A DNA stretch of 64,000 nucleotides from Verrucomicrobiota bacterium (lineage in GTDB: Bacteria; Verrucomicrobiota; Lentisphaeria; JABSQK01; JAJFLO01). This document shows positions 1-64,000 of this stretch, piece by piece; within the stretch, counting starts at the first letter, position 1; the number at the start of each line of letters is the position of its first letter. Both the position numbers and the translations under genes were made by a program. Location: assembly GCA_021772675.1 (NCBI GenBank), contig JAJFLO010000040.1, positions 5,083 through 69,082 of the forward strand, read 5' to 3'. Under the pieces are notes generated by a model, which was not told where the DNA came from, searched no databases, and saw nothing but the letters and a program-made list of their open reading frames with translations.

Positions 1-297
1 TCAGTCTCAGGCATAGTTTTGCAAGAGGCTCAGGTATTATACAAATTAGCAATATGTCGCCACTTCGCGGAGGCTTTCTTTAAATGCATTTGCTTCGTTA
101 GTAAGCAGTTGCAGTAGTCACTACAGCTAAAGACTTACTGCCTGGCAACTACATTCAAAGAAAACCTTCACGGATTCAGGGAATATTCAAAACTTGAACG
201 ACGTATAACATTCTCTAATGACGTATAACGTTCTCTAATAAAGTAAAGTTGGGTGGTTCTGAAGTCCATATTTCAATGTGCAGGTGATCCTTAAATT

Positions 298-440
298 GAG
301 TCCGTATTCAAAATGTGGGTGGCAAATAGTAAATCGTTCGCCGCGGCGAATGAATAACATATGCCCAGTCTGTAATTGCCACGCTACTATTACTTCAACT
401 CAGGAAGTTCAGGAACCACTCACATTTTGAATACGAACTC
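298..440. repeat. MITE-like palindromic element, family D (termini GAGTCCGTATTCAAAATGTGGGTGG ... CCACTCACATTTTGAATACGAACTC)
   Basis: About 25-nt terminal inverted repeats are visible directly. The interior holds the perfect palindrome TTCGCCGCGGCGAA. A second copy lies at 9187-9327. Confidence 0.55.
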
Positions 441-712
441 CAATAATTGAAAAATCAAGCCGAAGGTTGACACTTATCCTGAATTAGGGATTTGTTGCCC
501 TGCTTCCATCGGAGCCTGTCTTATAACGCCCGGCTGAACTCCAAAACAACACAGTAGAAACGTTACCCGATATTTGAGAACATGCACTCGAATTAATTCC
601 TGGTGTGGTCAAGCATGGGCATTAGAGATTTTCAAACAGGCTCTGGCTATAAAAAAACGACTTGGTCTAACCGAGAATCAATGAGCCGAAAATACATTTT
701 AATCCGAACGGG

Positions 713-1873
713 TTAAGCCTCTTCAATGAGTTTTCTAAACCTCTGAAACAAGTATTGAGGATCATGAGGGCCGGGACCGGATTCAGGATGATATTGTACC
801 GCAAACATCGGTTCTTTTTTGTGTCGTATACCCTCAATGGTATTGTCATTCAAATTAACGTGGGTGATTTCCAGGTTGTCCAGATTAGATGTGTCAGCAT
901 CAATTGCAAAATTATGATTTTGTGAGGTGATTTCAATCTTTTCGGTCGTCAAGTCTTTAACCGGATGATTACAGCCATGGTGACCAAATTTCAGCCGATA
1001 GGTTTCCCCACCGCATGCAAGCCCTAATAATTGGTGTCCAAGACAAATACCCATAATCGGGACTTTGCCGATCAATTGCTTTGCATTATCAATTGCGTAG
1101 GAAACTGCTGCCGGATCAGCGGGTCCGTTTGAAAAAAATATGCCGTCTGGTTTAAGTTTTAAAACTTCCTCAGGAGTTGTTTTTGCTGGGACAACGGTTA
1201 CGTCCATACCACATATTCGCATATTTCTGAGAATATTGTATTTAATACCAAAATCGTATGCAACGACATGAAGATCGACATTTGGCAATTTATCTGACAA
1301 ACCCCAATAATCTTTGCTGCTGCATTCAACACTCCATTCGTAGGAATTGTCACAACTTACTTTTGATGCATAGTCTTGCCCATCAAGGCCTTCCCAATTC
1401 TTTGCATCGTGGATCGCGTCGGCTTCTTTTACATTACCACTGACACAGAGAAAACCCTTCATTGTGCCCTCTGTTCTGAGTTTTATGGTCAATGCTCTGG
1501 TGTCGATCCCAGCAATTGCCGGGATTTTATTGACCTGGAGGAAATCGGAAAGCGATTGTTCACTGCGCCAGTTTGCAGGTTGATTTAACTCATGAATGAT
1601 TAGGCCATTGAGAAATATTCCTCTGGATTCCATATCAGCAGAATTAATACCTGTATTTCCAATTTCAGGATATGTCATCGTTACGAATTGACCGCAATAT
1701 GACGGATCACTCAGAATCTCTTGATAACCAGTCATGCCTGTATTGAAAACAATTTCACCTGTTCCATCAATTGTGAATCCAATTGAGTATCCTCTATAGA
1801 TCGTCCCGTCCTCAAGCGCGAGAAATGCTTTTTGATCTCGTTTTTCCTGCCATTGCCAATTCATTTGAGTCAT
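713..1873 (-). CDS. carA: carbamoyl-phosphate synthase small (glutamine amidotransferase) subunit
   Basis: 386-aa ORF. The N-terminal CPSase small-chain region reads ALEDGTIYRGYSIG...GYQEILSDPSYCGQ. The class I GATase triad context is GICLGHQLL, HHGCNHPV and QYHPE. Confidence 0.95.
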   Translation of the reverse strand: MTQMNWQWQEKRDQKAFLALEDGTIYRGYSIGFTIDGTGEIVFNTGMTGYQEILSDPSYCGQFVTMTYPEIGNTGINSADMESRGIFLNGLIIHELNQPANWRSEQSLSDFLQVNKIPAIAGIDTRALTIKLRTEGTMKGFLCVSGNVKEADAIHDAKNWEGLDGQDYASKVSCDNSYEWSVECSSKDYWGLSDKLPNVDLHVVAYDFGIKYNILRNMRICGMDVTVVPAKTTPEEVLKLKPDGIFFSNGPADPAAVSYAIDNAKQLIGKVPIMGICLGHQLLGLACGGETYRLKFGHHGCNHPVKDLTTEKIEITSQNHNFAIDADTSNLDNLEITHVNLNDNTIEGIRHKKEPMFAVQYHPESGPGPHDPQYLFQRFRKLIEEA

Positions 1874-1912
1874 GTTGCTTTACCGTTTTTTGAAATTTAA
1901 TATTGAAAATAT

Positions 1913-2004
1913 ATACCGAAAGCCATCAGGTTTTAGACAGGTTTCTGTAAAATCACTGCCTAAATTGACAAACGAATGTCGAAAAACTTACTGCTTGCAG
2001 TATA
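1913..2004. repeat. ~92-nt structured intergenic repeat, family B
   Basis: ATACCG..CCATCAGGTTTT.GACAGGTTTCTGTAAAAT....TGTCGAAAAAC.TACTGCTTGCAGTATA. CAGGTTTTCGACAG can pair with CTGTCGAAAAACCT. Other copies lie at 11685-11776 and 33967-34058 (inverted), with a truncated copy near 18407-18460. Confidence 0.6.
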
Positions 2005-2317
2005 ACTAGAAGAATTTTATAAACTATAATCGTTTTATTCTATGTGCTTATATTTGGAAAAATATTTTTATATTTTTAGAATTTATAACCAAATTAAGGT
2101 TTAGCTTACCTCTGCTATTAGAAGGAACATAAGGATTCTTTATTAGTCATAAGTGTGTTTTGTCTGATTTAATTTAATTTTTTTAAGTGTCCTCATATTT
2201 CTGATATTATCATAGGGATTTTAGGAAGATCAAGTTGGTATTTACTGATTTCGATCGTTAAGTTCAGGGCGAAATCAGGTATAATCAATTTTATAAATTT
2301 AAAGAGGACATTTTATT

Positions 2318-2740
2318 ATGGGTTTAAACGAAATGCCAATGGGCCTTTCCCTGTTGATATGCGATTTAATTATACAAGACAAACAAACCAATAAACGAAC
2401 GTTGGTTGGTTTGTTTGATCGCTTATTTACTGCAAAACTTCCATGTGTTCATCCGTCGTTGTCCATCTTTGTATCGTTGACGAGCGGACATGGGCAGTAT
2501 AATTGCGAAATTGTCTGTCGTCATCAAGCTAAAGAAGAAGTTGCTTTTTCTGTAAAGGGAAAAGTTGCATTCCAAAATCCCTTGCAGGTTGTTGAGCTGG
2601 TGTTTAATGTTCAAGGAATCACGTTTCGTCATGAAGGTGAATATTGGTTGGAATTTAATGTTGATGGAGTTCCCGTTATGATGAGGCGGATATTTATTGT
2701 CCTAAAGAAGAAAGAATCGAAAGAATCCGGATCGAAATAA
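2318..2740 (+). CDS. hypothetical protein (140 aa)
   Basis: ORF preceded by AAAGAGGA about 10 nt upstream of the ATG. Its stop lies 3 nt before the gspF start. No recognisable motif. Confidence 0.55.
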   Translation: MGLNEMPMGLSLLICDLIIQDKQTNKRTLVGLFDRLFTAKLPCVHPSLSIFVSLTSGHGQYNCEIVCRHQAKEEVAFSVKGKVAFQNPLQVVELVFNVQGITFRHEGEYWLEFNVDGVPVMMRRIFIVLKKKESKESGSK

Positions 2741-2743
2741 TAT

Positions 2744-3949
2744 ATGCCTCTTTATAAGTTTAAGATTTCAAATTCCGCCGGGAAAATACAGGAGCTTTTG
2801 ATTGAAGGTGATAATCAGGCTGACGCAACTCGACGGGTACAAATTCGCGGTCTGATCCCAATAGAATTTTTGGGTCAAAGTGACAGTTCATCTTCCTCAT
2901 CTCCTATGCAGTGGGGATTTCGGAAAAAATTTGACGTTGCTGATTTTACGGATCGACTTGTTCCGCTGCTCCAGGCTGATATCCCATTAGAAAAAGCATT
3001 GGCGATTGTTGAGGAAACCGGTGAAAGTCAGAATGAAAAGGAAATAATTTCCAGTTTAAGACGAGGATTGCATGAAGGTCGAAAGTTTTCACAACTCATT
3101 AGTGATAGAAGCCAGTTATTCCCCAAAATGTATGCAAGCATCGTTGAAGCAGGGGAAGAAGCAGGCGCTTTACCTCAGGTTTTGGGTCAGTTAAGGGATT
3201 TTCTGAACATGACCCGCGAAATGAAAGCTTTTTTAATTTCGGCATCAATTTATCCCTTTTTCGTCATTATGGTTTGTATCGGTGTAATCTCCCTGCTTCT
3301 TGGGATTGTTGTACCTCGATTTGCACGGGTCATTGTCAGTACCGGACGGGAGCCGTCATTCAGTACACAATTATTATTAAATGCGTCTGAATTCATTCGC
3401 CATTACTGGTGGGGCGGATGTATTCTAATCGTGGTAGCTATGTTTATTGTAAAACAGGTAGAACATGAAGGTAAGGTAAAGGAAATTTGGGATTCCGTGG
3501 TATTGAAACTTCCATTCTTAAGTCGCATAGTTATTCTTGCAAATATCGGACGTCAGGTAAGAACAATGTCAATCTTAATGAAGAGTGGAGTGCATTTACT
3601 GGATACGGTTGCTATATCAGCCAAGGTTTTGCAAAATAATAAATTAAGAGATTCTATTGCTGGATTAGCGGCGGAACTGAGGCGGGGAGAGCGTTTATCT
3701 TCTGCATTAAGTCGTAGTCAGTACATCCCTCCGCTAGTCGTCCGCATGTTAGCTGTTGGTGAAGAAACGGGTGCAAGTGATGAAATGCTTGAGCGGGTGG
3801 CGGACCGATATGATGGCGAACTTAAACAAATAATAAAGAGAGCATTGTCCTGGTTCGAACCGATGGTAATTGTATTGTTAGGTGGCATAGTCGGAACCAT
3901 TGTTTTGTTACTGTTTTTGGCCGTTTTGGATATTCAAAGCAGTTTTTAG
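2744..3949 (+). CDS. gspF: type II secretion / type IV pilus platform protein, GspF/PilC family
   Basis: 401 aa with a duplicated T2SSF-type architecture, three hydrophobic TM stretches and conserved (A/V)GEE(A/T)G motifs (IVEAGEEAGAL, LAVGEETGASDEML). Confidence 0.9.
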   Translation: MPLYKFKISNSAGKIQELLIEGDNQADATRRVQIRGLIPIEFLGQSDSSSSSSPMQWGFRKKFDVADFTDRLVPLLQADIPLEKALAIVEETGESQNEKEIISSLRRGLHEGRKFSQLISDRSQLFPKMYASIVEAGEEAGALPQVLGQLRDFLNMTREMKAFLISASIYPFFVIMVCIGVISLLLGIVVPRFARVIVSTGREPSFSTQLLLNASEFIRHYWWGGCILIVVAMFIVKQVEHEGKVKEIWDSVVLKLPFLSRIVILANIGRQVRTMSILMKSGVHLLDTVAISAKVLQNNKLRDSIAGLAAELRRGERLSSALSRSQYIPPLVVRMLAVGEETGASDEMLERVADRYDGELKQIIKRALSWFEPMVIVLLGGIVGTIVLLLFLAVLDIQSSF

Positions 3950-4087
3950 ATCATAGGCTAACAAAATATTTTCAGTTTGAATTATTTCTGACGTTTTCAT
4001 GAATACTTTACTAGATGTTTGGTGTCAATAACCTTGAAAAGAGATTTAACGCAAAAAAAATTAAGAAACAGTTACAAGGATAATGAA

Positions 4088-4528
4088 ATGAATAAGATGA
4101 AATTTCAAAACAGGAAAATAGTAAGATCCTATTTTTCACTTACAGAATTAATGGTTGTATTATTGATTATTGGTCTTGTCGTCGGTTTAGTCGGACCTGC
4201 CTTATTTGAACGATACCAGGAAGCACAGAGAAAAGCAGCTAAAGCGCAAATCATGCTCATAAAGGAATGTGTTAAAAGTTATTATCTAGATATGAATGAG
4301 TTCCCACGATCATTAGAAGATGTTACCCGAAACCCCGGATCCGGCGGCAATTGGAAAGGGCCATATATTGAAGATGGCATCATTCCCAAAGATCCATGGG
4401 GTAATGATTATCTTTTTGATTCTCCTGGTAGGGACAATCGGGCATTTGAAATTTACAGTTATGCAAAAGATAACGCTCCCGGTGGAGAGGGTGGAGATGC
4501 TGATGTGGGCAGTTGGACTGAGCAATAA
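4088..4528 (+). CDS. gspG: type II secretion major pseudopilin GspG
   Basis: Prepilin N-terminus FSLTELMVVLLIIGLV, then the GspG core KDPWGNDYLF...YSYAKDNAPGGEGGDADVGSW. The start was chosen at the in-frame ATG 4088, behind AAGGA. The ORF track begins at GTG 4019. Confidence 0.9.
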   Translation: MNKMKFQNRKIVRSYFSLTELMVVLLIIGLVVGLVGPALFERYQEAQRKAAKAQIMLIKECVKSYYLDMNEFPRSLEDVTRNPGSGGNWKGPYIEDGIIPKDPWGNDYLFDSPGRDNRAFEIYSYAKDNAPGGEGGDADVGSWTEQ

Positions 4529-5141
4529 AGACAGTGATTTGTTTGATATACGACTAAATCCTCCTTTTTTATACTGTCATCGGGCTTCTTGCAGCAGCTC
4601 ATTTGAATCGTGTTATCGAAGATCATATTGCACTAAACGCTCTAGATTTACGCTTATAGAAGTCATTATTGTCCTGGTAATTTTTGGACTGATTTTAGGA
4701 ATAGTAGTACCGAAAGTCGGGCATATCTCTTCTGGCATAATTCGGTCAAATGCGATCAAAAATATTAAGTCTTCCTTTTACATGGCTTCCAGTATTGCTG
4801 CTGCTTCAGGAAAACCAGTAAAACTCAAATTCAATATTGAGCAAAAGTCAATTGACATTAATCGTTCCGCCTCGACGAATACAAGCCATTTCGAGGATGA
4901 ATTTGACATGCCGAGAGGCAGCATTTTTGATGATCTTAAACAATTTTACTTGCCTGAAAGTACCGAGTTAGATCCTCATTCTTTTAATGATTATTCTGAT
5001 GATGCATTTGAGTACAGCTTTTTTCCGAATGGTGAAGCTGCCGGTCCAAATATTTCGATTTTGATTGAAGAAAGTATTGTCGTATCAATTGATGTTGATC
5101 GTTTAACCGGTAAACCCCTGATAAAAATAGATGAACACTAA
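4503..5141 (+). CDS. minor pseudopilin, GspH-like (prepilin-type N-terminal domain)
   Basis: RFTLIEVIIVLVIFGLILG prepilin motif at about nt 4644. The start is uncertain. ATG 4503 overlaps the gspG end, and the 4320 start in the ORF track would overlap gspG heavily. Confidence 0.5.
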   Translation: MWAVGLSNKDSDLFDIRLNPPFLYCHRASCSSSFESCYRRSYCTKRSRFTLIEVIIVLVIFGLILGIVVPKVGHISSGIIRSNAIKNIKSSFYMASSIAAASGKPVKLKFNIEQKSIDINRSASTNTSHFEDEFDMPRGSIFDDLKQFYLPESTELDPHSFNDYSDDAFEYSFFPNGEAAGPNISILIEESIVVSIDVDRLTGKPLIKIDEH

Positions 5142-5274
5142 ACGTTGCATAAAAGAAAGTTTGACACGGTTGTGTCAATTTTTTATGATCAGTAGAGATG
5201 ACCTCCTAAATGGTCGCGATACTATGCCAGGAACACTCCAGAATTTAACCCCCCAATATCAACACATTCATCAG

Positions 5275-5688
5275 ATGTCATTGAAACGACGAATTACCAG
5301 CCATTTTACGCTCATAGAAATTCTGTTTGCTATGATTATTCTTGCATTGTCCCTTGGAGTAACATTAGCAATATCAGCACAAGCCAAGGGTGAAATTATC
5401 AGAGCACAACAGCGCTGGATCATGCAGCATTCATTAGAGCAGGTTGTCGAATATTGTTTGCTGGCAGATCCAGAACATATAAAGGTGCCAGATGATTTGT
5501 TGCCGGTAGGGTTTTCGGCGGAATGTCAAGTTGATATTGTAGAAGAAGGACTTCCAGAATTTGCCCTAGTCGAAGATTATAAAGGATGGCAGCTTGGTGT
5601 CTATACCATAACCGTTTACAATCGTTCAGGCGATTTGAGCAGTGAACAGATTGTCCATAAACTGATTCCTCAAGATCGTGGATTCTGA
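5275..5688 (+). CDS. minor pseudopilin, GspI-like
   Basis: MSLKRRITSHFTLIEILFAMIILALSLG prepilin-type N-terminus. The start is placed at the in-frame ATG 5275. Confidence 0.55.
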   Translation: MSLKRRITSHFTLIEILFAMIILALSLGVTLAISAQAKGEIIRAQQRWIMQHSLEQVVEYCLLADPEHIKVPDDLLPVGFSAECQVDIVEEGLPEFALVEDYKGWQLGVYTITVYNRSGDLSSEQIVHKLIPQDRGF

Positions 5689-6335
5689 TGGGTAAATCAC
5701 ATCAAAAAATCAAATGGTTTACTCTGGTTGAGGTTATCATTGCCATTTCTCTTTTAGTGACGGTTATCGGGATTTTGTTTTTGGGTACAGGTACGGTAAT
5801 GAGTTCCTGGGAGCAACTAGGCAGGCATACCAAGAGTTTGGAAGAACTGTTTCTTTTAGACCGGAGTCTGGACGCTTTACTCACGAATATCATTCCGTTA
5901 ACCTGGCCGGATGAAGACAACATCAAACAAGAATCTTTGTTTTTTGGTGAAAGTAACAAGGTTGTTTTTAGTTATATCCATTCGTTTAACCAGCTTGAGG
6001 ATGGCGCCATTCGTACGTGCAGCATGTTCGTTGAAGATGATGAGTTAGTCGTTTATTACTGCGAACGTCCACCCTTTCCCGATAACTTAAATTCAGACAT
6101 TTTGAAACGATCTGTATTGGCTTATGGAATTGAATCTATTGGATTTGCCTACGCTGATATGGAAGAAGGTGATCTTGAATTTAAGGATACATGGGAAGAG
6201 GAAGATTACCTGCCTTTAGGTATTCGGATCAATGTCAGATTTTTAAATGGTGCCAAGCAGAGTTGGCTTCGAAGAACCGCTGGTTCGTCATTTTATGAAC
6301 GGTGGGGGAAATGGGAGCAGAAAGAACGAATATGA
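5688..6335 (+). CDS. minor pseudopilin, GspJ-like
   Basis: MGKSHQKIKWFTLVEVIIAISLLV prepilin-type N-terminus. The ATG overlaps the upstream TGA by 1 nt (TGATG). Confidence 0.6.
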   Translation: MGKSHQKIKWFTLVEVIIAISLLVTVIGILFLGTGTVMSSWEQLGRHTKSLEELFLLDRSLDALLTNIIPLTWPDEDNIKQESLFFGESNKVVFSYIHSFNQLEDGAIRTCSMFVEDDELVVYYCERPPFPDNLNSDILKRSVLAYGIESIGFAYADMEEGDLEFKDTWEEEDYLPLGIRINVRFLNGAKQSWLRRTAGSSFYERWGKWEQKERI

Positions 6336-7417
6336 AATTTAATCGATATCGTTATCATCCAGCCGATATACCATTGAAAAATGAGAATGGTTTAGCATTG
6401 ATTATTGTCCTTGGTGTTGTCAGTTTGTTTACGGTACTTTCCGGTATGTTAATCAGTTCTTCAAAGGTTGCGGGAATCAATTCGAAAATCAACGTGGACC
6501 GAAGTCGAGCCAAATATGCGGCAGAATCTGCCACTGCGTTTACTCATTGGATGGTGATGAATTACAACTATAATCGGCCCGCAGAGTTAATTGAGGAAGA
6601 TTCGGACGAAGAGGCGTGGTTGGCAGACGGCACTAGTCATAAACTTAATATGGTAGACGGCTTGACTGCCGAAGTAAAGATTTTTGATGTAAATCGGGGA
6701 TGGAATATTCTCCAACTCCGAAACGAAAAATCGAAACTGATTAATCGCTATGCATTGGAAGATGATGAAAAGCGTGAAAATTTTGAGCGATTCTTTGCTG
6801 TGTTTAATGATTATATTGACAGAGACAATAAAAACCGCAGCCACCCGGATTATGGTATGGAAAATGACGATTATGACGCTCTGGATTATGAAAATTTTCC
6901 AAGAAACAGCAGTGTCGTTTTTAGGGAAGAAATGTATTGGCTTGATGGCGTAAAGTTTCTCGTGCCTAATTTAGGAAATTTTGAATTGGCCACTGCATTA
7001 CCTGATGATTTATTCAGAGTTATTGCTCCGCGTGGCATTGCTGATCCGGGTTCGAATCAGTATTCATTTTGGTCCGCGCCGATGCATTGGCTGGAATCGA
7101 ATAGCGGAGATGGTTTTTCAAGTTCTGAAGAGAATATAATCAAGGAATGCCGGGAAAAAGGATTTATTGATGAATTAAACTTGCAGGAATGTTTGGGATT
7201 TGACCTATACTCAAAATTAAAATCAATAAGAGGATTGTCCTTTGATCCAAAGAGTACACAGGTTTATACCATTGACGTTACTGTCTCAAGTGCTAATGGA
7301 GAAATTAGTCGACGAATGGTCAGCACCATGAATCTAAAAAATTTACCTGCATTTGTCGGTAATAGCGATGTTGGATCAATTACCATTCTTCCATACTGGC
7401 AAAAAATATTTTATTGA
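6332..7417 (+). CDS. GspK-like pseudopilin/secretion protein
   Basis: N-terminus NENGLALIIVLGVVSLFTVLSGML, typical of GspK (no processed Phe). ATGA overlap with the upstream gene, and the position follows the G-H-I-J order. Confidence 0.5.
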   Translation: MKFNRYRYHPADIPLKNENGLALIIVLGVVSLFTVLSGMLISSSKVAGINSKINVDRSRAKYAAESATAFTHWMVMNYNYNRPAELIEEDSDEEAWLADGTSHKLNMVDGLTAEVKIFDVNRGWNILQLRNEKSKLINRYALEDDEKRENFERFFAVFNDYIDRDNKNRSHPDYGMENDDYDALDYENFPRNSSVVFREEMYWLDGVKFLVPNLGNFELATALPDDLFRVIAPRGIADPGSNQYSFWSAPMHWLESNSGDGFSSSEENIIKECREKGFIDELNLQECLGFDLYSKLKSIRGLSFDPKSTQVYTIDVTVSSANGEISRRMVSTMNLKNLPAFVGNSDVGSITILPYWQKIFY

Positions 7418-7613
7418 ATCATTTATGAGCCTTCTCTGAAGCTTAAATATTTTTGGGGTTAGGTTTTAGATTTACGAATACGAATTACTTACACGGATAA
7501 CGTTGGAGGGTCGATGTCCTCAGCGACCGATATCCTTTGATAGCCAAGAATCGGACGTCGAGGACGCCGTCCCTCCAAAAATTATAAGTGAACCCAAGTT
7601 TCGTATTATTTTA

Positions 7614-7776
7614 ACTCACATTTTAGGTTTCATTTTTGATTTGTTAAAGTAACTCGGCCATTCCTGGCTGAGATACCTTGTGATTTGCGCAGCCAAGAAT
7701 GACGGCGTTACTCAGTTTTGATCGCAAGTTAACCATATTTGAATAACAAATCAAAAATGAAACCTAAAATGTGAGT
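7614..7776. repeat. composite MITE, family A: outer inverted repeats ACTCACATTTTAGGTTTCATTTTTGATTTGTTA enclosing a REP doublet (REPIN)
   Basis: The outer inverted repeats are read at both ends. Inner GTAACTCGGCCATTCCTGGCTG (7649-7670) pairs with CAGCCAAGAATGACGGCGTTAC (7690-7711). Other copies lie at 11909-12310 and 30356-30546. Confidence 0.7.
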
Positions 7777-7947
7777 ATTAACTAAGCCCGCGCATACGGG
7801 CTCTAAAATCGCTCTTCTAACTAAATGTAACGAAGTAGTAATGTGACTTATAGTGTTAATCTATTGCAAGACGTTCTGTCTCGAGGTACTTTTGTAGGAT
7901 TTCATTGAAGATATTACACAATCGGTTATTCTATAGGATTGAATTCT

Positions 7948-9000
7948 ATGAGCAGGTTGAGATTGACGAGCAACAGAGAAAATTCTTATCAATATTCGCA
8001 TCAGCATAAACGAACGGGAATAAAGGTTTTTGAAGCAACGTTATTGCTCATCGCGGTTTCCGCGATGGGAACTTTGGGTTATTATACCATCGAAGACTGG
8101 GGGTTGTTTGATTCCTTTTATATGACTGTAATAACTCTGGCGACGGTTGGTTATGGCGAGACTCATGATCTGAGTATGACAGGTAGACTTTTTACCGTGT
8201 TTCTCATTATAGTTTCGTTGGGCGTTGTCGGATATGGCGTGTCTAATTTAGCTGCATTTGTAGTTGAAGGTGAATTTCAACGTATGATTCAGGATCGAAA
8301 AATGGATAAACGAATCTCAAAAATGAAAGATCATATTATTCTTTGCGGTGCTGGACATAATGGAAAATGCGTTGCAGGAGAGTTTTACAAAACACAAACA
8401 CCATTCGTCATTATTGAAAAAAATCCAGAATATCTAAAGGCTGTATTTGAGATTGGTGACATTCCCTTTATCGAAGGAGACGCGACTCAAGACAGTGTCC
8501 TGCAATTAGCAGGCATCGACCGCGCGAAAGGATTAGTTACATCATTGTCAGATGATAAAGATAATACGTTCGTGGTTCTCAGTGCACGCTCCCTGAACCC
8601 AAAGTTAAAAATCATTGCCAGAAATATTGAGGTAGAGAATGCTGAAAAACTCCGAAAGGCGGGTGCAGATGAAGTTATTTCTCCCAATTCAATTGGCGGA
8701 TTACGAATGGCTTCAACGATGATTCGCCCATCTGTAGTTCAGTTCCTTGACGAGATGCTCAAAGATAAATCGAATACCATTCGATTTGATGAAGTAAAGG
8801 CCAATGACATTGCGTCGTTCATTGGATTATCGGTAAAAGAAGCCAATATTTCGAATAAAACGGGGTTACTTATTTTGGCTGTAATGCATGAAGACGGTGC
8901 CTACGATTTTAATCCGGATTCTGACATGATTTTCGCAAAAAATGATATTCTCCTCGTAATGGGCTCGCGTGATCAAATTGACAGGCTGAAAAATATATAA
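7948..9000 (+). CDS. potassium channel protein with RCK/TrkA-N and TrkA-C domains
   Basis: Two TM helices flank the selectivity filter TLATVGYGE. The Rossmann motif is ILCGAGHNG. A C-terminal TrkA-C-like region is present. The ORF opens at TTG 7939 and the first ATG is at 7948. Confidence 0.85.
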   Translation: MSRLRLTSNRENSYQYSHQHKRTGIKVFEATLLLIAVSAMGTLGYYTIEDWGLFDSFYMTVITLATVGYGETHDLSMTGRLFTVFLIIVSLGVVGYGVSNLAAFVVEGEFQRMIQDRKMDKRISKMKDHIILCGAGHNGKCVAGEFYKTQTPFVIIEKNPEYLKAVFEIGDIPFIEGDATQDSVLQLAGIDRAKGLVTSLSDDKDNTFVVLSARSLNPKLKIIARNIEVENAEKLRKAGADEVISPNSIGGLRMASTMIRPSVVQFLDEMLKDKSNTIRFDEVKANDIASFIGLSVKEANISNKTGLLILAVMHEDGAYDFNPDSDMIFAKNDILLVMGSRDQIDRLKNI

Positions 9001-9052
9001 CTTGATTGTCTGGGAATTTGTATTCTAAGTTGCTAAATGGTAACAGTTTTTG

Positions 9053-9146
9053 GGTGTCAGGTGTCAGGTGTCAGGTGTCAGGTGTCAGGTTTCAGGTTTC
9101 AGGTTTCAGGTTTCAGGTTTCAGGTTTCAGGTGCCAGGGGTCAATG
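9053..9146. repeat. heptanucleotide tandem repeat, about 5x GGTGTCA then about 6x GGTTTCA, with degenerate units
   Basis: Read directly: GGTGTCAGGTGTCAGGTGTCAGGTGTCAGGTGTCAGGTTTCAGGTTTCAGG... Confidence 0.85.
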
Positions 9147-9186
9147 TCAAGTCCGGGTTAAAAATTAAATGAGAATCACTTTATGT

Positions 9187-9327
9187 GAGTCCGTATTCAT
9201 GTTGTGAGTGGTAAAAAGTAACTCGGTCATTCCTGGCTGAATCAGGTGTGCGCCGTCAGGAATGACCACGTTACTTTGCGCAAACCCCGAGAATTTCCGG
9301 AGCCACTCACATTTTGAATACACACTC
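9187..9327. repeat. MITE-like element, family D, enclosing a REPIN
   Basis: Termini GAGTCCGTATTCATGTTGTGAGTGG ... CCACTCACATTTTGAATACACACTC. Inner GTAACTCGGTCATTCCTGGCTGA pairs with CGTCAGGAATGACCACGTTAC. Confidence 0.6.
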
Positions 9328-9556
9328 GACCTCCGCCCCGTTGAACGGGGCGGGACTACGAACGAGTTGCAATTAAATTTATAGCATCGAAGGTTCGAAG
9401 TAAAGTCCCGTTCATGAGTAGGACTGATTTTGCCAGTTGCTGCGGTAGAGAAGCTCGGAAAAGCTGGTTGATTAGTTACAAAAATTGAAATTAAATTATT
9501 ATTTTTATGAGTGATATGAAGTCCAATAACCTGTACATATTTGTAAGTGACGCTTA

Positions 9557-10435
9557 ATGAAGAAAAAACTATTGATTACCGGAGTAAGTGGATTTTTAGG
9601 CTGGAATTTAACTCAGCAAGCTTGTGAAAATTGGGATGTTTTCGGAATTGCATATTCTCATCCTGTTGACATTTCGAATGTTAATGTCAATAGAATAAAT
9701 CTTACCGAGTACGGTGCGTTAAAAGATTCTTTTTCTCAAATCAAACCGGATGCAGTCATTCATGCTGCTGCTATGACAGATCCCAATGAATGTCAGAACT
9801 ATCCATCATTGTCCCGAAAAATTAATGTTGATGTTTCAGTAAATATAGCTGGTCTATGTTCAGATTTGGGAATTCCATGCGTGTTCACATCAACCGATTT
9901 AGTATTTAATGGTTTGCATGCTCCATATCATGAAGATTCAGAAGTATCACCAGTCAGTTTATATGGCGAGCAAAAAGCGATAGCAGAGGAGGAAATGATA
10001 AACCGTTATCCGAATATGACAGTCTGTCGTATGCCATTGATGTTTGGAGATCCTGGTCCGGTGGCGACTAGTTTTATTCAACCTATGATCAATGACTTAA
10101 GCAAAGGGAAATCACTCAATTTATTTGTCGATGAAATCAGAACACCAGTCAGCGGGCATGCCGCAGCGAAAGGTCTTTTGTTGATGTTAGACTGTTTTAC
10201 TGGGCTCATACACTTAGGAGGTAATGAACGAATTTCACGTTATGATTTTGGCATGTTACTCTGTTCAGCGTTTGACCTGGATAAGGCCAGGCTCAATCCC
10301 TGTAAGCAATCGGATATGCAAATGGTCGCTCCTCGCCCACCGGATGTGTCACTAACCAGCGACAAGGCATTTGCCTTGGGGTATCAACCGCTTGCTTTGG
10401 CGGAGGAATTGGAAAAATTGTTTTTGAATGGATAA
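9557..10435 (+). CDS. SDR-family NAD(P)-dependent oxidoreductase, RmlD (dTDP-4-dehydrorhamnose reductase)-like
   Basis: Rossmann motif ITGVSGFLG at the N-terminus, catalytic YxxxK as YGEQK, and a length of 292 aa typical of the RmlD-like subfamily. Confidence 0.75.
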   Translation: MKKKLLITGVSGFLGWNLTQQACENWDVFGIAYSHPVDISNVNVNRINLTEYGALKDSFSQIKPDAVIHAAAMTDPNECQNYPSLSRKINVDVSVNIAGLCSDLGIPCVFTSTDLVFNGLHAPYHEDSEVSPVSLYGEQKAIAEEEMINRYPNMTVCRMPLMFGDPGPVATSFIQPMINDLSKGKSLNLFVDEIRTPVSGHAAAKGLLLMLDCFTGLIHLGGNERISRYDFGMLLCSAFDLDKARLNPCKQSDMQMVAPRPPDVSLTSDKAFALGYQPLALAEELEKLFLNG

Positions 10436-10504
10436 GTTCTATTTTCGACAATTTTGAATTTTATAGCATTATTAGCTCTTAACGTTTATTGAAAAGGATG
10501 GAGT

Positions 10505-11626
10505 ATGAGCGATCAGAAGATCTCACGAAAAAGTTATTTGTCACAAAATCTGGGCGACTATCCGGAATTAGCCTCGGTATTCGGAAATGATTATCAAAAG
10601 GTTGACGATTTAAGGTATGGTACTAACCCCCACCAGACGGCGGCCTACTACAAACCCGTTGGAGTGTCGACGCCCATTGGCGATTTAGAAATATTGAAAA
10701 CAGGTAAAAGTGGTTTATCTCAGACCAATTTGGAAGATGTATCTTATTCATTGAACATTTGTAAAAACTTTGATCGCCCAGCCTGTGCATGTATGAAGCA
10801 CGTTAACCCGAGTGGGGCCGCCGTTGCTGTCGAATCCTGTTCAGTGAAAGACGTTTATATCAAAGCAAGAGATTGTGATCCAAGGGCCGCATTTGGCTGT
10901 GTTGCAGGATTCAATGTTGAAGTTGATGAGGAAACCGCTGTTGAAATCATGTCGAGTTTTGTTGAATGCGTTGTTGCACCTTCAGTTACCGCTGCGGCAT
11001 TGACCGTATTTAATGATCATGAGCGATTTAAACTCAATCGGCATATTAGAATCATCAAGTGTGGTGACCTGACGTTGTTACCTAAGACAGTTATAGATTC
11101 AAAAGAGGTTATTCGGACGATTAAGGTGCTTGCTGACGGTTCACTGATTATTGCTGATCCATTATTGTCGCATATGGGGTCTGCTGCCGATGTAAAAAAG
11201 GCTTCAGCGGAAAACAAAGCACTGGGTCATATCGAGTCAACCGTTAGTACATCTGAACAGCAGTTGGAGGATTTATTAACGGCATGGTTTATAAACATGA
11301 ACGTTCGTTCAAATGGTGTCGTCATTGTCAAAAATGGTGTTGCTATCGCCGTGGGGACTGGTGAACAGGATCGGGTCGGCGCTGTCGAACAGGCCGTATG
11401 GAAGTATGAAAATAAATATGAAGGCAGGGAGATTATCACTGATGCGGTCATGGCCAGCGATGGATTTTTCCCGTTTTATGATGCTGTTGAAACAGCGGCA
11501 AAGGCGGGTGTCACCGCGATAATATCTCCGGCAGGGTCTGTGAAAGATGCTGATGTAATCAAACGCGCTAACGAAATCGGGGTCGCTATGTTTCACGCCC
11601 CTGAGCGTATTTTTTCCCACCATTAA
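10505..11626 (+). CDS. AICAR formyltransferase-like protein (PurH C-terminal domain only)
   Basis: LRYGTNPHQ motif near the N-terminus and MASDGFFPF...ISPAGSVKD...ERIFSHH at the C-terminus match the PurH AICARFT domain. No N-terminal MGS/IMP-cyclohydrolase domain is present (373 aa). Confidence 0.8.
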   Translation: MSDQKISRKSYLSQNLGDYPELASVFGNDYQKVDDLRYGTNPHQTAAYYKPVGVSTPIGDLEILKTGKSGLSQTNLEDVSYSLNICKNFDRPACACMKHVNPSGAAVAVESCSVKDVYIKARDCDPRAAFGCVAGFNVEVDEETAVEIMSSFVECVVAPSVTAAALTVFNDHERFKLNRHIRIIKCGDLTLLPKTVIDSKEVIRTIKVLADGSLIIADPLLSHMGSAADVKKASAENKALGHIESTVSTSEQQLEDLLTAWFINMNVRSNGVVIVKNGVAIAVGTGEQDRVGAVEQAVWKYENKYEGREIITDAVMASDGFFPFYDAVETAAKAGVTAIISPAGSVKDADVIKRANEIGVAMFHAPERIFSHH

Positions 11627-11684
11627 ACTACAAGTATAAGTGTTGTATAAAGACGATCATAAAAATTATTTGCACGTATTAAAT

Positions 11685-11776
11685 ATACCGACAGCCATCA
11701 GGTTTTCGACAGGTTTCTGTAAAATTGTTGCCTGAAATGAATAACGACTGTCGAAAAACCTACTGCTTGCAGTATA
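11685..11776. repeat. family B structured repeat
   Basis: Near-identical to 1913-2004 and to the reverse complement of 33967-34058. Confidence 0.6.
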
Positions 11777-11908
11777 TATGTGAATTAAACGTAATCTGTA
11801 GATCCACCGAGAGAAAAAGACTTAAACGATATCGCAGAGCTGAAACGAATAAAAAATCAGAAATCATGAATCCTCCCACAAAAAAGCACAGTCGATCAGA
11901 TATTATTA

Positions 11909-12310
11909 ACTCACATTTTAGGAGGTTTCATTTTTGATTTGTTAAAGTAACTCGGCCATTCCTGGCTGAGATGCCTTGTGATTTGCGCAGTCAGGGAGCA
12001 ATTATGGGTGAACGTTTCTCTGGCATTAAATTTGATAAAATCACATAACAATTCGTATAATTCTGGGCCTCCTGGGGTAATGCAATCTATATGTCGAAGC
12101 GCTTGTTGGAGTTCACTGCTTCAGCTGTGGCTTTTCACTTAGCTATGCACAACTGAAGTTGTGAACTCCAACAGACATATTGCCATGTCAGAGCGCTTCT
12201 CAGAGTTCACCCATAATTGCTGGCAGTCAGGAATGACTGCGTTACTCAGTTTTGATTGCAAGTTAACCATATTTGAATAACAAATTAAAAATGAAACCCA
12301 AAATGTGAGT
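11909..12310. repeat. family A composite MITE carrying a nested family C element (11998-12220)
   Basis: Same outer inverted repeats and REP arms as 7614-7776. The REPIN loop is interrupted by a 223-bp element with termini GCAATTATGGGTGAA / TTCACCCATAATTGC, flanked on both sides by GCAGTCAGG. Confidence 0.65.
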
Positions 12311-12509
12311 ATTAAGAAACATTTCTCAATGTTCTGAGGAATCTTTTGATGGGCACACAGAATTTCAGAATCTCTCAGCAAAAGAAAAATTGATGTGGTT
12401 GTCAAACACTACTTATTTCGTATATAAAACTGCGAAACATAATCCAAAAATTGACTGAAATTCATTCTTTAATAAAGTTTAGTTTGAATAAGGGTGTTAT
12501 CTATTCAAG

Positions 12510-13112
12510 TTAAAACCGATCCGTAATTACTACTTCATCCAGAGGTAATTGACCCGGTTTTTCCCAAGCATCTTTCGTTCCTTTACCAATTGCCACAAAC
12601 ATAGCGATGACGTGATCATCTGGTAAATTGATCAGTTTACCCACCGCATCAAAATCAAATCCGTCCATAGGGCAGGAGTCATATCCCATGGCTTTTGCCG
12701 CCAGCATCAGTGTCTGAGCAACGATGCCGCATGATCGCATCGCTTCATCACGTTGAACCTGGTCTTTACCCCGATAATATTGATCAATAGCCGGAATCAT
12801 AAATTCCTGTACTTCTTTTGGTGCAGTCCGCCAATAACGCTTTGGTTCCTTTTTCCATGAATTCAAATCCGCACAGAGAATGATGAACAGTGATGCATCT
12901 GTAACCTGCGCCTGATCCCATGAAACACTGCGAATATCCTCACGTAGTTTTTTGTCTTTTGGAATTACAAACCGCCAGTTTTGAATATTAAACGCTGTGG
13001 GTGATAGCAGTGCCAGAGACAAAAGTTTTTCTTGTTCCTCATCCGTCATTATATGATTCGGATCGTAATGTTTAACTGCTCGTCGTTGCTCGATTGCTTC
13101 AATTGTATTCAT
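12510..13112 (-). CDS. nitroreductase family protein
   Basis: MNTIEAIEQRRAVKHY...LSPTAFNIQNWRF is a typical NAD(P)H nitroreductase N-terminus. The start was chosen at the ATG behind AAGGAAAAATC. The ORF track starts 30 nt upstream at 13142. Confidence 0.85.
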   Translation of the reverse strand: MNTIEAIEQRRAVKHYDPNHIMTDEEQEKLLSLALLSPTAFNIQNWRFVIPKDKKLREDIRSVSWDQAQVTDASLFIILCADLNSWKKEPKRYWRTAPKEVQEFMIPAIDQYYRGKDQVQRDEAMRSCGIVAQTLMLAAKAMGYDSCPMDGFDFDAVGKLINLPDDHVIAMFVAIGKGTKDAWEKPGQLPLDEVVITDRF

Positions 13113-13134
13113 GATTTTTCCTTTTTTAAGTGGC

Positions 13135-13740
13135 GCGGACATTCCTGTCTGCGTATTTTAATTTTTTTTTCTATAATGCCCTAATTTTCTCAGCCAGGAA
13201 TGACCGAGTTACTTAGTGGTGCGTACATTCCTTTCTGCGTATTTTTTAATTTTTTCTGCTATAGAGCCTTAATTTTCTCAGCCAGGAATGACCGAGTTAT
13301 TTAGTAGCGCGTACATTCCTTTCTGCGTATTTTTTAATTTTTTTTCTATAGAGCCCTAATTTTCTCAGTCAGGAATGACCGAGTTACTTAGTAGCGCGTA
13401 CATTCCTTTCTGCGTATTTTTTAATTTTTCTTGCTATAGAGCCCTAATTTTCTCAGCCAGGAATGACCGAGTTACTTAGTAGCGCAGACATTCCTTTCTG
13501 CGTATTTTTTAATTTTTCCTGCTATAGAGCCCTAATTTTCTCAGTTAGGAATGACCGAGTTACTTAGTAGCGCGTACATTCCTTTCTGCGTATTTTTTAA
13601 TTTTTTCTGCTATAGAGCCCTAATTTTCTCAGCCAGGAATGACCGAGTTACTTAGTAGCGCGTACATTCCTTTCTGCGTATTTTTTAATTTTTTCTGCTA
13701 TAGAGCCTTAATTTTCTCAGCCAGGAATGACCGAGTTACC
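13135..13740. repeat. tandem array of 7 REP-containing units, period 87-88 bp
   Basis: CTCAG(C/T)CAGGAATGACCGAGTTA recurs at 13189, 13277, 13364, 13452, 13540, 13628 and 13716. The DNA between recurrences is also conserved, so there are no unique spacers. Confidence 0.85.
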
Positions 13741-14340
13741 TTCCCTTAACCATCGCCAGTCATCGGGGTTCTTTACCAATCCCGCCTTAACCGGATTATT
13801 CCGAATATAACGTTTTACACTTTCTGTTTTATCTGCACTTCTACACCAATGATCGAAGTTTTCAGGCATCCAAAATTGACCTTTACGATTCAGTATTTTA
13901 TTTGCTTCTCTTGCAGTAAAACCCTTCATAATACCGATGCTTCTCTCAAGTGATTTAGTCGCTAATTCACTATCAACTAACAAAATGTGAACATGATTAG
14001 GCATAATGACTGCCGCAGGTATACGCCAGTGACATTCCGTTTCCAACCAGTCAAAAGATTCCAATACTATCTGAGCAATTTCCGGTATTCTTAAATATGT
14101 TGGAGAATTTTTTGCACTATCCAGAATTGTTTCTACTGTTTTGAACCTTTTTCGTTGAAATATAAGTATTTCTTCCTGATTGGGATCACTGTCAAGAAAA
14201 TTTTGGTAATCCCGTTTTAATCTGTTTACGATTGATTCGGGTAGTGACCCTTTAAGTCTAAACGTCACGAAATAAGGTTTGCTTTTGACATGCCAATGTG
14301 GCAGATTCCGTCTTCGAAATGATGTTGTGTTTGGTGTCAT
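13717..14340 (-). CDS. REP-associated tyrosine transposase (RAYT; IS200/IS605-like Y1 transposase family)
   Basis: RRNLPHWHV..YFVTFRL near the N-terminus and the HUH motif MPNHVHILLV. The gene is flanked on both sides by REP units, and its last 7 codons (GNSVIPG) and stop lie inside a REP copy. Confidence 0.8.
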   Translation of the reverse strand: MTPNTTSFRRRNLPHWHVKSKPYFVTFRLKGSLPESIVNRLKRDYQNFLDSDPNQEEILIFQRKRFKTVETILDSAKNSPTYLRIPEIAQIVLESFDWLETECHWRIPAAVIMPNHVHILLVDSELATKSLERSIGIMKGFTAREANKILNRKGQFWMPENFDHWCRSADKTESVKRYIRNNPVKAGLVKNPDDWRWLREGNSVIPG

Positions 14341-14415
14341 AAGATTTTATTTAGTCGTGCGGGCAGTCCTGTCTGTGTAAAATTTTGTATGTTTGCTGTG
14401 CTGCCATGATTTCAT

Positions 14416-14530
14416 CTCAGCCAGGAATGACCGAGTTACTTAGTGGCGCGTACATTCTTGTCTGCGTATTTTTTTTAATTTTTCCTGCTATAATGCCCTA
14501 ATTTTCTCAGCCAGGAATGACTGAGTTACC
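14416..14530. repeat. two further REP units (period 90 bp) on the other side of the RAYT gene
   Basis: CTCAGCCAGGAATGAC(C/T)GAGTTAC at 14416 and 14506, in the same orientation as the 13135-13740 array. Confidence 0.75.
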
Positions 14531-14597
14531 CAAAATAATTTTTCCGCGCTTCGCGCAAAGAATTAAGGGTAAAAAACTAAAAGAATAAAGGGTAAAA

Positions 14598-17500
14598 CTA
14601 AACGTCTCGCAAAACAACCCGACAACCGTAGCTGTCCCACCGGCCGCCCGGGGCGTCGTCGATGCGGGCAGAGCAGGAGCAGGAGTCTGGATCGCGGTAC
14701 CAGGCGCCGCCCCGCAAAACACGGAACCTACCATCATCAGGACCTTCGGGGTCTTTCTTTGTTGAGTCCTTATAATAATCACTTTTATACCAGTCCCTGC
14801 ACCACTCCCAGACATTACCGGCTAGATCATAAATTCCCTCCGGTGTTTGTCCAGAGGGGTAACTGCCCACCGCTGATGGTTTGCCCAAATTAGATTTAGA
14901 GTAGTTCGCATATTTTTCTGAAATATCATCATTTCTCCACGGGTAAAGCGCATCGGAACGGCCGCGAGCCGCATATTCCCATTCAGCCTCTGTCGGCAGT
15001 TGGACGATCGTTTTTTGCGGTAGGTCTGATTCGCTTTGCAGGTGCCCAGTCAGCCAACTGCAGAAGGCTTCAGCTTCATACCATGAAACTCCAATAACAG
15101 GTTGATTAGGACTACTAAATTCTTCGTTGTCCCAATATTCAGGTTGGACCCATTTATTTGATTGACGCTGCTTCCAGCCTGCTTCGCTCCACCATTTTCT
15201 GTCATCATATCCTTTGGTATCGATAAACATTTTATATTGGCCGTTGGTAATCGGGTACCGGCTCATTTTAAATGGAGTTAATTCAACATCATGTTTAGCC
15301 TTTTCTCTTCCCATTGTAAAGCAGCCACCCGGAAGGTCAACCCACATTTCAATATCAAAATCACAGACTCCGGAGCGTTGATCGCCTGACCAGCCAAGAA
15401 TCAAACCAGCGTCAACGCGCTCATGTGCAGCGAGTTTCTCTTCACTCAGTAATGTTGTCAAGCGGCTGTTGAGCCGTGTCAAAAACTGAGGACCGCCTCC
15501 CTGTTTATCATTCTCAATCGGTCCCCGCTTGATGATGCGTGCAAAGTGTCCCGCCCACAAAACACCGCGCCAGTCATCTTCACGTTTCGGCTCGGGAATG
15601 CCGGGGCACAGGCTGTACGTTAAATCCAATGCCGGGTTTTCATTGCCGTCATTAAAGAGCAGTTCTTCCATTCCGAGTTCTACGCTAAGACGCCAGTATT
15701 CACCTTCCGCGAGTAATTCTTTGACCGTACGATTAAAACTTCGTGTTCGCTTTGCCAGATAGCAACCGGCAAAATACTCCTGGAATGTCCGGTGGGGAAA
15801 GGCATAAACACGCTCGACATCCTGACCACGACCGCTCAATAACCCGGAGGTCGTATCGATATAATCCAGCAGTTTCATTGCTGCTTTTTTTGAGTCGGTA
15901 ACAACACCGGATAAATTTTTTGTAAAACTGCTCATTGCCATTGCCCAGGGAATATCCGGCATTTGCTCTCCATCGCGACCGGCTTTTTGTGCCAGATAGC
16001 CCAGTTCCCATAATGCAAAGAGCATCCGTGTCTCATCCGATAATCCGACATCGTCAAATAATGAAACCTTTTGACCTATTCTAACTTCCTGCCATCGTTT
16101 CATCATCAGCATTGCCGCCTGGTCATAAAGTTTCACTCGTTGACGCGGCAGTTCGACATTGGTCGTATGAACACCGGCCAGGGTGGTCAGTAATAAGGGA
16201 TTACTGACCATATCCTCTGGTAGTCTGCCAACAGCCTGTTGCAGATTATCTGTTTTTGTCTGTGCCCAATCTGCGGGTTTGCCAAGTCGGTGCAGCGCCT
16301 GATACCAGTACGTGATAAAATTATTGATCTGTTTGTTGCTGAATGGGGCCAGGGTGATCGTTTGATACGTTGCTATGACGGTATCCTTAACATAAGAAAG
16401 TATACGGCATGTCACAATTATTCGATTACCCTTGGAGCCGACGGCGAGAATTCCCAATACCTCACGTAACAGGAATTGGTCGTCCTTTGGCACTTCATCT
16501 AAACCATCGAACACCAGCAGGCATCGGTCATCTTCCAGCAGACGAACGAGTTCACTGCTGAAACCGGATAGGCCATCAGCGTCTAATTTTTTCTGAAGAT
16601 GCTTTTTAATGATGCGCATAAACTGGCATAAACGCTGTTCCTGAGTTGATTTTATATATTGCTGCGAATTCTCTTCCTGTAGTGTTACCAGTAATTCTCG
16701 CAGGACGACGCGGATTGGGAAATAATGGCGATGGGGCCAGTCTTTTAATGATACAGATTCGGGGTTAAGTTGACGTTCAGCCAATTGCCAGAGAAGGTGA
16801 TTGATAAATGAGGTTTTGCCGGATCCCGGATCACCCAGAATAACCAGCAGCGGTTCATTCGCTGCCGCTTCTAACGCTGTGAGTGGTCGGACTTTGTCAT
16901 CTCCGAAATGAAAACGATCCTCGTTTACCTTGGCAGGCTTACCTTGTTTATCAACGAATGTCGTCGTATTTAATCCGATATAAATCTGGTCCAGAGTAAG
17001 GCGGAGATTCGCCTGTGGGTCGCCGCTTTTTGCTATATCAGCCAGAGGTAGAAGATTGCACACTGTCGATAAATTCTTAAAATAACGTTGGCGCAAAACC
17101 TCGATCGGGACCGAAGGCTCTTGTGGTTCTGTTGGTATCAGAGTTTCCGATGATGCTTCAGGAATATAATCTCCCTGAATATAACCGATGTGATTATGGC
17201 CGTGTTTGTCCTCGATCTTCAGGCGGTTCCATTTCAGCTCCGTTAAATGAGAAAAATCCGTTGACTGCTTTAATTCATCATCAAGTGTGTGGCGAAAAAG
17301 CATGGTTGTAAAGAGCGCGGACGGCTCTCCGGATGCAGTCTGGAATTTTTTGAATTCCCCTTCGCTCATCAACCGTTCGGCATCGGCCATCACCGAACCG
17401 TAGTATTGATCACCCACCAGTTCCACATTACCGTAAGCCAATACCAGGCGCAGTGACAGTGGCAGATCGCCGCCTTTTATCCCTTCATTGTATTCGACCA

Positions 17501-17780
17501 GGTCATGACGTAGTTTCTGTGTATACTCCAGCGCCACATCCGTTGAGATTCCCTTTAAGAAAATATAATATCCGTCTCCTGTTCCATGACGTTCAAAAAG
17601 TTGCGAAAACGGCATTATCGGGCTGATAAATTTTCCGGCCTGATCCATTGATTCCCCGAGTTGTTTCAGGATAATTTTACGGTGAACGTCGTCCTTGTAG
17701 AGACTAGTAAAGCCGACGATATCGACCAGCAGAATGGGAAACATTTTATTAGTAGTCATTGATTTGGTGGTGGCTGACAT
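14598..17780 (-). CDS. DGR target protein 1: cyclase-homology-like N-domain, NACHT NTPase, FGE-type C-type-lectin domain with C-terminal VR
   Basis: 1060 aa. The N-terminus carries FPILLVDIVGFTS, GTGDGYYIFL and GSVMADAERL. NACHT Walker A is LGDPGSGKTSF and Walker B is LLVFDGLDEV. The C-terminus carries FGE-sulfatase-type motifs: [42 protein letters not shown]. The last 116 nt match the TR. Confidence 0.9.
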   Translation of the reverse strand: MSATTKSMTTNKMFPILLVDIVGFTSLYKDDVHRKIILKQLGESMDQAGKFISPIMPFSQLFERHGTGDGYYIFLKGISTDVALEYTQKLRHDLVEYNEGIKGGDLPLSLRLVLAYGNVELVGDQYYGSVMADAERLMSEGEFKKFQTASGEPSALFTTMLFRHTLDDELKQSTDFSHLTELKWNRLKIEDKHGHNHIGYIQGDYIPEASSETLIPTEPQEPSVPIEVLRQRYFKNLSTVCNLLPLADIAKSGDPQANLRLTLDQIYIGLNTTTFVDKQGKPAKVNEDRFHFGDDKVRPLTALEAAANEPLLVILGDPGSGKTSFINHLLWQLAERQLNPESVSLKDWPHRHYFPIRVVLRELLVTLQEENSQQYIKSTQEQRLCQFMRIIKKHLQKKLDADGLSGFSSELVRLLEDDRCLLVFDGLDEVPKDDQFLLREVLGILAVGSKGNRIIVTCRILSYVKDTVIATYQTITLAPFSNKQINNFITYWYQALHRLGKPADWAQTKTDNLQQAVGRLPEDMVSNPLLLTTLAGVHTTNVELPRQRVKLYDQAAMLMMKRWQEVRIGQKVSLFDDVGLSDETRMLFALWELGYLAQKAGRDGEQMPDIPWAMAMSSFTKNLSGVVTDSKKAAMKLLDYIDTTSGLLSGRGQDVERVYAFPHRTFQEYFAGCYLAKRTRSFNRTVKELLAEGEYWRLSVELGMEELLFNDGNENPALDLTYSLCPGIPEPKREDDWRGVLWAGHFARIIKRGPIENDKQGGGPQFLTRLNSRLTTLLSEEKLAAHERVDAGLILGWSGDQRSGVCDFDIEMWVDLPGGCFTMGREKAKHDVELTPFKMSRYPITNGQYKMFIDTKGYDDRKWWSEAGWKQRQSNKWVQPEYWDNEEFSSPNQPVIGVSWYEAEAFCSWLTGHLQSESDLPQKTIVQLPTEAEWEYAARGRSDALYPWRNDDISEKYANYSKSNLGKPSAVGSYPSGQTPEGIYDLAGNVWEWCRDWYKSDYYKDSTKKDPEGPDDGRFRVLRGGAWYRDPDSCSCSARIDDAPGGRWDSYGCRVVLRDV
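14607..14722 (-). other. DGR variable region VR1
   Basis: 116-nt alignment to TR 18897-19012. By hand count, 19 of the 20 differences fall on TR coding-strand adenines. Confidence 0.9.
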
Positions 17781-17850
17781 TATTTAGTATCTATTCTCCA
17801 GGGAAATATTTAACGTTCAACCTTTCTGTTAAGAGAACGCATATTTTTTC

Positions 17851-18341
17851 GCAATTATGGGTGAAATGCATTTACCTGATTAATTCATCCGGTTTCTATT
17901 GCAAGCGCATATCTCACTTCATCTAAGCGAGTTATGAAGAACCAAAATACTGGAAATAGTTTCCACCACGGCGGATTTTCAACACTATTCCTTCGCCTTT
18001 GGAACCTCCATAACTCATTGATCTGAACGAAGCTAAGCACTCTCATAACGAAACCGTATGAACTAATCAGGTTAAGTACACTATGAATTTATTTTGAGGT
18101 TGAATTGCCATTATTTTGGAGTTCAAGCTTTAGCTTGCTTATTCAAGTCCTTCAAAAAACAAATAAAACAAGCTAAAGGTTGCCACTCCATGTTATTTCG
18201 TTGCTGTCCTCCGGACAGCCTGTCTCGCCCATATTGCAGGCTCGGCTAAACTCCAAAATAATGGCATCCATGACAAACAATACGAATTATTAATGCAACT
18301 TTGTCGAATCTAATGCTTTAGAATTATTCACCCATAATTGC
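17851..18341. repeat. family C inverted-repeat element with further nested palindromic elements
   Basis: Termini are GCAATTATGGGTGAA (17851-17865) and TTCACCCATAATTGC (18327-18341). Inner inverted-repeat pairs are TACCTGATTAATTCAT/ATGAACTAATCAGGTTA and CCATTATTTTGGAGTT/AACTCCAAAATAATGG. Confidence 0.5.
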
Positions 18342-18720
18342 TGTGTGTTTTGAATGAAAAAAAGTTACCGGACCTGAATCCGTTCTAAATCCGTTTTTGG
18401 CGATAATATACCGATTGCTATCAGGTTTTCGACAGGTTTCTGAAAAATCGCCAACTGAAAGATTCATGGCGCGGCCATTCCTGTCTGTGTAATTTTTAAG
18501 ATTTGACTTGCAGACACGCGTTATCTCCCTCAGTCAGGAATGACCGAGTTACTGCAAGATATGTATTAATCCTTTTTTAATTTTTTAACAAGCGGTGATA
18601 CATATTCCTTAATTTGCCATTGTTCAAGAAATGCTTCAATTGTAATAGAAAGTTTATGCATAATGCAGATTAGGGCTGCCATTTTTCTAACACGTTAAAA
18701 AATATTAAATTTAAGTTTTC

Positions 18721-18778
18721 AAAAAAAGTCCCGGCACGGACGTTCGAACCATACAGGCCTACCAGCCTCTGCCGGGAC
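18721..18778 (-). terminator. putative intrinsic terminator/structured 3' end of the DGR transcript
   Basis: On the minus strand, GTCCCGGCA ...(33 nt containing the palindrome GTTCGAAC)... TGCCGGGAC is followed by TTTTTTT. The loop is unusually long for a simple terminator. Confidence 0.45.
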
Positions 18779-18843
18779 GGTGTTTTATTTGGCCCGGTCG
18801 TAATGACCGAACACAGGAACAAACTCAGACGTTTCTGATATGC

Positions 18844-18867
18844 CCGGCAAATTCGTAAATTTGCCGG
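18844..18867 (-). other. perfect 10-bp stem, 4-nt loop hairpin about 30 nt downstream of the TR
   Basis: CCGGCAAATT-CGTA-AATTTGCCGG, read directly. Confidence 0.6.
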
Positions 18868-18896
18868 CTCTAATCGGTATAGCCAAATGAATCGTA

Positions 18897-19012
18897 TCGC
18901 AAAACAACTCGAAAACCGTTGTTGTTCCATCGGTTGTTCGGGTTGTTGTTGATGCGGGCAGAGCAGGAGCAGTTGTCTGGATTGTTGTTCCAGGCGCCGC
19001 CCCGCAAAACAC
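18897..19012 (-). other. DGR template region (TR)
   Basis: Begins 5 nt after the RT stop. The minus strand reads in target frame as [38 protein letters not shown], with 12 Asn codons (11 AAC, 1 AAT). It is homologous to the 3' ends of three genes. Confidence 0.9.
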
Positions 19013-19016
19013 ATTA

Positions 19017-20084
19017 CTAGTAGCTTGTCCCCTTAGTAAGTCGAACCCGACCAAGAACCCGGGTTCGCAGCCGGTAACTGCTGCCCCAACGAACATGACC
19101 AACCCAACTTTGAATGGATTGATGGATTCGATCTAGGGAAATCTCATTATTGTTATATTGACAACATAGTTTTTGTAAATGGCGTTGGTACCGACGGGAT
19201 TTCTGTTTTAATGGAATTCTGTGTGTCGGCCAATTACGAAATCCAAGAAACTGACACCCTTCCCTAACACGGAGAACCTGGCATTTTTTCGGGTGAATTT
19301 TCAACCGAAAAGATGCCAAATAGTGTTTGATTTTACTACAAATCTCCCACAACTGCTCTTTACTATGGCCGAATACTGCAAAATCATCCATATAACGCAA
19401 ATACGGAGGCTGGTGCAGTTGCTCTTTTATGAAATGGTCCAGTGGGTTAAGATAGACATTCGCGAATAATTGGCTGGTTAGATTTCCTATAGGTAGGCCT
19501 CGCCTGCGCATATAGGGTGTAAAAAGGTCATCACCTGGGAAATAATGTTCCATCTCCTCCTGAGGATTACTGTTACTTATGATTTTCTCGATCAGTTCCA
19601 GTGTTCGCTGACATCCGATTTTTCGCCTGATTCGCTGAAGCAGAATGTCGTGGTCTATTGACGGGAAGAATTTTTGGATATCACATTGTAACACCCAGGG
19701 AAATTGGCAGCTGTAATCCTGAAATTTCAGCAGTGCTTTATGAGTTCCTTTTCCGGACTGGCAGGCATAGGATGTCGTAATAAATGTTCGATCAAAAATG
19801 GGTTCAATGATTTGGCAGATTGCATGGTGTACCACCCGATCACGATAAGGCGCAGCGCTGATTAAACGCTCTTTCGGTTCAAATATCTGAAAGCTGCGAT
19901 AATTTCCAGGCTGAAAATATCCTTCCGTTAATTCTCGCTGGAGTGTTAAGAGTTCATTTTCGAGATGATATTCAAAACGCGCCGTTTCGGTACGAAAGCG
20001 TTTACCTCTGCGTGCAGTTCGGGAAGCGCGCAGGAGATTTTCGAAACATGTTATTTTCTGGAAAAGATTTTTTGCCGTTTTCAT
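19017..20084 (-). CDS. DGR reverse transcriptase
   Basis: 355 aa. Motifs are [39 protein letters not shown] (the DGR-typical I/LGxxxSQ) and the catalytic YMDDFAVF. No group II intron maturase or endonuclease extension is present. An avd-like gene and the TR are adjacent. Confidence 0.92.
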
Positions 20085-20434
20085 GGTTTACGTTGTTGTT
20101 TCAACCAGGCGCCCACCTCTGTGCCGATGTCATTGACAAGCTGTGCTGCATGGCCGTAACGTTTTGTGCTCAGACAACGCAGGTCTTTCGCCAGTCGCAG
20201 CGAAAACCGAAGCTGCTCAATCAGTAAATTGACTTTTTGCAAACTTGTTTGTTTATTTCGGCTAAATTTTGCTTCAATAAGCATCGTTAAAACATCACTG
20301 GCATTTGTTTCAATGCGATCGCCAAGGGTAAATTTTCGGGATCGTGGAAATTTATCTAGCATGGGGATTAACCAAAGAAGAAAATCATAGGTTTTGGTGA
20401 TTACGGACAATTCTTTTGGACACGGCATTATCAT
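20081..20434 (-). CDS. avd: Avd-like accessory protein (four-helix-bundle, 23S rRNA intervening-sequence protein family)
   Basis: 117 aa. [28 protein letters not shown] is typical of this family. The protein is basic, and it overlaps the RT start by 4 nt (ATGA). Confidence 0.85.
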
Positions 20435-20517
20435 ATCCCATTATTTTCATTAATTTTTTTTTCCGCGCTTCGCGCAAAGAATTAAGGGTAAAAAGAGTAA
20501 AAGAAAAAAGGGTAAAA

Positions 20518-23500
20518 CTAAACGTCTCGCAAAACAACTCGAAAACCGCCGAGGCTGATCCATCGGCCGCCCGGGTAGTAGTCGATGCGGGCAGAGCAGG
20601 AGCAGTAGTCTGGAGCGCTGTACCAGGCGCCGCCCCGCAAAACACGATATTTACCACGATCAGGACCATTTGGATCTTTCTTTTCTGAATTCTTGTAATA
20701 ATCTTCATTATACCAATCCCGGCACCACTCCCGGACATTGCCGACAAGATCGAAAACCCCCTCCGGTGTTTGGCCAGACGGATAACTGCCAACCGCTGAT
20801 GGTTTGCCGATATTCGATTTAGAGTAATTCGCATATTCTTCTGAAATTTTGTCATTTCTCCATGGATAAAGCGCATTGGATTGACCACGGGCGGCGTATT
20901 CCCATTCAGCCTCGGTCGGCAGTCGTACAATCGTTTTTTTCGATAGACCTGATCCAGTATGCAGATGTCTTGTCAACCAGTTGCAAAAGGCTTCGGCTTC
21001 ATACCATGAAACACCGGTAACGGGTTGATTCGGAGCGTTTGCTTCTTCATTGGTCCAATGTCGGGGTTCGTCCCATTCATTTGATTTACACCGCTTCCAG
21101 CCCTCTTTGCTCCATAATGTGTCGTCATTATATCCGCTTGCATCGATAAACATTTTGTATTGCCCGTTGCTAATCGGGTACCGGCTCATTCCAAACCGGG
21201 TTAACTCAACCTCATGACTGGCCTTTTCTCTTCCCATTGTAAAGCGGCCACCCGAAAGGTCAACCCACATTTCAGGATTAAAATCGCATACTCCTGGCCG
21301 TTGATCGCCTAGCCAACCCAGAATCAGGCCGGCATCAACGCGTTCACGGAATGCAAGTTTACCATGTGTGACCAATGCTGTCAGATGTTTATTTAACCGA
21401 CCTAAAAATTTTGGTCCGTTGCCTTCTTCATCCTTCTTTATCGAGCCTGCGCCAATGATGTGCGCTAGATTTCCAGCCCAGAAAATACCGCGCCAGTCTT
21501 CTTCTGATTCAGGTTCTCGGTCCTCTGGACATAAAGAATACGTCAACCCAAGGGCGGGGCGTTCATTTCCGTCATTAAAGAGTAGCTCTTCCATGCCAAG
21601 CTCAATGCATAATCGCCAATAATCTCCCTGTAAGAGTAATTCTTTGACCTTTTGATTAAAATTGAGTGTTCGTTTTGCCAGGTAGCAGCCTGCGAAATAC
21701 TCCTGAAATGTTCGATGAGGAAAGGCGTAGACCCTGTCAGTTTCTCCACCACGGCCATGCAGTAATCCTGATGTTGTATCGAAATAATTCAGTAATTTTA
21801 CAGCAGCTTCTCTGGGTTGCAGGACGATCTCTTCCAGGTTTTTTGTAAATATTTCGACTGCCGTGGCCCAGGGAATGTCAGAAATTTTTTCAGAATCCTT
21901 CCCCGCTTCATGGGCCACATAGCCAAGTTCCCATAACGGATAGAGCATTCGCGTTTCGTCCCTTAATCCAATGTCATCAAACAATGACATCTTCTGGCCG
22001 ATCCTGACTTCCTGCCAACGTTTCATCATCAGCATTGCAGCTTGATTGTACAGCGTCACTCGCTGCCGCGGCAGTTGCAGATTCGTTGCATGGACACTGG
22101 CCAATGTCGTGAGCAGCAGAGGATTTCTAACCATATCAACAGGAAGTTTGCCGACAGCCTGCTTCAGGTCATCAGTTTTTTCAGCTGACCAATCAATGGA
22201 TTTTCCAAGTCGATGCAGGGCGAGATACCAGTGATCAATGAAGTCATTTATTTGCTCCCTGCTGAATGGAGCGAGTGTGATATTACGGTAGGTTGGCAGC
22301 ACGGTATCCTTCACATAAGAAAGAACACGGCAAGTTACTATGATACGATTGCGCCGACAGCCGCCGGCAATGATTTCCAATGCTTTACAGAGAAGCAGTC
22401 GATCGTCCTTTGGCACTTCGTCAAGACCGTCAAATATCAACAGACACTGATCATCCTCCAAAAGGCGAAACAGTTCATGGCTAAAATCGGTCAGGTTATC
22501 CGAGTCTAATTTTTTCTGCAAATGCTTTTTTATGATGCGCATAAACTCACGCAGCCGCTGTTCTGGAGCACACCCAACATATTGATCCGCATTTTCTTCG
22601 TGCAGTGTTAGTAATAATTCCCGCAAGATGACGCGAATAGGAAAATAATGCCTATGGGACCAGCCTTTTAACGATTCAGAGTCCGAGTTGAGTTGATATT
22701 CTGCCAATTGCCATAAAAGATGATTGATAAATGAGGTTTTACCGGATCCCGGATCACCCAGCATAACAAGTAGTGGTTCGTTGGTCGTTGCCTCTAAAGC
22801 AGTGAGTGGCCGTGTTTCGTTTTCCCCAAAATGTAAATGATCATCTTTTTTATCGATAGTTTTTCCCTGTTTGTCAATGAAAGTCGTTGTATTTAACCCG
22901 ATATAAATTTTGTCCAGTGTCAGGCGAAGATCAGATTGTGGATCGCCACTTTTAGCGATATCCGCCAGAGGTAAAAGATTACAAACTATTGATAATTTTT
23001 CGAGATAACGTCTACGTAACACGCCCACCGGGATTGAAGGCGATTCTGGTTCAGTTGCAGTCGGAGTTTCATAGGGCGCTTCCGGCACATAATCACCCTG
23101 AATGTAACCGATGTGTTCATAACCGTGTTTGTCTTCGACCGGGAGTCGGCTCCACGTTAAACCGGTTAAATGAGAAAAATCATTGTTCTCGGTTAAATCA
23201 TCCTCAAGTTTGTGGTAAAACAGCATTGTCACAAATAATGCGGATCGGACTTTACAGCTTGACTGGAATTTTTTGAAATTTTTATCATCGATCAGCCGAT
23301 TTGCATCGGCCATTACCGAACTGTAGTATTGATCGCCAATAAGTTCTACATTACCATAAGCTAACACCAGACGCAGTGATAGGGGCAGGTCTTTACCTTT
23401 ACTACTTCCGTTGTATAATTCCAGTTTTTGGCGAAGTTGCTGAGTATATTCCATGGCAACCAGTGATGAAACGGCGTTAAATAAAATATAATACCCATCC

Positions 23501-23709
23501 CCTGTTGTTTCACGCGGGAACAGTTGTGAAAATTTGATTACCGGACTAATAAAAGTCCCGGCATCATCTATCAATTCCTGAAATTGCCTCATGACTGCCT
23601 TACTGTGAGTGTCATCATGGTAGCGTGATTTAAAGCCGACGATATCAATCAGCAGTATTGGAAACATTTCATTTTCTTTGATATTCATCCTACATTCTCC
23701 ATTTTTCAA
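20518..23709 (-). CDS. DGR target protein 2 (cyclase-like, NACHT, FGE/CLec with VR)
   Basis: 1063 aa, collinear with target 1 at high identity by eye. Motifs are FPILLIDIVGFKS, TTGDGYYILF, LGDPGSGKTSF and LLIFDGLDEV. Lies immediately upstream of avd on the same strand. Confidence 0.9.
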   Translation of the reverse strand: MKNGECRMNIKENEMFPILLIDIVGFKSRYHDDTHSKAVMRQFQELIDDAGTFISPVIKFSQLFPRETTGDGYYILFNAVSSLVAMEYTQQLRQKLELYNGSSKGKDLPLSLRLVLAYGNVELIGDQYYSSVMADANRLIDDKNFKKFQSSCKVRSALFVTMLFYHKLEDDLTENNDFSHLTGLTWSRLPVEDKHGYEHIGYIQGDYVPEAPYETPTATEPESPSIPVGVLRRRYLEKLSIVCNLLPLADIAKSGDPQSDLRLTLDKIYIGLNTTTFIDKQGKTIDKKDDHLHFGENETRPLTALEATTNEPLLVMLGDPGSGKTSFINHLLWQLAEYQLNSDSESLKGWSHRHYFPIRVILRELLLTLHEENADQYVGCAPEQRLREFMRIIKKHLQKKLDSDNLTDFSHELFRLLEDDQCLLIFDGLDEVPKDDRLLLCKALEIIAGGCRRNRIIVTCRVLSYVKDTVLPTYRNITLAPFSREQINDFIDHWYLALHRLGKSIDWSAEKTDDLKQAVGKLPVDMVRNPLLLTTLASVHATNLQLPRQRVTLYNQAAMLMMKRWQEVRIGQKMSLFDDIGLRDETRMLYPLWELGYVAHEAGKDSEKISDIPWATAVEIFTKNLEEIVLQPREAAVKLLNYFDTTSGLLHGRGGETDRVYAFPHRTFQEYFAGCYLAKRTLNFNQKVKELLLQGDYWRLCIELGMEELLFNDGNERPALGLTYSLCPEDREPESEEDWRGIFWAGNLAHIIGAGSIKKDEEGNGPKFLGRLNKHLTALVTHGKLAFRERVDAGLILGWLGDQRPGVCDFNPEMWVDLSGGRFTMGREKASHEVELTRFGMSRYPISNGQYKMFIDASGYNDDTLWSKEGWKRCKSNEWDEPRHWTNEEANAPNQPVTGVSWYEAEAFCNWLTRHLHTGSGLSKKTIVRLPTEAEWEYAARGQSNALYPWRNDKISEEYANYSKSNIGKPSAVGSYPSGQTPEGVFDLVGNVREWCRDWYNEDYYKNSEKKDPNGPDRGKYRVLRGGAWYSAPDYCSCSARIDYYPGGRWISLGGFRVVLRDV
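20527..20645 (-). other. DGR variable region VR2
   Basis: 119 nt. There are 17 substitutions relative to the TR, all at TR adenines, plus one extra codon inside the 3'-most AAC run. Confidence 0.9.
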
Positions 23710-23736
23710 ATAGACTTCGGTTTATTAAAATTCCAT

Positions 23737-26700
23737 TTAGATCAATTGCATCACAACACGAAAGCCAATGGTGTTCCAACTAGTTTTGGCTTTCGTTTGA
23801 TTGCGGGCAGTAACCTGGCAGCTGCCGGACCCATCTATCCAGGACCCGCCGCGCAGCGCTTTAAGATGATCTGGCTCACTACTCTGTACGATTTGATTAA
23901 TATCAGGTATAACGCTTAAATCCGGTTGCTCCCACCCGTTCAGGCACAATTCCCATATATTTCCCGCCATGTCCATGATGCCCTCCGGAGTCGCTCCGTC
24001 AGGATATAAGCCTGCCACCGTTGTGTGGCCCATCATTTCGTCACAATTTGCCCGATTTTTATTCGGTGTCTCATTGCCCCACGGATATCTCCTGCCACCC
24101 CGGCCTGCCACCCATTCCCACTCCATTTCCAGTGGCAGGCGAAACTGTCGCTGGCTCCTATTCTTATCGACGTCTTTTGCCTGCATTGTCAGCCATTGAC
24201 AATACTGCATCGCACTGTACCAGGAAATACCAATAACAGGTTGGTTATCTTCATTGAATTTTCGGTTCTCAAAATCCTTTGAATTATGGATTTGAACCTC
24301 TGCATCTGTAAAGGAATTCAGAAACGTCCGGTACCGCAGATTAGTGATGGGATATTTCGCTATATAGAGGTCGGAAATCGACACCTCTTTTACGGTGGCA
24401 GAAAAGCGAAATTGTCCGCCCGGTACAAAGATATATTCGGCATTATTTTCAATTGAATTAAAAAAGTGACTTTCTTTTGGCGCAGTCTTCGTATCTTGAG
24501 GACACTCTACACCCCATTTTGTAAGCAGTTCAGATGCTAGATTTCTCAACGATTTTTCCCCGTCATCTATTAACGACATGACCGCCGTAATGACACGTTC
24601 AGACGCATGGTGGCGCAGGCATTGCAGGGAATTATATCGCTTTCGCCAGGAATACCGTCTATCAGTCAACACCATGATAATGGGATCGATGGGTAACCGT
24701 ACAGATTCCCGAACCATTTGCAGCAGCAGTGGTGATGTCGCACCATCGTTGCCATCATGGGGGAGAAATAATTCAAGAAATTGCGGAAAAATAGCCGGTT
24801 CGGTCAGGCCGGCTGAAAAGAGAATGGTTTCCCGCCACCAATCGTCATGGAAGTTTGCCACCAATAGATCTGCCCGACCGCGATTGGCAATTTCGACAGC
24901 GGCAAGATACTCGCGAAATGATTTGTGTTGAAACATGTAGGTGTCATTTGATTTAACAAGGACCCCGGCGCGGTCACAGATATAGTTCAGAAATTGTGCC
25001 GATGAGATTTCGGGGTTGATTTTTTTCAACATGCCGGTGATATATGTCTCAATTTTTTTACCGGGCAATTCATCTGCATGTAGCTCGTCCTGCATCCAGA
25101 ACGATAAATTTTGGAGTATCTTTTTGGTTTCTGTTGTCGTCAGGAGCGGTTTAATCCGTTTTCTCCGATCGCGGTGATCGAGGAGATAGTTGATACTGCG
25201 GTTGTATAATAACATCCGGCCACCGGCAAGGCTGCCATGTTCCCGCCAGATAATCGCCATAATCTGTAGCAGCACCGGGATGCCGGCCATTTCCTTCAGC
25301 GAGCGGTTTCCATCCTCTGCCAGAAACGTGATAATATCATTGGCGTGAGTTGCGGACTCTTTCTTTAATGAGTCGCTGTTTTCTTCGTTGCTGCGTTCGG
25401 CAGGATCCAGCTCCGCTATGCTTACGGCATAAAACCAGTGAAGGAGGTATTCTTGTTGTTGATCGGAATTTAAATCGAGAACATTGGCACGGATGTGGGG
25501 CAATTTAAGGAAAATGCCTTCATGTTCATGATACCCGGTAAAGCGACAGGTGACGACAAAGACGGATTGATTATATACTGGAACGGCATGGTCAATCCAT
25601 CGGCAAATCTGCTTTCGCTTTTTCAGACTGCCGACTTCATCCAAACCATCAAGCAGCACCAGAATACCGGGTTCTTTCAACCAGTTTTTTAGTGTGCGTT
25701 TTGAAAAATTGAAATTTCTAATTTTAGCCCATTTCACCAGTGATTCGATGAAGGGCTGGTCCGGGTTAATTTCCCGGAGCGGCACCAGTAATGGGATAAG
25801 CGGTTTTTTGAGAGAAAGTTGATTCTGCCCGGAATTGTCGATGGAACAGATTTCTAAATAGCGCATCAGTGTGGTTTTTCCTGAACCCGGATCGCCGAGG
25901 ATAAGTATCGATTTAGAGTCCGCCATGGCTTGTGTCAAAAGTTGCCGGGGCGACAGTAAACGCTCAGTCTCTTCCTTCGGTTCTTTAATTTCAGGCAGAC
26001 TGTGACCGTATTCTGTAAGTCGAAGGGAAACAAATGCATCGAAAAGGTTTACAGAGATGTTCGCTGAAGACAGGAAACCAAATAAGTTAATGCGACCATG
26101 TTCAATGTGTATCGCTGCCAGATAGCGCTGTAGTGTCTTATCGTCATCAATTCCTGTTTCAGACGTGATCCTCTCGTCATTTACGTAGGCTATGTCATCC
26201 TGGTTATAACTTTCCTGAGACTGTAACTGTGACCAATTCAGTTTGGTGAGTTTTGATGTCAGTGGAGATTTTGTCAATTCACTCTCCAGCAAGTTATGAA
26301 AAATTGCGGTTGAAAACAAGATCGAATGCCCGTCACTGTATTCTTGATAGGATTTTAATTTTTCATCACGAACCAGGTGTTGTGCATCCGTGATCAGGGA
26401 GTCAGCATACTGGTTAATATCCAGGTCTGTCCGCTGCCAGGCCAGAATTAGACATAGTCTGAGTGGCGTGTTTACTCCATTGTGATGTGTGTTGTATTGG
26501 TACAGATTACTGCACAGGGCTTTAACAAAGACGAATGCGGTATCTATCGGCTGATTTTCCAAAAATAAATAATACCCGTTTATGGAATTTGTTTGCTTAA
26601 AGAACCGGGAAAACGGTGTATACGGTGAAATCATCTCTCCGGTGAAATCGATCAGGCTCTGGAGAACTTTTATGACGTGCATGCGTTCGAATTCGGTTTT

Positions 26701-28983
26701 GTAGATTGAGGAAAATCCGACAATATTTATCACCAGTAGCGGGCCATTGGCAGTTTTTTCGTTGTGAGTGATCAAGTGCCTGATTTCTAACGGCAGTTCA
26801 AGCAGTGCCCGTGTATTTCCTGATGCGTCCAGTCTGACGGCCTTTAAAATATCTATAACCGTTTGACCGCCCGGTACATTTATTAATATTTCGGGAAGTA
26901 ATATTTCAGCATTCTTCAAGTTATTTGCCATTCGCTCAGATATGGGCAGAGCCCCCTGAATCCAGAGAATGAGTCCGGATATAAGGGCATCATAGTCTTT
27001 TTTAAGTATTGGAAGAAACTCCTTCAATACTTCAGGATTGGCAAACATGACATCAATCAGCTCACATATCATCGCGACACGGTCTTGATGACCGGGGCTG
27101 GTATCATCCCATGTCCTGACCAGCAATTGATTGGCGTCTTCATAGGCGTGATCGTTTAGGTGCATGAAAAGTTTAAGCCGCTGTGGTATGGGGAACTGTT
27201 TTCCTGCCTTTTGCATATAGCCGCTATTGGCAAGAATCAGATGCGACTGTGATCTTGCTACTAATGCAAATCGTCTATTAATCATGGCCATGACAGCAAG
27301 TTCCTGCAGACGCACACTGTCACTGTTATTCAGTGCCGAAATGAGATTGTCGTAGTCGTCTATAGCCTCTTCTGTGCGATTTAAGTCGCATAATATCATG
27401 GCCCGATAGAGTTTTGCCCGATAGAGGTCTTCCTCTGCCTGCGAGTCCTGATTTTTTTCAAATTCCCTGATCGCCGTTTCAAAGGTGGCGGCGGCGGCTT
27501 CTATCTGGTTCATTTCAACTAAAATTAACCCCCTGGCTAATGTGATCTTACCGGTTAATAGATCCGTATTAGTTCCATGTTGTGTGGCAATGAGTTGGCC
27601 CAGTTCGTTGACAGTACTTAATGCTTTTTGTTGCGTTTTCTCATGAGCGGCCAGAAGCACGGCCTGTTGGAGTAAAATATCAATATTGTCGGGAGTTATG
27701 CGCGCAGAGTGTTTTTTCAGAAAATCAACGTCAATAGCGTCGAACTCAGTTTTTGTTATGGCTGCTGAATAATAAGTCAGGCTTTCATTTTGCGCGTCTA
27801 TGATGCGGTGTTGCAATTCTGAGGTATCATACCAGCGCTGAAGAAAATTCACGATCAGGGGTAATGGCCGGTTTCGACCTTCTTTGATATCAAGCATGAG
27901 CCGGAGCAGCGGTTCATTTAATTCATAACAAGTCGTTCGTCCAACCTGAGTTTTACGGACAAATTCACCTTTATGAAGATCGGTTAGCTGACGGGAAACC
28001 ACCTGTGACGTGAGAATGGTATATCGGGCAATCTCTTTTACTGCAATGGCCCGGCCATGATGATCGGCAATCGCTCTTAAAATCTTGTTCTGCTGTGGTG
28101 ACAAACGATCCAGTCGCTGCTGATAATATGGAGTGAGCTCACGATCACAGAAGCAAATGAAGGGAGGTACCAGGTTTGCCAGTCCGTTGTCATCAAGAAA
28201 AATACTCAACATCGCCAGCAGTCTGTGATTGCCGCCAGTAAGGTCATAGACCGCATTTATACGTGGAATCGCAGTCTCTTTATTTAACTCAATCGCGAGT
28301 TGGGGATTGCCGTTTGCCGATGCCAGACTGGCCAGAAACGATTGGGTGCCGTCGGGGGATAACGGCCTTAATGTATGGATATTAAAAAAACCGTAAAATG
28401 GATGATCTTCCTTGCCGTTTTGATATTTTGAGGTTGCTGACGCAAGTAGTGATACCGATGAATGGGTTTGAAGAAAGCCTCGCAGTGGGCCAATCTGGCC
28501 TTCGCTCTGTAAGACGGTGAAGATATCATTGAGATTTTCGATTATCAACAGTACGGCCCGCTGGTTTATCGTTTCCTCCAGCATTTCCGTAACCAATTCA
28601 AGTGCGGCGGGCATCGTTAAACCGGTAATTTTTTCAATGATTGTTGTCCGTGCTTCTCCAGCAGCACATATTACCGTCATAATGAAATCCAGTAATGAAC
28701 TGATGCCGCGTTCCTCTTCTGAGAACGGTATAATTAACACATTTTCGTCATTTTGAGAGTAATGTGGTATGGAGTGACGAATATAGGCCAGGAGATGGGT
28801 TTTTCCTGATCCTCGCGGACCGATAATCAAATGGTGATTGGATGATTGAGAACCCGCTATCGACTGGATATCCGCCATTATCGTTTCTGCCAGTTTTCGA
28901 CGGTCCCGGGTAAGCAGTTTGTCAATAACATCCAGTGAATTATTTTGCGGACTGAAAATTAAGGGAAGTGAATAATTATCCAT
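23737..28983 (-). CDS. 1748-aa multidomain STAND protein: AAA+ (ORC/Cdc6-like) ATPase with HTH, TPR-like region, degenerate cyclase-like domain, NACHT, FGE-type domain without VR
   Basis: N-terminal Walker A is IIGPRGSGKTHLL. TPR-like helical repeats follow. The cyclase-like block reads LLVINIVGFSS / NSINGYYLFL. NACHT motifs are LGDPGSGKTTLM and ILVLLDGLDEV. C-terminal FGE motifs are GISWYSAMQYCQWLT, LPLEMEWEWVAG, NIWELC and ALRGGSW. The 3' end has no nucleotide homology to the TR. Confidence 0.85.
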   Translation of the reverse strand: MDNYSLPLIFSPQNNSLDVIDKLLTRDRRKLAETIMADIQSIAGSQSSNHHLIIGPRGSGKTHLLAYIRHSIPHYSQNDENVLIIPFSEEERGISSLLDFIMTVICAAGEARTTIIEKITGLTMPAALELVTEMLEETINQRAVLLIIENLNDIFTVLQSEGQIGPLRGFLQTHSSVSLLASATSKYQNGKEDHPFYGFFNIHTLRPLSPDGTQSFLASLASANGNPQLAIELNKETAIPRINAVYDLTGGNHRLLAMLSIFLDDNGLANLVPPFICFCDRELTPYYQQRLDRLSPQQNKILRAIADHHGRAIAVKEIARYTILTSQVVSRQLTDLHKGEFVRKTQVGRTTCYELNEPLLRLMLDIKEGRNRPLPLIVNFLQRWYDTSELQHRIIDAQNESLTYYSAAITKTEFDAIDVDFLKKHSARITPDNIDILLQQAVLLAAHEKTQQKALSTVNELGQLIATQHGTNTDLLTGKITLARGLILVEMNQIEAAAATFETAIREFEKNQDSQAEEDLYRAKLYRAMILCDLNRTEEAIDDYDNLISALNNSDSVRLQELAVMAMINRRFALVARSQSHLILANSGYMQKAGKQFPIPQRLKLFMHLNDHAYEDANQLLVRTWDDTSPGHQDRVAMICELIDVMFANPEVLKEFLPILKKDYDALISGLILWIQGALPISERMANNLKNAEILLPEILINVPGGQTVIDILKAVRLDASGNTRALLELPLEIRHLITHNEKTANGPLLVINIVGFSSIYKTEFERMHVIKVLQSLIDFTGEMISPYTPFSRFFKQTNSINGYYLFLENQPIDTAFVFVKALCSNLYQYNTHHNGVNTPLRLCLILAWQRTDLDINQYADSLITDAQHLVRDEKLKSYQEYSDGHSILFSTAIFHNLLESELTKSPLTSKLTKLNWSQLQSQESYNQDDIAYVNDERITSETGIDDDKTLQRYLAAIHIEHGRINLFGFLSSANISVNLFDAFVSLRLTEYGHSLPEIKEPKEETERLLSPRQLLTQAMADSKSILILGDPGSGKTTLMRYLEICSIDNSGQNQLSLKKPLIPLLVPLREINPDQPFIESLVKWAKIRNFNFSKRTLKNWLKEPGILVLLDGLDEVGSLKKRKQICRWIDHAVPVYNQSVFVVTCRFTGYHEHEGIFLKLPHIRANVLDLNSDQQQEYLLHWFYAVSIAELDPAERSNEENSDSLKKESATHANDIITFLAEDGNRSLKEMAGIPVLLQIMAIIWREHGSLAGGRMLLYNRSINYLLDHRDRRKRIKPLLTTTETKKILQNLSFWMQDELHADELPGKKIETYITGMLKKINPEISSAQFLNYICDRAGVLVKSNDTYMFQHKSFREYLAAVEIANRGRADLLVANFHDDWWRETILFSAGLTEPAIFPQFLELFLPHDGNDGATSPLLLQMVRESVRLPIDPIIMVLTDRRYSWRKRYNSLQCLRHHASERVITAVMSLIDDGEKSLRNLASELLTKWGVECPQDTKTAPKESHFFNSIENNAEYIFVPGGQFRFSATVKEVSISDLYIAKYPITNLRYRTFLNSFTDAEVQIHNSKDFENRKFNEDNQPVIGISWYSAMQYCQWLTMQAKDVDKNRSQRQFRLPLEMEWEWVAGRGGRRYPWGNETPNKNRANCDEMMGHTTVAGLYPDGATPEGIMDMAGNIWELCLNGWEQPDLSVIPDINQIVQSSEPDHLKALRGGSWIDGSGSCQVTARNQTKAKTSWNTIGFRVVMQLI

Positions 28984-30195
28984 TTACCAACCTTTATGAA
29001 CGTAGTCCCACCAACGTCGTACTAGTGGTAGTTTAAAACGCCATGAATTCTGATTGTCCCGGAGCAGATAATGATCGTCTAAAAGTAATTTAAGCATCAC
29101 ACCGGCATATTCTTTATCGATATCTTGATAAGTTTCATCATATCGCAGTATCTTCACCAGCGCATCGAATTCCAAACCGTGTTCGAATTGACAGAGTTTT
29201 CTTAGTATGGTTCGTGCCAGCTCGGCTTTTTCATCCGGATAGTAGGCAGCCAGGCGACTTTTGTAATAATTGAACTCAGCCGGGTCCCCGTGCGCATCAA
29301 ATAATTGTTCTGGAATCGCTTCTATTATAGCCACTGTCCATGGGGACTCTTCGTTCTCCGACATCCATTTTACTATATGCTGTATGTAGAAGGGGACAAA
29401 GCAGGCGGTGTTGGCAATCGCTTCGGCACACTTGGCGATTGAATCACAAGGAATGGCTTCTCCCCGGATAAGACTGCCGGCAAGATACGTGCCGTCTTCA
29501 GAAGATAAAGGCGGAAGTTCAATTGGCGGTATATCATTGACGGGTTGTCCGGTATAACCAAATGATGTGAGTTTATCGAGGACGATATGTAATCCGAGGG
29601 AACCACAAAATAACATGCGGAAATTTGGATGTTCATGTCGAAGCGCACGCAAATCATCAAGGATGCGAATGGCATCATGCGCGTGATTATTTTTGATTAA
29701 TCCATCAAGAAAATGTGGCAGTTCGTCAATGATTAGAACCACCATGCGATCATCTGCGTTCCGAACAGCGTCAGCAACAGTTTCTTCGAGAAAAGTACTC
29801 CAGCTGGTTACTTCAGGAAGGCGTTGAGTTCCGATAGTTTGGCCCTGTAATTTTTGTGCCTGCCGCAGGAACCAGTCTTTTGCTCGTTGTAATCGCCGAT
29901 CATCAAATAGATTTTCGATATGGATTTGCTGATTAATTCGCCAGATTAGTTCAGGTGCCGATTTGTCACGTTGTGCGTCGATAAACAAGGTAACGGCAGA
30001 TTCGGGTGCGATAGCGCGGGCGAGTTGAATCAGCCATGTTTTTCCCATACGGCGTTCTGAGAGAATGCGCAGACTTCCGGATTCCAGCCGCCGCCACAAG
30101 AGCTGTGCCAGCTTCTCTCTTCCAAAAACGAATTCGGAGGCCTCCCCTACGCTTGGATTGCCAAACTTGAGCTTTGTCGGTTTATAATTCATCAT
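28984..30195 (-). CDS. ATP-binding protein (AAA-type, archaeal-ATPase/DUF234-like)
   Basis: 403 aa. P-loop-like ERRMGKTWLI and Walker B VVLIIDELPHF. Its stop codon abuts the start codon of the 1748-aa gene (TAA then ATG with no spacer). Confidence 0.7.
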   Translation of the reverse strand: MMNYKPTKLKFGNPSVGEASEFVFGREKLAQLLWRRLESGSLRILSERRMGKTWLIQLARAIAPESAVTLFIDAQRDKSAPELIWRINQQIHIENLFDDRRLQRAKDWFLRQAQKLQGQTIGTQRLPEVTSWSTFLEETVADAVRNADDRMVVLIIDELPHFLDGLIKNNHAHDAIRILDDLRALRHEHPNFRMLFCGSLGLHIVLDKLTSFGYTGQPVNDIPPIELPPLSSEDGTYLAGSLIRGEAIPCDSIAKCAEAIANTACFVPFYIQHIVKWMSENEESPWTVAIIEAIPEQLFDAHGDPAEFNYYKSRLAAYYPDEKAELARTILRKLCQFEHGLEFDALVKILRYDETYQDIDKEYAGVMLKLLLDDHYLLRDNQNSWRFKLPLVRRWWDYVHKGW

Positions 30196-30278
30196 TAATC
30201 GTACGACCTTTTTATCGTACGATAGATTCCGTCAATTGATTTTGCAAGCGCGTTCGGAAATTTTTTGCATCAAAAAAA

Positions 30279-30612
30279 TGTCCCGATACGGACGTTCGAA
30301 CCACAGGCTTACCAGCCCGAACCGGGACGGTGTTTTATTTGGCCCGATCGTGATAACTCACATTTTAGGTTTCATTTTCGATTTGTTATTCAAATATGGT
30401 TAACTTGCAATCAAAACTGAGTAACGCAGTTCCACGCAAAGCGAGACTAAATCTGTTATCTAGCTGGCTGTGCAAATCACAAGACATCTCAGCCAGGAAT
30501 GGCCGAGTTACTTTAACAAATCAAAACTGAAACCTAAAATGTGGGTAATAACCGAACACAGGAACAAATCATACGTCTTGGTGATTACCGTTAATTCTTT
30601 CGGGCATGGCAT
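30279..30612 (-). pseudogene. remnant of a second DGR cassette: avd 5' stub fused to post-TR sequence and a terminator copy, interrupted by a MITE
   Basis: 30612 downward encodes MPCPKELTVITKTYD, versus intact Avd [17 protein letters not shown]. At about 30567 homology jumps to the sequence found at 18806-18826. 30279-30350 matches 18726-18800. Confidence 0.65.
30356..30546. repeat. family A composite MITE (third copy)
   Basis: Outer inverted repeats are ACTCACATTTTAGGTTTCATTTTCGATTTGTTA ... TAACAAATCAAAACTGAAACCTAAAATGTGGGT. The REP arm is CTCAGCCAGGAATGGCCGAGTTAC. It is inserted within the cassette remnant. Confidence 0.65.
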
Positions 30613-30712
30613 AATATTAGATTAATGAGCTTCTTACAAAAGTCTTTTCGGCATCATTTCTTGCTCAAAATTCTGCTTGAACATACTTTTGCAAAAAAGC
30701 TCTGATGTTTTA

Positions 30713-33700
30713 TTAAAATTTTTTTTCCGCGCTTCGCGCGACGGAAAAGGGTAAAAAGATTAAAAGAAAAAAGGGTAAAACTAAACGTCTCGCAAAACAA
30801 CCCGAAAACCGAGGAGGCTGCCATCGGCCGCCCGGGTCGTAGGCGATGCGGGCAGAGCAGGAGCAGCTGTCTGGACCGTAGTTCCAGGCGCCGCCCCGCA
30901 AAACAGTCCAATCAGAATCTTTCCGCTTAATAGCAATATCCGACAAATTCGTTCTGTCTGCCAGTTGAAATTCAGGGTCATCCCTTCGATTCATGCACCA
31001 TTCCCAAACATTGCCTGCCATATTCATAACGCCCTCAGGCGTTGCTCCCTCAGGGTATGATCCCACCGGTGTTGTTTGACCCACTTTACTACCAAAATTT
31101 GCTCGAGTCTTATCCGGTGTCTCTGGACCCCATGGGTACTTTCGATTACCATTTCCTGCAATCCATTCCCACTCAACTTCGGTCGGCAGGCTGAATCTGG
31201 CATTTGGATTATCGAAATGGTCCATTGGCCAAGTTTCAGTAAGCCAATGACAATAGGCCATGGCGCCATACCAGTTAACACCGACTACCGGCTGTTCGTC
31301 ACCACCAAAACGTCGATCATCAAGGTAGTCGGACATATACTTTTTGACTTCATTACTGGACAGCGACGCAATAAACTGACGATAGTGTTTATTCATAACT
31401 GGATATTTGGCAACATACAGATTTGAGACAGACACCTTTTTCTTTGTCACGGGAAACTGATAGCTGCCCCCAGAAATGAAGATATAGTTTGTTTTATCTG
31501 TAACTGAACTAACTATTGACGCCTGTTTACCAGCTTTTTTAGATGGCACATCTACATTCCATTCTGCGAGCAATTCAGATGTCAGATTTCGTAATAGCGT
31601 TTCTTTGTCATTTGATATTGATTTCACAGCCGTAATAACCCGTTCAGAGGGATGGTTGCGAAGACACTGTAGGGTATTATAGCGTTTACGCCAGGAATAC
31701 CGGTGATCGGTCAGTACCGCAATAATAGGGGCGATGGGTAATCGAACGGATTCCTGAACCATTTGCAGCAACAATGGCAAGGTTGCGCCGCCATTGTGAT
31801 CATCAATCAGAAATTCTGTGAGAAATTCAGAAAAAACGGCCGGTTCAGTCAGACCAGCTGAAAAGAGAATGGTTTCCCGCCACCAGTCATCGTTAAAATT
31901 TTCGACCAATAAATCTGCCAGACCACGATTGGCAATTTCCACAGCCGCCAGATATTCCCGGAACGACTTATGCTGGAACATATAGGAATCATTTGATTTA
32001 ACCAGAACTCCGGCGCGATCACGCATATAATTAAGGAATTCTGTCGGCGTGATTTTGGGGTTGATTTCTTCCAGCATACCGGTGATATACTCCTCTATTT
32101 TGTTTCCCGGCAATTCATCCTTTTTTAGTTTTGACTGCATCCATAACGATAAATAGCGAAGTATTTCCCTTGCTTCTGCTGCATTGACTAGTGGTTCAAT
32201 ATGTTTTTTTCGGTCACGGTGATCAAGAAGATAATTTATGCTGCGGTCATAGAGCGATACGCGACTGCCGGACAGGCTGCCTTGTTCGCGCCAGATAATT
32301 GCCATGATCTGCAACAATACTGGGATGCCCGCCATATCCCTGAATGATTGATTTTCATCCTTACCCAAAAAATTCATTATGTCATCGGCATGTATAGTTG
32401 CCTGAATTTCTAATTCATTTTTTTTCACTGTACTATTATTGAGTTTTTCAGCATGAACTTCTTCTAAAGCAGATGCCGTAAACCAATGAATAAGGAAATC
32501 CTTCTGCTGGTTTTCGTCCAAATCATGGACTTCAGCCTGGATATGTGATCTGTTCAGGAATATACCGTCTGCCTGGCTGTATCCTGTAAAACGGCATGTC
32601 ACAACAAATATGGACTCACCGTATGCGGTTGCCGCGTTATCAATCCATCGGCAGACGGATTTTCGATTCTCCAGGCTGCTGACCTCATCAAGCCCATCAA
32701 GCAACACCAGTAAACCAGGCTCGTGCAGCCAATCTTTTAGTATATCTTTAGAAAGTTCCAGATTTCGATTAATTGCCCATACTGCCAGTGAATTGACGAA
32801 AGGTTGCTGAGGATCAATTTCACGTAACGGAATCAACAGAGGAATCAGCGGCTTTTTCAGAGAAAGTTGTTCACGTTTTGAATCATCGATAGAGCAGATT
32901 GCCAGATAACGCATCAACGTGGTTTTTCCTGAGCCGGGTTCGCCCAGAATCAGTATTGATTTGTCTTCGGTGATAGCTCGTACTAAAAGTTGTCGGGGTG
33001 ATACCAGTCGATTGTTTGTTTCCTTTTCTACCCTGATTTCAGGAAAGTCACGACCGGATTCAGTTAGGCGCAAAGATACAAATGCATCAAGAAGATTAAC
33101 AGGGATATTCGCAGAAGACAAAAATCCAAACAAGCTGATACGACTATGTTCGCGGTTTACCACTTCAAGATAATTTCGCAGTAATTTATTTTCGCCGTCC
33201 TTACGTTTGGCTGCTTTCGATTTTACCCGACGAGATTGGCTGGCAGTCGGTATGTAGTCACCTTGTATATATCCGATGTGTTCTTGGCCGTGTTTATCCT
33301 CTACCGGCAAACGACTCCATTTTAATTCCCTTAAATGAGAGTAACCATTGGGTTGATCAAATTCCTCCTTAAGTTTATGATGAAATAACATTGTCGAAAA
33401 TAGAGCCGACGGTTCTTTGGACTCATTCATAAATTGCTTAAAATTTTTGTCATCTATCAATCGATTCGCGTCGGCCATAACCGAGCTGTAGTATTGATCA
33501 CCAACCAGTTCGACAGTACCGTAAGCTAAAACCAGACGCAGTGACAAAGGCAGGTCTTTGCCCTTTTCTTCTAGATTATATCTTGTCACTTCCTGACGAA
33601 GGTGTTGAGTATATTCCAGAGCATCCATGGTGGAAATTGTTTTTAGTAAAATATAATACCCATCCCCTGTTTTTTCGCGTTCAAACAGTTTTGAAAACGG

Positions 33701-33865
33701 AATCACTGTACTGATAAAAGACCCGGCCTGTTCGATCAATTCCTGGAATTGTCGGGATATGGCTTTGCGGTGTATATCATCTTTATACTGGGATGTGAAT
33801 CCGACGATATCGATACACAGGATTGGAAACATTGGATTTTCTGAAATAGCTGTACTCATCTGCAC
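30713..33865 (-). CDS. DGR target protein 3 (cyclase-like, NACHT, FGE/CLec with VR); C-terminus frameshifted inside the VR
   Basis: 1050 aa as read. The N-terminus (FPILCIDIVGFTS, KTGDGYYILL) resembles targets 1 and 2. The centre and FGE domain resemble the 1748-aa protein. A 1-nt length excess in the VR replaces the expected ...GFRVVLRDV ending (stop at 30781) with QPPRFSGCFARRL... running to 30713. Confidence 0.8.
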   Translation of the reverse strand: MQMSTAISENPMFPILCIDIVGFTSQYKDDIHRKAISRQFQELIEQAGSFISTVIPFSKLFEREKTGDGYYILLKTISTMDALEYTQHLRQEVTRYNLEEKGKDLPLSLRLVLAYGTVELVGDQYYSSVMADANRLIDDKNFKQFMNESKEPSALFSTMLFHHKLKEEFDQPNGYSHLRELKWSRLPVEDKHGQEHIGYIQGDYIPTASQSRRVKSKAAKRKDGENKLLRNYLEVVNREHSRISLFGFLSSANIPVNLLDAFVSLRLTESGRDFPEIRVEKETNNRLVSPRQLLVRAITEDKSILILGEPGSGKTTLMRYLAICSIDDSKREQLSLKKPLIPLLIPLREIDPQQPFVNSLAVWAINRNLELSKDILKDWLHEPGLLVLLDGLDEVSSLENRKSVCRWIDNAATAYGESIFVVTCRFTGYSQADGIFLNRSHIQAEVHDLDENQQKDFLIHWFTASALEEVHAEKLNNSTVKKNELEIQATIHADDIMNFLGKDENQSFRDMAGIPVLLQIMAIIWREQGSLSGSRVSLYDRSINYLLDHRDRKKHIEPLVNAAEAREILRYLSLWMQSKLKKDELPGNKIEEYITGMLEEINPKITPTEFLNYMRDRAGVLVKSNDSYMFQHKSFREYLAAVEIANRGLADLLVENFNDDWWRETILFSAGLTEPAVFSEFLTEFLIDDHNGGATLPLLLQMVQESVRLPIAPIIAVLTDHRYSWRKRYNTLQCLRNHPSERVITAVKSISNDKETLLRNLTSELLAEWNVDVPSKKAGKQASIVSSVTDKTNYIFISGGSYQFPVTKKKVSVSNLYVAKYPVMNKHYRQFIASLSSNEVKKYMSDYLDDRRFGGDEQPVVGVNWYGAMAYCHWLTETWPMDHFDNPNARFSLPTEVEWEWIAGNGNRKYPWGPETPDKTRANFGSKVGQTTPVGSYPEGATPEGVMNMAGNVWEWCMNRRDDPEFQLADRTNLSDIAIKRKDSDWTVLRGGAWNYGPDSCSCSARIAYDPGGRWQPPRFSGCFARRLVLPFFLLIFLPFSVARSAEKKF
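30790..30905 (-). other. DGR variable region VR3
   Basis: About 18 substitutions relative to the TR, all at TR adenines, plus 1 extra nt in the 3'-most AAC run. Confidence 0.85.
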
Positions 33866-33966
33866 TTTCGATCTATAATTATTTATTCAATTATTATTTT
33901 TGTTTTACTATATATTGACATCAACTCACTTTTGTATCACTTTTAAGATTATTTTAAGTGAGTAGT

Positions 33967-34058
33967 TATACTGCAAGCAGTAGGTTTTTCGACATTCGTT
34001 ATTCATTTCAGGCAACAATTTTACAGAAACCTGTCGAAAACCTGATGGCTGTCGGTAT
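33967..34058. repeat. family B structured repeat (inverted orientation)
   Basis: Reverse complement of the 11685-11776 type. Lies about 100 nt upstream of the target 3 start. Confidence 0.6.
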
Positions 34059-34285
34059 AATAGTAAATGTCATTAAGTAAAGAATCGCGGGTTTGTTGGT
34101 CTTTCCGCATACTGGGGGATTTTATACAAAAGCCCCCATTATGGCGGAACTCCAAACTTAAAAACAGATCAGGAGCATGAAAAATACCTAACTTATTGGC
34201 ACTGAGTTAATCGTGCGCCGTAAAATGACGTCGTTTCCACTATGCTCACTTCTTATTATTCACTGTTTACTAAATTTCCTGACAA

Positions 34286-34361
34286 GCCAAAGTAGCTCAG
34301 TTGGTAGAGCAATTCACTCGTAATGAATAGGTCAGCGGTTCAAATCCGCTCTTTGGCTCCA
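34286..34361 (+). tRNA. tRNA-Thr (anticodon CGU), CCA encoded
   Basis: The cloverleaf was folded by hand. Acceptor is GCCAAAG/CTTTGGC, the D-arm reads GCTCAGTTGGTAGAGC, the anticodon stem is ATTCA/TGAAT with loop CTCGTAA, and the T-arm is GCGGTTCAAATCCGC. Ends with discriminator T and CCA. Confidence 0.9.
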
Positions 34362-35842
34362 AGTTTTCTTGCCTGTTTTGACCTCAAGTAATCCATTTTG
34401 CAAACTTATGCTATTTAGTGCCAATTTGTGCACTTCGTTTAAAAATTGCAAGCATTTTGCAAGCATTTTTTGTCAGGGTTGCTTGAGGGTATTGTGAGAA
34501 GAAAAATAGTTGGTAAAAAATTATTTTTAAGAGTGGAGTTTATTCGCTTCGCTCATTTCGGACCTTCGAGCTCTCACCTTTTTGTAAATCAATTCACAAA
34601 TAAATCCACCGTAAATTAACGCCGGAAAATCCGGTCATTAAAAATATAACCAATTAATTTGTAGTTGGTTAACACTAATTAAATGTAATGATCAGATTTG
34701 CCATATTCATTCGAAAAACGTTTATACCTTTTTTATGGCTATCTTAAACCTTGAATATTTGGGATTGATGAAATTAAATATGCATTTCGGAATTTCTTCA
34801 ATTACGCGGTAAGAAATAAAATATTTTTTGCTTAGAAGAAGTGCCTCCAATGAAAAGTTTTAATTATTATCTAGACGAAATATCCCAAATTTAGTTTGAA
34901 CTTAACCGGCTACGCCAGGGTTTTACCGCTAAGATTGGCAAAATTAGTCCTCCTGGTGAACCTCCTATGTTATAAATTTAATTTCAGCTCGTTCGTAGTC
35001 CCGTCCACGCTAAGCGGGACGGAAGTTTTCGGAGAGCTTCAGCGATCCGGTGTTTTTACACGCTCGCTGAAGCATCGCTACCACTTCCGCCTGAAGACGG
35101 TACTACAAACTCACTTTCTTCCAAGATAGTGATTTTACTGAATATGTGCTTTTCCAGCATTAACAACAACTTAGAATACACTACCTATACTATTAAATTA
35201 ATACGATATTTAATTTTGGAAGCAAATGAGTAGGGTTAGATAATAAACTTTTTTCAGTAATGCCGGTCATTCTTCTGCTAAAATCACCCCAATGTCGTTA
35301 AGTTAAGAGATAGGTTGATATGCAAATGCGAATTGAAATTTTTTTCTATCTTTTTTCCGTTGAAAGCTTCGATTTAATCGGATTTGAGTCGGCCTAATGA
35401 AGAATAATTTGTGTAAGCGTTCAATAATATAGTTTATTGAGTCTCTAAAAAAGAGCAAGATGCCGAATTCTTTCATTTTTGCCAAAGCTCTCGTTCGATT
35501 AACCTTATAGTCATGTTTGTCATTTTTTATCTTAACTTCAAGCTGCTCATCGATTGGGGTAATCAGCATTGAAGTTAAATTAAACATGAGAATTTTGGCA
35601 AAGAAATCCTGTTTTACAGTAAGAGGGGTTTGAAGTCCAACGGTACGAAAAGTTACTATAAGATCACTGTCCTTAAAAATTTTCCACCTAAATTGATTGA
35701 CAGGTTGTCAATTTAGAGTATACCTCAAATTAACGTCAGGTCATAGTACTTAATTGTGTCAACTTAAGATTATTATTTTTGTTTATTGACACTTGTTTGT
35801 CAAACTCTATAACTCTAACTTGACATATTTAAGGATGGAATA

Positions 35843-36370
35843 ATGACAGGACAACGTATTGGCTATATCAGGGTTAGTACCTTTGACCAGAACACAGATC
35901 GTCAATTGGAAGGTATACAAGTTGATCGTATTTTTACGGATAAAGGTATTCACCGGGAACAACTGGAAATATTAATAACTTTTGTTCGAAGTGGTGACAC
36001 CGTTGTCGTACACAGCATGGATCGGTTAGCACGTAATCTCGACGATTTGCGTCGCATTGTTCAATTACTCACGAGAGATGGGATTCGCATCGAGTTTATC
36101 AAGGAAAATCTGTCTTTTACAGGCGAAGATTCGCCAATGGCAAACTTAATGTTGTCTGTAATGGGTGAATTCGCTCGAAAAACTGGATTGGACTGGTCAG
36201 TCGTTTCCCGCCACTTAAAGTTACTAAACCTGCCCTTTCCTATTTTAGAATATCTAGAAAAGAATCAAACGCCTGAAGTATTAAAACAATGTCACCTAAA
36301 ATATTTATGCAGCCTTACAAAATTATCGGAGAAAGAATGTATTATAAGATTTTCTACAGATATCGGATAA
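35843..36370 (+). pseudogene. serine recombinase (resolvase/invertase) fragment
   Basis: The N-terminus IGYIRVSTFDQNTDRQL...GDTVVVHSMDRLARNLDDL...FTGEDSPMANLMLSVMGEFA is canonical. The conserved DK-x-SGK block is shortened (DKGIHREQL). After GEFA the sequence departs from the expected EFER..IRERQ helix into unrelated text. No C-terminal HTH is present. Confidence 0.6.
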
Positions 36371-37704
36371 CAGACAACTAAAAATTCAATCTTAATCCTA
36401 TCAAATAACAATGGATACCATCGTGGTGCGCTTGAATGTTTAAATGGGCTCCCCAAGCGCAACAACCTGCGCATTTTATTACCAATGACTGACAGCACAA
36501 AACCGTTATATTTCCATCTTAAACGGGCCTACTATATCCAGCTCGATGACAAGTTTCAAACGCTCGTATTCGATGCGAAACCTTCCGATCTAGACAATGA
36601 ACGGATTCTCTCAAAACGGCAACTGCACGACTGTATCCGTGCGGAACGGAAATGCCATTATCTCAATGGCAAGATCAACATCGTCGACGAAGCCCGAGCT
36701 TATGCCGAAGTGATCAGACAAAACCCACACCTGACTAAAACGCAAATCACCGAAGAATGGTAGCGCCGATCTATTAGCACCGAAATGTACCAATTTTAAA
36801 AATCCTTGTATTGTTGTCCGTGATCTTCTTCCATTCTTGAGTTTTCTTAAAAAAAATTCAAAAAAATCATTTTCTTCTCTAATTCTTGATACTTACTCCT
36901 GGTTTATCAATTCTTTACAATCTATATTTAGATAGCTGCCCGTGATCTTCCATAGTAGCAGTACTAAACTAAAGCGCGTCTATCTACAGGTCGTTCATCA
37001 ATGCCAGGTCATCATTATTGAAGGCGACAGCTTCCGGATTAAGGACAGATATTGATCGCCTGCCGGCAATGACATCTGAGATCGTCGCTGAACCTCATAA
37101 ACACCAGGGTATGGTTCAAGGAGCTTCAAACAGACGTATTCGTCACCTGAAAAACCCTTGCGAATTATGCCCTCCAACCGGCCTATGCGGTAAAACACAT
37201 ATGGAGAAAACTCTCCAAACCGCTATGGTTTCTGCGAAAAAATGGCGCGGAATCCTAGAGGACTTTTATTGCCTAACCCCTGAATTCGGTAGTTTAGAAC
37301 CGGTGTATTTCAGGAAAAATCCGTCGGCGGTAGCAAAGAACTCGGTTTTTCTCGAATTCATCTTTACCGAATGTTGAAAATCCTAAATCTTCCAGCGCAA
37401 ATTTTTGAATTTATTCAGATAAACAATTCGGCGAAGTATAATGAACTATTCACTGAAAGACGTTTACGCCCATTGATTTCAAATAAAGGCAATAAGACAC
37501 AATTAAAGTGGTTTCATGAAATATGTGTTGATTTATAGTTAAACCATAATAATAGTTTTAACTACTCATAAGGCTTAAGAGAAGTATCCTAAATTTAGCC
37601 TGGGAGACTGCTAAATGAACCCGATTGTTTTCAAAAAAGCAGTGGTTCAATTTATTGCATGGTAATTTCAATTATTCAGGTCTTGAACTCAAAATTCTAT
37701 AGAT

Positions 37705-39360
37705 ATGTTGATCGTTAAATTTAAAAATGTGGACAATATATGTAGAATTTGGTCTATCTGTTTAACTCTAATATTATCGCAGTCATTGGGACAAAAGATA
37801 TTGTCACCTCTGATTTTTGAAGATGAAGATGACGGCAGTCTTTTATCCCAAATTGTTTTTATCGTTAATGAATTTCGCTTTGTTGGGAATACCGTTATTG
37901 ACGAATTGGAACTAGCCAAGGCCGCTGAACCATTTACCAATCGCGAAGTTTATCCTGAAGAATTAGAGGAATTACGACATAAAATTACGGTACTTTATCT
38001 TGATAAAGGGTACATCAATTCCGGGGCAGTCATTAGAGATCAAAACATAGAAAATGGCGTCATAAAAATTGATATTATCGAAGGCTCTCTTACTGAAATA
38101 AATATTGAAGGCAATAATCGCCTTCGCTCAGATTATATAAGCAAACGAATTATGTTGGGAGCTGGTCCTCCATTGAATGTAAACGAGCTCCAGGATAAAA
38201 TCAAGATTTTAACCTCAAATGCTAATATTAGGCGTATTAATGCCGAACTGAAACCGGGAGCAACACCAGGGAAAAGTTATCTTGACATTAAAGTGGATGA
38301 AAATCATCCTCAAACACTAACCTTTAATTTAAATAATCACCGTACCCCTTCTGTCGGCGCAGAACGACTATTTCTGACAACGTCCTATCAAAATGTAACG
38401 GGAATTAGCGATCAGTTTGACCTTACCTACGGCATTACCAAAGGAGATTTTGAAGACTTCGATCTTGCCAACCTTGATGATATTGAAATTTCCTATACGG
38501 TTCCACTTAACTCTTTCGACACAACATTAGAATTAGCCTTCAGAAGAAGTGATTTTTCCGTCATTGAGGAGCCATTTGCAGACCTAAACATTGAAAGTGA
38601 GTCCGAAAATTTTAGCGTTACCATAAATCATCCGGTTCTTAAATCTTATCATGAAGAATTAATCCTGTCACTTAGTGCAGAACTTCGTCAAAGTAAAACG
38701 TTTTTACTTGGTCGACCATTTTCATTTTCAGTTGGCACGGATGATGGACGATCTCGTGTCGCAGTATTCCACTTAATTCAGCATTGGGTTAAACGAAGTT
38801 TGTCAAATGTAATCGCAGCACGATCATCATTTAATTTTGGTATCGACGCATTTCATGCGACGAAAGCAGGAAATACTACTCGAGATGGTAAATTCATGTC
38901 ATGGCTAGGCCAATTTCAATATGTTCAACGTTTAGGCAGTACAGCAAATCAATTGATATTCAAGAGTACTGTCCAATGGACGGACGATGAATTATTGTCA
39001 TTGGAACAGTTTAGTCTGGGTGGCTCAGGAAGCATAAGAGGATACCGTGAAAATCAATTGGTCCGGGATAAAGCTCTGGTCACTTCAATTGAGCTTCGTT
39101 TCCCAATTTTATTCGATCGGCGAGGCAAAGAAATATTACAATTGGCGCCATTTTTAGATTACGGTCGAGCAACGAATAATGGTTCCGGCACCCACGAATT
39201 TAATAATCTGACAAGCGCGGGATTGGGAATATTATTCACACCATTTGAGCAACTTAATTGTCAGCTATACTGGGGCTATCCATTTAGGGAAATCGATCGC
39301 GATGAAAATGACCTACAGGATAAAGGAATTCATTTCAATATTAGCTTTTCGACTTTTTAA
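37705..39360 (+). CDS. ShlB/FhaC/HecB-family two-partner-secretion outer-membrane transporter (TpsB) with POTRA domains
   Basis: 551 aa. It has a signal-peptide-like N-terminus and POTRA-like segments (FRFVGNTVI..., YLDKGYINSGAVI). The C-terminal beta-barrel carries LGGSGSIRGYRENQL and a terminal ...GIHFNISFSTF. Confidence 0.85.
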   Translation: MLIVKFKNVDNICRIWSICLTLILSQSLGQKILSPLIFEDEDDGSLLSQIVFIVNEFRFVGNTVIDELELAKAAEPFTNREVYPEELEELRHKITVLYLDKGYINSGAVIRDQNIENGVIKIDIIEGSLTEINIEGNNRLRSDYISKRIMLGAGPPLNVNELQDKIKILTSNANIRRINAELKPGATPGKSYLDIKVDENHPQTLTFNLNNHRTPSVGAERLFLTTSYQNVTGISDQFDLTYGITKGDFEDFDLANLDDIEISYTVPLNSFDTTLELAFRRSDFSVIEEPFADLNIESESENFSVTINHPVLKSYHEELILSLSAELRQSKTFLLGRPFSFSVGTDDGRSRVAVFHLIQHWVKRSLSNVIAARSSFNFGIDAFHATKAGNTTRDGKFMSWLGQFQYVQRLGSTANQLIFKSTVQWTDDELLSLEQFSLGGSGSIRGYRENQLVRDKALVTSIELRFPILFDRRGKEILQLAPFLDYGRATNNGSGTHEFNNLTSAGLGILFTPFEQLNCQLYWGYPFREIDRDENDLQDKGIHFNISFSTF

Positions 39361-39395
39361 CATATTCCAGCGCTTTGACTTACGTTGCGATTGTG

Positions 39396-39908
39396 TTAAT
39401 CGAAGAGTTCTTTCCATTCTGTAAACGAGATCCGGTTCCATTCCAGAGGAACTACACTTCCAAATTTGATCATCTTATCGGAAACGATTAAGTAATTATC
39501 GTGAACCGCTTCCACAATGCCGGAGCTAATTCGCCAATAATTATCATCCTTCAGATAAGTCTCAAACTCCCATTCTTCAATGTCTTTATAACCTTCCGGT
39601 GCATATTGGATGATATCGCCAATTAGACTGGCAGCAATACATTGATCAATATAGAATGACTGCGGTGAGCTGTTTTCCCTCAATGCCAATTTTTCCTGAA
39701 ACGTTGAAAGTGTGGACAAATCTGCAATCAATTCAGCTATTTTACTTACGTTGAGTGGATCATCTTGTTCTAATTTTTTAACAGCAAATTTATGAAGTTG
39801 GTGAGTATCGTAGACCGTTTTATTACTGTAAGGCGATTGATAAGGGTAACGGTATGAACTATTAACATAAAAAAAATGGAACTTCTCGGATATCTGTAAA
39901 ATGATCAC
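39396..39908 (-). pseudogene. displaced C-terminal ~157 codons of the upstream giant gene (separated by the IS insertion)
   Basis: From YVNSSYRYPY... onward the ORF continues the reading frame of 41237-46217 once the IS and one target-site copy are removed. The segment LNVSKIAELIADLS...SFYIDQCIAASLIGDIIQY is homologous to the C-terminus of the 46523-51937 protein. Confidence 0.8.
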
Positions 39909-41228
39909 CTTTTAATAAGGTGTCGATTTGATAATCGGAGGAACTGGCAATATAGCCTTCTTAATTTTTGAAACAACAAAAATTAAGGAGAGGCCATGTC
40001 AACCAGTTTACTTTATCATACTCAAGGAATCCATGATTTTAAATTTGAATCTTTTGATTTCACAGGCGGACAAACTGTCGCAACGATTCATCGAGATGAA
40101 GACAAGTTTCACTGCCCATGTTGCAACAGTTTGCGGACAACGCCAACATTTATTGGGACCCGCAAAATTCAAAGTCTGCCGATAGGGAGCCATCGTTTTT
40201 TCGTGCGAGTAAAGATGCATCGTATCCGGTGCAGTGATTGCGCTGCATTTCTTATGGAAAAATTGCCCTTTATTACTTCAGAGAAGGCGCGGTACACGAA
40301 GGCATTAGCACGAACCGTCATAGAGCTCCGTCCAGAAATGAGCATCTCAGCGATTGCAAAGTATTTCGGTTTACACTGGACAACTGTCAAAGAGATAGAA
40401 AAGAAGCACCTAAAGAAAAAGTACAAAAATGTTCCCTTGTCGGAAGTTCGGGTGATTGGCATAGATGAAATTTATGTTGGCAAAAATAGATATTTGACGG
40501 TTGTTCGAGATCTTTACAGTGGCGCAGTCCTGCATGTCGGGGAAGGCAAAGGGGGCGATAGTCTTGAAGCGTTTTCCCTACGCCTCAAATACTCAACATG
40601 CAGGATTGAAACTGTTGCTGTTGATCTTTCAGCTGCTTATACCTCGTGGATCAATAACAACCTGTCGGAAGCAACAATTGTCTACGACCATTTTCATGTT
40701 GTTAAGCTGATGAATGAAAAACTCGACAAGATTCGACGACGGACAATGTCGGAGCTTGAAGATGAACAAAAGAAAATGCTGAAAAACAAACGCTGGTTGC
40801 TTCTGAAAAATGTTGAAAATCTCGATACTGATAAGGAAAAATCTCTTGATCAATTACGTGAAACTTACAAAGAATTAGGCGATGCAAGTATCCTCAAAGA
40901 ATCACTAAGAAACATATACTCTATCGTTCCCGACGGGTATATGGCCCGTGTAGCATTCCAGGATTGGTGCAAACTTGCAATAGACACTGGCATACCCGAA
41001 ATGAAAACCATGGCAAGTACTATTACTTCTCATCTTGACGGAATCGTCGCTTACTGGAATGAAGGGATAACCTCTGCAGCCATGGAAGGATTCAATAATA
41101 AAATTCGATGGCTAATCAGGCAAGCTTACGGATATCACGACCAAGAATATTTCAAACTCAAAATCTTTGACTTGCCAAAATTGCGCATCGTGAAAAACCT
41201 ATGATTTTACAGATATCCGAGAAGTTCC
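39878..41228 (+). mobile_element. ISL3-family insertion sequence (1351 bp)
   Basis: 25-nt perfect terminal inverted repeats GGAACTTCTCGGATATCTGTAAAAT. The 8-bp direct repeat AAAAAAAT lies at 39870-39877 and 41229-41236. A single transposase ORF is present. Confidence 0.88.
39996..41204 (+). CDS. ISL3 family transposase
   Basis: 402 aa. The N-terminal zinc-finger-like region reads CPCC...CSDC. The DDE region reads VIGIDEIYVGK...VAVDLSAAY...DHFHVVKL, typical of ISL3. The ORF ends inside the right inverted repeat. Confidence 0.9.
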   Translation: MSTSLLYHTQGIHDFKFESFDFTGGQTVATIHRDEDKFHCPCCNSLRTTPTFIGTRKIQSLPIGSHRFFVRVKMHRIRCSDCAAFLMEKLPFITSEKARYTKALARTVIELRPEMSISAIAKYFGLHWTTVKEIEKKHLKKKYKNVPLSEVRVIGIDEIYVGKNRYLTVVRDLYSGAVLHVGEGKGGDSLEAFSLRLKYSTCRIETVAVDLSAAYTSWINNNLSEATIVYDHFHVVKLMNEKLDKIRRRTMSELEDEQKKMLKNKRWLLLKNVENLDTDKEKSLDQLRETYKELGDASILKESLRNIYSIVPDGYMARVAFQDWCKLAIDTGIPEMKTMASTITSHLDGIVAYWNEGITSAAMEGFNNKIRWLIRQAYGYHDQEYFKLKIFDLPKLRIVKNL

Positions 41229-44200
41229 AAAAAAATGTTGTGTCGGATTGCTCAAATTTGTTAACCAAAGTGCTGTATAGTATAAATTTGAAGAATTCCC
41301 AATCGAATCTGAAGGGTTACTAAACAGTTTTGGTGAAAACTGACTATCGTAAAAAATGTTTATATATCCATTTTCCACAATGTCATTCCCATAGACATCA
41401 ATAGCTTCAACTTTTCTTATCGATACATTGACATTCACTTGATGGGGTTTCTCAACAAATCGAATTGGTGCAACCGGCAGACCATCGGCAACAGATGCTC
41501 CCAATAAAATAGCACCGTTTGGCCTACACAAGAGATATTGTTCCGAATTGTTAGAATCTTCAACAACTAGCAAATCTGGTCCAGATGAATAAACTTTCTG
41601 ATCTTGAAAAATTGAAGGAATGTAAATATTATCCTGTATTGATACAGAGGAAGTTACACCATTTATGTTGAATAGTTTCCCCCGGGAATTTCCAATTTCA
41701 TTAGCAATGTCAAAATTCCAGAGTTCAACTTTGCCATGTTCTAAATGGAAATTGCTGCTAAGAAATCCTTTAACTTCTGATAGAGGATAGAATAATCCTA
41801 TAGATGTGCGTCGATAATCGTCCGCTTCGACACTTAAAAGGTCGTTCATGTTTGGAAACTCATAGATCAGTATATAGGGATTAGTCACAGAGACCTCACT
41901 ATCAGTTGTCGTGATTAAGCCTGATTCAGAGTCAATTTCGATGGCCCCTATTGGATGTCGATCAAACATTACGGGGCCAATTGAATCTAAATCATTAGCT
42001 GAGGCTGAACCTAAGAGTACTACTCCATTTGAATTTTTAAGTACATAACTTCCAGAATATTTTTGATGCACCCAAAAATCACCTCGCCTCGTATAGAGTA
42101 TTTTTCTGTCCTTTTCCACGACAAAGAACCCCTCACCCCTGATTGCAATGTTTCCACCGCCACTATAATACATATCGGTTTTGTTCATAAGAATACTGCC
42201 CTTCCAGTGAACAGATCTGTTTACGATTCCTATGGATGAATTTTCAATACTGGATTGTTGATCCTCAACTTTTATTGGAGACAGATCGCGATATAAGTCG
42301 TAATCCAAACCGACTAGTTGGTCCGGATTAGAAAACCGTCGAATACTTACAAATTTATTGTTAACGATACTCTTTCCGAAATAATCAAAAGCTCTTATTT
42401 CGCCAGATTTTCGATCAATACGAATTGATTTCGGGTATTCGCTAAATTGTATCGGGTGGAGCAGTCCCTCATTTTTTTCCCTGGAGCCAAGCAATACTAT
42501 ATCGTCTCTGAACGCTAACACATATTTTCCAGAGTTTTCTGCGTCTTCTTTCAGATTGTAAAGATAATAATATATAAAAAAATACGGCATGTAAAGAGTT
42601 TCTCCTCGGTACATGACAGAAAGATAAATTGATCCCGTATCGTTATTTTCAGATTCGTAAGCTGATTTAAAATGGCTAAAGTCCCTAATCGAATGCTGAA
42701 GCACATCGATATTGCACTTTTCTAACATACCTTGACGGATAGCGACGTTAGTAGAGTTGATCTTTTTTGCTGAATTGGTTTCTCGAAAGACTCCAAAACT
42801 TCTGCAATGGTAAGGGCCGATTTCCACTTCTTCAAGCTCGTCGAGATTCAAAAATTGATGTATCTGTATATAAGCGTTCTCGACTTCAACGCTTTCACCA
42901 GATTGATTAAATAATAAATATTTTTCAACATGTGGCGTGATTATTGTTTTTATTCTCTCGTTATTAAATATTTCAATATTTTTCGAATCGACTTTGCCGT
43001 TTGTACCAACAGTTAAAGATCCGGGAAAATTACTAAAACGTACAGGTCCAGTCGTTTTTCCAAATTCAGATTCCGCACCTAATAAAATTGCGCCATTGGG
43101 GCGACGTAAAATAAATGTTCCCGGTAAATCAAAATCTTCCTCCAGAGAAAAATCTCCGAGTCGCGAATATAGGTTTTCTCCCTCAAATCTTACCCGAAAA
43201 AAGCCGTTCCCATCAATTGCAAAATGTGTTAGCATGTCAGTATTTTCGATTGGTCCGTTTGTCCAAACGATACGTTGTTCTTTTGACACAGACAATGAAC
43301 TCGCCAAACTTCCCTCGCGAATTGAAGCCTCTGAAGGAAGAATTTTATTAGCAAGCGTGGTTTCTCGGTAGATTCCTAATGACGGATCAAGTGAGTCATC
43401 GTCATCAATTCTAATCAACCCGTCCGGATTCGAAAATCTGTATATTCCAACAAATTCGTTTTCTACTAGGCTATTACCCTGTTCATCTTTTGCTTTTAGA
43501 ATTGCTGCATCATAATCGACTGAAATATATGACGTCCATGCTGTAAATCTAACAGGACCTGCAGGGTCACCCTTTAGGGCAAAAGAGCCCATTAGAACAG
43601 CCCCATTCGGACGAATTAGAAGATAGGTTCCAGGTATTTCCAAATCTTCGATTAAATTGAAATCACCCGCACGAGTATAGACTATTTCATTTTTGAAAAA
43701 CACCGCAAAAAATCCTTCGCCGTCTATCGCCAAATCATATCTCCTATTCGTATTTTCTAAAACATTATTATCCCAATCAATATATTTGTTAGGTGTCATC
43801 TCTTCGGGACTTGAAATATGCCCTTGTGATACACTCTTAAAAACAATCGTTTTTTCCGTCGTTCCTGCATTCTTGTGATAGATATCGGAATCGATCAGCT
43901 CTAATGTCTCATTATTGCTAAAGTCTGTAATTTTGATAAATTCGTTTTCAACAAGGCTATCGCCATTATTATCGACCGCGACAACCCGACCTGAAAATGC
44001 TCTGATACTAATGTTTTCCGGATATTGAGAGAAACGCACCGGACCGGAAAGTTCTCCATCTGATTCTTGCGCTCCCAACAGAATGGCACCGTTTGCTCTG
44101 CTTAATACATATCCGCCGGCATTTTCTGGATCGGGTTTCAGAAAGAAGTCGCCGGTTTTTGTAAATCCGGTCTCGCCGTCATATTCAACGGCAAAAAAAC

Positions 44201-46217
44201 CATCGCCAATAATCGCAATATGCGTATCTCTCCCCGTTTCAACGATGGACCGAGCAGATGATTGAATTACTTCGAATTTAGCAACTATCTGTCGATCCTC
44301 CGTCATTGCTACAGTAGTGTTGGTCACGCCAGAATCGCTAACACCCTCGCCAACCCAGCTGATAAAACGATAGCCCGGTTCGGGGGTCGCTATTATCGGC
44401 ACGAATTCTCCTTGCTCGTAATCGCCATCACCTTCGATAGTTCCAGCTCCATCGGGTTCAATCGAAATGGTCAAACTAATAATATTATCATCTAATCCTG
44501 TTTGGAATACGTGAACCATATCAACTGGAGTAGTCCCAAGAAAAACCGACCATTCTATCCTTGCTGTTCCCGCTGATCCGGTTCGAATATAGTAAATTTT
44601 GCTATCATCTGCAGTATAAGATAGCCATTCACCATCATTCGAAAGTGAGATTTGTCTAACTCCATTTCGGCCGTGAACCCAAACATTCCTCCATTTTTCT
44701 TTCATAGGATTATATTCAAAACACCGGATTTTCCCACCTCCGAATAACGGATCATCATCCCCCAAACTGGACGTAAATACCCGCACTTTGCCATTCAAGT
44801 TGTCGATATTGTGATCCAATACAATATTATTGGGATTTTTCCCAAGCGCAGTACTAATTGTCCAGGAAATACATTCACCACCATCTTTTTGCATTGCATG
44901 CAGAACTCCTCGAGATCGATCTGCCCGACTATAAAAGATCCAGTTGTTATTAGTTGACGAGGTAACAACGGGTACACTATCGCTCCAGAATTCGATTATT
45001 GATTCATCACATGACAACTGCGAATCAACTTCTGAGAGAATTGCATGCCCCTCAAGATTATAATTCCCGTTATTATTCAAACTGGTCGCCCATGCATTTC
45101 CGCTTTCTGTAACCCAAAGTGAAGAATAGCTGTTACCCGTTAGACTTCCCAGGGAGATTGGCTGAGCAGTCTGTATACCATACACCATCAAATTGTTGTC
45201 ATTCATGTAAAAATATCCGTACCCACCCGAATACGAACGACTCAATTTCATCCCATTTCCTGGTAAATCCGCAGCAATAAATCTGCCGGAGCTAGCATCG
45301 AAAAGTTCGAAAAGTCCATCATATTCAATGGCAACATGAATTCCATCTGGGAACGGTAATAATTTTCTAACTGAAATACTGGGTATATAGCCGACAATAT
45401 CTTGTGTTACGACGTCGATAACAGCCAATCCATCTTCCAGACCGACAAGTGTCAGTGAATGTTGACCAAAGCGGAAATTATCGTCCCGTTTGATCATACG
45501 AAATTCCTCAATCATTTGATCGTCATGTTGGTAGACCACACGGATCCGGTTTTCTCCAGTTTCTAACGGAATGACTACCGTAAAATTGTCATCAGTATGA
45601 AGATCTAATAAATTAGGATTGAGTATCTGATCATTTACGTATATCTTGAGTATAGTATTCGATCTTATTTCCGCGAACCCTGTCAGTAGAATATACTGAT
45701 AATTGGTCGTGACTAAGGGATTTTGTGGAGTACGAATATGAAGATGCGATGATGCTGAAGCGGCTCGGGACGATGTGGTTACTTGATTGAGGTGGATTTG
45801 ACTAGATTGCAATCCTTCTTCTGCGGTAACAGTACCAATACGTCTGCTATCAATATTGATACTTTGAGATTCTTCAATTTTCGCGGAATGATGGTCCGTT
45901 TTAATTGATAGTTTGTCTGTTGTATTACTGATTTTTGTGGGATAATTAACTGAGTGCGAACTTCTCTCGTTAGAGGATATTGAATCATTCTGGGCAGACT
46001 TTTTTTCTTTTGAAAATTTATCTGAGGCATGTCTTGAAACATCCTGATTTTGAATTTTTCTTACTACGCTATTCAGTGCGATTACCAATTTATTTTGGGG
46101 ATAACACAGAATTGTGAGTCCCGAAAACAAGAGTATAAGTTTTACGCTTTTTCTGGATCTGAATGTCATTATAATACCTTTTAGCACACCACGACTCTTG
46201 CGTCCCGGGAAAAACAC
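41199..46217 (-). pseudogene. giant secreted protein with tandem flagellar-rod/hook-like modules, copy 1, truncated by ISL3
   Basis: 1672-aa ORF whose last 9 codons are IS-derived. It is a paralog of 46523-51937, with high N-terminal identity by eye. The reconstructed uninterrupted length is about 1820 aa. Confidence 0.8.
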
Positions 46218-46522
46218 CTCCTATAACGCAATACTTACCCTAAAGATAGTCTTTAATATGATACTTAACCATTGTTCAAATTATACAAATTTGGCAGATA
46301 TATAATTACCAATTTGAGATCACAACGTTTTGACCTGGAATTCGTGCAAATTAATTCAGATACAGAAGTCTATTATAGTGAAGAGACTATTTGTCGTCGA
46401 TGAATATGAAAAGAATCTTGCACTTATCACTCAAAGACTTGAATTATTTGTTTAAACCCCAAACGATCCCGCACTATTTGATTTTTCGATTGACTATTAA
46501 ATTGCTTTCATCAGAACAAGGT

Positions 46523-49500
46523 TTATTTCTTAACATACCATGGGAATAACGTATCACCTCCAGGTTCCGTGAATGTGAATTTCTGTGGAAATTTGGCAGC
46601 AAATATGATCTTCTTGTCATCAACGAGTAAAATAATTTCGCGGTATGTGATATGGATTCCTTTCACTATTCCAGTCTCAATTTCCTTAACAAAATTTTTG
46701 TCTGCTGATACATGTAAATGTCCCTTTCCATATGTATCTACGTAGTAGAAATATCCATATGGTACACGTGTGCCTCCATAGACTAAGGATCCATATGGAA
46801 GGTATTTAATCATATCACCAATCAGACTAGCGGCAATACATTGATCAATGTAGGATGAAAGTGGCGAACCTGGATTAATTAATTCCAATTTATCTTCAAC
46901 TGATGAAAGGTTGGATAATTTGGCAATTAGATTTCTTATCTCACCTATATTCAATGGATCTATGTATGAGAATACTTCGAGTATTACACTATAAAATTGA
47001 TCGGTTTCATAAAAGGTAGATTTATAATTTTGCTGTGTTAATACCTCATATTTTAATGGCGACATTGACAGTGCAGTGTTATACAACGTGGGATGTCTAC
47101 CTGTGTTCCAAATAGATAAACTTGACTGTGGATTCTCTCCATAAACAGATGATTCGTTACCTTCATGTAACGAGAAGTGATTATCAAAAAATAAATCGAT
47201 ATAAGCATTGCTAACAATGTTATTTCCCTCGATATTCGTCGCTTCTATTCTCTGTGCCGTTACATTGATTGATACCTGATTAGGTTTTTCAACGAATCGA
47301 ACCGGCGCGGTCGGCAATTCATCGGTTGCTGAGGCTCCCAATAAAATGGCGCCGTTTGGTCGGCACATTAGATACTGTCCCGAATTATCAGGATCTTCAA
47401 CAACTAGCAAATCTGGTCCCGACGAATAAACTTTTTCGTCCTGAAAAATAGCGGGAATATATAGATAATCCAAGACAGAAACCTTAGACGAAATTCCATT
47501 AATATCATACATTTTCCCTCGACTGTTGCCAAGATCGTTTGCAATATCAAAATTCCAACGTTCGATTGCACCCTGTCTTATCGTTAGGTTCTCGGTCCTT
47601 GTTCTTGTAACCTCTAAGGGGCAATAGAATAATCCTAACGGGCTCATACGATACGGATCGATTTTTATATCAACAAGATTACTGATATCCGGAAATTCAA
47701 ATATTATTATGTATGGATTTGTCACAATAAGCTCATATCCAGTACCAGTAACAAAACCGGTTATAGAGTCAATACTAACTGTGGATGGAACCTCATTGAA
47801 TGTTACCGGTCCAGTCAATTCATTACCACTTGCTGAATCTGTGCCCATGAGTATTGCACCATCTGGACGGGCAAGAACAAAGACCGACGATTTCCCATTT
47901 GGAATCTCTATGATACTGAAATCACCTCGTTTACTATAAATTATTTCGTTAAGAAATTTAAAAGTAAAAAAGCCGTTCCCAATAATTGCAATATTACTGA
48001 CATAATTTGGTAGTATCTGAGCGACAATACTTCCTTTCCAGTTTACGGATATGTTGGTAACTGTTTTTAATAACTTGTCCCCGGTTTGTGAAGTCTGAGT
48101 TGATTGATTATTCTCATTCTCCACGGACGATAAATCTCGATAAAGGCCATAATCCAAACCTATTAATTGGTCAGAATCAGGAATGTGTCGAATACTAATA
48201 TATTTATTCTCGACGATACTCGCTCCATGGTAATCATAAGATTTCACTTCGCCTGATATCGAATCAATTCGAATTGATTTCGGATTCTCGCTAAATCGTA
48301 TCGGCTGAAGCGGTCCGCTATTTTTCTCGGCGGTACCGAGCAACGTTACTCCATCAACTACGGATATTATATAGTTTCCGGGCTTCTCGGGATCCTCTGT
48401 TAGAGGAAACTTATAAATGCCATGAAGTGGAGCATAGAGAATTTCCCCGTTGTACAAAACAGAGAAATAGATTGATCCTGAATTATTAATCTCGACTTTT
48501 TGTGTTGATCTAAATCGGAGAAGATCTCGTTTAACCTGTTTATCTATGTCAATGTTGCAGCCTTCTAAGAGTCCTTGTATTATACGGCTTTTACTGTTAT
48601 TAATTTTACCTGCAAATTCAACTTCTCGAAATAGTCCATGTTTTCGGCAATGATAAGGTCCGATTTCGACTTCTTCTAATGCATCGGGGGTCATAAATCG
48701 ATATGTCTGGATGTACATATTTTCAACTAAACCGTCAGCGTTTAAATCGGTTTCTATAAGATTTCCCCTACGTTGATCTACCTTAAAAGATGATGGCATA
48801 TCGAAAAAACGAACACGCCCTATAGAATTACCATTTTCCTTATCAGAACCTAACAAAATCGCCCCATTTGGTCGGCGTAAAATGAAGGTCCCAGACAAAT
48901 CCGGATCTTCTTCTAGGGAAAAGTCTCCTAACCGTGAAAGTAAATGTTCTCCCTGAAACTCGACCAGAAAAAAGCCTGTGCCAATAATCTCAAGATGCGT
49001 TCGCATGTAAGTGAATTCAGTCGGGCCTTGATTCCAAGCATCAGGATCAATTGAGACGGACAAGGAACCTGTCAACATTCCTTGCCGGATTGCGGTCCTT
49101 GAAGGAGAAATTTTGTTAGCGAGTGTAGTTTTCCGATATATTCCCATGGAAGAATCAATTGAAATATCGTCGTCAATTCTGATCAACGCGTCTGGATGCG
49201 AAAATCGATACACACCTATAAATTTGTTTTCGACTATACTATTACCGTTATTATCCGTTGCACTGACATTTCCAGTATTTGAACCAATTGAAAAAGACTG
49301 TACCGGGCCATTGAATCGAACCTGCCCAACAGGCTCGCCATCTTGGATCGTGGAACCAAGTAGAATAGCTCCGTTGGGACGACTCAGTAGAAATGTTCCC
49401 GGCATGTCCATATCTTCTACAAAATCAAAGTCTCCTGCACGAGTGTAAACAATTTCATCCTTAAATAATACTGCAAAAAATGCAGCACCTTCAAGAGCCA

Positions 49501-51937
49501 TGTGAGTTTGCCTACCCGTATTCTCTCTTTCATCGTTATACCAGTCAACGTATTTCTTAGGCTCAATATTTTCAGGAGATACAATATGGCCCTGAGACAG
49601 GTTCTTAAATCTTACCAATTTCTCCGTGGTTAAATCGCTTGAAGACTTTATATCATCAACAATCGTTTCTAACGTCTCCTCGTTATCATACGTATTAATT
49701 TGAATAAAGGCGTTTTCGACAATGTTAACTCCATGATCAGTCGCTCTTACCTCACCCGACAATGCGTTGATGTCAATACTCTCTGGAAATTGAGAGAAAC
49801 GGATTGGACCGGCGAGCTCCCCTTCCGCCTCTTGCGTTCCCAACAAAATGGCACCGTTTGGTCTGCTTAATATATATCCGCCGGCGTTTTCCGGATCGGG
49901 CTTCAGAAAAAAGTCACCTGTTTTCGTAAATCCGGTCTCGCCGTTATACTCAACGGCGAAAAAACCGCCGCCAACAATCGCAATGTGCGTCTCTCTCCCC
50001 GTTTCAACAATGGATCGAGCAGATGACGGAACCGCTTCAAATTTAGCAACTATCTGTCGATCCTCCGTCATTGCTACAATAGTATTCGTCACGCCAGAAT
50101 CGCTAATACCCTCTCCAACCCAGCTGACAAAACGATAACCTGGTTCGGGTACCGCCGTTATCGGTACTAATTCTCCTTGCTCGTAGTCTCCATCACCTTC
50201 GATAGTTCCCGCCCCAATGGGTTCAATTGATATGGTCAAATTAATAATATTGTCATCTAATCCTGTTTGGAATACGTGAACCATATCAACTGGAGCAGTC
50301 CCAAGAAAAACCGACCATTCTACCCGAGCCGTTCCCACAGATTCGGTCCGAATATAGTAAATCTCGTTATCATCATTTGCAGCATAGGATAGCCATTCAC
50401 CGTCATTCGAAAGTGAGATTTGTCTAATTCCATTTCGGCCGTGAACCCAAATATTCCTCCACTTTCCTTTGATAGGACTATATTCAAAACACCGGATTTT
50501 TCCACCTCCAAATAGAGGATCAATATCTCCCTGACTGGACGAAAATACCCGCTGCCCGCCATGCAGGTTGTCGACTTTGCGATCAAGCACAACATTATTA
50601 GGATTTTTCCCAAGCGCACCACTAATTGACCAAGAAACACATTCATCGCCATCTTTTTGCATCGCATGCAGAAATCCCAAAGATCGGAATCCTCGGCTAT
50701 AAAATATCCAGTTGTTATTTGTTGAAGAGGTCACGATCGGTACACTATCGCTGCGGAATTCTTTTGTTGATTCACCGCATGACAACAGTAAATCAACGTC
50801 CGAAAGAACTGTATGTCCCTCAAGATTATACGTCCCATTTTCATTCAAATTGGCCGTCCAGGCGTTTCCGCTCTCAGTAACCCAAAGTGATGAATAATTG
50901 TCACCCAGTAGGTTTCTCAGAGAGATTGGCTTATCAGCGTGAGTGTCGTACGCCATCAAACTGTTGTCATTCATATAAAAATATCCGTATCCATCCGAAT
51001 ACGAACGACTCAATTCCATCCCATTTCCTGGTAAATCCGCAGCAATAAATCTGCCGGAGCGAGCATCGAAAAGTTCGAAAAGTCCATCATATTCAATGGC
51101 AACATGAATTCCATCCGGGAAGGGTAATAATTTTCTAACTGAAATCGTGGGTATATAACCGACAATATCACGGGTAACGACGTCAATAACAGCCAGTCCA
51201 TTTTCCAGACCGACAAGTGTCAGTGAATGTTGGCCAAAGCGGAAATTATCGTTCCGTTTGATCGTACGTACTTCCTCAATCATTTGATCGTCATGTTGGT
51301 ATACCACACGGATCCGGTTCTCACCAGTTTCTAACAGAATGACTGCCGTAAAACGGCCATCATCATGCAGATCTATTAAATTAGCATCAAGTATCTGGTC
51401 ATTTACGTATATATCGAATACAGTGTTCAATCTAATTTCCGCCAACCCTGTCAGAAGAATATGTTGATAATTAGTCGTGACTAAGGAATTTTGTGGAGTA
51501 CGAATATTAAGATGCGATGATGCTGAATCGGTTCGGGACGATGTGGCTACTTGACTTGGGTGGATTAGGCTGGTTTGCCATTCGCCTTCTATCGCAACAG
51601 TTCCAATACGTCTGATATCACCTTTGCCACTTTGTGATTTTGATTTTTTTGCATAAGAATGGTTAGTCTTACTTGATACATTGTCAGTTATTTCACTAAA
51701 ACTTATGGAATTGCTAATTATGTGCGAAATTCTCTTGTTGCCGGATTTCGAATCGCCCTGGCCAGCTCCAGACTCCGTTTCGTCGAGATATTTATCTGAG
51801 AGGTCTCTTAGACCATTTTGATTCTGAATTTTGCTTACTACACTATTCAGAGCATTTACCAGTTTATTCTGTGGATAGCAAAGAATGGCGATCCCCGCGA
51901 ACAAGAAAATCAATTTTACCCTTTTTCTGAAAGTCAT
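46523..51937 (-). CDS. giant secreted protein (1804 aa): signal peptide, Ser/Thr-rich linker, beta-rich region, InlB-B-repeat-like domain, about six FlgG/FlgE-like modules, conserved C-terminal domain
   Basis: N-terminus MTFRKRVKLIFLFAGIAILC. The InlB-B-like segment reads GTIEGDGDYEQGELVPITAVPEPGYRFVSWVG. Repeated blocks follow (see findings): I.G.GFF.V.(F/Y)..E..Y(T/S)R.GDF ... RPNGAILLG ... GPVRF ... IVEN.(F/Y)I...RF..PD.L ... I(R/I)QG.L. Confidence 0.85.
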   Translation of the reverse strand: MTFRKRVKLIFLFAGIAILCYPQNKLVNALNSVVSKIQNQNGLRDLSDKYLDETESGAGQGDSKSGNKRISHIISNSISFSEITDNVSSKTNHSYAKKSKSQSGKGDIRRIGTVAIEGEWQTSLIHPSQVATSSRTDSASSHLNIRTPQNSLVTTNYQHILLTGLAEIRLNTVFDIYVNDQILDANLIDLHDDGRFTAVILLETGENRIRVVYQHDDQMIEEVRTIKRNDNFRFGQHSLTLVGLENGLAVIDVVTRDIVGYIPTISVRKLLPFPDGIHVAIEYDGLFELFDARSGRFIAADLPGNGMELSRSYSDGYGYFYMNDNSLMAYDTHADKPISLRNLLGDNYSSLWVTESGNAWTANLNENGTYNLEGHTVLSDVDLLLSCGESTKEFRSDSVPIVTSSTNNNWIFYSRGFRSLGFLHAMQKDGDECVSWSISGALGKNPNNVVLDRKVDNLHGGQRVFSSSQGDIDPLFGGGKIRCFEYSPIKGKWRNIWVHGRNGIRQISLSNDGEWLSYAANDDNEIYYIRTESVGTARVEWSVFLGTAPVDMVHVFQTGLDDNIINLTISIEPIGAGTIEGDGDYEQGELVPITAVPEPGYRFVSWVGEGISDSGVTNTIVAMTEDRQIVAKFEAVPSSARSIVETGRETHIAIVGGGFFAVEYNGETGFTKTGDFFLKPDPENAGGYILSRPNGAILLGTQEAEGELAGPIRFSQFPESIDINALSGEVRATDHGVNIVENAFIQINTYDNEETLETIVDDIKSSSDLTTEKLVRFKNLSQGHIVSPENIEPKKYVDWYNDERENTGRQTHMALEGAAFFAVLFKDEIVYTRAGDFDFVEDMDMPGTFLLSRPNGAILLGSTIQDGEPVGQVRFNGPVQSFSIGSNTGNVSATDNNGNSIVENKFIGVYRFSHPDALIRIDDDISIDSSMGIYRKTTLANKISPSRTAIRQGMLTGSLSVSIDPDAWNQGPTEFTYMRTHLEIIGTGFFLVEFQGEHLLSRLGDFSLEEDPDLSGTFILRRPNGAILLGSDKENGNSIGRVRFFDMPSSFKVDQRRGNLIETDLNADGLVENMYIQTYRFMTPDALEEVEIGPYHCRKHGLFREVEFAGKINNSKSRIIQGLLEGCNIDIDKQVKRDLLRFRSTQKVEINNSGSIYFSVLYNGEILYAPLHGIYKFPLTEDPEKPGNYIISVVDGVTLLGTAEKNSGPLQPIRFSENPKSIRIDSISGEVKSYDYHGASIVENKYISIRHIPDSDQLIGLDYGLYRDLSSVENENNQSTQTSQTGDKLLKTVTNISVNWKGSIVAQILPNYVSNIAIIGNGFFTFKFLNEIIYSKRGDFSIIEIPNGKSSVFVLARPDGAILMGTDSASGNELTGPVTFNEVPSTVSIDSITGFVTGTGYELIVTNPYIIIFEFPDISNLVDIKIDPYRMSPLGLFYCPLEVTRTRTENLTIRQGAIERWNFDIANDLGNSRGKMYDINGISSKVSVLDYLYIPAIFQDEKVYSSGPDLLVVEDPDNSGQYLMCRPNGAILLGASATDELPTAPVRFVEKPNQVSINVTAQRIEATNIEGNNIVSNAYIDLFFDNHFSLHEGNESSVYGENPQSSLSIWNTGRHPTLYNTALSMSPLKYEVLTQQNYKSTFYETDQFYSVILEVFSYIDPLNIGEIRNLIAKLSNLSSVEDKLELINPGSPLSSYIDQCIAASLIGDMIKYLPYGSLVYGGTRVPYGYFYYVDTYGKGHLHVSADKNFVKEIETGIVKGIHITYREIILLVDDKKIIFAAKFPQKFTFTEPGGDTLFPWYVKK

Positions 51938-52219
51938 AGTAATACCTTTAACTTTGAGCTAGGACACAATAATTTTGAAAAAAAACATCCCATGCAAAAC
52001 CAACTTATTATTAGATGCTTTCTCTCAATAATAGTCTACACTATAATACCAAATAATAATGATAGATCTTACGTGAGTTTTTTAATTTTTTTACGCAGTA
52101 AGAATATTAATAAGACCGTATCATAATTCAGTCAGAAACATTGTTTAATCACAGGGACTTCGATAAAGGTATTGGAAATTCAAAATACGACGAGTACATA
52201 TTCTAAATTTCGAATCGAT

Positions 52220-53329
52220 TTATGGAGCCGATATAGAATTGTATTCCCCACCATTAAAAAAAATCAAAACAATGTCGCTTATTTGAATAATGTCACCATT
52301 TGCCAATTTTTTATTGACAATCTTAATACCGTTTATAAATACGCCGTTTTTCGATTCGCAATCGTTTAGATGCCAGCCATCACAATCACTGGTGATTTGA
52401 CAGTGTTCTCGCGAGATGAAATCATACTTCAAATACAGTTTATTCTGGGATCCTGAGCCAATTGTAAAGGGTGAAGCAATGGTTTGCCATTTAGCTTTTT
52501 GTTCACGATTTTCATTGGTCTCGATAACAAGAACACATGCATCGGAATATTCGGTTGGGGGATATCGTCTGAGCAAATCAGTCAAATACCGAATTCTATT
52601 GTCAATTTCTCGACTTAACAGACCATTATCCGAGTTTGAATGATCACCACAGTTGACGCTAGTTTTACATTGTGTATCATTGTCAATTTCATCAAGTTTC
52701 TCATCCAAACCAGTTACGTTATCCATTAACTTTTTAACTTCATTTTTAAGAAAACCAACGACACGATTCCGATGCTGATACACCAAATTTCGTGTGATAT
52801 TGAGTTTATTTGCGACGATATCGGCATTTTGTTGCTCCAATACATACATTTGAAAAGATCGCCATGTCATATCATCAATTCGTTTGCAAACTATCTTCAA
52901 AACGGCATTTAAAACCTCTCGTCTCATTGAATCGTCAGCCATTTGCCATGAAGCATCGGACGTTTCGATAATTTCGGATAGCGCTTCGTCGGGTAATTTC
53001 TCAATGGGCAACGTTTGTAGCTGACGGGCATATAGCGAACCAATACGAGAAATCGCAATTCGAATTAAATAAGTACGGAATTTTCCTTTCACTTGATCAT
53101 AACTAAATTTGGGTAAATATTTCATGAGCTGACACATTGTTTCCTGAAGAACATCCGCTGCCAGTGATTCAGTACACCCCTGTTTTCGACAAAATCCTAT
53201 CACTAACGGGGAATAAAGATTATAAAACTGATTCCAAGCCTCATCATCATTCAAATCTTTCATTCGTTCGATAAGTGACAAAGACGTTTTAATACTTGAA
53301 CCACCAGTGTTTTGTCGGTTTCTTGGCAT
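52220..53329 (-). CDS. sigma-70 family (ECF-like) sigma factor fused to a C-terminal FHA domain
   Basis: The region 2-like block reads LAADVLQETMCQLMKYLPKF..FRTYLIRIAISR. The region 4 HTH-like block reads DIVANKLNITRNLVYQHRNRV. The C-terminus FTIGSGSQNKLYLKYDFISREHCQI...NDCESKNGVFINGIKI is FHA-like. Confidence 0.78.
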   Translation of the reverse strand: MPRNRQNTGGSSIKTSLSLIERMKDLNDDEAWNQFYNLYSPLVIGFCRKQGCTESLAADVLQETMCQLMKYLPKFSYDQVKGKFRTYLIRIAISRIGSLYARQLQTLPIEKLPDEALSEIIETSDASWQMADDSMRREVLNAVLKIVCKRIDDMTWRSFQMYVLEQQNADIVANKLNITRNLVYQHRNRVVGFLKNEVKKLMDNVTGLDEKLDEIDNDTQCKTSVNCGDHSNSDNGLLSREIDNRIRYLTDLLRRYPPTEYSDACVLVIETNENREQKAKWQTIASPFTIGSGSQNKLYLKYDFISREHCQITSDCDGWHLNDCESKNGVFINGIKIVNKKLANGDIIQISDIVLIFFNGGEYNSISAP

Positions 53330-53874
53330 TTATTAAACCTAATGTTGTTTGACATTTTTTTATAAGCAGACTAGATATCTACATTATCACAATATACTAG
53401 TTAGGCTGATATATGAATCTGTAATTTTCAAGTAGTTCAAATTACAATTCGGTTATTTATACAAGAATATAGGCAGGAGCCTCAATTTTTCCATTTATAA
53501 TATGATTTCAAAGCGTCCAGATCACGATCGAAATCGATACACTTGTTTCAATATTGGTGAAACATTAAATTGAGCTAAACTTTTTTATTGTGTAAAATCA
53601 TTTCGGTGTATAAGAAATGAATCAAAATATTGTATAACTAAAACAATGTCAGTTTGTATTTATTCAGGATACTAGACGTTGTCGTACCAGACAAAAAGTA
53701 ACGGTATACTACTTGTATAACCGACAAGTGATCCGTTTCATTTTTGCGAACATGATCTGTCGACTTAACTCGTGGTATCATAAAAAAGCGCCAGGCTAAT
53801 TTCTTTGTTACAATTCAGATATTTCAAGAAAGCGAATAATCACCCCATTTGTCCTGTGAATTAAGGAACAATCT

Positions 53875-56800
53875 ATGAACAATCGAAAACGACATGATGT
53901 TCGACGAAAACGGATCAAACGGCCGATCTGTTTTAGCAGAAAATTGGGTCAAAATATCAATTGCACCGATAGATTGAATTTGAGAAATTCCACAGCCTTC
54001 CACTATTTGAGATTTTCTATTAAAAACCATACATGCTGCAATGTCAGATATCGGCGAATCAAGGGAATGGAAGATGACACTGATTATTCAAATAATTCTA
54101 ACCATGTAAAACTTCTACCCAAATCGGATTCGGTAAAAAAGCATTATAGCGAATTTGGCGATGAAACATCGACAAAATATCAGAGTTCGTTAGGTACGCC
54201 ATGGATAAACGATACCTATAATCGTATATCCTCTCATAGTGACTTGATCGATAGAATATTAACTGGCTCTTCTGAGGAGAAATATGAATTTGTTAGTAAT
54301 CTTGCACAAGGGGGCATGGGCAAAATCACATTGGTACGGGATAAGAATTGCCAGCGAAAGACCGTAAAAAAACAGATACTTGTTAATAGAAATTCGTCAA
54401 AAGAATTAATCATCCGTTTTATTCGCGAAGGACAAATTACTGCACAATTAGAACATCCCAATATTGTTCCGGTATATGAAATTGGTCAGGACCATGAGGG
54501 ACAAGCATACTATACAATGAAACATACGGGAGGATCGAATCTAGGTGATATACTAAAAGGACTTGTCACAAACGATGAAACAACAGTACGAAACTATCCG
54601 ATTTCACGAATTCTTAATATTATCAAATCGATTTGTGACGCTTTGGCTTATGCGCATTCAATGAACGTTGTTCATCGAGATCTTAAACCGGAAAATATCA
54701 TGGTCGGTCAATTCGGAGAAGTCGCAGTACTTGACTGGGGTCTTGCGAAAATTTTGGATGAATCGGATATCTCAAACGAGATAGAATCCTTTGTAGAAAC
54801 CGATCTCGAGATAAATAAAAAATTAAAGAAAATTGATGCTAATAAAATCGATATAGATCTCCCAGACGACTTAAGAAATTTATTAAAGACTTACGAAGGG
54901 GCTATCGCCGGAACACCAGAATATATGGCCCCTGAACAATTAATTGGCGATGTCAAATTGATAAATAGGTTGACTGACATCTACGGTTTGGGAGCAATTC
55001 TCTATAGCGCATTGACGCTCAAGACGCCGCAGAATGGTAAAAATGCTGCGGTAATTTATAACAAAATCAAGAGCGGCGAAATCCCACCCCCGATTCGTTG
55101 CAATAAAAAAAAGAAATATGTTCACTGTCCCCTGGGCAAGATCCCAAAACCGTTGTCAGACGTCGCGATGAAAGCGATGGCCTTCGATCAAAAAAATAGA
55201 TATCACTCAGTTAATGAATTTAAGCAAGAAATTGAGAATTATCAAGCCGATATCGCGACGGCTGCGGAAGAGGCGGGATGGTCACGAATTCTTTGCTTAT
55301 TGGTGAAACGAAACAAGATTCTTGCGATTAGTTTCACGATCATTTTGTCATTTGCTTTGTATTCCTACCAGCAAATAAAAGATCGAGAATCACTGGCACA
55401 ATATCGTTTGGCGGAGAGTCATCTTGCCCAAGGAGACGTTTATACCCGATCCAATGAATGGTACACTGCAAAAAAGCACTATCAAATTTCTTATGATTTA
55501 TTTCGTGAATTAAGGCAGCCGACTTTTCCAGCAGAGGTTCGCCTTTTTGACGTCTATAAGCATGCACCTGATCGTCTCAATAGCTTTGTGCATCCTCAAA
55601 TTCCTACCTGTTTCGATATTTCCGATAACGGACGAACTCTGATAGCCGGAAATAGTAATAATCGCCTAATCCTTCAAGATATCGTTACAGGGAGAAAAAT
55701 AAATTCTATTCTCAGGTCGAAATTAGAATCTCCTCCGATAGCGATCACACTGGGACCCGATCAAAAATATGCCTACACAGGACATTATGATGGATCTGTG
55801 GTTATATGGGACATAATTAGAGGGATCGAATTGACAGTTATTAAGGACGCTCATGAAGGCCCTGTTTATCAAGTGATTCCGATGTTGGCAGATGGATCCG
55901 TTATATCTGCTGGTGCGGACGGTGTCGTAAAAATATGGAACTCAGTATCTGGACAAAAAAAGCAAACCTGCTGTGAGCATCAATCAGATATCAGAGTTTT
56001 CGAAATATCAAAGGATAATTCCATGCTTCTTTCTGGAAGTACGGACGGAGCCGTTAAATTATGGGATATCCCTCAGGGGAATTTGGTCGCATCAATCCAG
56101 GAAATCAGTGTAGAGGTTTTATCTCTATCTGGAAACTTTAACTTTAGTAATGTTGCAGTAGGCTATCGAGATGGTCGCGTAACCGTCTGGAACCCCCACA
56201 CCGATAAATCACTATCTACGATGCCTCGTCCAGTGGCTGTCCACAGTATTCAATTGTTACCGGACAGTAAGTCTTTATTGGTAGGCTATCAAGATTCCTC
56301 GATGGTGAAATTTAATACAAAAACTCTGGAATCGATTGATGAGTATCACGGCCTTTACAGAGAGATCAATGACATGGTATTTTCACGTGATGGGCGAATT
56401 GCTGCCCTCCGCCGGAATAGTACCAATATTGATGTAATCCCAGTTATGCAGCACGAATTTGTCAAATTTGAGAACCACACCCCATTTGTAAAGTGCTCTA
56501 CGCTTTCCAATGATGCACGATTAATGGCATCCGGCGGCCAAAACAATACTGTTAATTTATGGGATGTTCAGACGGCAAATATACTAAGAACGTTTTCTGG
56601 CCATGAAAATATTGTAACTCATATAGCATTATCTTCAGATAATACAAAGATGGTCACTGCCAGTCTCGATAAGACATTGCGTGTCTGGGACGTGAATACA
56701 GGTAGTATTCTACATACTCTTGAATATAAATCCAGTCAATTTAGCAAGAATGAATTACCCATTTACGATCATCCGTTCGAGGCACTTGCCCTAAACAGTC

Positions 56801-57657
56801 GGATGGTGATATCCGGAGATCGTATCGGTAATATTTTATTCTGGGATATTGAATCGGGTAAGTTGGTCAAACGTTTCGCCACCTTAGATGGCCCGATAAG
56901 TTCGATTACGGTTTCACCATCAGGGAAGAAAATTCTTGCGGTTGAAAGAAACATGAAGGTCTCATTATGGAACCTAAAATCCAATCACCTTATTTGGGAA
57001 CAATCAATCGAACTATTAACCTGTGCAACCTTAGTTCCTAACCGAAAATCGGTTGTAACTGGAGAGCGAAATGGCACCGTTCGATTATGGAATATTGGGT
57101 CGAAGAATAAGTCTATCGAAATTGGATCCAGCTGGAGTCGAATAACTAGCGTTGAGTGTTCGCCAAATGGACGATATGTCATAACCGGAGATAAAGATGG
57201 AGTAATAACGTTTTGGGATATTCGAACGCAAAAAGAAATAGGAAACTTTAAAGATCACATAAATAATGTTAACACTGTCTCTTTTTCCAGTGATGGAACA
57301 AAAATTTTGTCTGGTGGAGGTAATGGCGAGATAATTATATACGATTTTTCAAGACCTCAAAAATACTCACTTTTTCGCATGGAAAAGAGAAATTGGATAA
57401 ACCTATCGGATGAAAATATTGATAATGTATTACGATACAGGTCTTTGGGAGAATGGTATGCCTTTCGAGGAGTATTTGATTGGGCTCACGTAGTACTTAC
57501 TAAAGTCAAACAAGAAAATATTCCTGTATCATCTTTCCTCATGGGACAATTGCAGTGGGATTTGGGTAATAACGAAGCTGCTGCCAATGAATTTAGATCA
57601 GCTTCTTCAGAACTCCCTCCATACTACATTAATTTACTATTAAATAGATTAGAATAA
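53875..57657 (+). CDS. Ser/Thr protein kinase with one TM segment and a long WD40-repeat region
   Basis: Hanks kinase motifs are LAQGGMGKI, VHRDLKPENIM, DWGLAK and GTPEYMAPEQ. The hydrophobic segment is ILAISFTIILSFALYSY. At least 10 WD-like repeats end in (I/V/L)W(D/N). An alternative start is ATG 54067 (MEDDTD...). Confidence 0.85.
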   Translation: MNNRKRHDVRRKRIKRPICFSRKLGQNINCTDRLNLRNSTAFHYLRFSIKNHTCCNVRYRRIKGMEDDTDYSNNSNHVKLLPKSDSVKKHYSEFGDETSTKYQSSLGTPWINDTYNRISSHSDLIDRILTGSSEEKYEFVSNLAQGGMGKITLVRDKNCQRKTVKKQILVNRNSSKELIIRFIREGQITAQLEHPNIVPVYEIGQDHEGQAYYTMKHTGGSNLGDILKGLVTNDETTVRNYPISRILNIIKSICDALAYAHSMNVVHRDLKPENIMVGQFGEVAVLDWGLAKILDESDISNEIESFVETDLEINKKLKKIDANKIDIDLPDDLRNLLKTYEGAIAGTPEYMAPEQLIGDVKLINRLTDIYGLGAILYSALTLKTPQNGKNAAVIYNKIKSGEIPPPIRCNKKKKYVHCPLGKIPKPLSDVAMKAMAFDQKNRYHSVNEFKQEIENYQADIATAAEEAGWSRILCLLVKRNKILAISFTIILSFALYSYQQIKDRESLAQYRLAESHLAQGDVYTRSNEWYTAKKHYQISYDLFRELRQPTFPAEVRLFDVYKHAPDRLNSFVHPQIPTCFDISDNGRTLIAGNSNNRLILQDIVTGRKINSILRSKLESPPIAITLGPDQKYAYTGHYDGSVVIWDIIRGIELTVIKDAHEGPVYQVIPMLADGSVISAGADGVVKIWNSVSGQKKQTCCEHQSDIRVFEISKDNSMLLSGSTDGAVKLWDIPQGNLVASIQEISVEVLSLSGNFNFSNVAVGYRDGRVTVWNPHTDKSLSTMPRPVAVHSIQLLPDSKSLLVGYQDSSMVKFNTKTLESIDEYHGLYREINDMVFSRDGRIAALRRNSTNIDVIPVMQHEFVKFENHTPFVKCSTLSNDARLMASGGQNNTVNLWDVQTANILRTFSGHENIVTHIALSSDNTKMVTASLDKTLRVWDVNTGSILHTLEYKSSQFSKNELPIYDHPFEALALNSRMVISGDRIGNILFWDIESGKLVKRFATLDGPISSITVSPSGKKILAVERNMKVSLWNLKSNHLIWEQSIELLTCATLVPNRKSVVTGERNGTVRLWNIGSKNKSIEIGSSWSRITSVECSPNGRYVITGDKDGVITFWDIRTQKEIGNFKDHINNVNTVSFSSDGTKILSGGGNGEIIIYDFSRPQKYSLFRMEKRNWINLSDENIDNVLRYRSLGEWYAFRGVFDWAHVVLTKVKQENIPVSSFLMGQLQWDLGNNEAAANEFRSASSELPPYYINLLLNRLE

Positions 57658-58132
57658 GCAGTCAGGCAAGTTGCATTATATCTAGGCGTGTAAGGTTTCA
57701 AATCAGCCGTCACCGACTTTTTGCTGAATCTGATCCGTTGCTATAATAGTGTCTGTCCGAAAAAGGCGAAATTCGAAATATTGAATATCAAAAAAGCCAC
57801 AACCTGTTTTATGAAAGCATGTTATGGTTTTAGATAATTTTCAAAAATCGAGTTATCAACAGGTCGCTACGGACGAGTAATTTTGCGTCCACCAAGTCCA
57901 GGAGTTTTTCAGAAAAATAGTAACTGCCTAATTTAGAAGTTGTTATGAATATCACACAACGCAATTTTCCAAGGCCTATGCATGGAGTTGAACAATTTTT
58001 AATAAAAACTCATTTCAAATTTCAGTTGTAACTATTTCTTCAATAGTATCTTATATATTTATGAACAGACACTATAATAGACTTCAATACGGGATTGGAG
58101 AATTTTATTAATTGATTGCTACAGGCTATATA

Positions 58133-58924
58133 TTACTTATTTCGCTCGAATAGTGCAACTTCTCGCAAATCTCCCTGTTCAAACAATTCGGCCCTGATTT
58201 TTATCAAAGATACATCGTTCGGCCTTAGTTCAATCAGATCAGAAATAATTTCGATAGCATCGTACCAAATACCGTTTTCTGCAAGATCCTTGGCAAGGTC
58301 AACTTTGCTTTTTGCCCCCATTCCTGCAATGACTTCTGCAGGCGTATCAATTCTGGACAATAACGAATGAGCATATATATCTTTCGAACGATTATCAGGA
58401 GCTGAATCTGCAACAATATTAACTGTAAACTTGTACTTTACTTTTTTTTTCAACTTTACGTTTAAATCTGAAAGTTTGAATTTGTGAATTCCCGCGCGCG
58501 ATTTGCCTAATTCAAATGGTGAATCCAATAGCGATGTGCCTGTATCCGCGTTTAAGATTGAAACTTCAATTTTATTGGTCGTTTCATGAGACTGATACCA
58601 GTAGATGGTTGGTTGGGTCTTTGTGGTATAAGCAATATGGTCGGGAGAAAGAATAAATAAATTTGGCCTAAGGGCATCATCATGATTACGTATAACACTA
58701 TTAACTCGAACCTTTTCCTGGGTGGCAGGAGCTCGATAAAAAATTTCTGGTGGTGCATTATTAGGGTCTGCCGAGCAAATCAATGCGGTCAGTTCCATAG
58801 ACAAAAATAATACTAACGATAATTTAAGACAATGTTGTATCAAATGGTTAATTCGATACTTCATTTGCAGCAAGTTTCCGATGATTAAACCTGCTATTGC
58901 AATTAAAACGGATGTATTTATCAT
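58133..58924 (-). CDS. DUF928-like secreted protein
   Basis: 263 aa. A likely internal start is at 58864 (MKYRINHL...LSLVLFLSMELTALICSA, signal-like). PTIYWYQSHETTNKIEVSI resembles the DUF928 N-terminal signature, and the C-terminus is TPR-like. The assignment comes from motif memory and gene context only. Confidence 0.55.
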   Translation of the reverse strand: MINTSVLIAIAGLIIGNLLQMKYRINHLIQHCLKLSLVLFLSMELTALICSADPNNAPPEIFYRAPATQEKVRVNSVIRNHDDALRPNLFILSPDHIAYTTKTQPTIYWYQSHETTNKIEVSILNADTGTSLLDSPFELGKSRAGIHKFKLSDLNVKLKKKVKYKFTVNIVADSAPDNRSKDIYAHSLLSRIDTPAEVIAGMGAKSKVDLAKDLAENGIWYDAIEIISDLIELRPNDVSLIKIRAELFEQGDLREVALFERNK

Positions 58925-59421
58925 TTTTTCGTCCTTTGAGATTAAGTAGAACTGCTACAGTCTACACTATCTAAAGTTAAAAATTCATGTTGGAAAAAGC
59001 AGTCTAAAGAGATTCGATTTAGGACCTATGCTTATAAGGAATATTAATGCTCGTTTACAATCCTTTTTTTAAAGATACCCAGTTTATCCCCAAAAAATTC
59101 CAATTCGAATAAACGGACTCTTCTATGATAATACCTGAATAATATCTATTGTCTTATACTAATTCGATAATTTTTTTGAAAATATTTTTTGAGACATATA
59201 TCAATATTCAAATTAATGAGTTATGAGGAATATGATTGAACAAAATGGAGGTTTTGAATTATTTAGTATTGAAACTTCAGAGGAAAAAAATTTGAATATA
59301 ATATACCGTTAGACGTAAACGATTGATCTTTTTGAAGTTGTCCCCTATAATAAATCCATATAACCAGTCAGATTTAAATAAAATACAAAATAGTGCTGAA
59401 TATATAAGTGGAGACACCAAA

Positions 59422-61686
59422 ATGATCCTGAAATTCAACAATTTATGTATACTAATTGTTGTGATAGTTCTTTCTGGGCTAATTGAGTGTTTCGCAGAAG
59501 TTAACCTGGACGGAACTTTGGGACCAAAGCTCGATCTGGCAGGTCCTAATTATCAAATATCTCATGAACATGGATTGATAAGAGGGGGTAATTTGTTTCA
59601 CAGCTTTGAAATATTCAACCTATCGTCAAACCAATCGGTGACAGAGTCGGCCTTATTTACAGGCCCCCAAACGATTACTAATATAATCTCCAGAGTAACT
59701 GGCGGCAGTGCGTCAGAAATTAATGGTATCATAAAATCTGAAATCCCGGGAGCAAATTTTTACCTATTAAATCCGGCGGGTATCATGTTTGGCCCAAATG
59801 CACAACTTGATATCGATGGTTCTACAACCGTTAGTACCGCAGATTATATTCAATTGGGTAATGAAGGGCAGTTTTTCGGCATTAATTCTGAACAATCCAG
59901 CCTAAGTATAGCACCACCATCTGCTTTTGGTTTCCTGAACCCGTTCGCTGCAGCAATCACGATACAAGATAGTGTGTTGACAGTCAAGGACCACCAATCT
60001 CTATCGATGATTGGTGGTGATATTGATATTTCAGGGGGAGAGTTACGCGTTTCTCAAGGAAATTTATATATGGTTAGTGTTGCTTCTTCAGGGATCACAG
60101 ATGTTGGATTTGACGTAACAAATTTTTCAGAATTGGGTCAAATTAAACTTTTCAATAATCTTAATATTGATCTATCCGGTGAAGGAGGGGGCGATGTAAA
60201 AATTCGATCTAAGTTGATAAATATGAACGATGTCGAAGTTTCCGCAGATTCGCTTGGAGCCATGCCCAGTGGCGATATCGATATCGAAGTAACGGAGAAT
60301 TTAATATTGGACAATACATTTATTACATCGGAAAGTATCAGTGATGGCAACGCAGGTACCATCAGGCTGAAAGCTACAGATATCGACATCCGAAATCAAT
60401 CAATTATCAGCGGTTCATCGTTTAACGATGGCAATTCCGGGAATATTGATCTATCTGCAACTGATATAGCTTTAAGTAATAATACAGAAATCACAGTCAA
60501 TTCGTTAAATTCTGGAAAAGCTGGTATCATATCTTTAAGGGGAAATCACATCACACTTGACAATGCTACCGTTCAAACTCAAACATCTGGCACTGGTCGA
60601 GGTGGCTTGATTAGTGTCAATGCTACGGAAAATTTAGTTCTAAAAAATGGAGGATTAATCGATTCAGCAAATATCGGAAATACGATAGACCCGGGGAAAA
60701 TTGAAATTACAGCAGGACATCTCGCTATCACCGGTTCTGGCATAAATAGCAGCGGCATTAATACGAGTTCCCTTGGAGACGGAGATGGTGGTAATATTTC
60801 GATTGAAACAACCAAATCTATTGTTATCGACGGAAAAGTTAAAACCGAACGGTTTCCGAGTCGCATCTTGGCGATCTCGAATGCTTTAGGAAATTCTGGT
60901 AACATATCAATAAACACACCACTTCTGATAATGATTAATGGTGCGTCAATCAGTACATCAACTAATGGCGATGGCAATGGAGGAAATATCAAAGTCATAG
61001 CGGAAACATTGAGTATGGCAGCCAATTCATCAATTTCATCCAAGAGTACCGATACGGGAACGGGAAAAACGGGTACAATTAATCTCTTTTCAGAGGTTTC
61101 TACTGTAATCGTAGAAAGCTTAATTACTACAGAGGGGGTAGGGAAAGATGTATCTGGTGGTGGAATCACTATAAAGTCTGATCAAAACATTATTGTAGAT
61201 AGAAGTGACATTACTTCTCAATCTGAAAGTGATGGAGGAAATATATCTGTGACGGCACTGAACAGACTTCAGTTGGGAAATGCTACAATCAGTGCAGAAG
61301 CTGGAGATAGCGGGGGTAATATTGTACTAAATTCGATTAAGACTCTGGTTAGGAATAGCGTTCTTAAGGCCAACTCGATTCAGGGAAATGGAGGAAATAT
61401 AAATATTAATTCCGAAGTCTTCCTGATAACACAGAATAGTTTGATCGACGCGTCTTCGGTATTTGGTTTGTCCGGTAACATTGAAATACCATCACCAGAT
61501 ACGGATATAGCAAGGCACCTCACAGAATTGCCCAAATCCGTCTTAAGAAGAGATGAAGAAATGCAGGAAAGATGCACCGTTAAATTGGATGATAATATTA
61601 GTAGCTTTATTGTTGGAGGTCGTCGTGGTTCTTCAATTATACCGGGTGAAATTCTACCAGGATTCATATCTATATTGAACAAATAA
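59422..61686 (+). CDS. filamentous-hemagglutinin N-terminal (TPS) domain protein with beta-helix repeats
   Basis: The start was chosen at ATG 59422, behind GGAG. The signal peptide reads MILKFNNLCILIVVIVLSGLIECFA. TPS-domain motifs are NLFHSFEIFN, ISRVTGGSASEINGI and YLLNPAGIMFGPNAQLDIDG. Repeats of the ..G.I.I.. type follow. The C-terminus is SSFIVGGRRGSSIIPGEILP. Confidence 0.8.
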   Translation: MILKFNNLCILIVVIVLSGLIECFAEVNLDGTLGPKLDLAGPNYQISHEHGLIRGGNLFHSFEIFNLSSNQSVTESALFTGPQTITNIISRVTGGSASEINGIIKSEIPGANFYLLNPAGIMFGPNAQLDIDGSTTVSTADYIQLGNEGQFFGINSEQSSLSIAPPSAFGFLNPFAAAITIQDSVLTVKDHQSLSMIGGDIDISGGELRVSQGNLYMVSVASSGITDVGFDVTNFSELGQIKLFNNLNIDLSGEGGGDVKIRSKLINMNDVEVSADSLGAMPSGDIDIEVTENLILDNTFITSESISDGNAGTIRLKATDIDIRNQSIISGSSFNDGNSGNIDLSATDIALSNNTEITVNSLNSGKAGIISLRGNHITLDNATVQTQTSGTGRGGLISVNATENLVLKNGGLIDSANIGNTIDPGKIEITAGHLAITGSGINSSGINTSSLGDGDGGNISIETTKSIVIDGKVKTERFPSRILAISNALGNSGNISINTPLLIMINGASISTSTNGDGNGGNIKVIAETLSMAANSSISSKSTDTGTGKTGTINLFSEVSTVIVESLITTEGVGKDVSGGGITIKSDQNIIVDRSDITSQSESDGGNISVTALNRLQLGNATISAEAGDSGGNIVLNSIKTLVRNSVLKANSIQGNGGNININSEVFLITQNSLIDASSVFGLSGNIEIPSPDTDIARHLTELPKSVLRRDEEMQERCTVKLDDNISSFIVGGRRGSSIIPGEILPGFISILNK

Positions 61687-61780
61687 CACATTTTAAACCA
61701 ATCTTCAAATACAGATTTTAACAACTATTTCTATGTTTAAAATAGACCGGATTATTGATCAAGTAGCTTTTATTGATATA

Positions 61781-64000
61781 TTACAGCCAATTACCAATCA
61801 ATTGAAAAGGTGCCCAGAAACAAGGATGGCCGTAGCGATATTGGTCTTGCTCGATGAAATATTTTTGGGCACTTTGTAGAGCCTGAGCTTTTGAAATAGT
61901 CTGATCATGGGCCCTTGGAAATTTAATTAATTTCTTATAAAACCGGTCAATTAGCAATGAGGTCGACTTGTCATCAACGTTCCAAAGAGTTCCAAAAACA
62001 CTTCGAGCACCAGACTTTATAGCTACGCCCGCCAATCCAAGCGCAGAACGATCATTACCCGCTGCGGTTTCACACGCACTTAATACTAATAGTTCAATTG
62101 GAATTCCCCTGTATGCACTTGGTTTTATTGCCCGTTCCAAATCGTTTAATGATAGTTTTCCATCGTAAGTTTGAATATAACTTTCTTCGGCAATACCACT
62201 GAATTTTCCGTGGGAAGCTATGTGAATAATTTTGAATTGGTTCTTTGCGATAATCTTGCTAAAACCTGATAAAGTGAAAGCATCATTCAGTAAAGTTTCT
62301 GAACGAATGTATTTTCGGACGTTTGCGATTTCTTCAGCAACAAACTTAAGAGAGGTTGTTCCAGAGCCTTTTCGATCACTACCTGTCACTAAACACCGTG
62401 CCTTCTTCCAGTTCACTGTATGAGGATCAAGAAGATGTAAACCAGGTGAAATTGCAATGGCAAAATTCTGGATCAGGTACTGCTTTCCATCATGCAAAGC
62501 TGCCATAGGAATCGTACGAAATTCCAGATCTGGTATAAATATCAATGTTTTAATACGGTATTGGAGCAATATCGGTTTAATCGGATCGATGATCCACTTG
62601 TATAATTTTTGTGCGTTTTCTAAATGTTTGTTCCCCGGTCGGATTTCTAGATACTGCCGAAAGGTTCTCACCACATTATTAACTTCCTTACTTTTGACAT
62701 CCTTAAAAAATAAATAAATCATCGTACCTTCAACGGGTGCATTCTGATCCTTTACTGATACCAAAATATTGAGCTGTTCCCTTAGAGGAATTATCTGGAT
62801 GACGGCTGTTTCATCGATAATACTATCCACTCGTCGTTGGTTTTGTTTTGCGATATTTTGACAATCATCCAAAAAATAATCTTCCAATTCGGCTTCTTGA
62901 AATTGTTCAACAATTTCCTGTACATGATGGAGATATACCTGTTGCATCTTATTATCATCCGAGAATTTATATTGTTCAATCAGACAATCGATTAGCTCAA
63001 AATATATTGGACCAATAGCTTCACGAAAATTCCATTTTAAGTTTCTATTTTCATGGCTAATAATTAGATCATGGCGAATAGTTTTTAGTGTTGACAGCGC
63101 CCCTCTATAAACACGAATGGCATCTCCAAGATTACCGAATTCTTTTAATATGCGTGCAACCTGCCATTGCCAGCGGAAAACAGCATCTGGCAACTGTTCG
63201 GTTTGAGCTAATTGTAATGCTTTTCGTGATAGTTTTAGTGCCTCGTCTAACTGACCAGCCTTTTCCAGTAGTTCCCCCATGTACCCGAATGCGTATGACT
63301 TCGAATAGGTATCGGAAACTCTATCCGCGATCTTAACAGCATTTTTATAAACGCTGTACGCGTTGTATGTTAACTCGTCTCGTTTCTCTTGAAATACAGT
63401 ACTAAGTTTTTGAAAGGTAGTTCCAACGGTAATCATTAAATGTCCCTTTTTGCGAGTGTCCTTAACTTGAGGTAACATAGCCAAGGCTTGATAATTCCAT
63501 TTTTGGGCTTGATCAAATTTCTCGTTGGAATAAGCCGATGATGCTGCATTTGTCAAAGCCAGGGAAAGCAGATTGATATCATCAATTTTCCGCGAATGAA
63601 GAATTGCCTGTTTATAATAGCTAAATGACTCCTCAGCCTTTCCTTTAATTGCTTGTAACTCGGCAAGATTGAGTAAATTTACGATAATGGCCTGTACGAT
63701 TTCGGAAGCCGCCGCCGTCGAGAGGCCCTTTTGGAGGTATTTTTCGGCTTCATCGTAGTTCCCCATGTAGGTATGTAACTGCCCCAACGAGCTATACACT
63801 TTCAGGAATTGGCCAATATCATTTGAATTCTCTGCATAAAATAAAGCCTTTCCAAGTGATTTTGAAGAAAGTTCAAAGTATCCTAGGAACTGATAGGCTT
63901 TGGCAAGGTTAGTTAAAATTTCTATCTGAAGCTCAGGTTCCAAGAATAAATATGTTTCGAGCGCATCTTCAAAGTGACGCGCAGCAGTTTCATAATTTCC
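61781..64000 (-). CDS. TPR-repeat CHAT-domain protein (5' end beyond the window)
   Basis: The C-terminal CHAT His/Cys dyad context is IIHIASHGKF and LLVLSACETAAGN. TPR-like repeats lie upstream. The reading frame stays open to nt 64000 (GNYETAARHFEDALE...), so M at 63943 is probably not the true start. Confidence 0.8.
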   Translation of the reverse strand, partial: GNYETAARHFEDALETYLFLEPELQIEILTNLAKAYQFLGYFELSSKSLGKALFYAENSNDIGQFLKVYSSLGQLHTYMGNYDEAEKYLQKGLSTAAASEIVQAIIVNLLNLAELQAIKGKAEESFSYYKQAILHSRKIDDINLLSLALTNAASSAYSNEKFDQAQKWNYQALAMLPQVKDTRKKGHLMITVGTTFQKLSTVFQEKRDELTYNAYSVYKNAVKIADRVSDTYSKSYAFGYMGELLEKAGQLDEALKLSRKALQLAQTEQLPDAVFRWQWQVARILKEFGNLGDAIRVYRGALSTLKTIRHDLIISHENRNLKWNFREAIGPIYFELIDCLIEQYKFSDDNKMQQVYLHHVQEIVEQFQEAELEDYFLDDCQNIAKQNQRRVDSIIDETAVIQIIPLREQLNILVSVKDQNAPVEGTMIYLFFKDVKSKEVNNVVRTFRQYLEIRPGNKHLENAQKLYKWIIDPIKPILLQYRIKTLIFIPDLEFRTIPMAALHDGKQYLIQNFAIAISPGLHLLDPHTVNWKKARCLVTGSDRKGSGTTSLKFVAEEIANVRKYIRSETLLNDAFTLSGFSKIIAKNQFKIIHIASHGKFSGIAEESYIQTYDGKLSLNDLERAIKPSAYRGIPIELLVLSACETAAGNDRSALGLAGVAIKSGARSVFGTLWNVDDKSTSLLIDRFYKKLIKFPRAHDQTISKAQALQSAQKYFIEQDQYRYGHPCFWAPFQLIGNWL

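Follow-up and report, generated by a model that had tools for sequence, protein, structure and literature searches.

Two neighbouring paralogous genes, A and B, lie on the minus strand of the stretch of DNA analysed here (the window, 64 kb), which derives from an uncultured Lentisphaerota-like bacterium. Each codes for a protein of 1,804 aa, and both large paralogous reading frames proposed in an earlier reading of the sequence alone (the sequence-only reading) were confirmed by ORF calls and translations. The layout is common to A and B: a Sec-type signal is followed by a Ser/Thr-rich linker, a beta-rich region, an InlB B-repeat, a central part of six modules spanning ~960 residues, and a private C-terminal domain (Table 1). 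The codon usage of gene A is close to that of core genes (r = 0.89).

Table 1. Features of genes A and B and of their surroundings (window coordinates)
Feature	Position	Strand	Evidence
Gene A, intact, 1,804 aa	46523..51937	-	ORF and translation, Pfam/NCBIfam domain matches
Sec-type signal peptide, A residues 1-30, MTFRKRVK + LIFLFAGIAILC	51848..51937	-	hydrophobicity
Ser/Thr-rich low-complexity linker, A residues 31-160	51458..51847	-	S+T 27%, polar residues 64%
Beta-rich region, A residues 161-565, no family	50243..51457	-	AlphaFold all-beta at pLDDT 34
Divergent InlB B-repeat PF18998, A residues 568-636	50030..50236	-	Pfam E = 1.1e-14
A module 1, residues 642-802, FlgE-D1-like	49532..50014	-	motifs, alignment
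A module 2, residues 803-971, best preserved	49025..49531	-	49% identity to hook protein P0004
A module 3, residues 972-1139	48521..49024	-	46% identity to P0004
A module 4, residues 1140-1305, degenerate, without G.GFF	48023..48520	-	motifs, alignment
A module 5, residues 1306-1479	47501..48022	-	motifs, alignment
A module 6, residues 1480-1599, degenerate, without G.GFF and QG.LE end	47141..47500	-	motifs, alignment
Private C-terminal domain, A residues 1600-1804	46526..47140	-	~40% identical to displaced B C-terminus
Gene B 5' part, residues 1-1644 from ATG	41237..46169	-	layout as in gene A
B modules 1-6	43764-44249, 43254-43763, 42678-43253, 42180-42677, 41664-42179, 41238-41663	-
Gene B 3' part, displaced C-terminal domain	39396..39877	-	homology to gene A C-terminus
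ISL3-family insertion sequence within gene B	39878..41228	+	Pfam DDE_Tnp_ISL3 E = 3.6e-64
ISL3 terminal inverted repeats, perfect, 25-bp	39878-39902 and 41204-41228
ISL3 transposase ORF	39996-41204	+
8-bp target duplication AAAAAAAT	39870-39877 and 41229-41236
TpsB transporter gene	37705-39360
ECF-type sigma factor with a fused FHA domain, immediately upstream of A	52220..53329	-	Sigma70_r2 4e-9, FHA 3e-15
Ser/Thr protein kinase bearing WD40 propellers, oriented divergently to sigma-FHA gene	53875..57657	+	Pkinase 3.5e-35, WD40 families
Protein with TPS domain, separate from A and B	59323-61686

Gene B is split by an insertion sequence of the ISL3 family, whose codon usage is an outlier (r = 0.64). 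Once this element and one target duplication are removed, the reading frame is again exactly 1,804 aa long. The duplication that gave A and B is old and the knock-out of B by the ISL3 insertion recent, so at least the B copy is dispensable. We place the start of B at the ATG at 46169 and not at the GTG at 46217, since the former parallels the start of A (MTFR...) and AAAGGTATTA just upstream is kept in both genes. Upstream of the two genes, the sequences otherwise have only short patches in common, and scans for sigma-70 and terminator signals gave results at chance level.

Regions flanking the modules

The N-terminus of A comprises a basic n-region and one hydrophobic core of 12 residues (mean KD 3.0); nowhere in the protein does a 19-mer reach TM-like hydrophobicity. 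These features bear out the hydrophobic Sec-type signal predicted earlier. By inspection, the signal is possibly cleaved at VNA↓L. Inspection also led us to reject a lipoprotein, as the A-I-L preceding Cys20 is not a lipobox, and a prepilin-type signal, for which the G↓F..E motif is missing. In the linker that follows, A and B are only 54% identical in protein sequence although 77% of synonymous sites are identical.

The beta-rich region, 80% identical between A and B, could not be folded with confidence by AlphaFold from a two-sequence alignment (residues 140-640, pLDDT 34), although the model was all-beta. It gave a sub-threshold match to Glucodextran_B (E = 2.5e-4) and none in a PDB sequence search; residues 161-240 are possibly Ig-like. 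Internal repeats, which a propeller would have, were not found in it. The InlB-B-repeat-like domain anticipated by the sequence-only reading is PF18998, which scored 54.6 bits in A and 56.1 bits in B against a cut-off of 23.6. The InlB B-repeat is a domain typical for surface proteins.

At the other end of the proteins, the C-terminal domains of A and B are about 40-41% identical (E = 1e-26) and form their most divergent part. They belong to no known family, and searches of Pfam (E <= 10) and of PDB sequences returned nothing usable. The private domain of ~200 aa that had been described is thus present in both proteins, with the amendment that the ISL3 insertion has displaced it in B. Neither a TPS domain nor an autotransporter barrel nor a sorting tag was detected in A or B. 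Given that no outer-membrane export or anchoring signal is recognisable, the proteins may remain periplasmic.

D1 modules and their origin

Motifs of the G.GFF and RPNGAILLG types occur six times per protein, in A and B alike. The modules that they mark start at residues 642, 803, 972, 1140, 1306 and 1480 of A and at 657, 819, 989, 1181, 1347 and 1519 of B, the latter numbered from the GTG. Modules 1-5 are 161-192 aa each, and the last, module 6, is cut down to 120 aa in A and to 154 aa, including IS-derived codons, in B. Thus the six copies proposed earlier hold, and the units are slightly shorter than the ~170-190 aa proposed. Two degenerate units per protein had also been noted correctly: modules 4 and 6 are devoid of G.GFF, and module 6 of the QG.LE end as well. 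Within one protein the modules are 22-42% identical to one another. The covalent concatenation behind a Sec-type signal likewise stands, with six modules per chain in A and B.

The likeness of the modules to flagellar rod and hook proteins is well founded. Pfam identifies PF22692 (LlgE_F_G_D1) with E = 3e-14 in A, where the best stretch falls inside module 2 (residues 814-885), and with E = 2e-23 in B. The NCBIfam model TIGR03506 (FlgEFG_subfam) scores 75.9 bits in A and 114.4 bits in B, each a sum over several modules, against a cut-off of 70.25; the FlgE, FlgF and FlgG equivalog models all remain below their own cut-offs for both proteins. A profile of all 12 modules aligns to residues 88-232 of the 260 residues of Salmonella FlgG. 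AlphaFold modelled a single module with pLDDT 83.8 and pTM 0.81 (pLDDT < 50 for residues 157-170), and every one of the 29 matches of this model found by Foldseek in the PDB at E <= 1e-3 was a flagellar rod-hook structure. The match types included FlgG fragments, polyrod, rod-hook complexes and FlgE D1. For a single module, the comparison with FlgG/FlgE structures suggested by the sequence-only reading came out positive. The D1 of FlgG (PDB 6jf2, 7bin, 7cbm and 8wki) provided the best structural matches, among them 7bin_q (E = 2.6e-6) and the 20-kDa fragment 6jf2_A (TM 0.74, rmsd 2.9 Å). In sequence, FlgG is only ~20-23% identical to the modules, and it differs from them in having D0 and Dc and in building the rod tube. 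From sequence and model together we conclude that the modules share ancestry with the D1 domain of FlgE/F/G, the similarity being far beyond chance.

In sequence, the nearest relatives of the modules are hook proteins (FlgE) and not rod proteins. These are short FlgE forms lacking D2 from uncultured bacteria, namely P0004 (262 aa), P0031 (265 aa) and P0013 (286 aa). P0004 is the closest, with modules 2 and 3 matching it at 44-49% identity; PF07559 is absent from the Pfam list of P0004. The three share with the A/B modules the motifs DW..G..E.T, H.AI.G.GFF, YTRAGDF, RPNGA.L.G, F.NPD.L and QG.LE.SNVD. In neighbour-joining trees, the modules grouped with P0004 and P0031 in 157 of 200 bootstraps. 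The three FlgE genes reside in flagellar operons of the type flgD-X-flbD-motA-motB-fliL-fliM, between flgD and flbD-motAB, whereas A and B have no flagellar neighbours. FlgE has one module between its D0 helices (PF00460, PF06429), has no signal peptide and forms a non-covalent polymer; in contrast, A and B carry six D1 copies per chain and no D0, together with a Sec signal and additional non-flagellar domains.

A module is the counterpart of residues 78-229 of P0004, and therefore the D0 segments of both ends and Dc are absent from it. Neither PF00460, the N-terminal D0 helix with its (I/A)(G/A)NN(I/L)AN motif, nor PF06429, the C-terminal D0 helix, found a match in A or B at E <= 1. Family-conserved D0 columns are nearly empty of module residues, entirely so in P0004 columns 12-42, and the modules stop at the equivalent of the QG.LE.SNVD segment, around residue 229 of the 262. 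The view of the units as whole rod- or hook-like subunits must be given up in favour of the D1 domain alone; of the rod N-terminal, FlgEFG C-terminal and hook-type profiles proposed for checking, PF22692 matched and PF00460 and PF06429 did not. The conserved end segments DW..G..E.T and QG.LE..N.D are kept in several modules, and about half only of the family-conserved D1 positions are kept.

The D0 helices of axial proteins are required for type III export and for assembly of the subunits into a tube. With no D0 and a Sec signal, A and B cannot be substrates of the flagellar type III system, nor can they build a hook- or rod-like tube. We consequently give next to no credence to the idea that they are giant, aberrant hook or rod subunits exported by that system. 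The summed TIGR03506 score above the NCBI cut-off speaks for such an axial component; against it stand the lack of D0 segments at either end, the putative Sec-type signal at the N-terminus, a location outside any flagellar operon, and both a size (1,804 aa) and a content of folded non-flagellar domains that are unlike those of known substrates.

No flagellar gene was found among the scanned ORFs of at least 120 aa in the window. The earlier statement that no flagellar genes are nearby is thus correct for the window, but the closest relative of the modules is encoded in a flagellar operon on a contig of the same sequencing run and of the same composition. The carA and sigma-FHA genes of the window have 100% identical copies in run SRR15505515, which also holds the P0004 contig, and the tetranucleotide frequencies (r = 0.949) and codon usage (r = 0.88) of this contig match those of the window. 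The REP elements of the window found no match on the flagellar operon contig (L081), which at 5.8 kb is too short for this to carry weight. A flagellum is thus probable for the host, and the modules descend from the hook gene of its lineage. The two genes are probably paralogs of the hook gene of a flagellated host, and not a relic carried by a non-flagellate.

Corresponding modules of A and B paired with each other in 136-200 of 200 neighbour-joining bootstraps. The source of the modules is the group of short FlgE proteins without D2 that this lineage possesses. Both D0 helices and Dc were lost, the copy number rose to six before A and B duplicated, and purifying selection has acted on the modules since. 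From module 2 to the C-terminus, four-fold sites are saturated between A and B (0.31-0.44 identical) and protein identity is 41-62%. In the N-terminal half, four-fold identity is 0.73-0.77, and the high conservation of this half largely reflects gene conversion, not necessarily function.

That A and B are a non-functional relic or an assembly artefact is very improbable. An IS does interrupt B and the family comes from one sequencing run only. Nevertheless, both ORFs run to exactly 1,804 codons, keep their modules in orthologous order and have native codon usage, synonymous sites are saturated while protein motifs are conserved, and an independent Logan assembly of the run repeats the sigma-FHA gene followed by a downstream ORF start at the position of A. 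Selection on A and B has lasted long enough to saturate synonymous sites.

Neighbourhood and proposed role

The sigma-FHA factor encoded directly upstream of A is a candidate regulator, and the divergently encoded Ser/Thr kinase a candidate input to its FHA domain. The neighbours are otherwise of a conflict type and include, besides the kinase, a CHAT-TPR protein, the TPS-domain protein, TpsB and DGR-diversified NACHT-FGE proteins. PADLOC, a search for defence systems, found no match for A, the sigma-FHA protein, DUF928, the TPS protein or TpsB, and its matches to the kinase were generic.

Our preferred reading, which we hold to be evenly poised, is that A and B are Sec-exported extracytoplasmic giants in which six D1 beads serve as a segmented repeat-stalk spacer. 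Sec export would place the proteins outside the cytoplasm. There the six beads, with ~15-residue linkers between them, would line up as a segmented stalk with a length of tens of nanometres; residues 157-170 of the module model, where confidence is low, would correspond to flexible joints. The stalk would set the conserved N-terminal part with its beta-rich region and InlB repeat apart from the fast-diverging C-terminal domain of ~200 aa. A flagellar domain would in this way have been reused as the spacer unit of a repeat-stalk envelope or surface protein, with its expression possibly governed by the sigma-FHA factor and the Ser/Thr kinase encoded next to it. Such a protein could act as a surface fibre, as an adhesin or in motility.

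The rapid divergence of the C-terminal domain (41% identity) and the wealth of conflict-type genes nearby would also fit a scaffold that delivers a variable C-terminal effector against competitors, in the manner of polymorphic toxins. We judge this improbable. The C-terminal domains of A and B have stayed homologous and have not been swapped, they match no toxin or immunity family, and between the two genes there is no ORF of 100 aa or more that might encode an immunity protein. Moreover, A and B do not have the TPS domain that the adjacent TpsB needs: PF05860, the N-terminal TPS domain of TpsA substrates, has no match in either.

It is unlikely that the modules keep hook-type D1-D1 contacts, whether within a single-chain protofilament or by docking on the D2-less hook or rod of the host. 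If they do, A and B would be the first axial-protein paralogs to work outside the type III pathway and yet use flagellar assembly interfaces. In the docking version, Sec-exported D1 modules would bind the exposed outer D1 layer as an outer coat, a brace or a periplasmic collar, and A and B would be flagellum-associated accessories. Sec-exported proteins that coat type III-exported axial structures exist in the spirochaete FlaA and in Leptospira FcpA and FcpB, which are small, are encoded with flagellar regulons and, to our knowledge, are not homologous to axial proteins. They set a precedent for Sec substrates working with axial polymers exported by the type III system. A flagellar operon is very probable in the host (contig of the same run and the same composition); its FlgE, P0004, lacks D2 and is the one closest to the modules. 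We consider an accessory role unlikely all the same, as the neighbourhood is one of signalling and conflict with no flagellar gene within 64 kb, the 22-42% identity between modules is unexpected if all six must fit one repeating lattice, one paralog has been inactivated by an IS, and no relative was found in the other organisms whose short FlgE was among the HMMER matches.

The covalent protofilament proposed in the sequence-only reading would join the six modules head-to-tail through the axial D1-D1 interface of the hook's 11-start protofilament into a rigid or semi-flexible single-chain rod. The D1 fold is kept at high confidence according to AlphaFold and Foldseek, so are conserved segments at both module ends in several modules, and the inter-module linkers, about 14-17 low-confidence residues in the model, could span the axial repeat. 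However, polymerisation depends on D0, and D1 fragments without D0 are soluble; two of the Foldseek matches, FlgG 6jf2 and the FlgE D1 entry 9wwj, are such fragments, which we take to have been crystallised as soluble proteins. In addition, many family-conserved D1 positions (about half) have been lost and modules 4 and 6 are degenerate. We therefore rate the protofilament as somewhat less likely still than docking on the hook or rod.

Searches for equivalents agreed with the earlier suspicion that none has been described. With HMMER, the paralog was the only multi-module match among 1.84 billion representative proteins, and a word-indexed search of 5.8 billion proteins with the full protein returned only itself, the paralog and one InlB-repeat protein. 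Scans of genome and metagenome contigs contained no relative of the whole layout, tblastn against plasmids and phages gave an InlB-repeat match only, and literature searches revealed no described equivalent of the D1-repeat proteins. The D1-repeat family is thus known from a single lineage and a single sequencing run. Giants with InlB B-repeats (PF18998/PF09479), such as P0003 from Bacteroidales (31% identity over 6% of A, confined to the InlB domain), are without FlgE-D1 modules and show no likeness to A outside the InlB domain.

Periscope proteins (PMC8201768) resemble A and B by functional analogy only, in that they have a signal peptide and tandem beta-domains that would project a functional domain away from the cell. 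The abstract of that paper describes gene-length variation of periscope repeats. Such repeats are highly similar and vary in number between strains, in contrast to the modules of A and B, which are 22-42% identical and number six in both paralogs. A and B differ further in module type, in their diderm host and in having no evident wall anchor.

To judge by our searches, the known flagellar axial proteins are all single-module subunits that the type III system exports and that polymerise by themselves. As the layout of A and B is unmatched among ~1.8 billion representative proteins, part of the flagellum appears to have been put to new use here in a non-flagellar, probably fibre-like protein. 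A and B are a clear example of the repurposing of a core flagellar part: a hook D1 freed of its polymerisation and export helices, multiplied six-fold and set behind a Sec signal among unrelated domains. A and B also offer a natural construct of D1 alone, in which one may ask whether axial or lateral contacts form without D0. Because TIGR03506 scores above its cut-off, pipelines will annotate both proteins as 'flagellar hook-basal body complex protein', and such an annotation would mislead predictions of motility.

Descent of the repeated modules

The sequence-only reading had likened the units repeated in the giant proteins A and B to FlgG/FlgE, and profile searches bear this out: PF22692 (FlgE/F/G D1) matched A at 3e-14 and B at 2e-23, NCBIfam TIGR03506 scored 75.9 and 114.4 bits, respectively, over a cut-off of 70.25, and the FlgF equivalog reached 175.8 in B where 178.5 is needed. 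A profile of all 12 modules (six per protein) aligned with residues 88-125 and 148-232 of the 260-residue Salmonella FlgG, and a PDB sequence search with a single module retrieved a Pseudomonas FlgE D1 construct. When module B2 was modelled with AlphaFold from an alignment of the 12 modules (pLDDT 83.8, pTM 0.81), all 29 Foldseek matches in the PDB at E <= 1e-3 were flagellar rod-hook structures, namely FlgG fragments, polyrod, rod-hook complexes and an FlgE D1 entry (best E-value 2.6e-6); against the FlgG 20-kDa fragment 6jf2_A the TM was 0.74 and the rmsd 2.9 A. Judged from sequence and predicted fold, the modules are flagellar in descent.

The likeness holds for D1 and does not extend to the D0 segments. 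PF00460 and PF06429 went undetected in A/B even at E <= 1. Aligned with P0004, a short hook protein (FlgE) of 262 residues, the modules span 78-229, and not one module residue falls in the family-conserved columns of its N-terminal D0 helix (G12...F42). Of the D1 positions conserved in the family, the modules keep about half, with the core glycine and aromatic ones present in 8-11 of the 12 modules. By alignment, D1 is the only part of the axial protein that the modules keep. Their length, put earlier at about 170-190 aa, is roughly so, being 161-192 aa in the first five with the sixth truncated; the suspected degeneration of two units per protein is real, since neither module 4 nor module 6 still has the G.GFF motif and the QG.LE end is missing from module 6 too.

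An exhaustive HMMER search of 1.84 billion representative proteins with the six-module region gave 28 proteins at E <= 1e-3, among which the paralog alone held more than one module. The other matches, headed by P0004 (E = 1.4e-35), were 83-637 aa long, either fragments or proteins with a single module, and the full-length single-module relatives retrieved had typical D0 termini. Our literature search found no report of FlgE/FlgG D1 domains in tandem or outside flagella, in keeping with the initial impression of a protein without described equivalent. A/B are a secreted repeat protein type whose flagellum-derived module is unprecedented. Specialists on the flagellum should find this surprising, and it lends itself to experiment; A/B are known from a single lineage and one sequencing run, as genes alone.

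Origin of the array and its probable host

The genes for P0004 and two further short hook proteins, P0031 and P0013, have flgD on one side and flbD-motA-motB-fliL-fliM on the other (with fliF-G-H-I-J-fliK additionally upstream of P0013), a gene order that marks them as flgE, the hook gene. The best-preserved modules are each 44-49% identical to P0004 but 22-42% to sister modules, and corresponding A and B modules share 42-67%. Neighbour-joining grouped the modules with P0004 and P0031 in 157 of 200 bootstraps and recovered the A/B pairs in 136-200 of 200. The six-module array thus derives from a hook-type D1 of that clade and is older than the A/B duplication. These hook proteins are unusually short (260-290 aa; contigs L081 1050-1838, L082 952-1749, L083 10001-10861); apart from that, their operons (flgD-flgE-flbD-motAB-fliLMN, with two MotB-like genes) are canonical. 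Other members of the family, P0014, P0015 and P0018 (350-637 aa), have large inserts where D2 would be.

The carA of the window is at most 70% identical to those of Lentisphaerota/PVC MAGs, and its own genome is not among the GTDB representatives scanned. Three items from the window recur in Logan assemblies of run SRR15505515: its carA protein, unchanged; a 1,306-nt stretch at 100% identity; and the sigma-FHA gene, after which comes a partial ORF where A would be. L081, which carries the P0004 gene, comes from the same run and resembles the window in GC (38.7% vs 40.5%), codon usage (r = 0.88; other FlgE loci 0.33 and -0.04) and tetranucleotide frequencies (r = 0.949; the window's own 6-kb chunks 0.86-0.96, other PVC loci about 0). 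Most probably, then, the host is equipped with a flagellar operon whose hook gene is an ancient paralog of the modules; the case is strong but circumstantial and short of proof. No D2 domain (PF07559) was detected in P0004, and A/B might be Sec-exported accessories docking onto the host's D2-less hook or rod; we consider this unlikely. Among the window ORFs scanned there is no flagellar gene, in line with what had been remarked at the outset.

Architecture, constraint and proposed function

Both proteins run from signal through Ser/Thr segment, a region of ~400 residues, InlB B-repeat (PF18998, E = 1e-14) and six modules to the C-terminal domain. The Sec-type signal proposed earlier is there, with a basic n-region and one 12-residue hydrophobic core; a hydrophobicity scan of the whole protein found no other TM-like stretch. 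Residues 31-160 are low-complexity and Ser/Thr-rich. The ~400 residues that follow, without family assignment, are probably beta-rich. The sole Pfam match was Ig-like and below threshold, the PDB sequence search gave no match, a search for internal repeats found none, and the AlphaFold pLDDT was only 34. A word-indexed search with A residues 100-635 (window 50033-51640, minus) returned no match, not even A and B themselves, which the whole-protein query did retrieve, and so is silent on the absence of relatives. Pfam and PDB sequence searches gave no family for the C-terminal domain (~200 aa).

The insertion sequence in B is flanked on both sides by an 8-bp target duplication, AAAAAAAT, and supplies the last 9 codons and stop of the annotated ORF. 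With it and one duplication taken out, B is again exactly 1,804 aa, and its final ~160 residues (39396-39877) are 40% identical to the C-terminal domain of A (E = 1e-26). A and B are therefore full-length paralogs, one recently inactivated; we take the insertion to be very recent. The true start of B is the ATG at 46169: it parallels that of A (MTFR...), and both genes are immediately preceded by a conserved AAAGGTATTA.

Four-fold degenerate sites of A and B are 73-77% identical over residues 41-640, 63% in module 1 and 31-44%, near saturation, from module 2 to the C-terminus. The 5' third has thus been homogenised by gene conversion, and the rest is an old duplication; 46% of Ser/Thr linker residues differ despite the conversion. 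In the old part protein identity is 41-62%, and both ORFs have 1,804 codons despite the near-saturated sites, a sign of purifying selection. In codon usage A and B follow the core genes (r = 0.89-0.95; insertion sequence 0.64). We regard a relic or artefact as very improbable.

In flagellar axial proteins the D0 segments hold the export signal and build the inner coiled-coil tube, and the Foldseek-matched structures, which include D0-containing ones, agree with this role. A/B share a domain with the FlgE/F/G family but lack D0-N, D0-C, a T3SS-type N-terminus and flagellar gene context. Having a Sec signal and no D0, they are neither type III substrates nor tube-forming subunits, and a genuine T3SS axial subunit is scarcely credible. 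We think a covalent, self-stacking protofilament quite unlikely. The best reading, held with middling confidence, is an extracytoplasmic segmented stalk. Its beads would be the six D1 modules, connected through ~15-residue linkers (pLDDT <50 at residues 157-170 of the B2 model), and it would set the conserved N-terminal part apart from the fast-diverging C-terminal domain. That the array serves as scaffold to a variable effector at the C-terminus, the same domain, seems improbable. As stalks, A/B would be functionally akin to periscope proteins, repeat-stalk surface proteins, but they lack the gene-length variation given as a periscope feature in PMC8201768.

The adjoining sigma-FHA and kinase genes suggest possible phospho-threonine-dependent control; promoter scans upstream of A/B were uninformative. 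The type II secretion operon may offer Sec substrates like A/B an outer-membrane export route.

Surroundings of A and B

Coordinates of features in the window
Feature	Position	Strand	Remarks
ORF A	46523-51937	minus	1,804 aa
ORF B	41199-46217	minus	as listed; tandem with A
ISL3-family insertion sequence with target duplications	39870-41236		near 3' end of B, which it splits
Its terminal inverted repeats	39878-39902, 41204-41228		25-bp, perfect
Its transposase ORF	39996-41204		intact; Pfam 3.6e-64
ECF-sigma/FHA gene	52220-53329		co-oriented with A
Ser/Thr kinase-WD40 gene	53875-57657		divergent
TpsB (ShlB/POTRA) transporter gene	37705-39360		one side of A/B-sigma-kinase block
DUF928, TPS-domain protein, CHAT-TPR protease	58133-63943		other side of block
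Type II secretion/pseudopilin operon	2744-7417		GspF, then GspJ- and GspK-like minor pseudopilins
tRNA-Thr (CGT), then serine resolvase/recombinase gene	34286-36370		recombinase 35843-36370
Diversity-generating retroelement	14595-33865		
Its reverse transcriptase	19017-20084	minus	
Its template repeat	18885-19012		
Its variable repeats (3)	14595-14722, 20518-20645, 30779-30906		at 3' ends of NACHT/STAND-FGE-sulfatase genes
Tandem 88-nt REP-like arrays	13195-13763, 14376-14553		flank IS200-like Y1 transposase gene (13717-14340)

The genes on either side of the A/B-sigma-kinase block look as if one two-partner-secretion/CHAT cluster had been split, or A/B nested within it. A REP-like element with core CAGGAATGACCGAGTTAC occurs in 16 copies at 7649-30511 (chance expectation 0), all upstream of 30.6 kb; the half with A and B (34-64 kb) is free of them. 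The 88-nt arrays and Y1 transposase look like a REP/RAYT pair. The tRNA-Thr, the recombinase and the lack of REP copies downstream hint at a possible old integrated island spanning 34-64 kb; the native codon usage of its genes speaks against this. In the retroelement, 21 of 24 mismatches of the variable repeat VR1 fall on template adenines.
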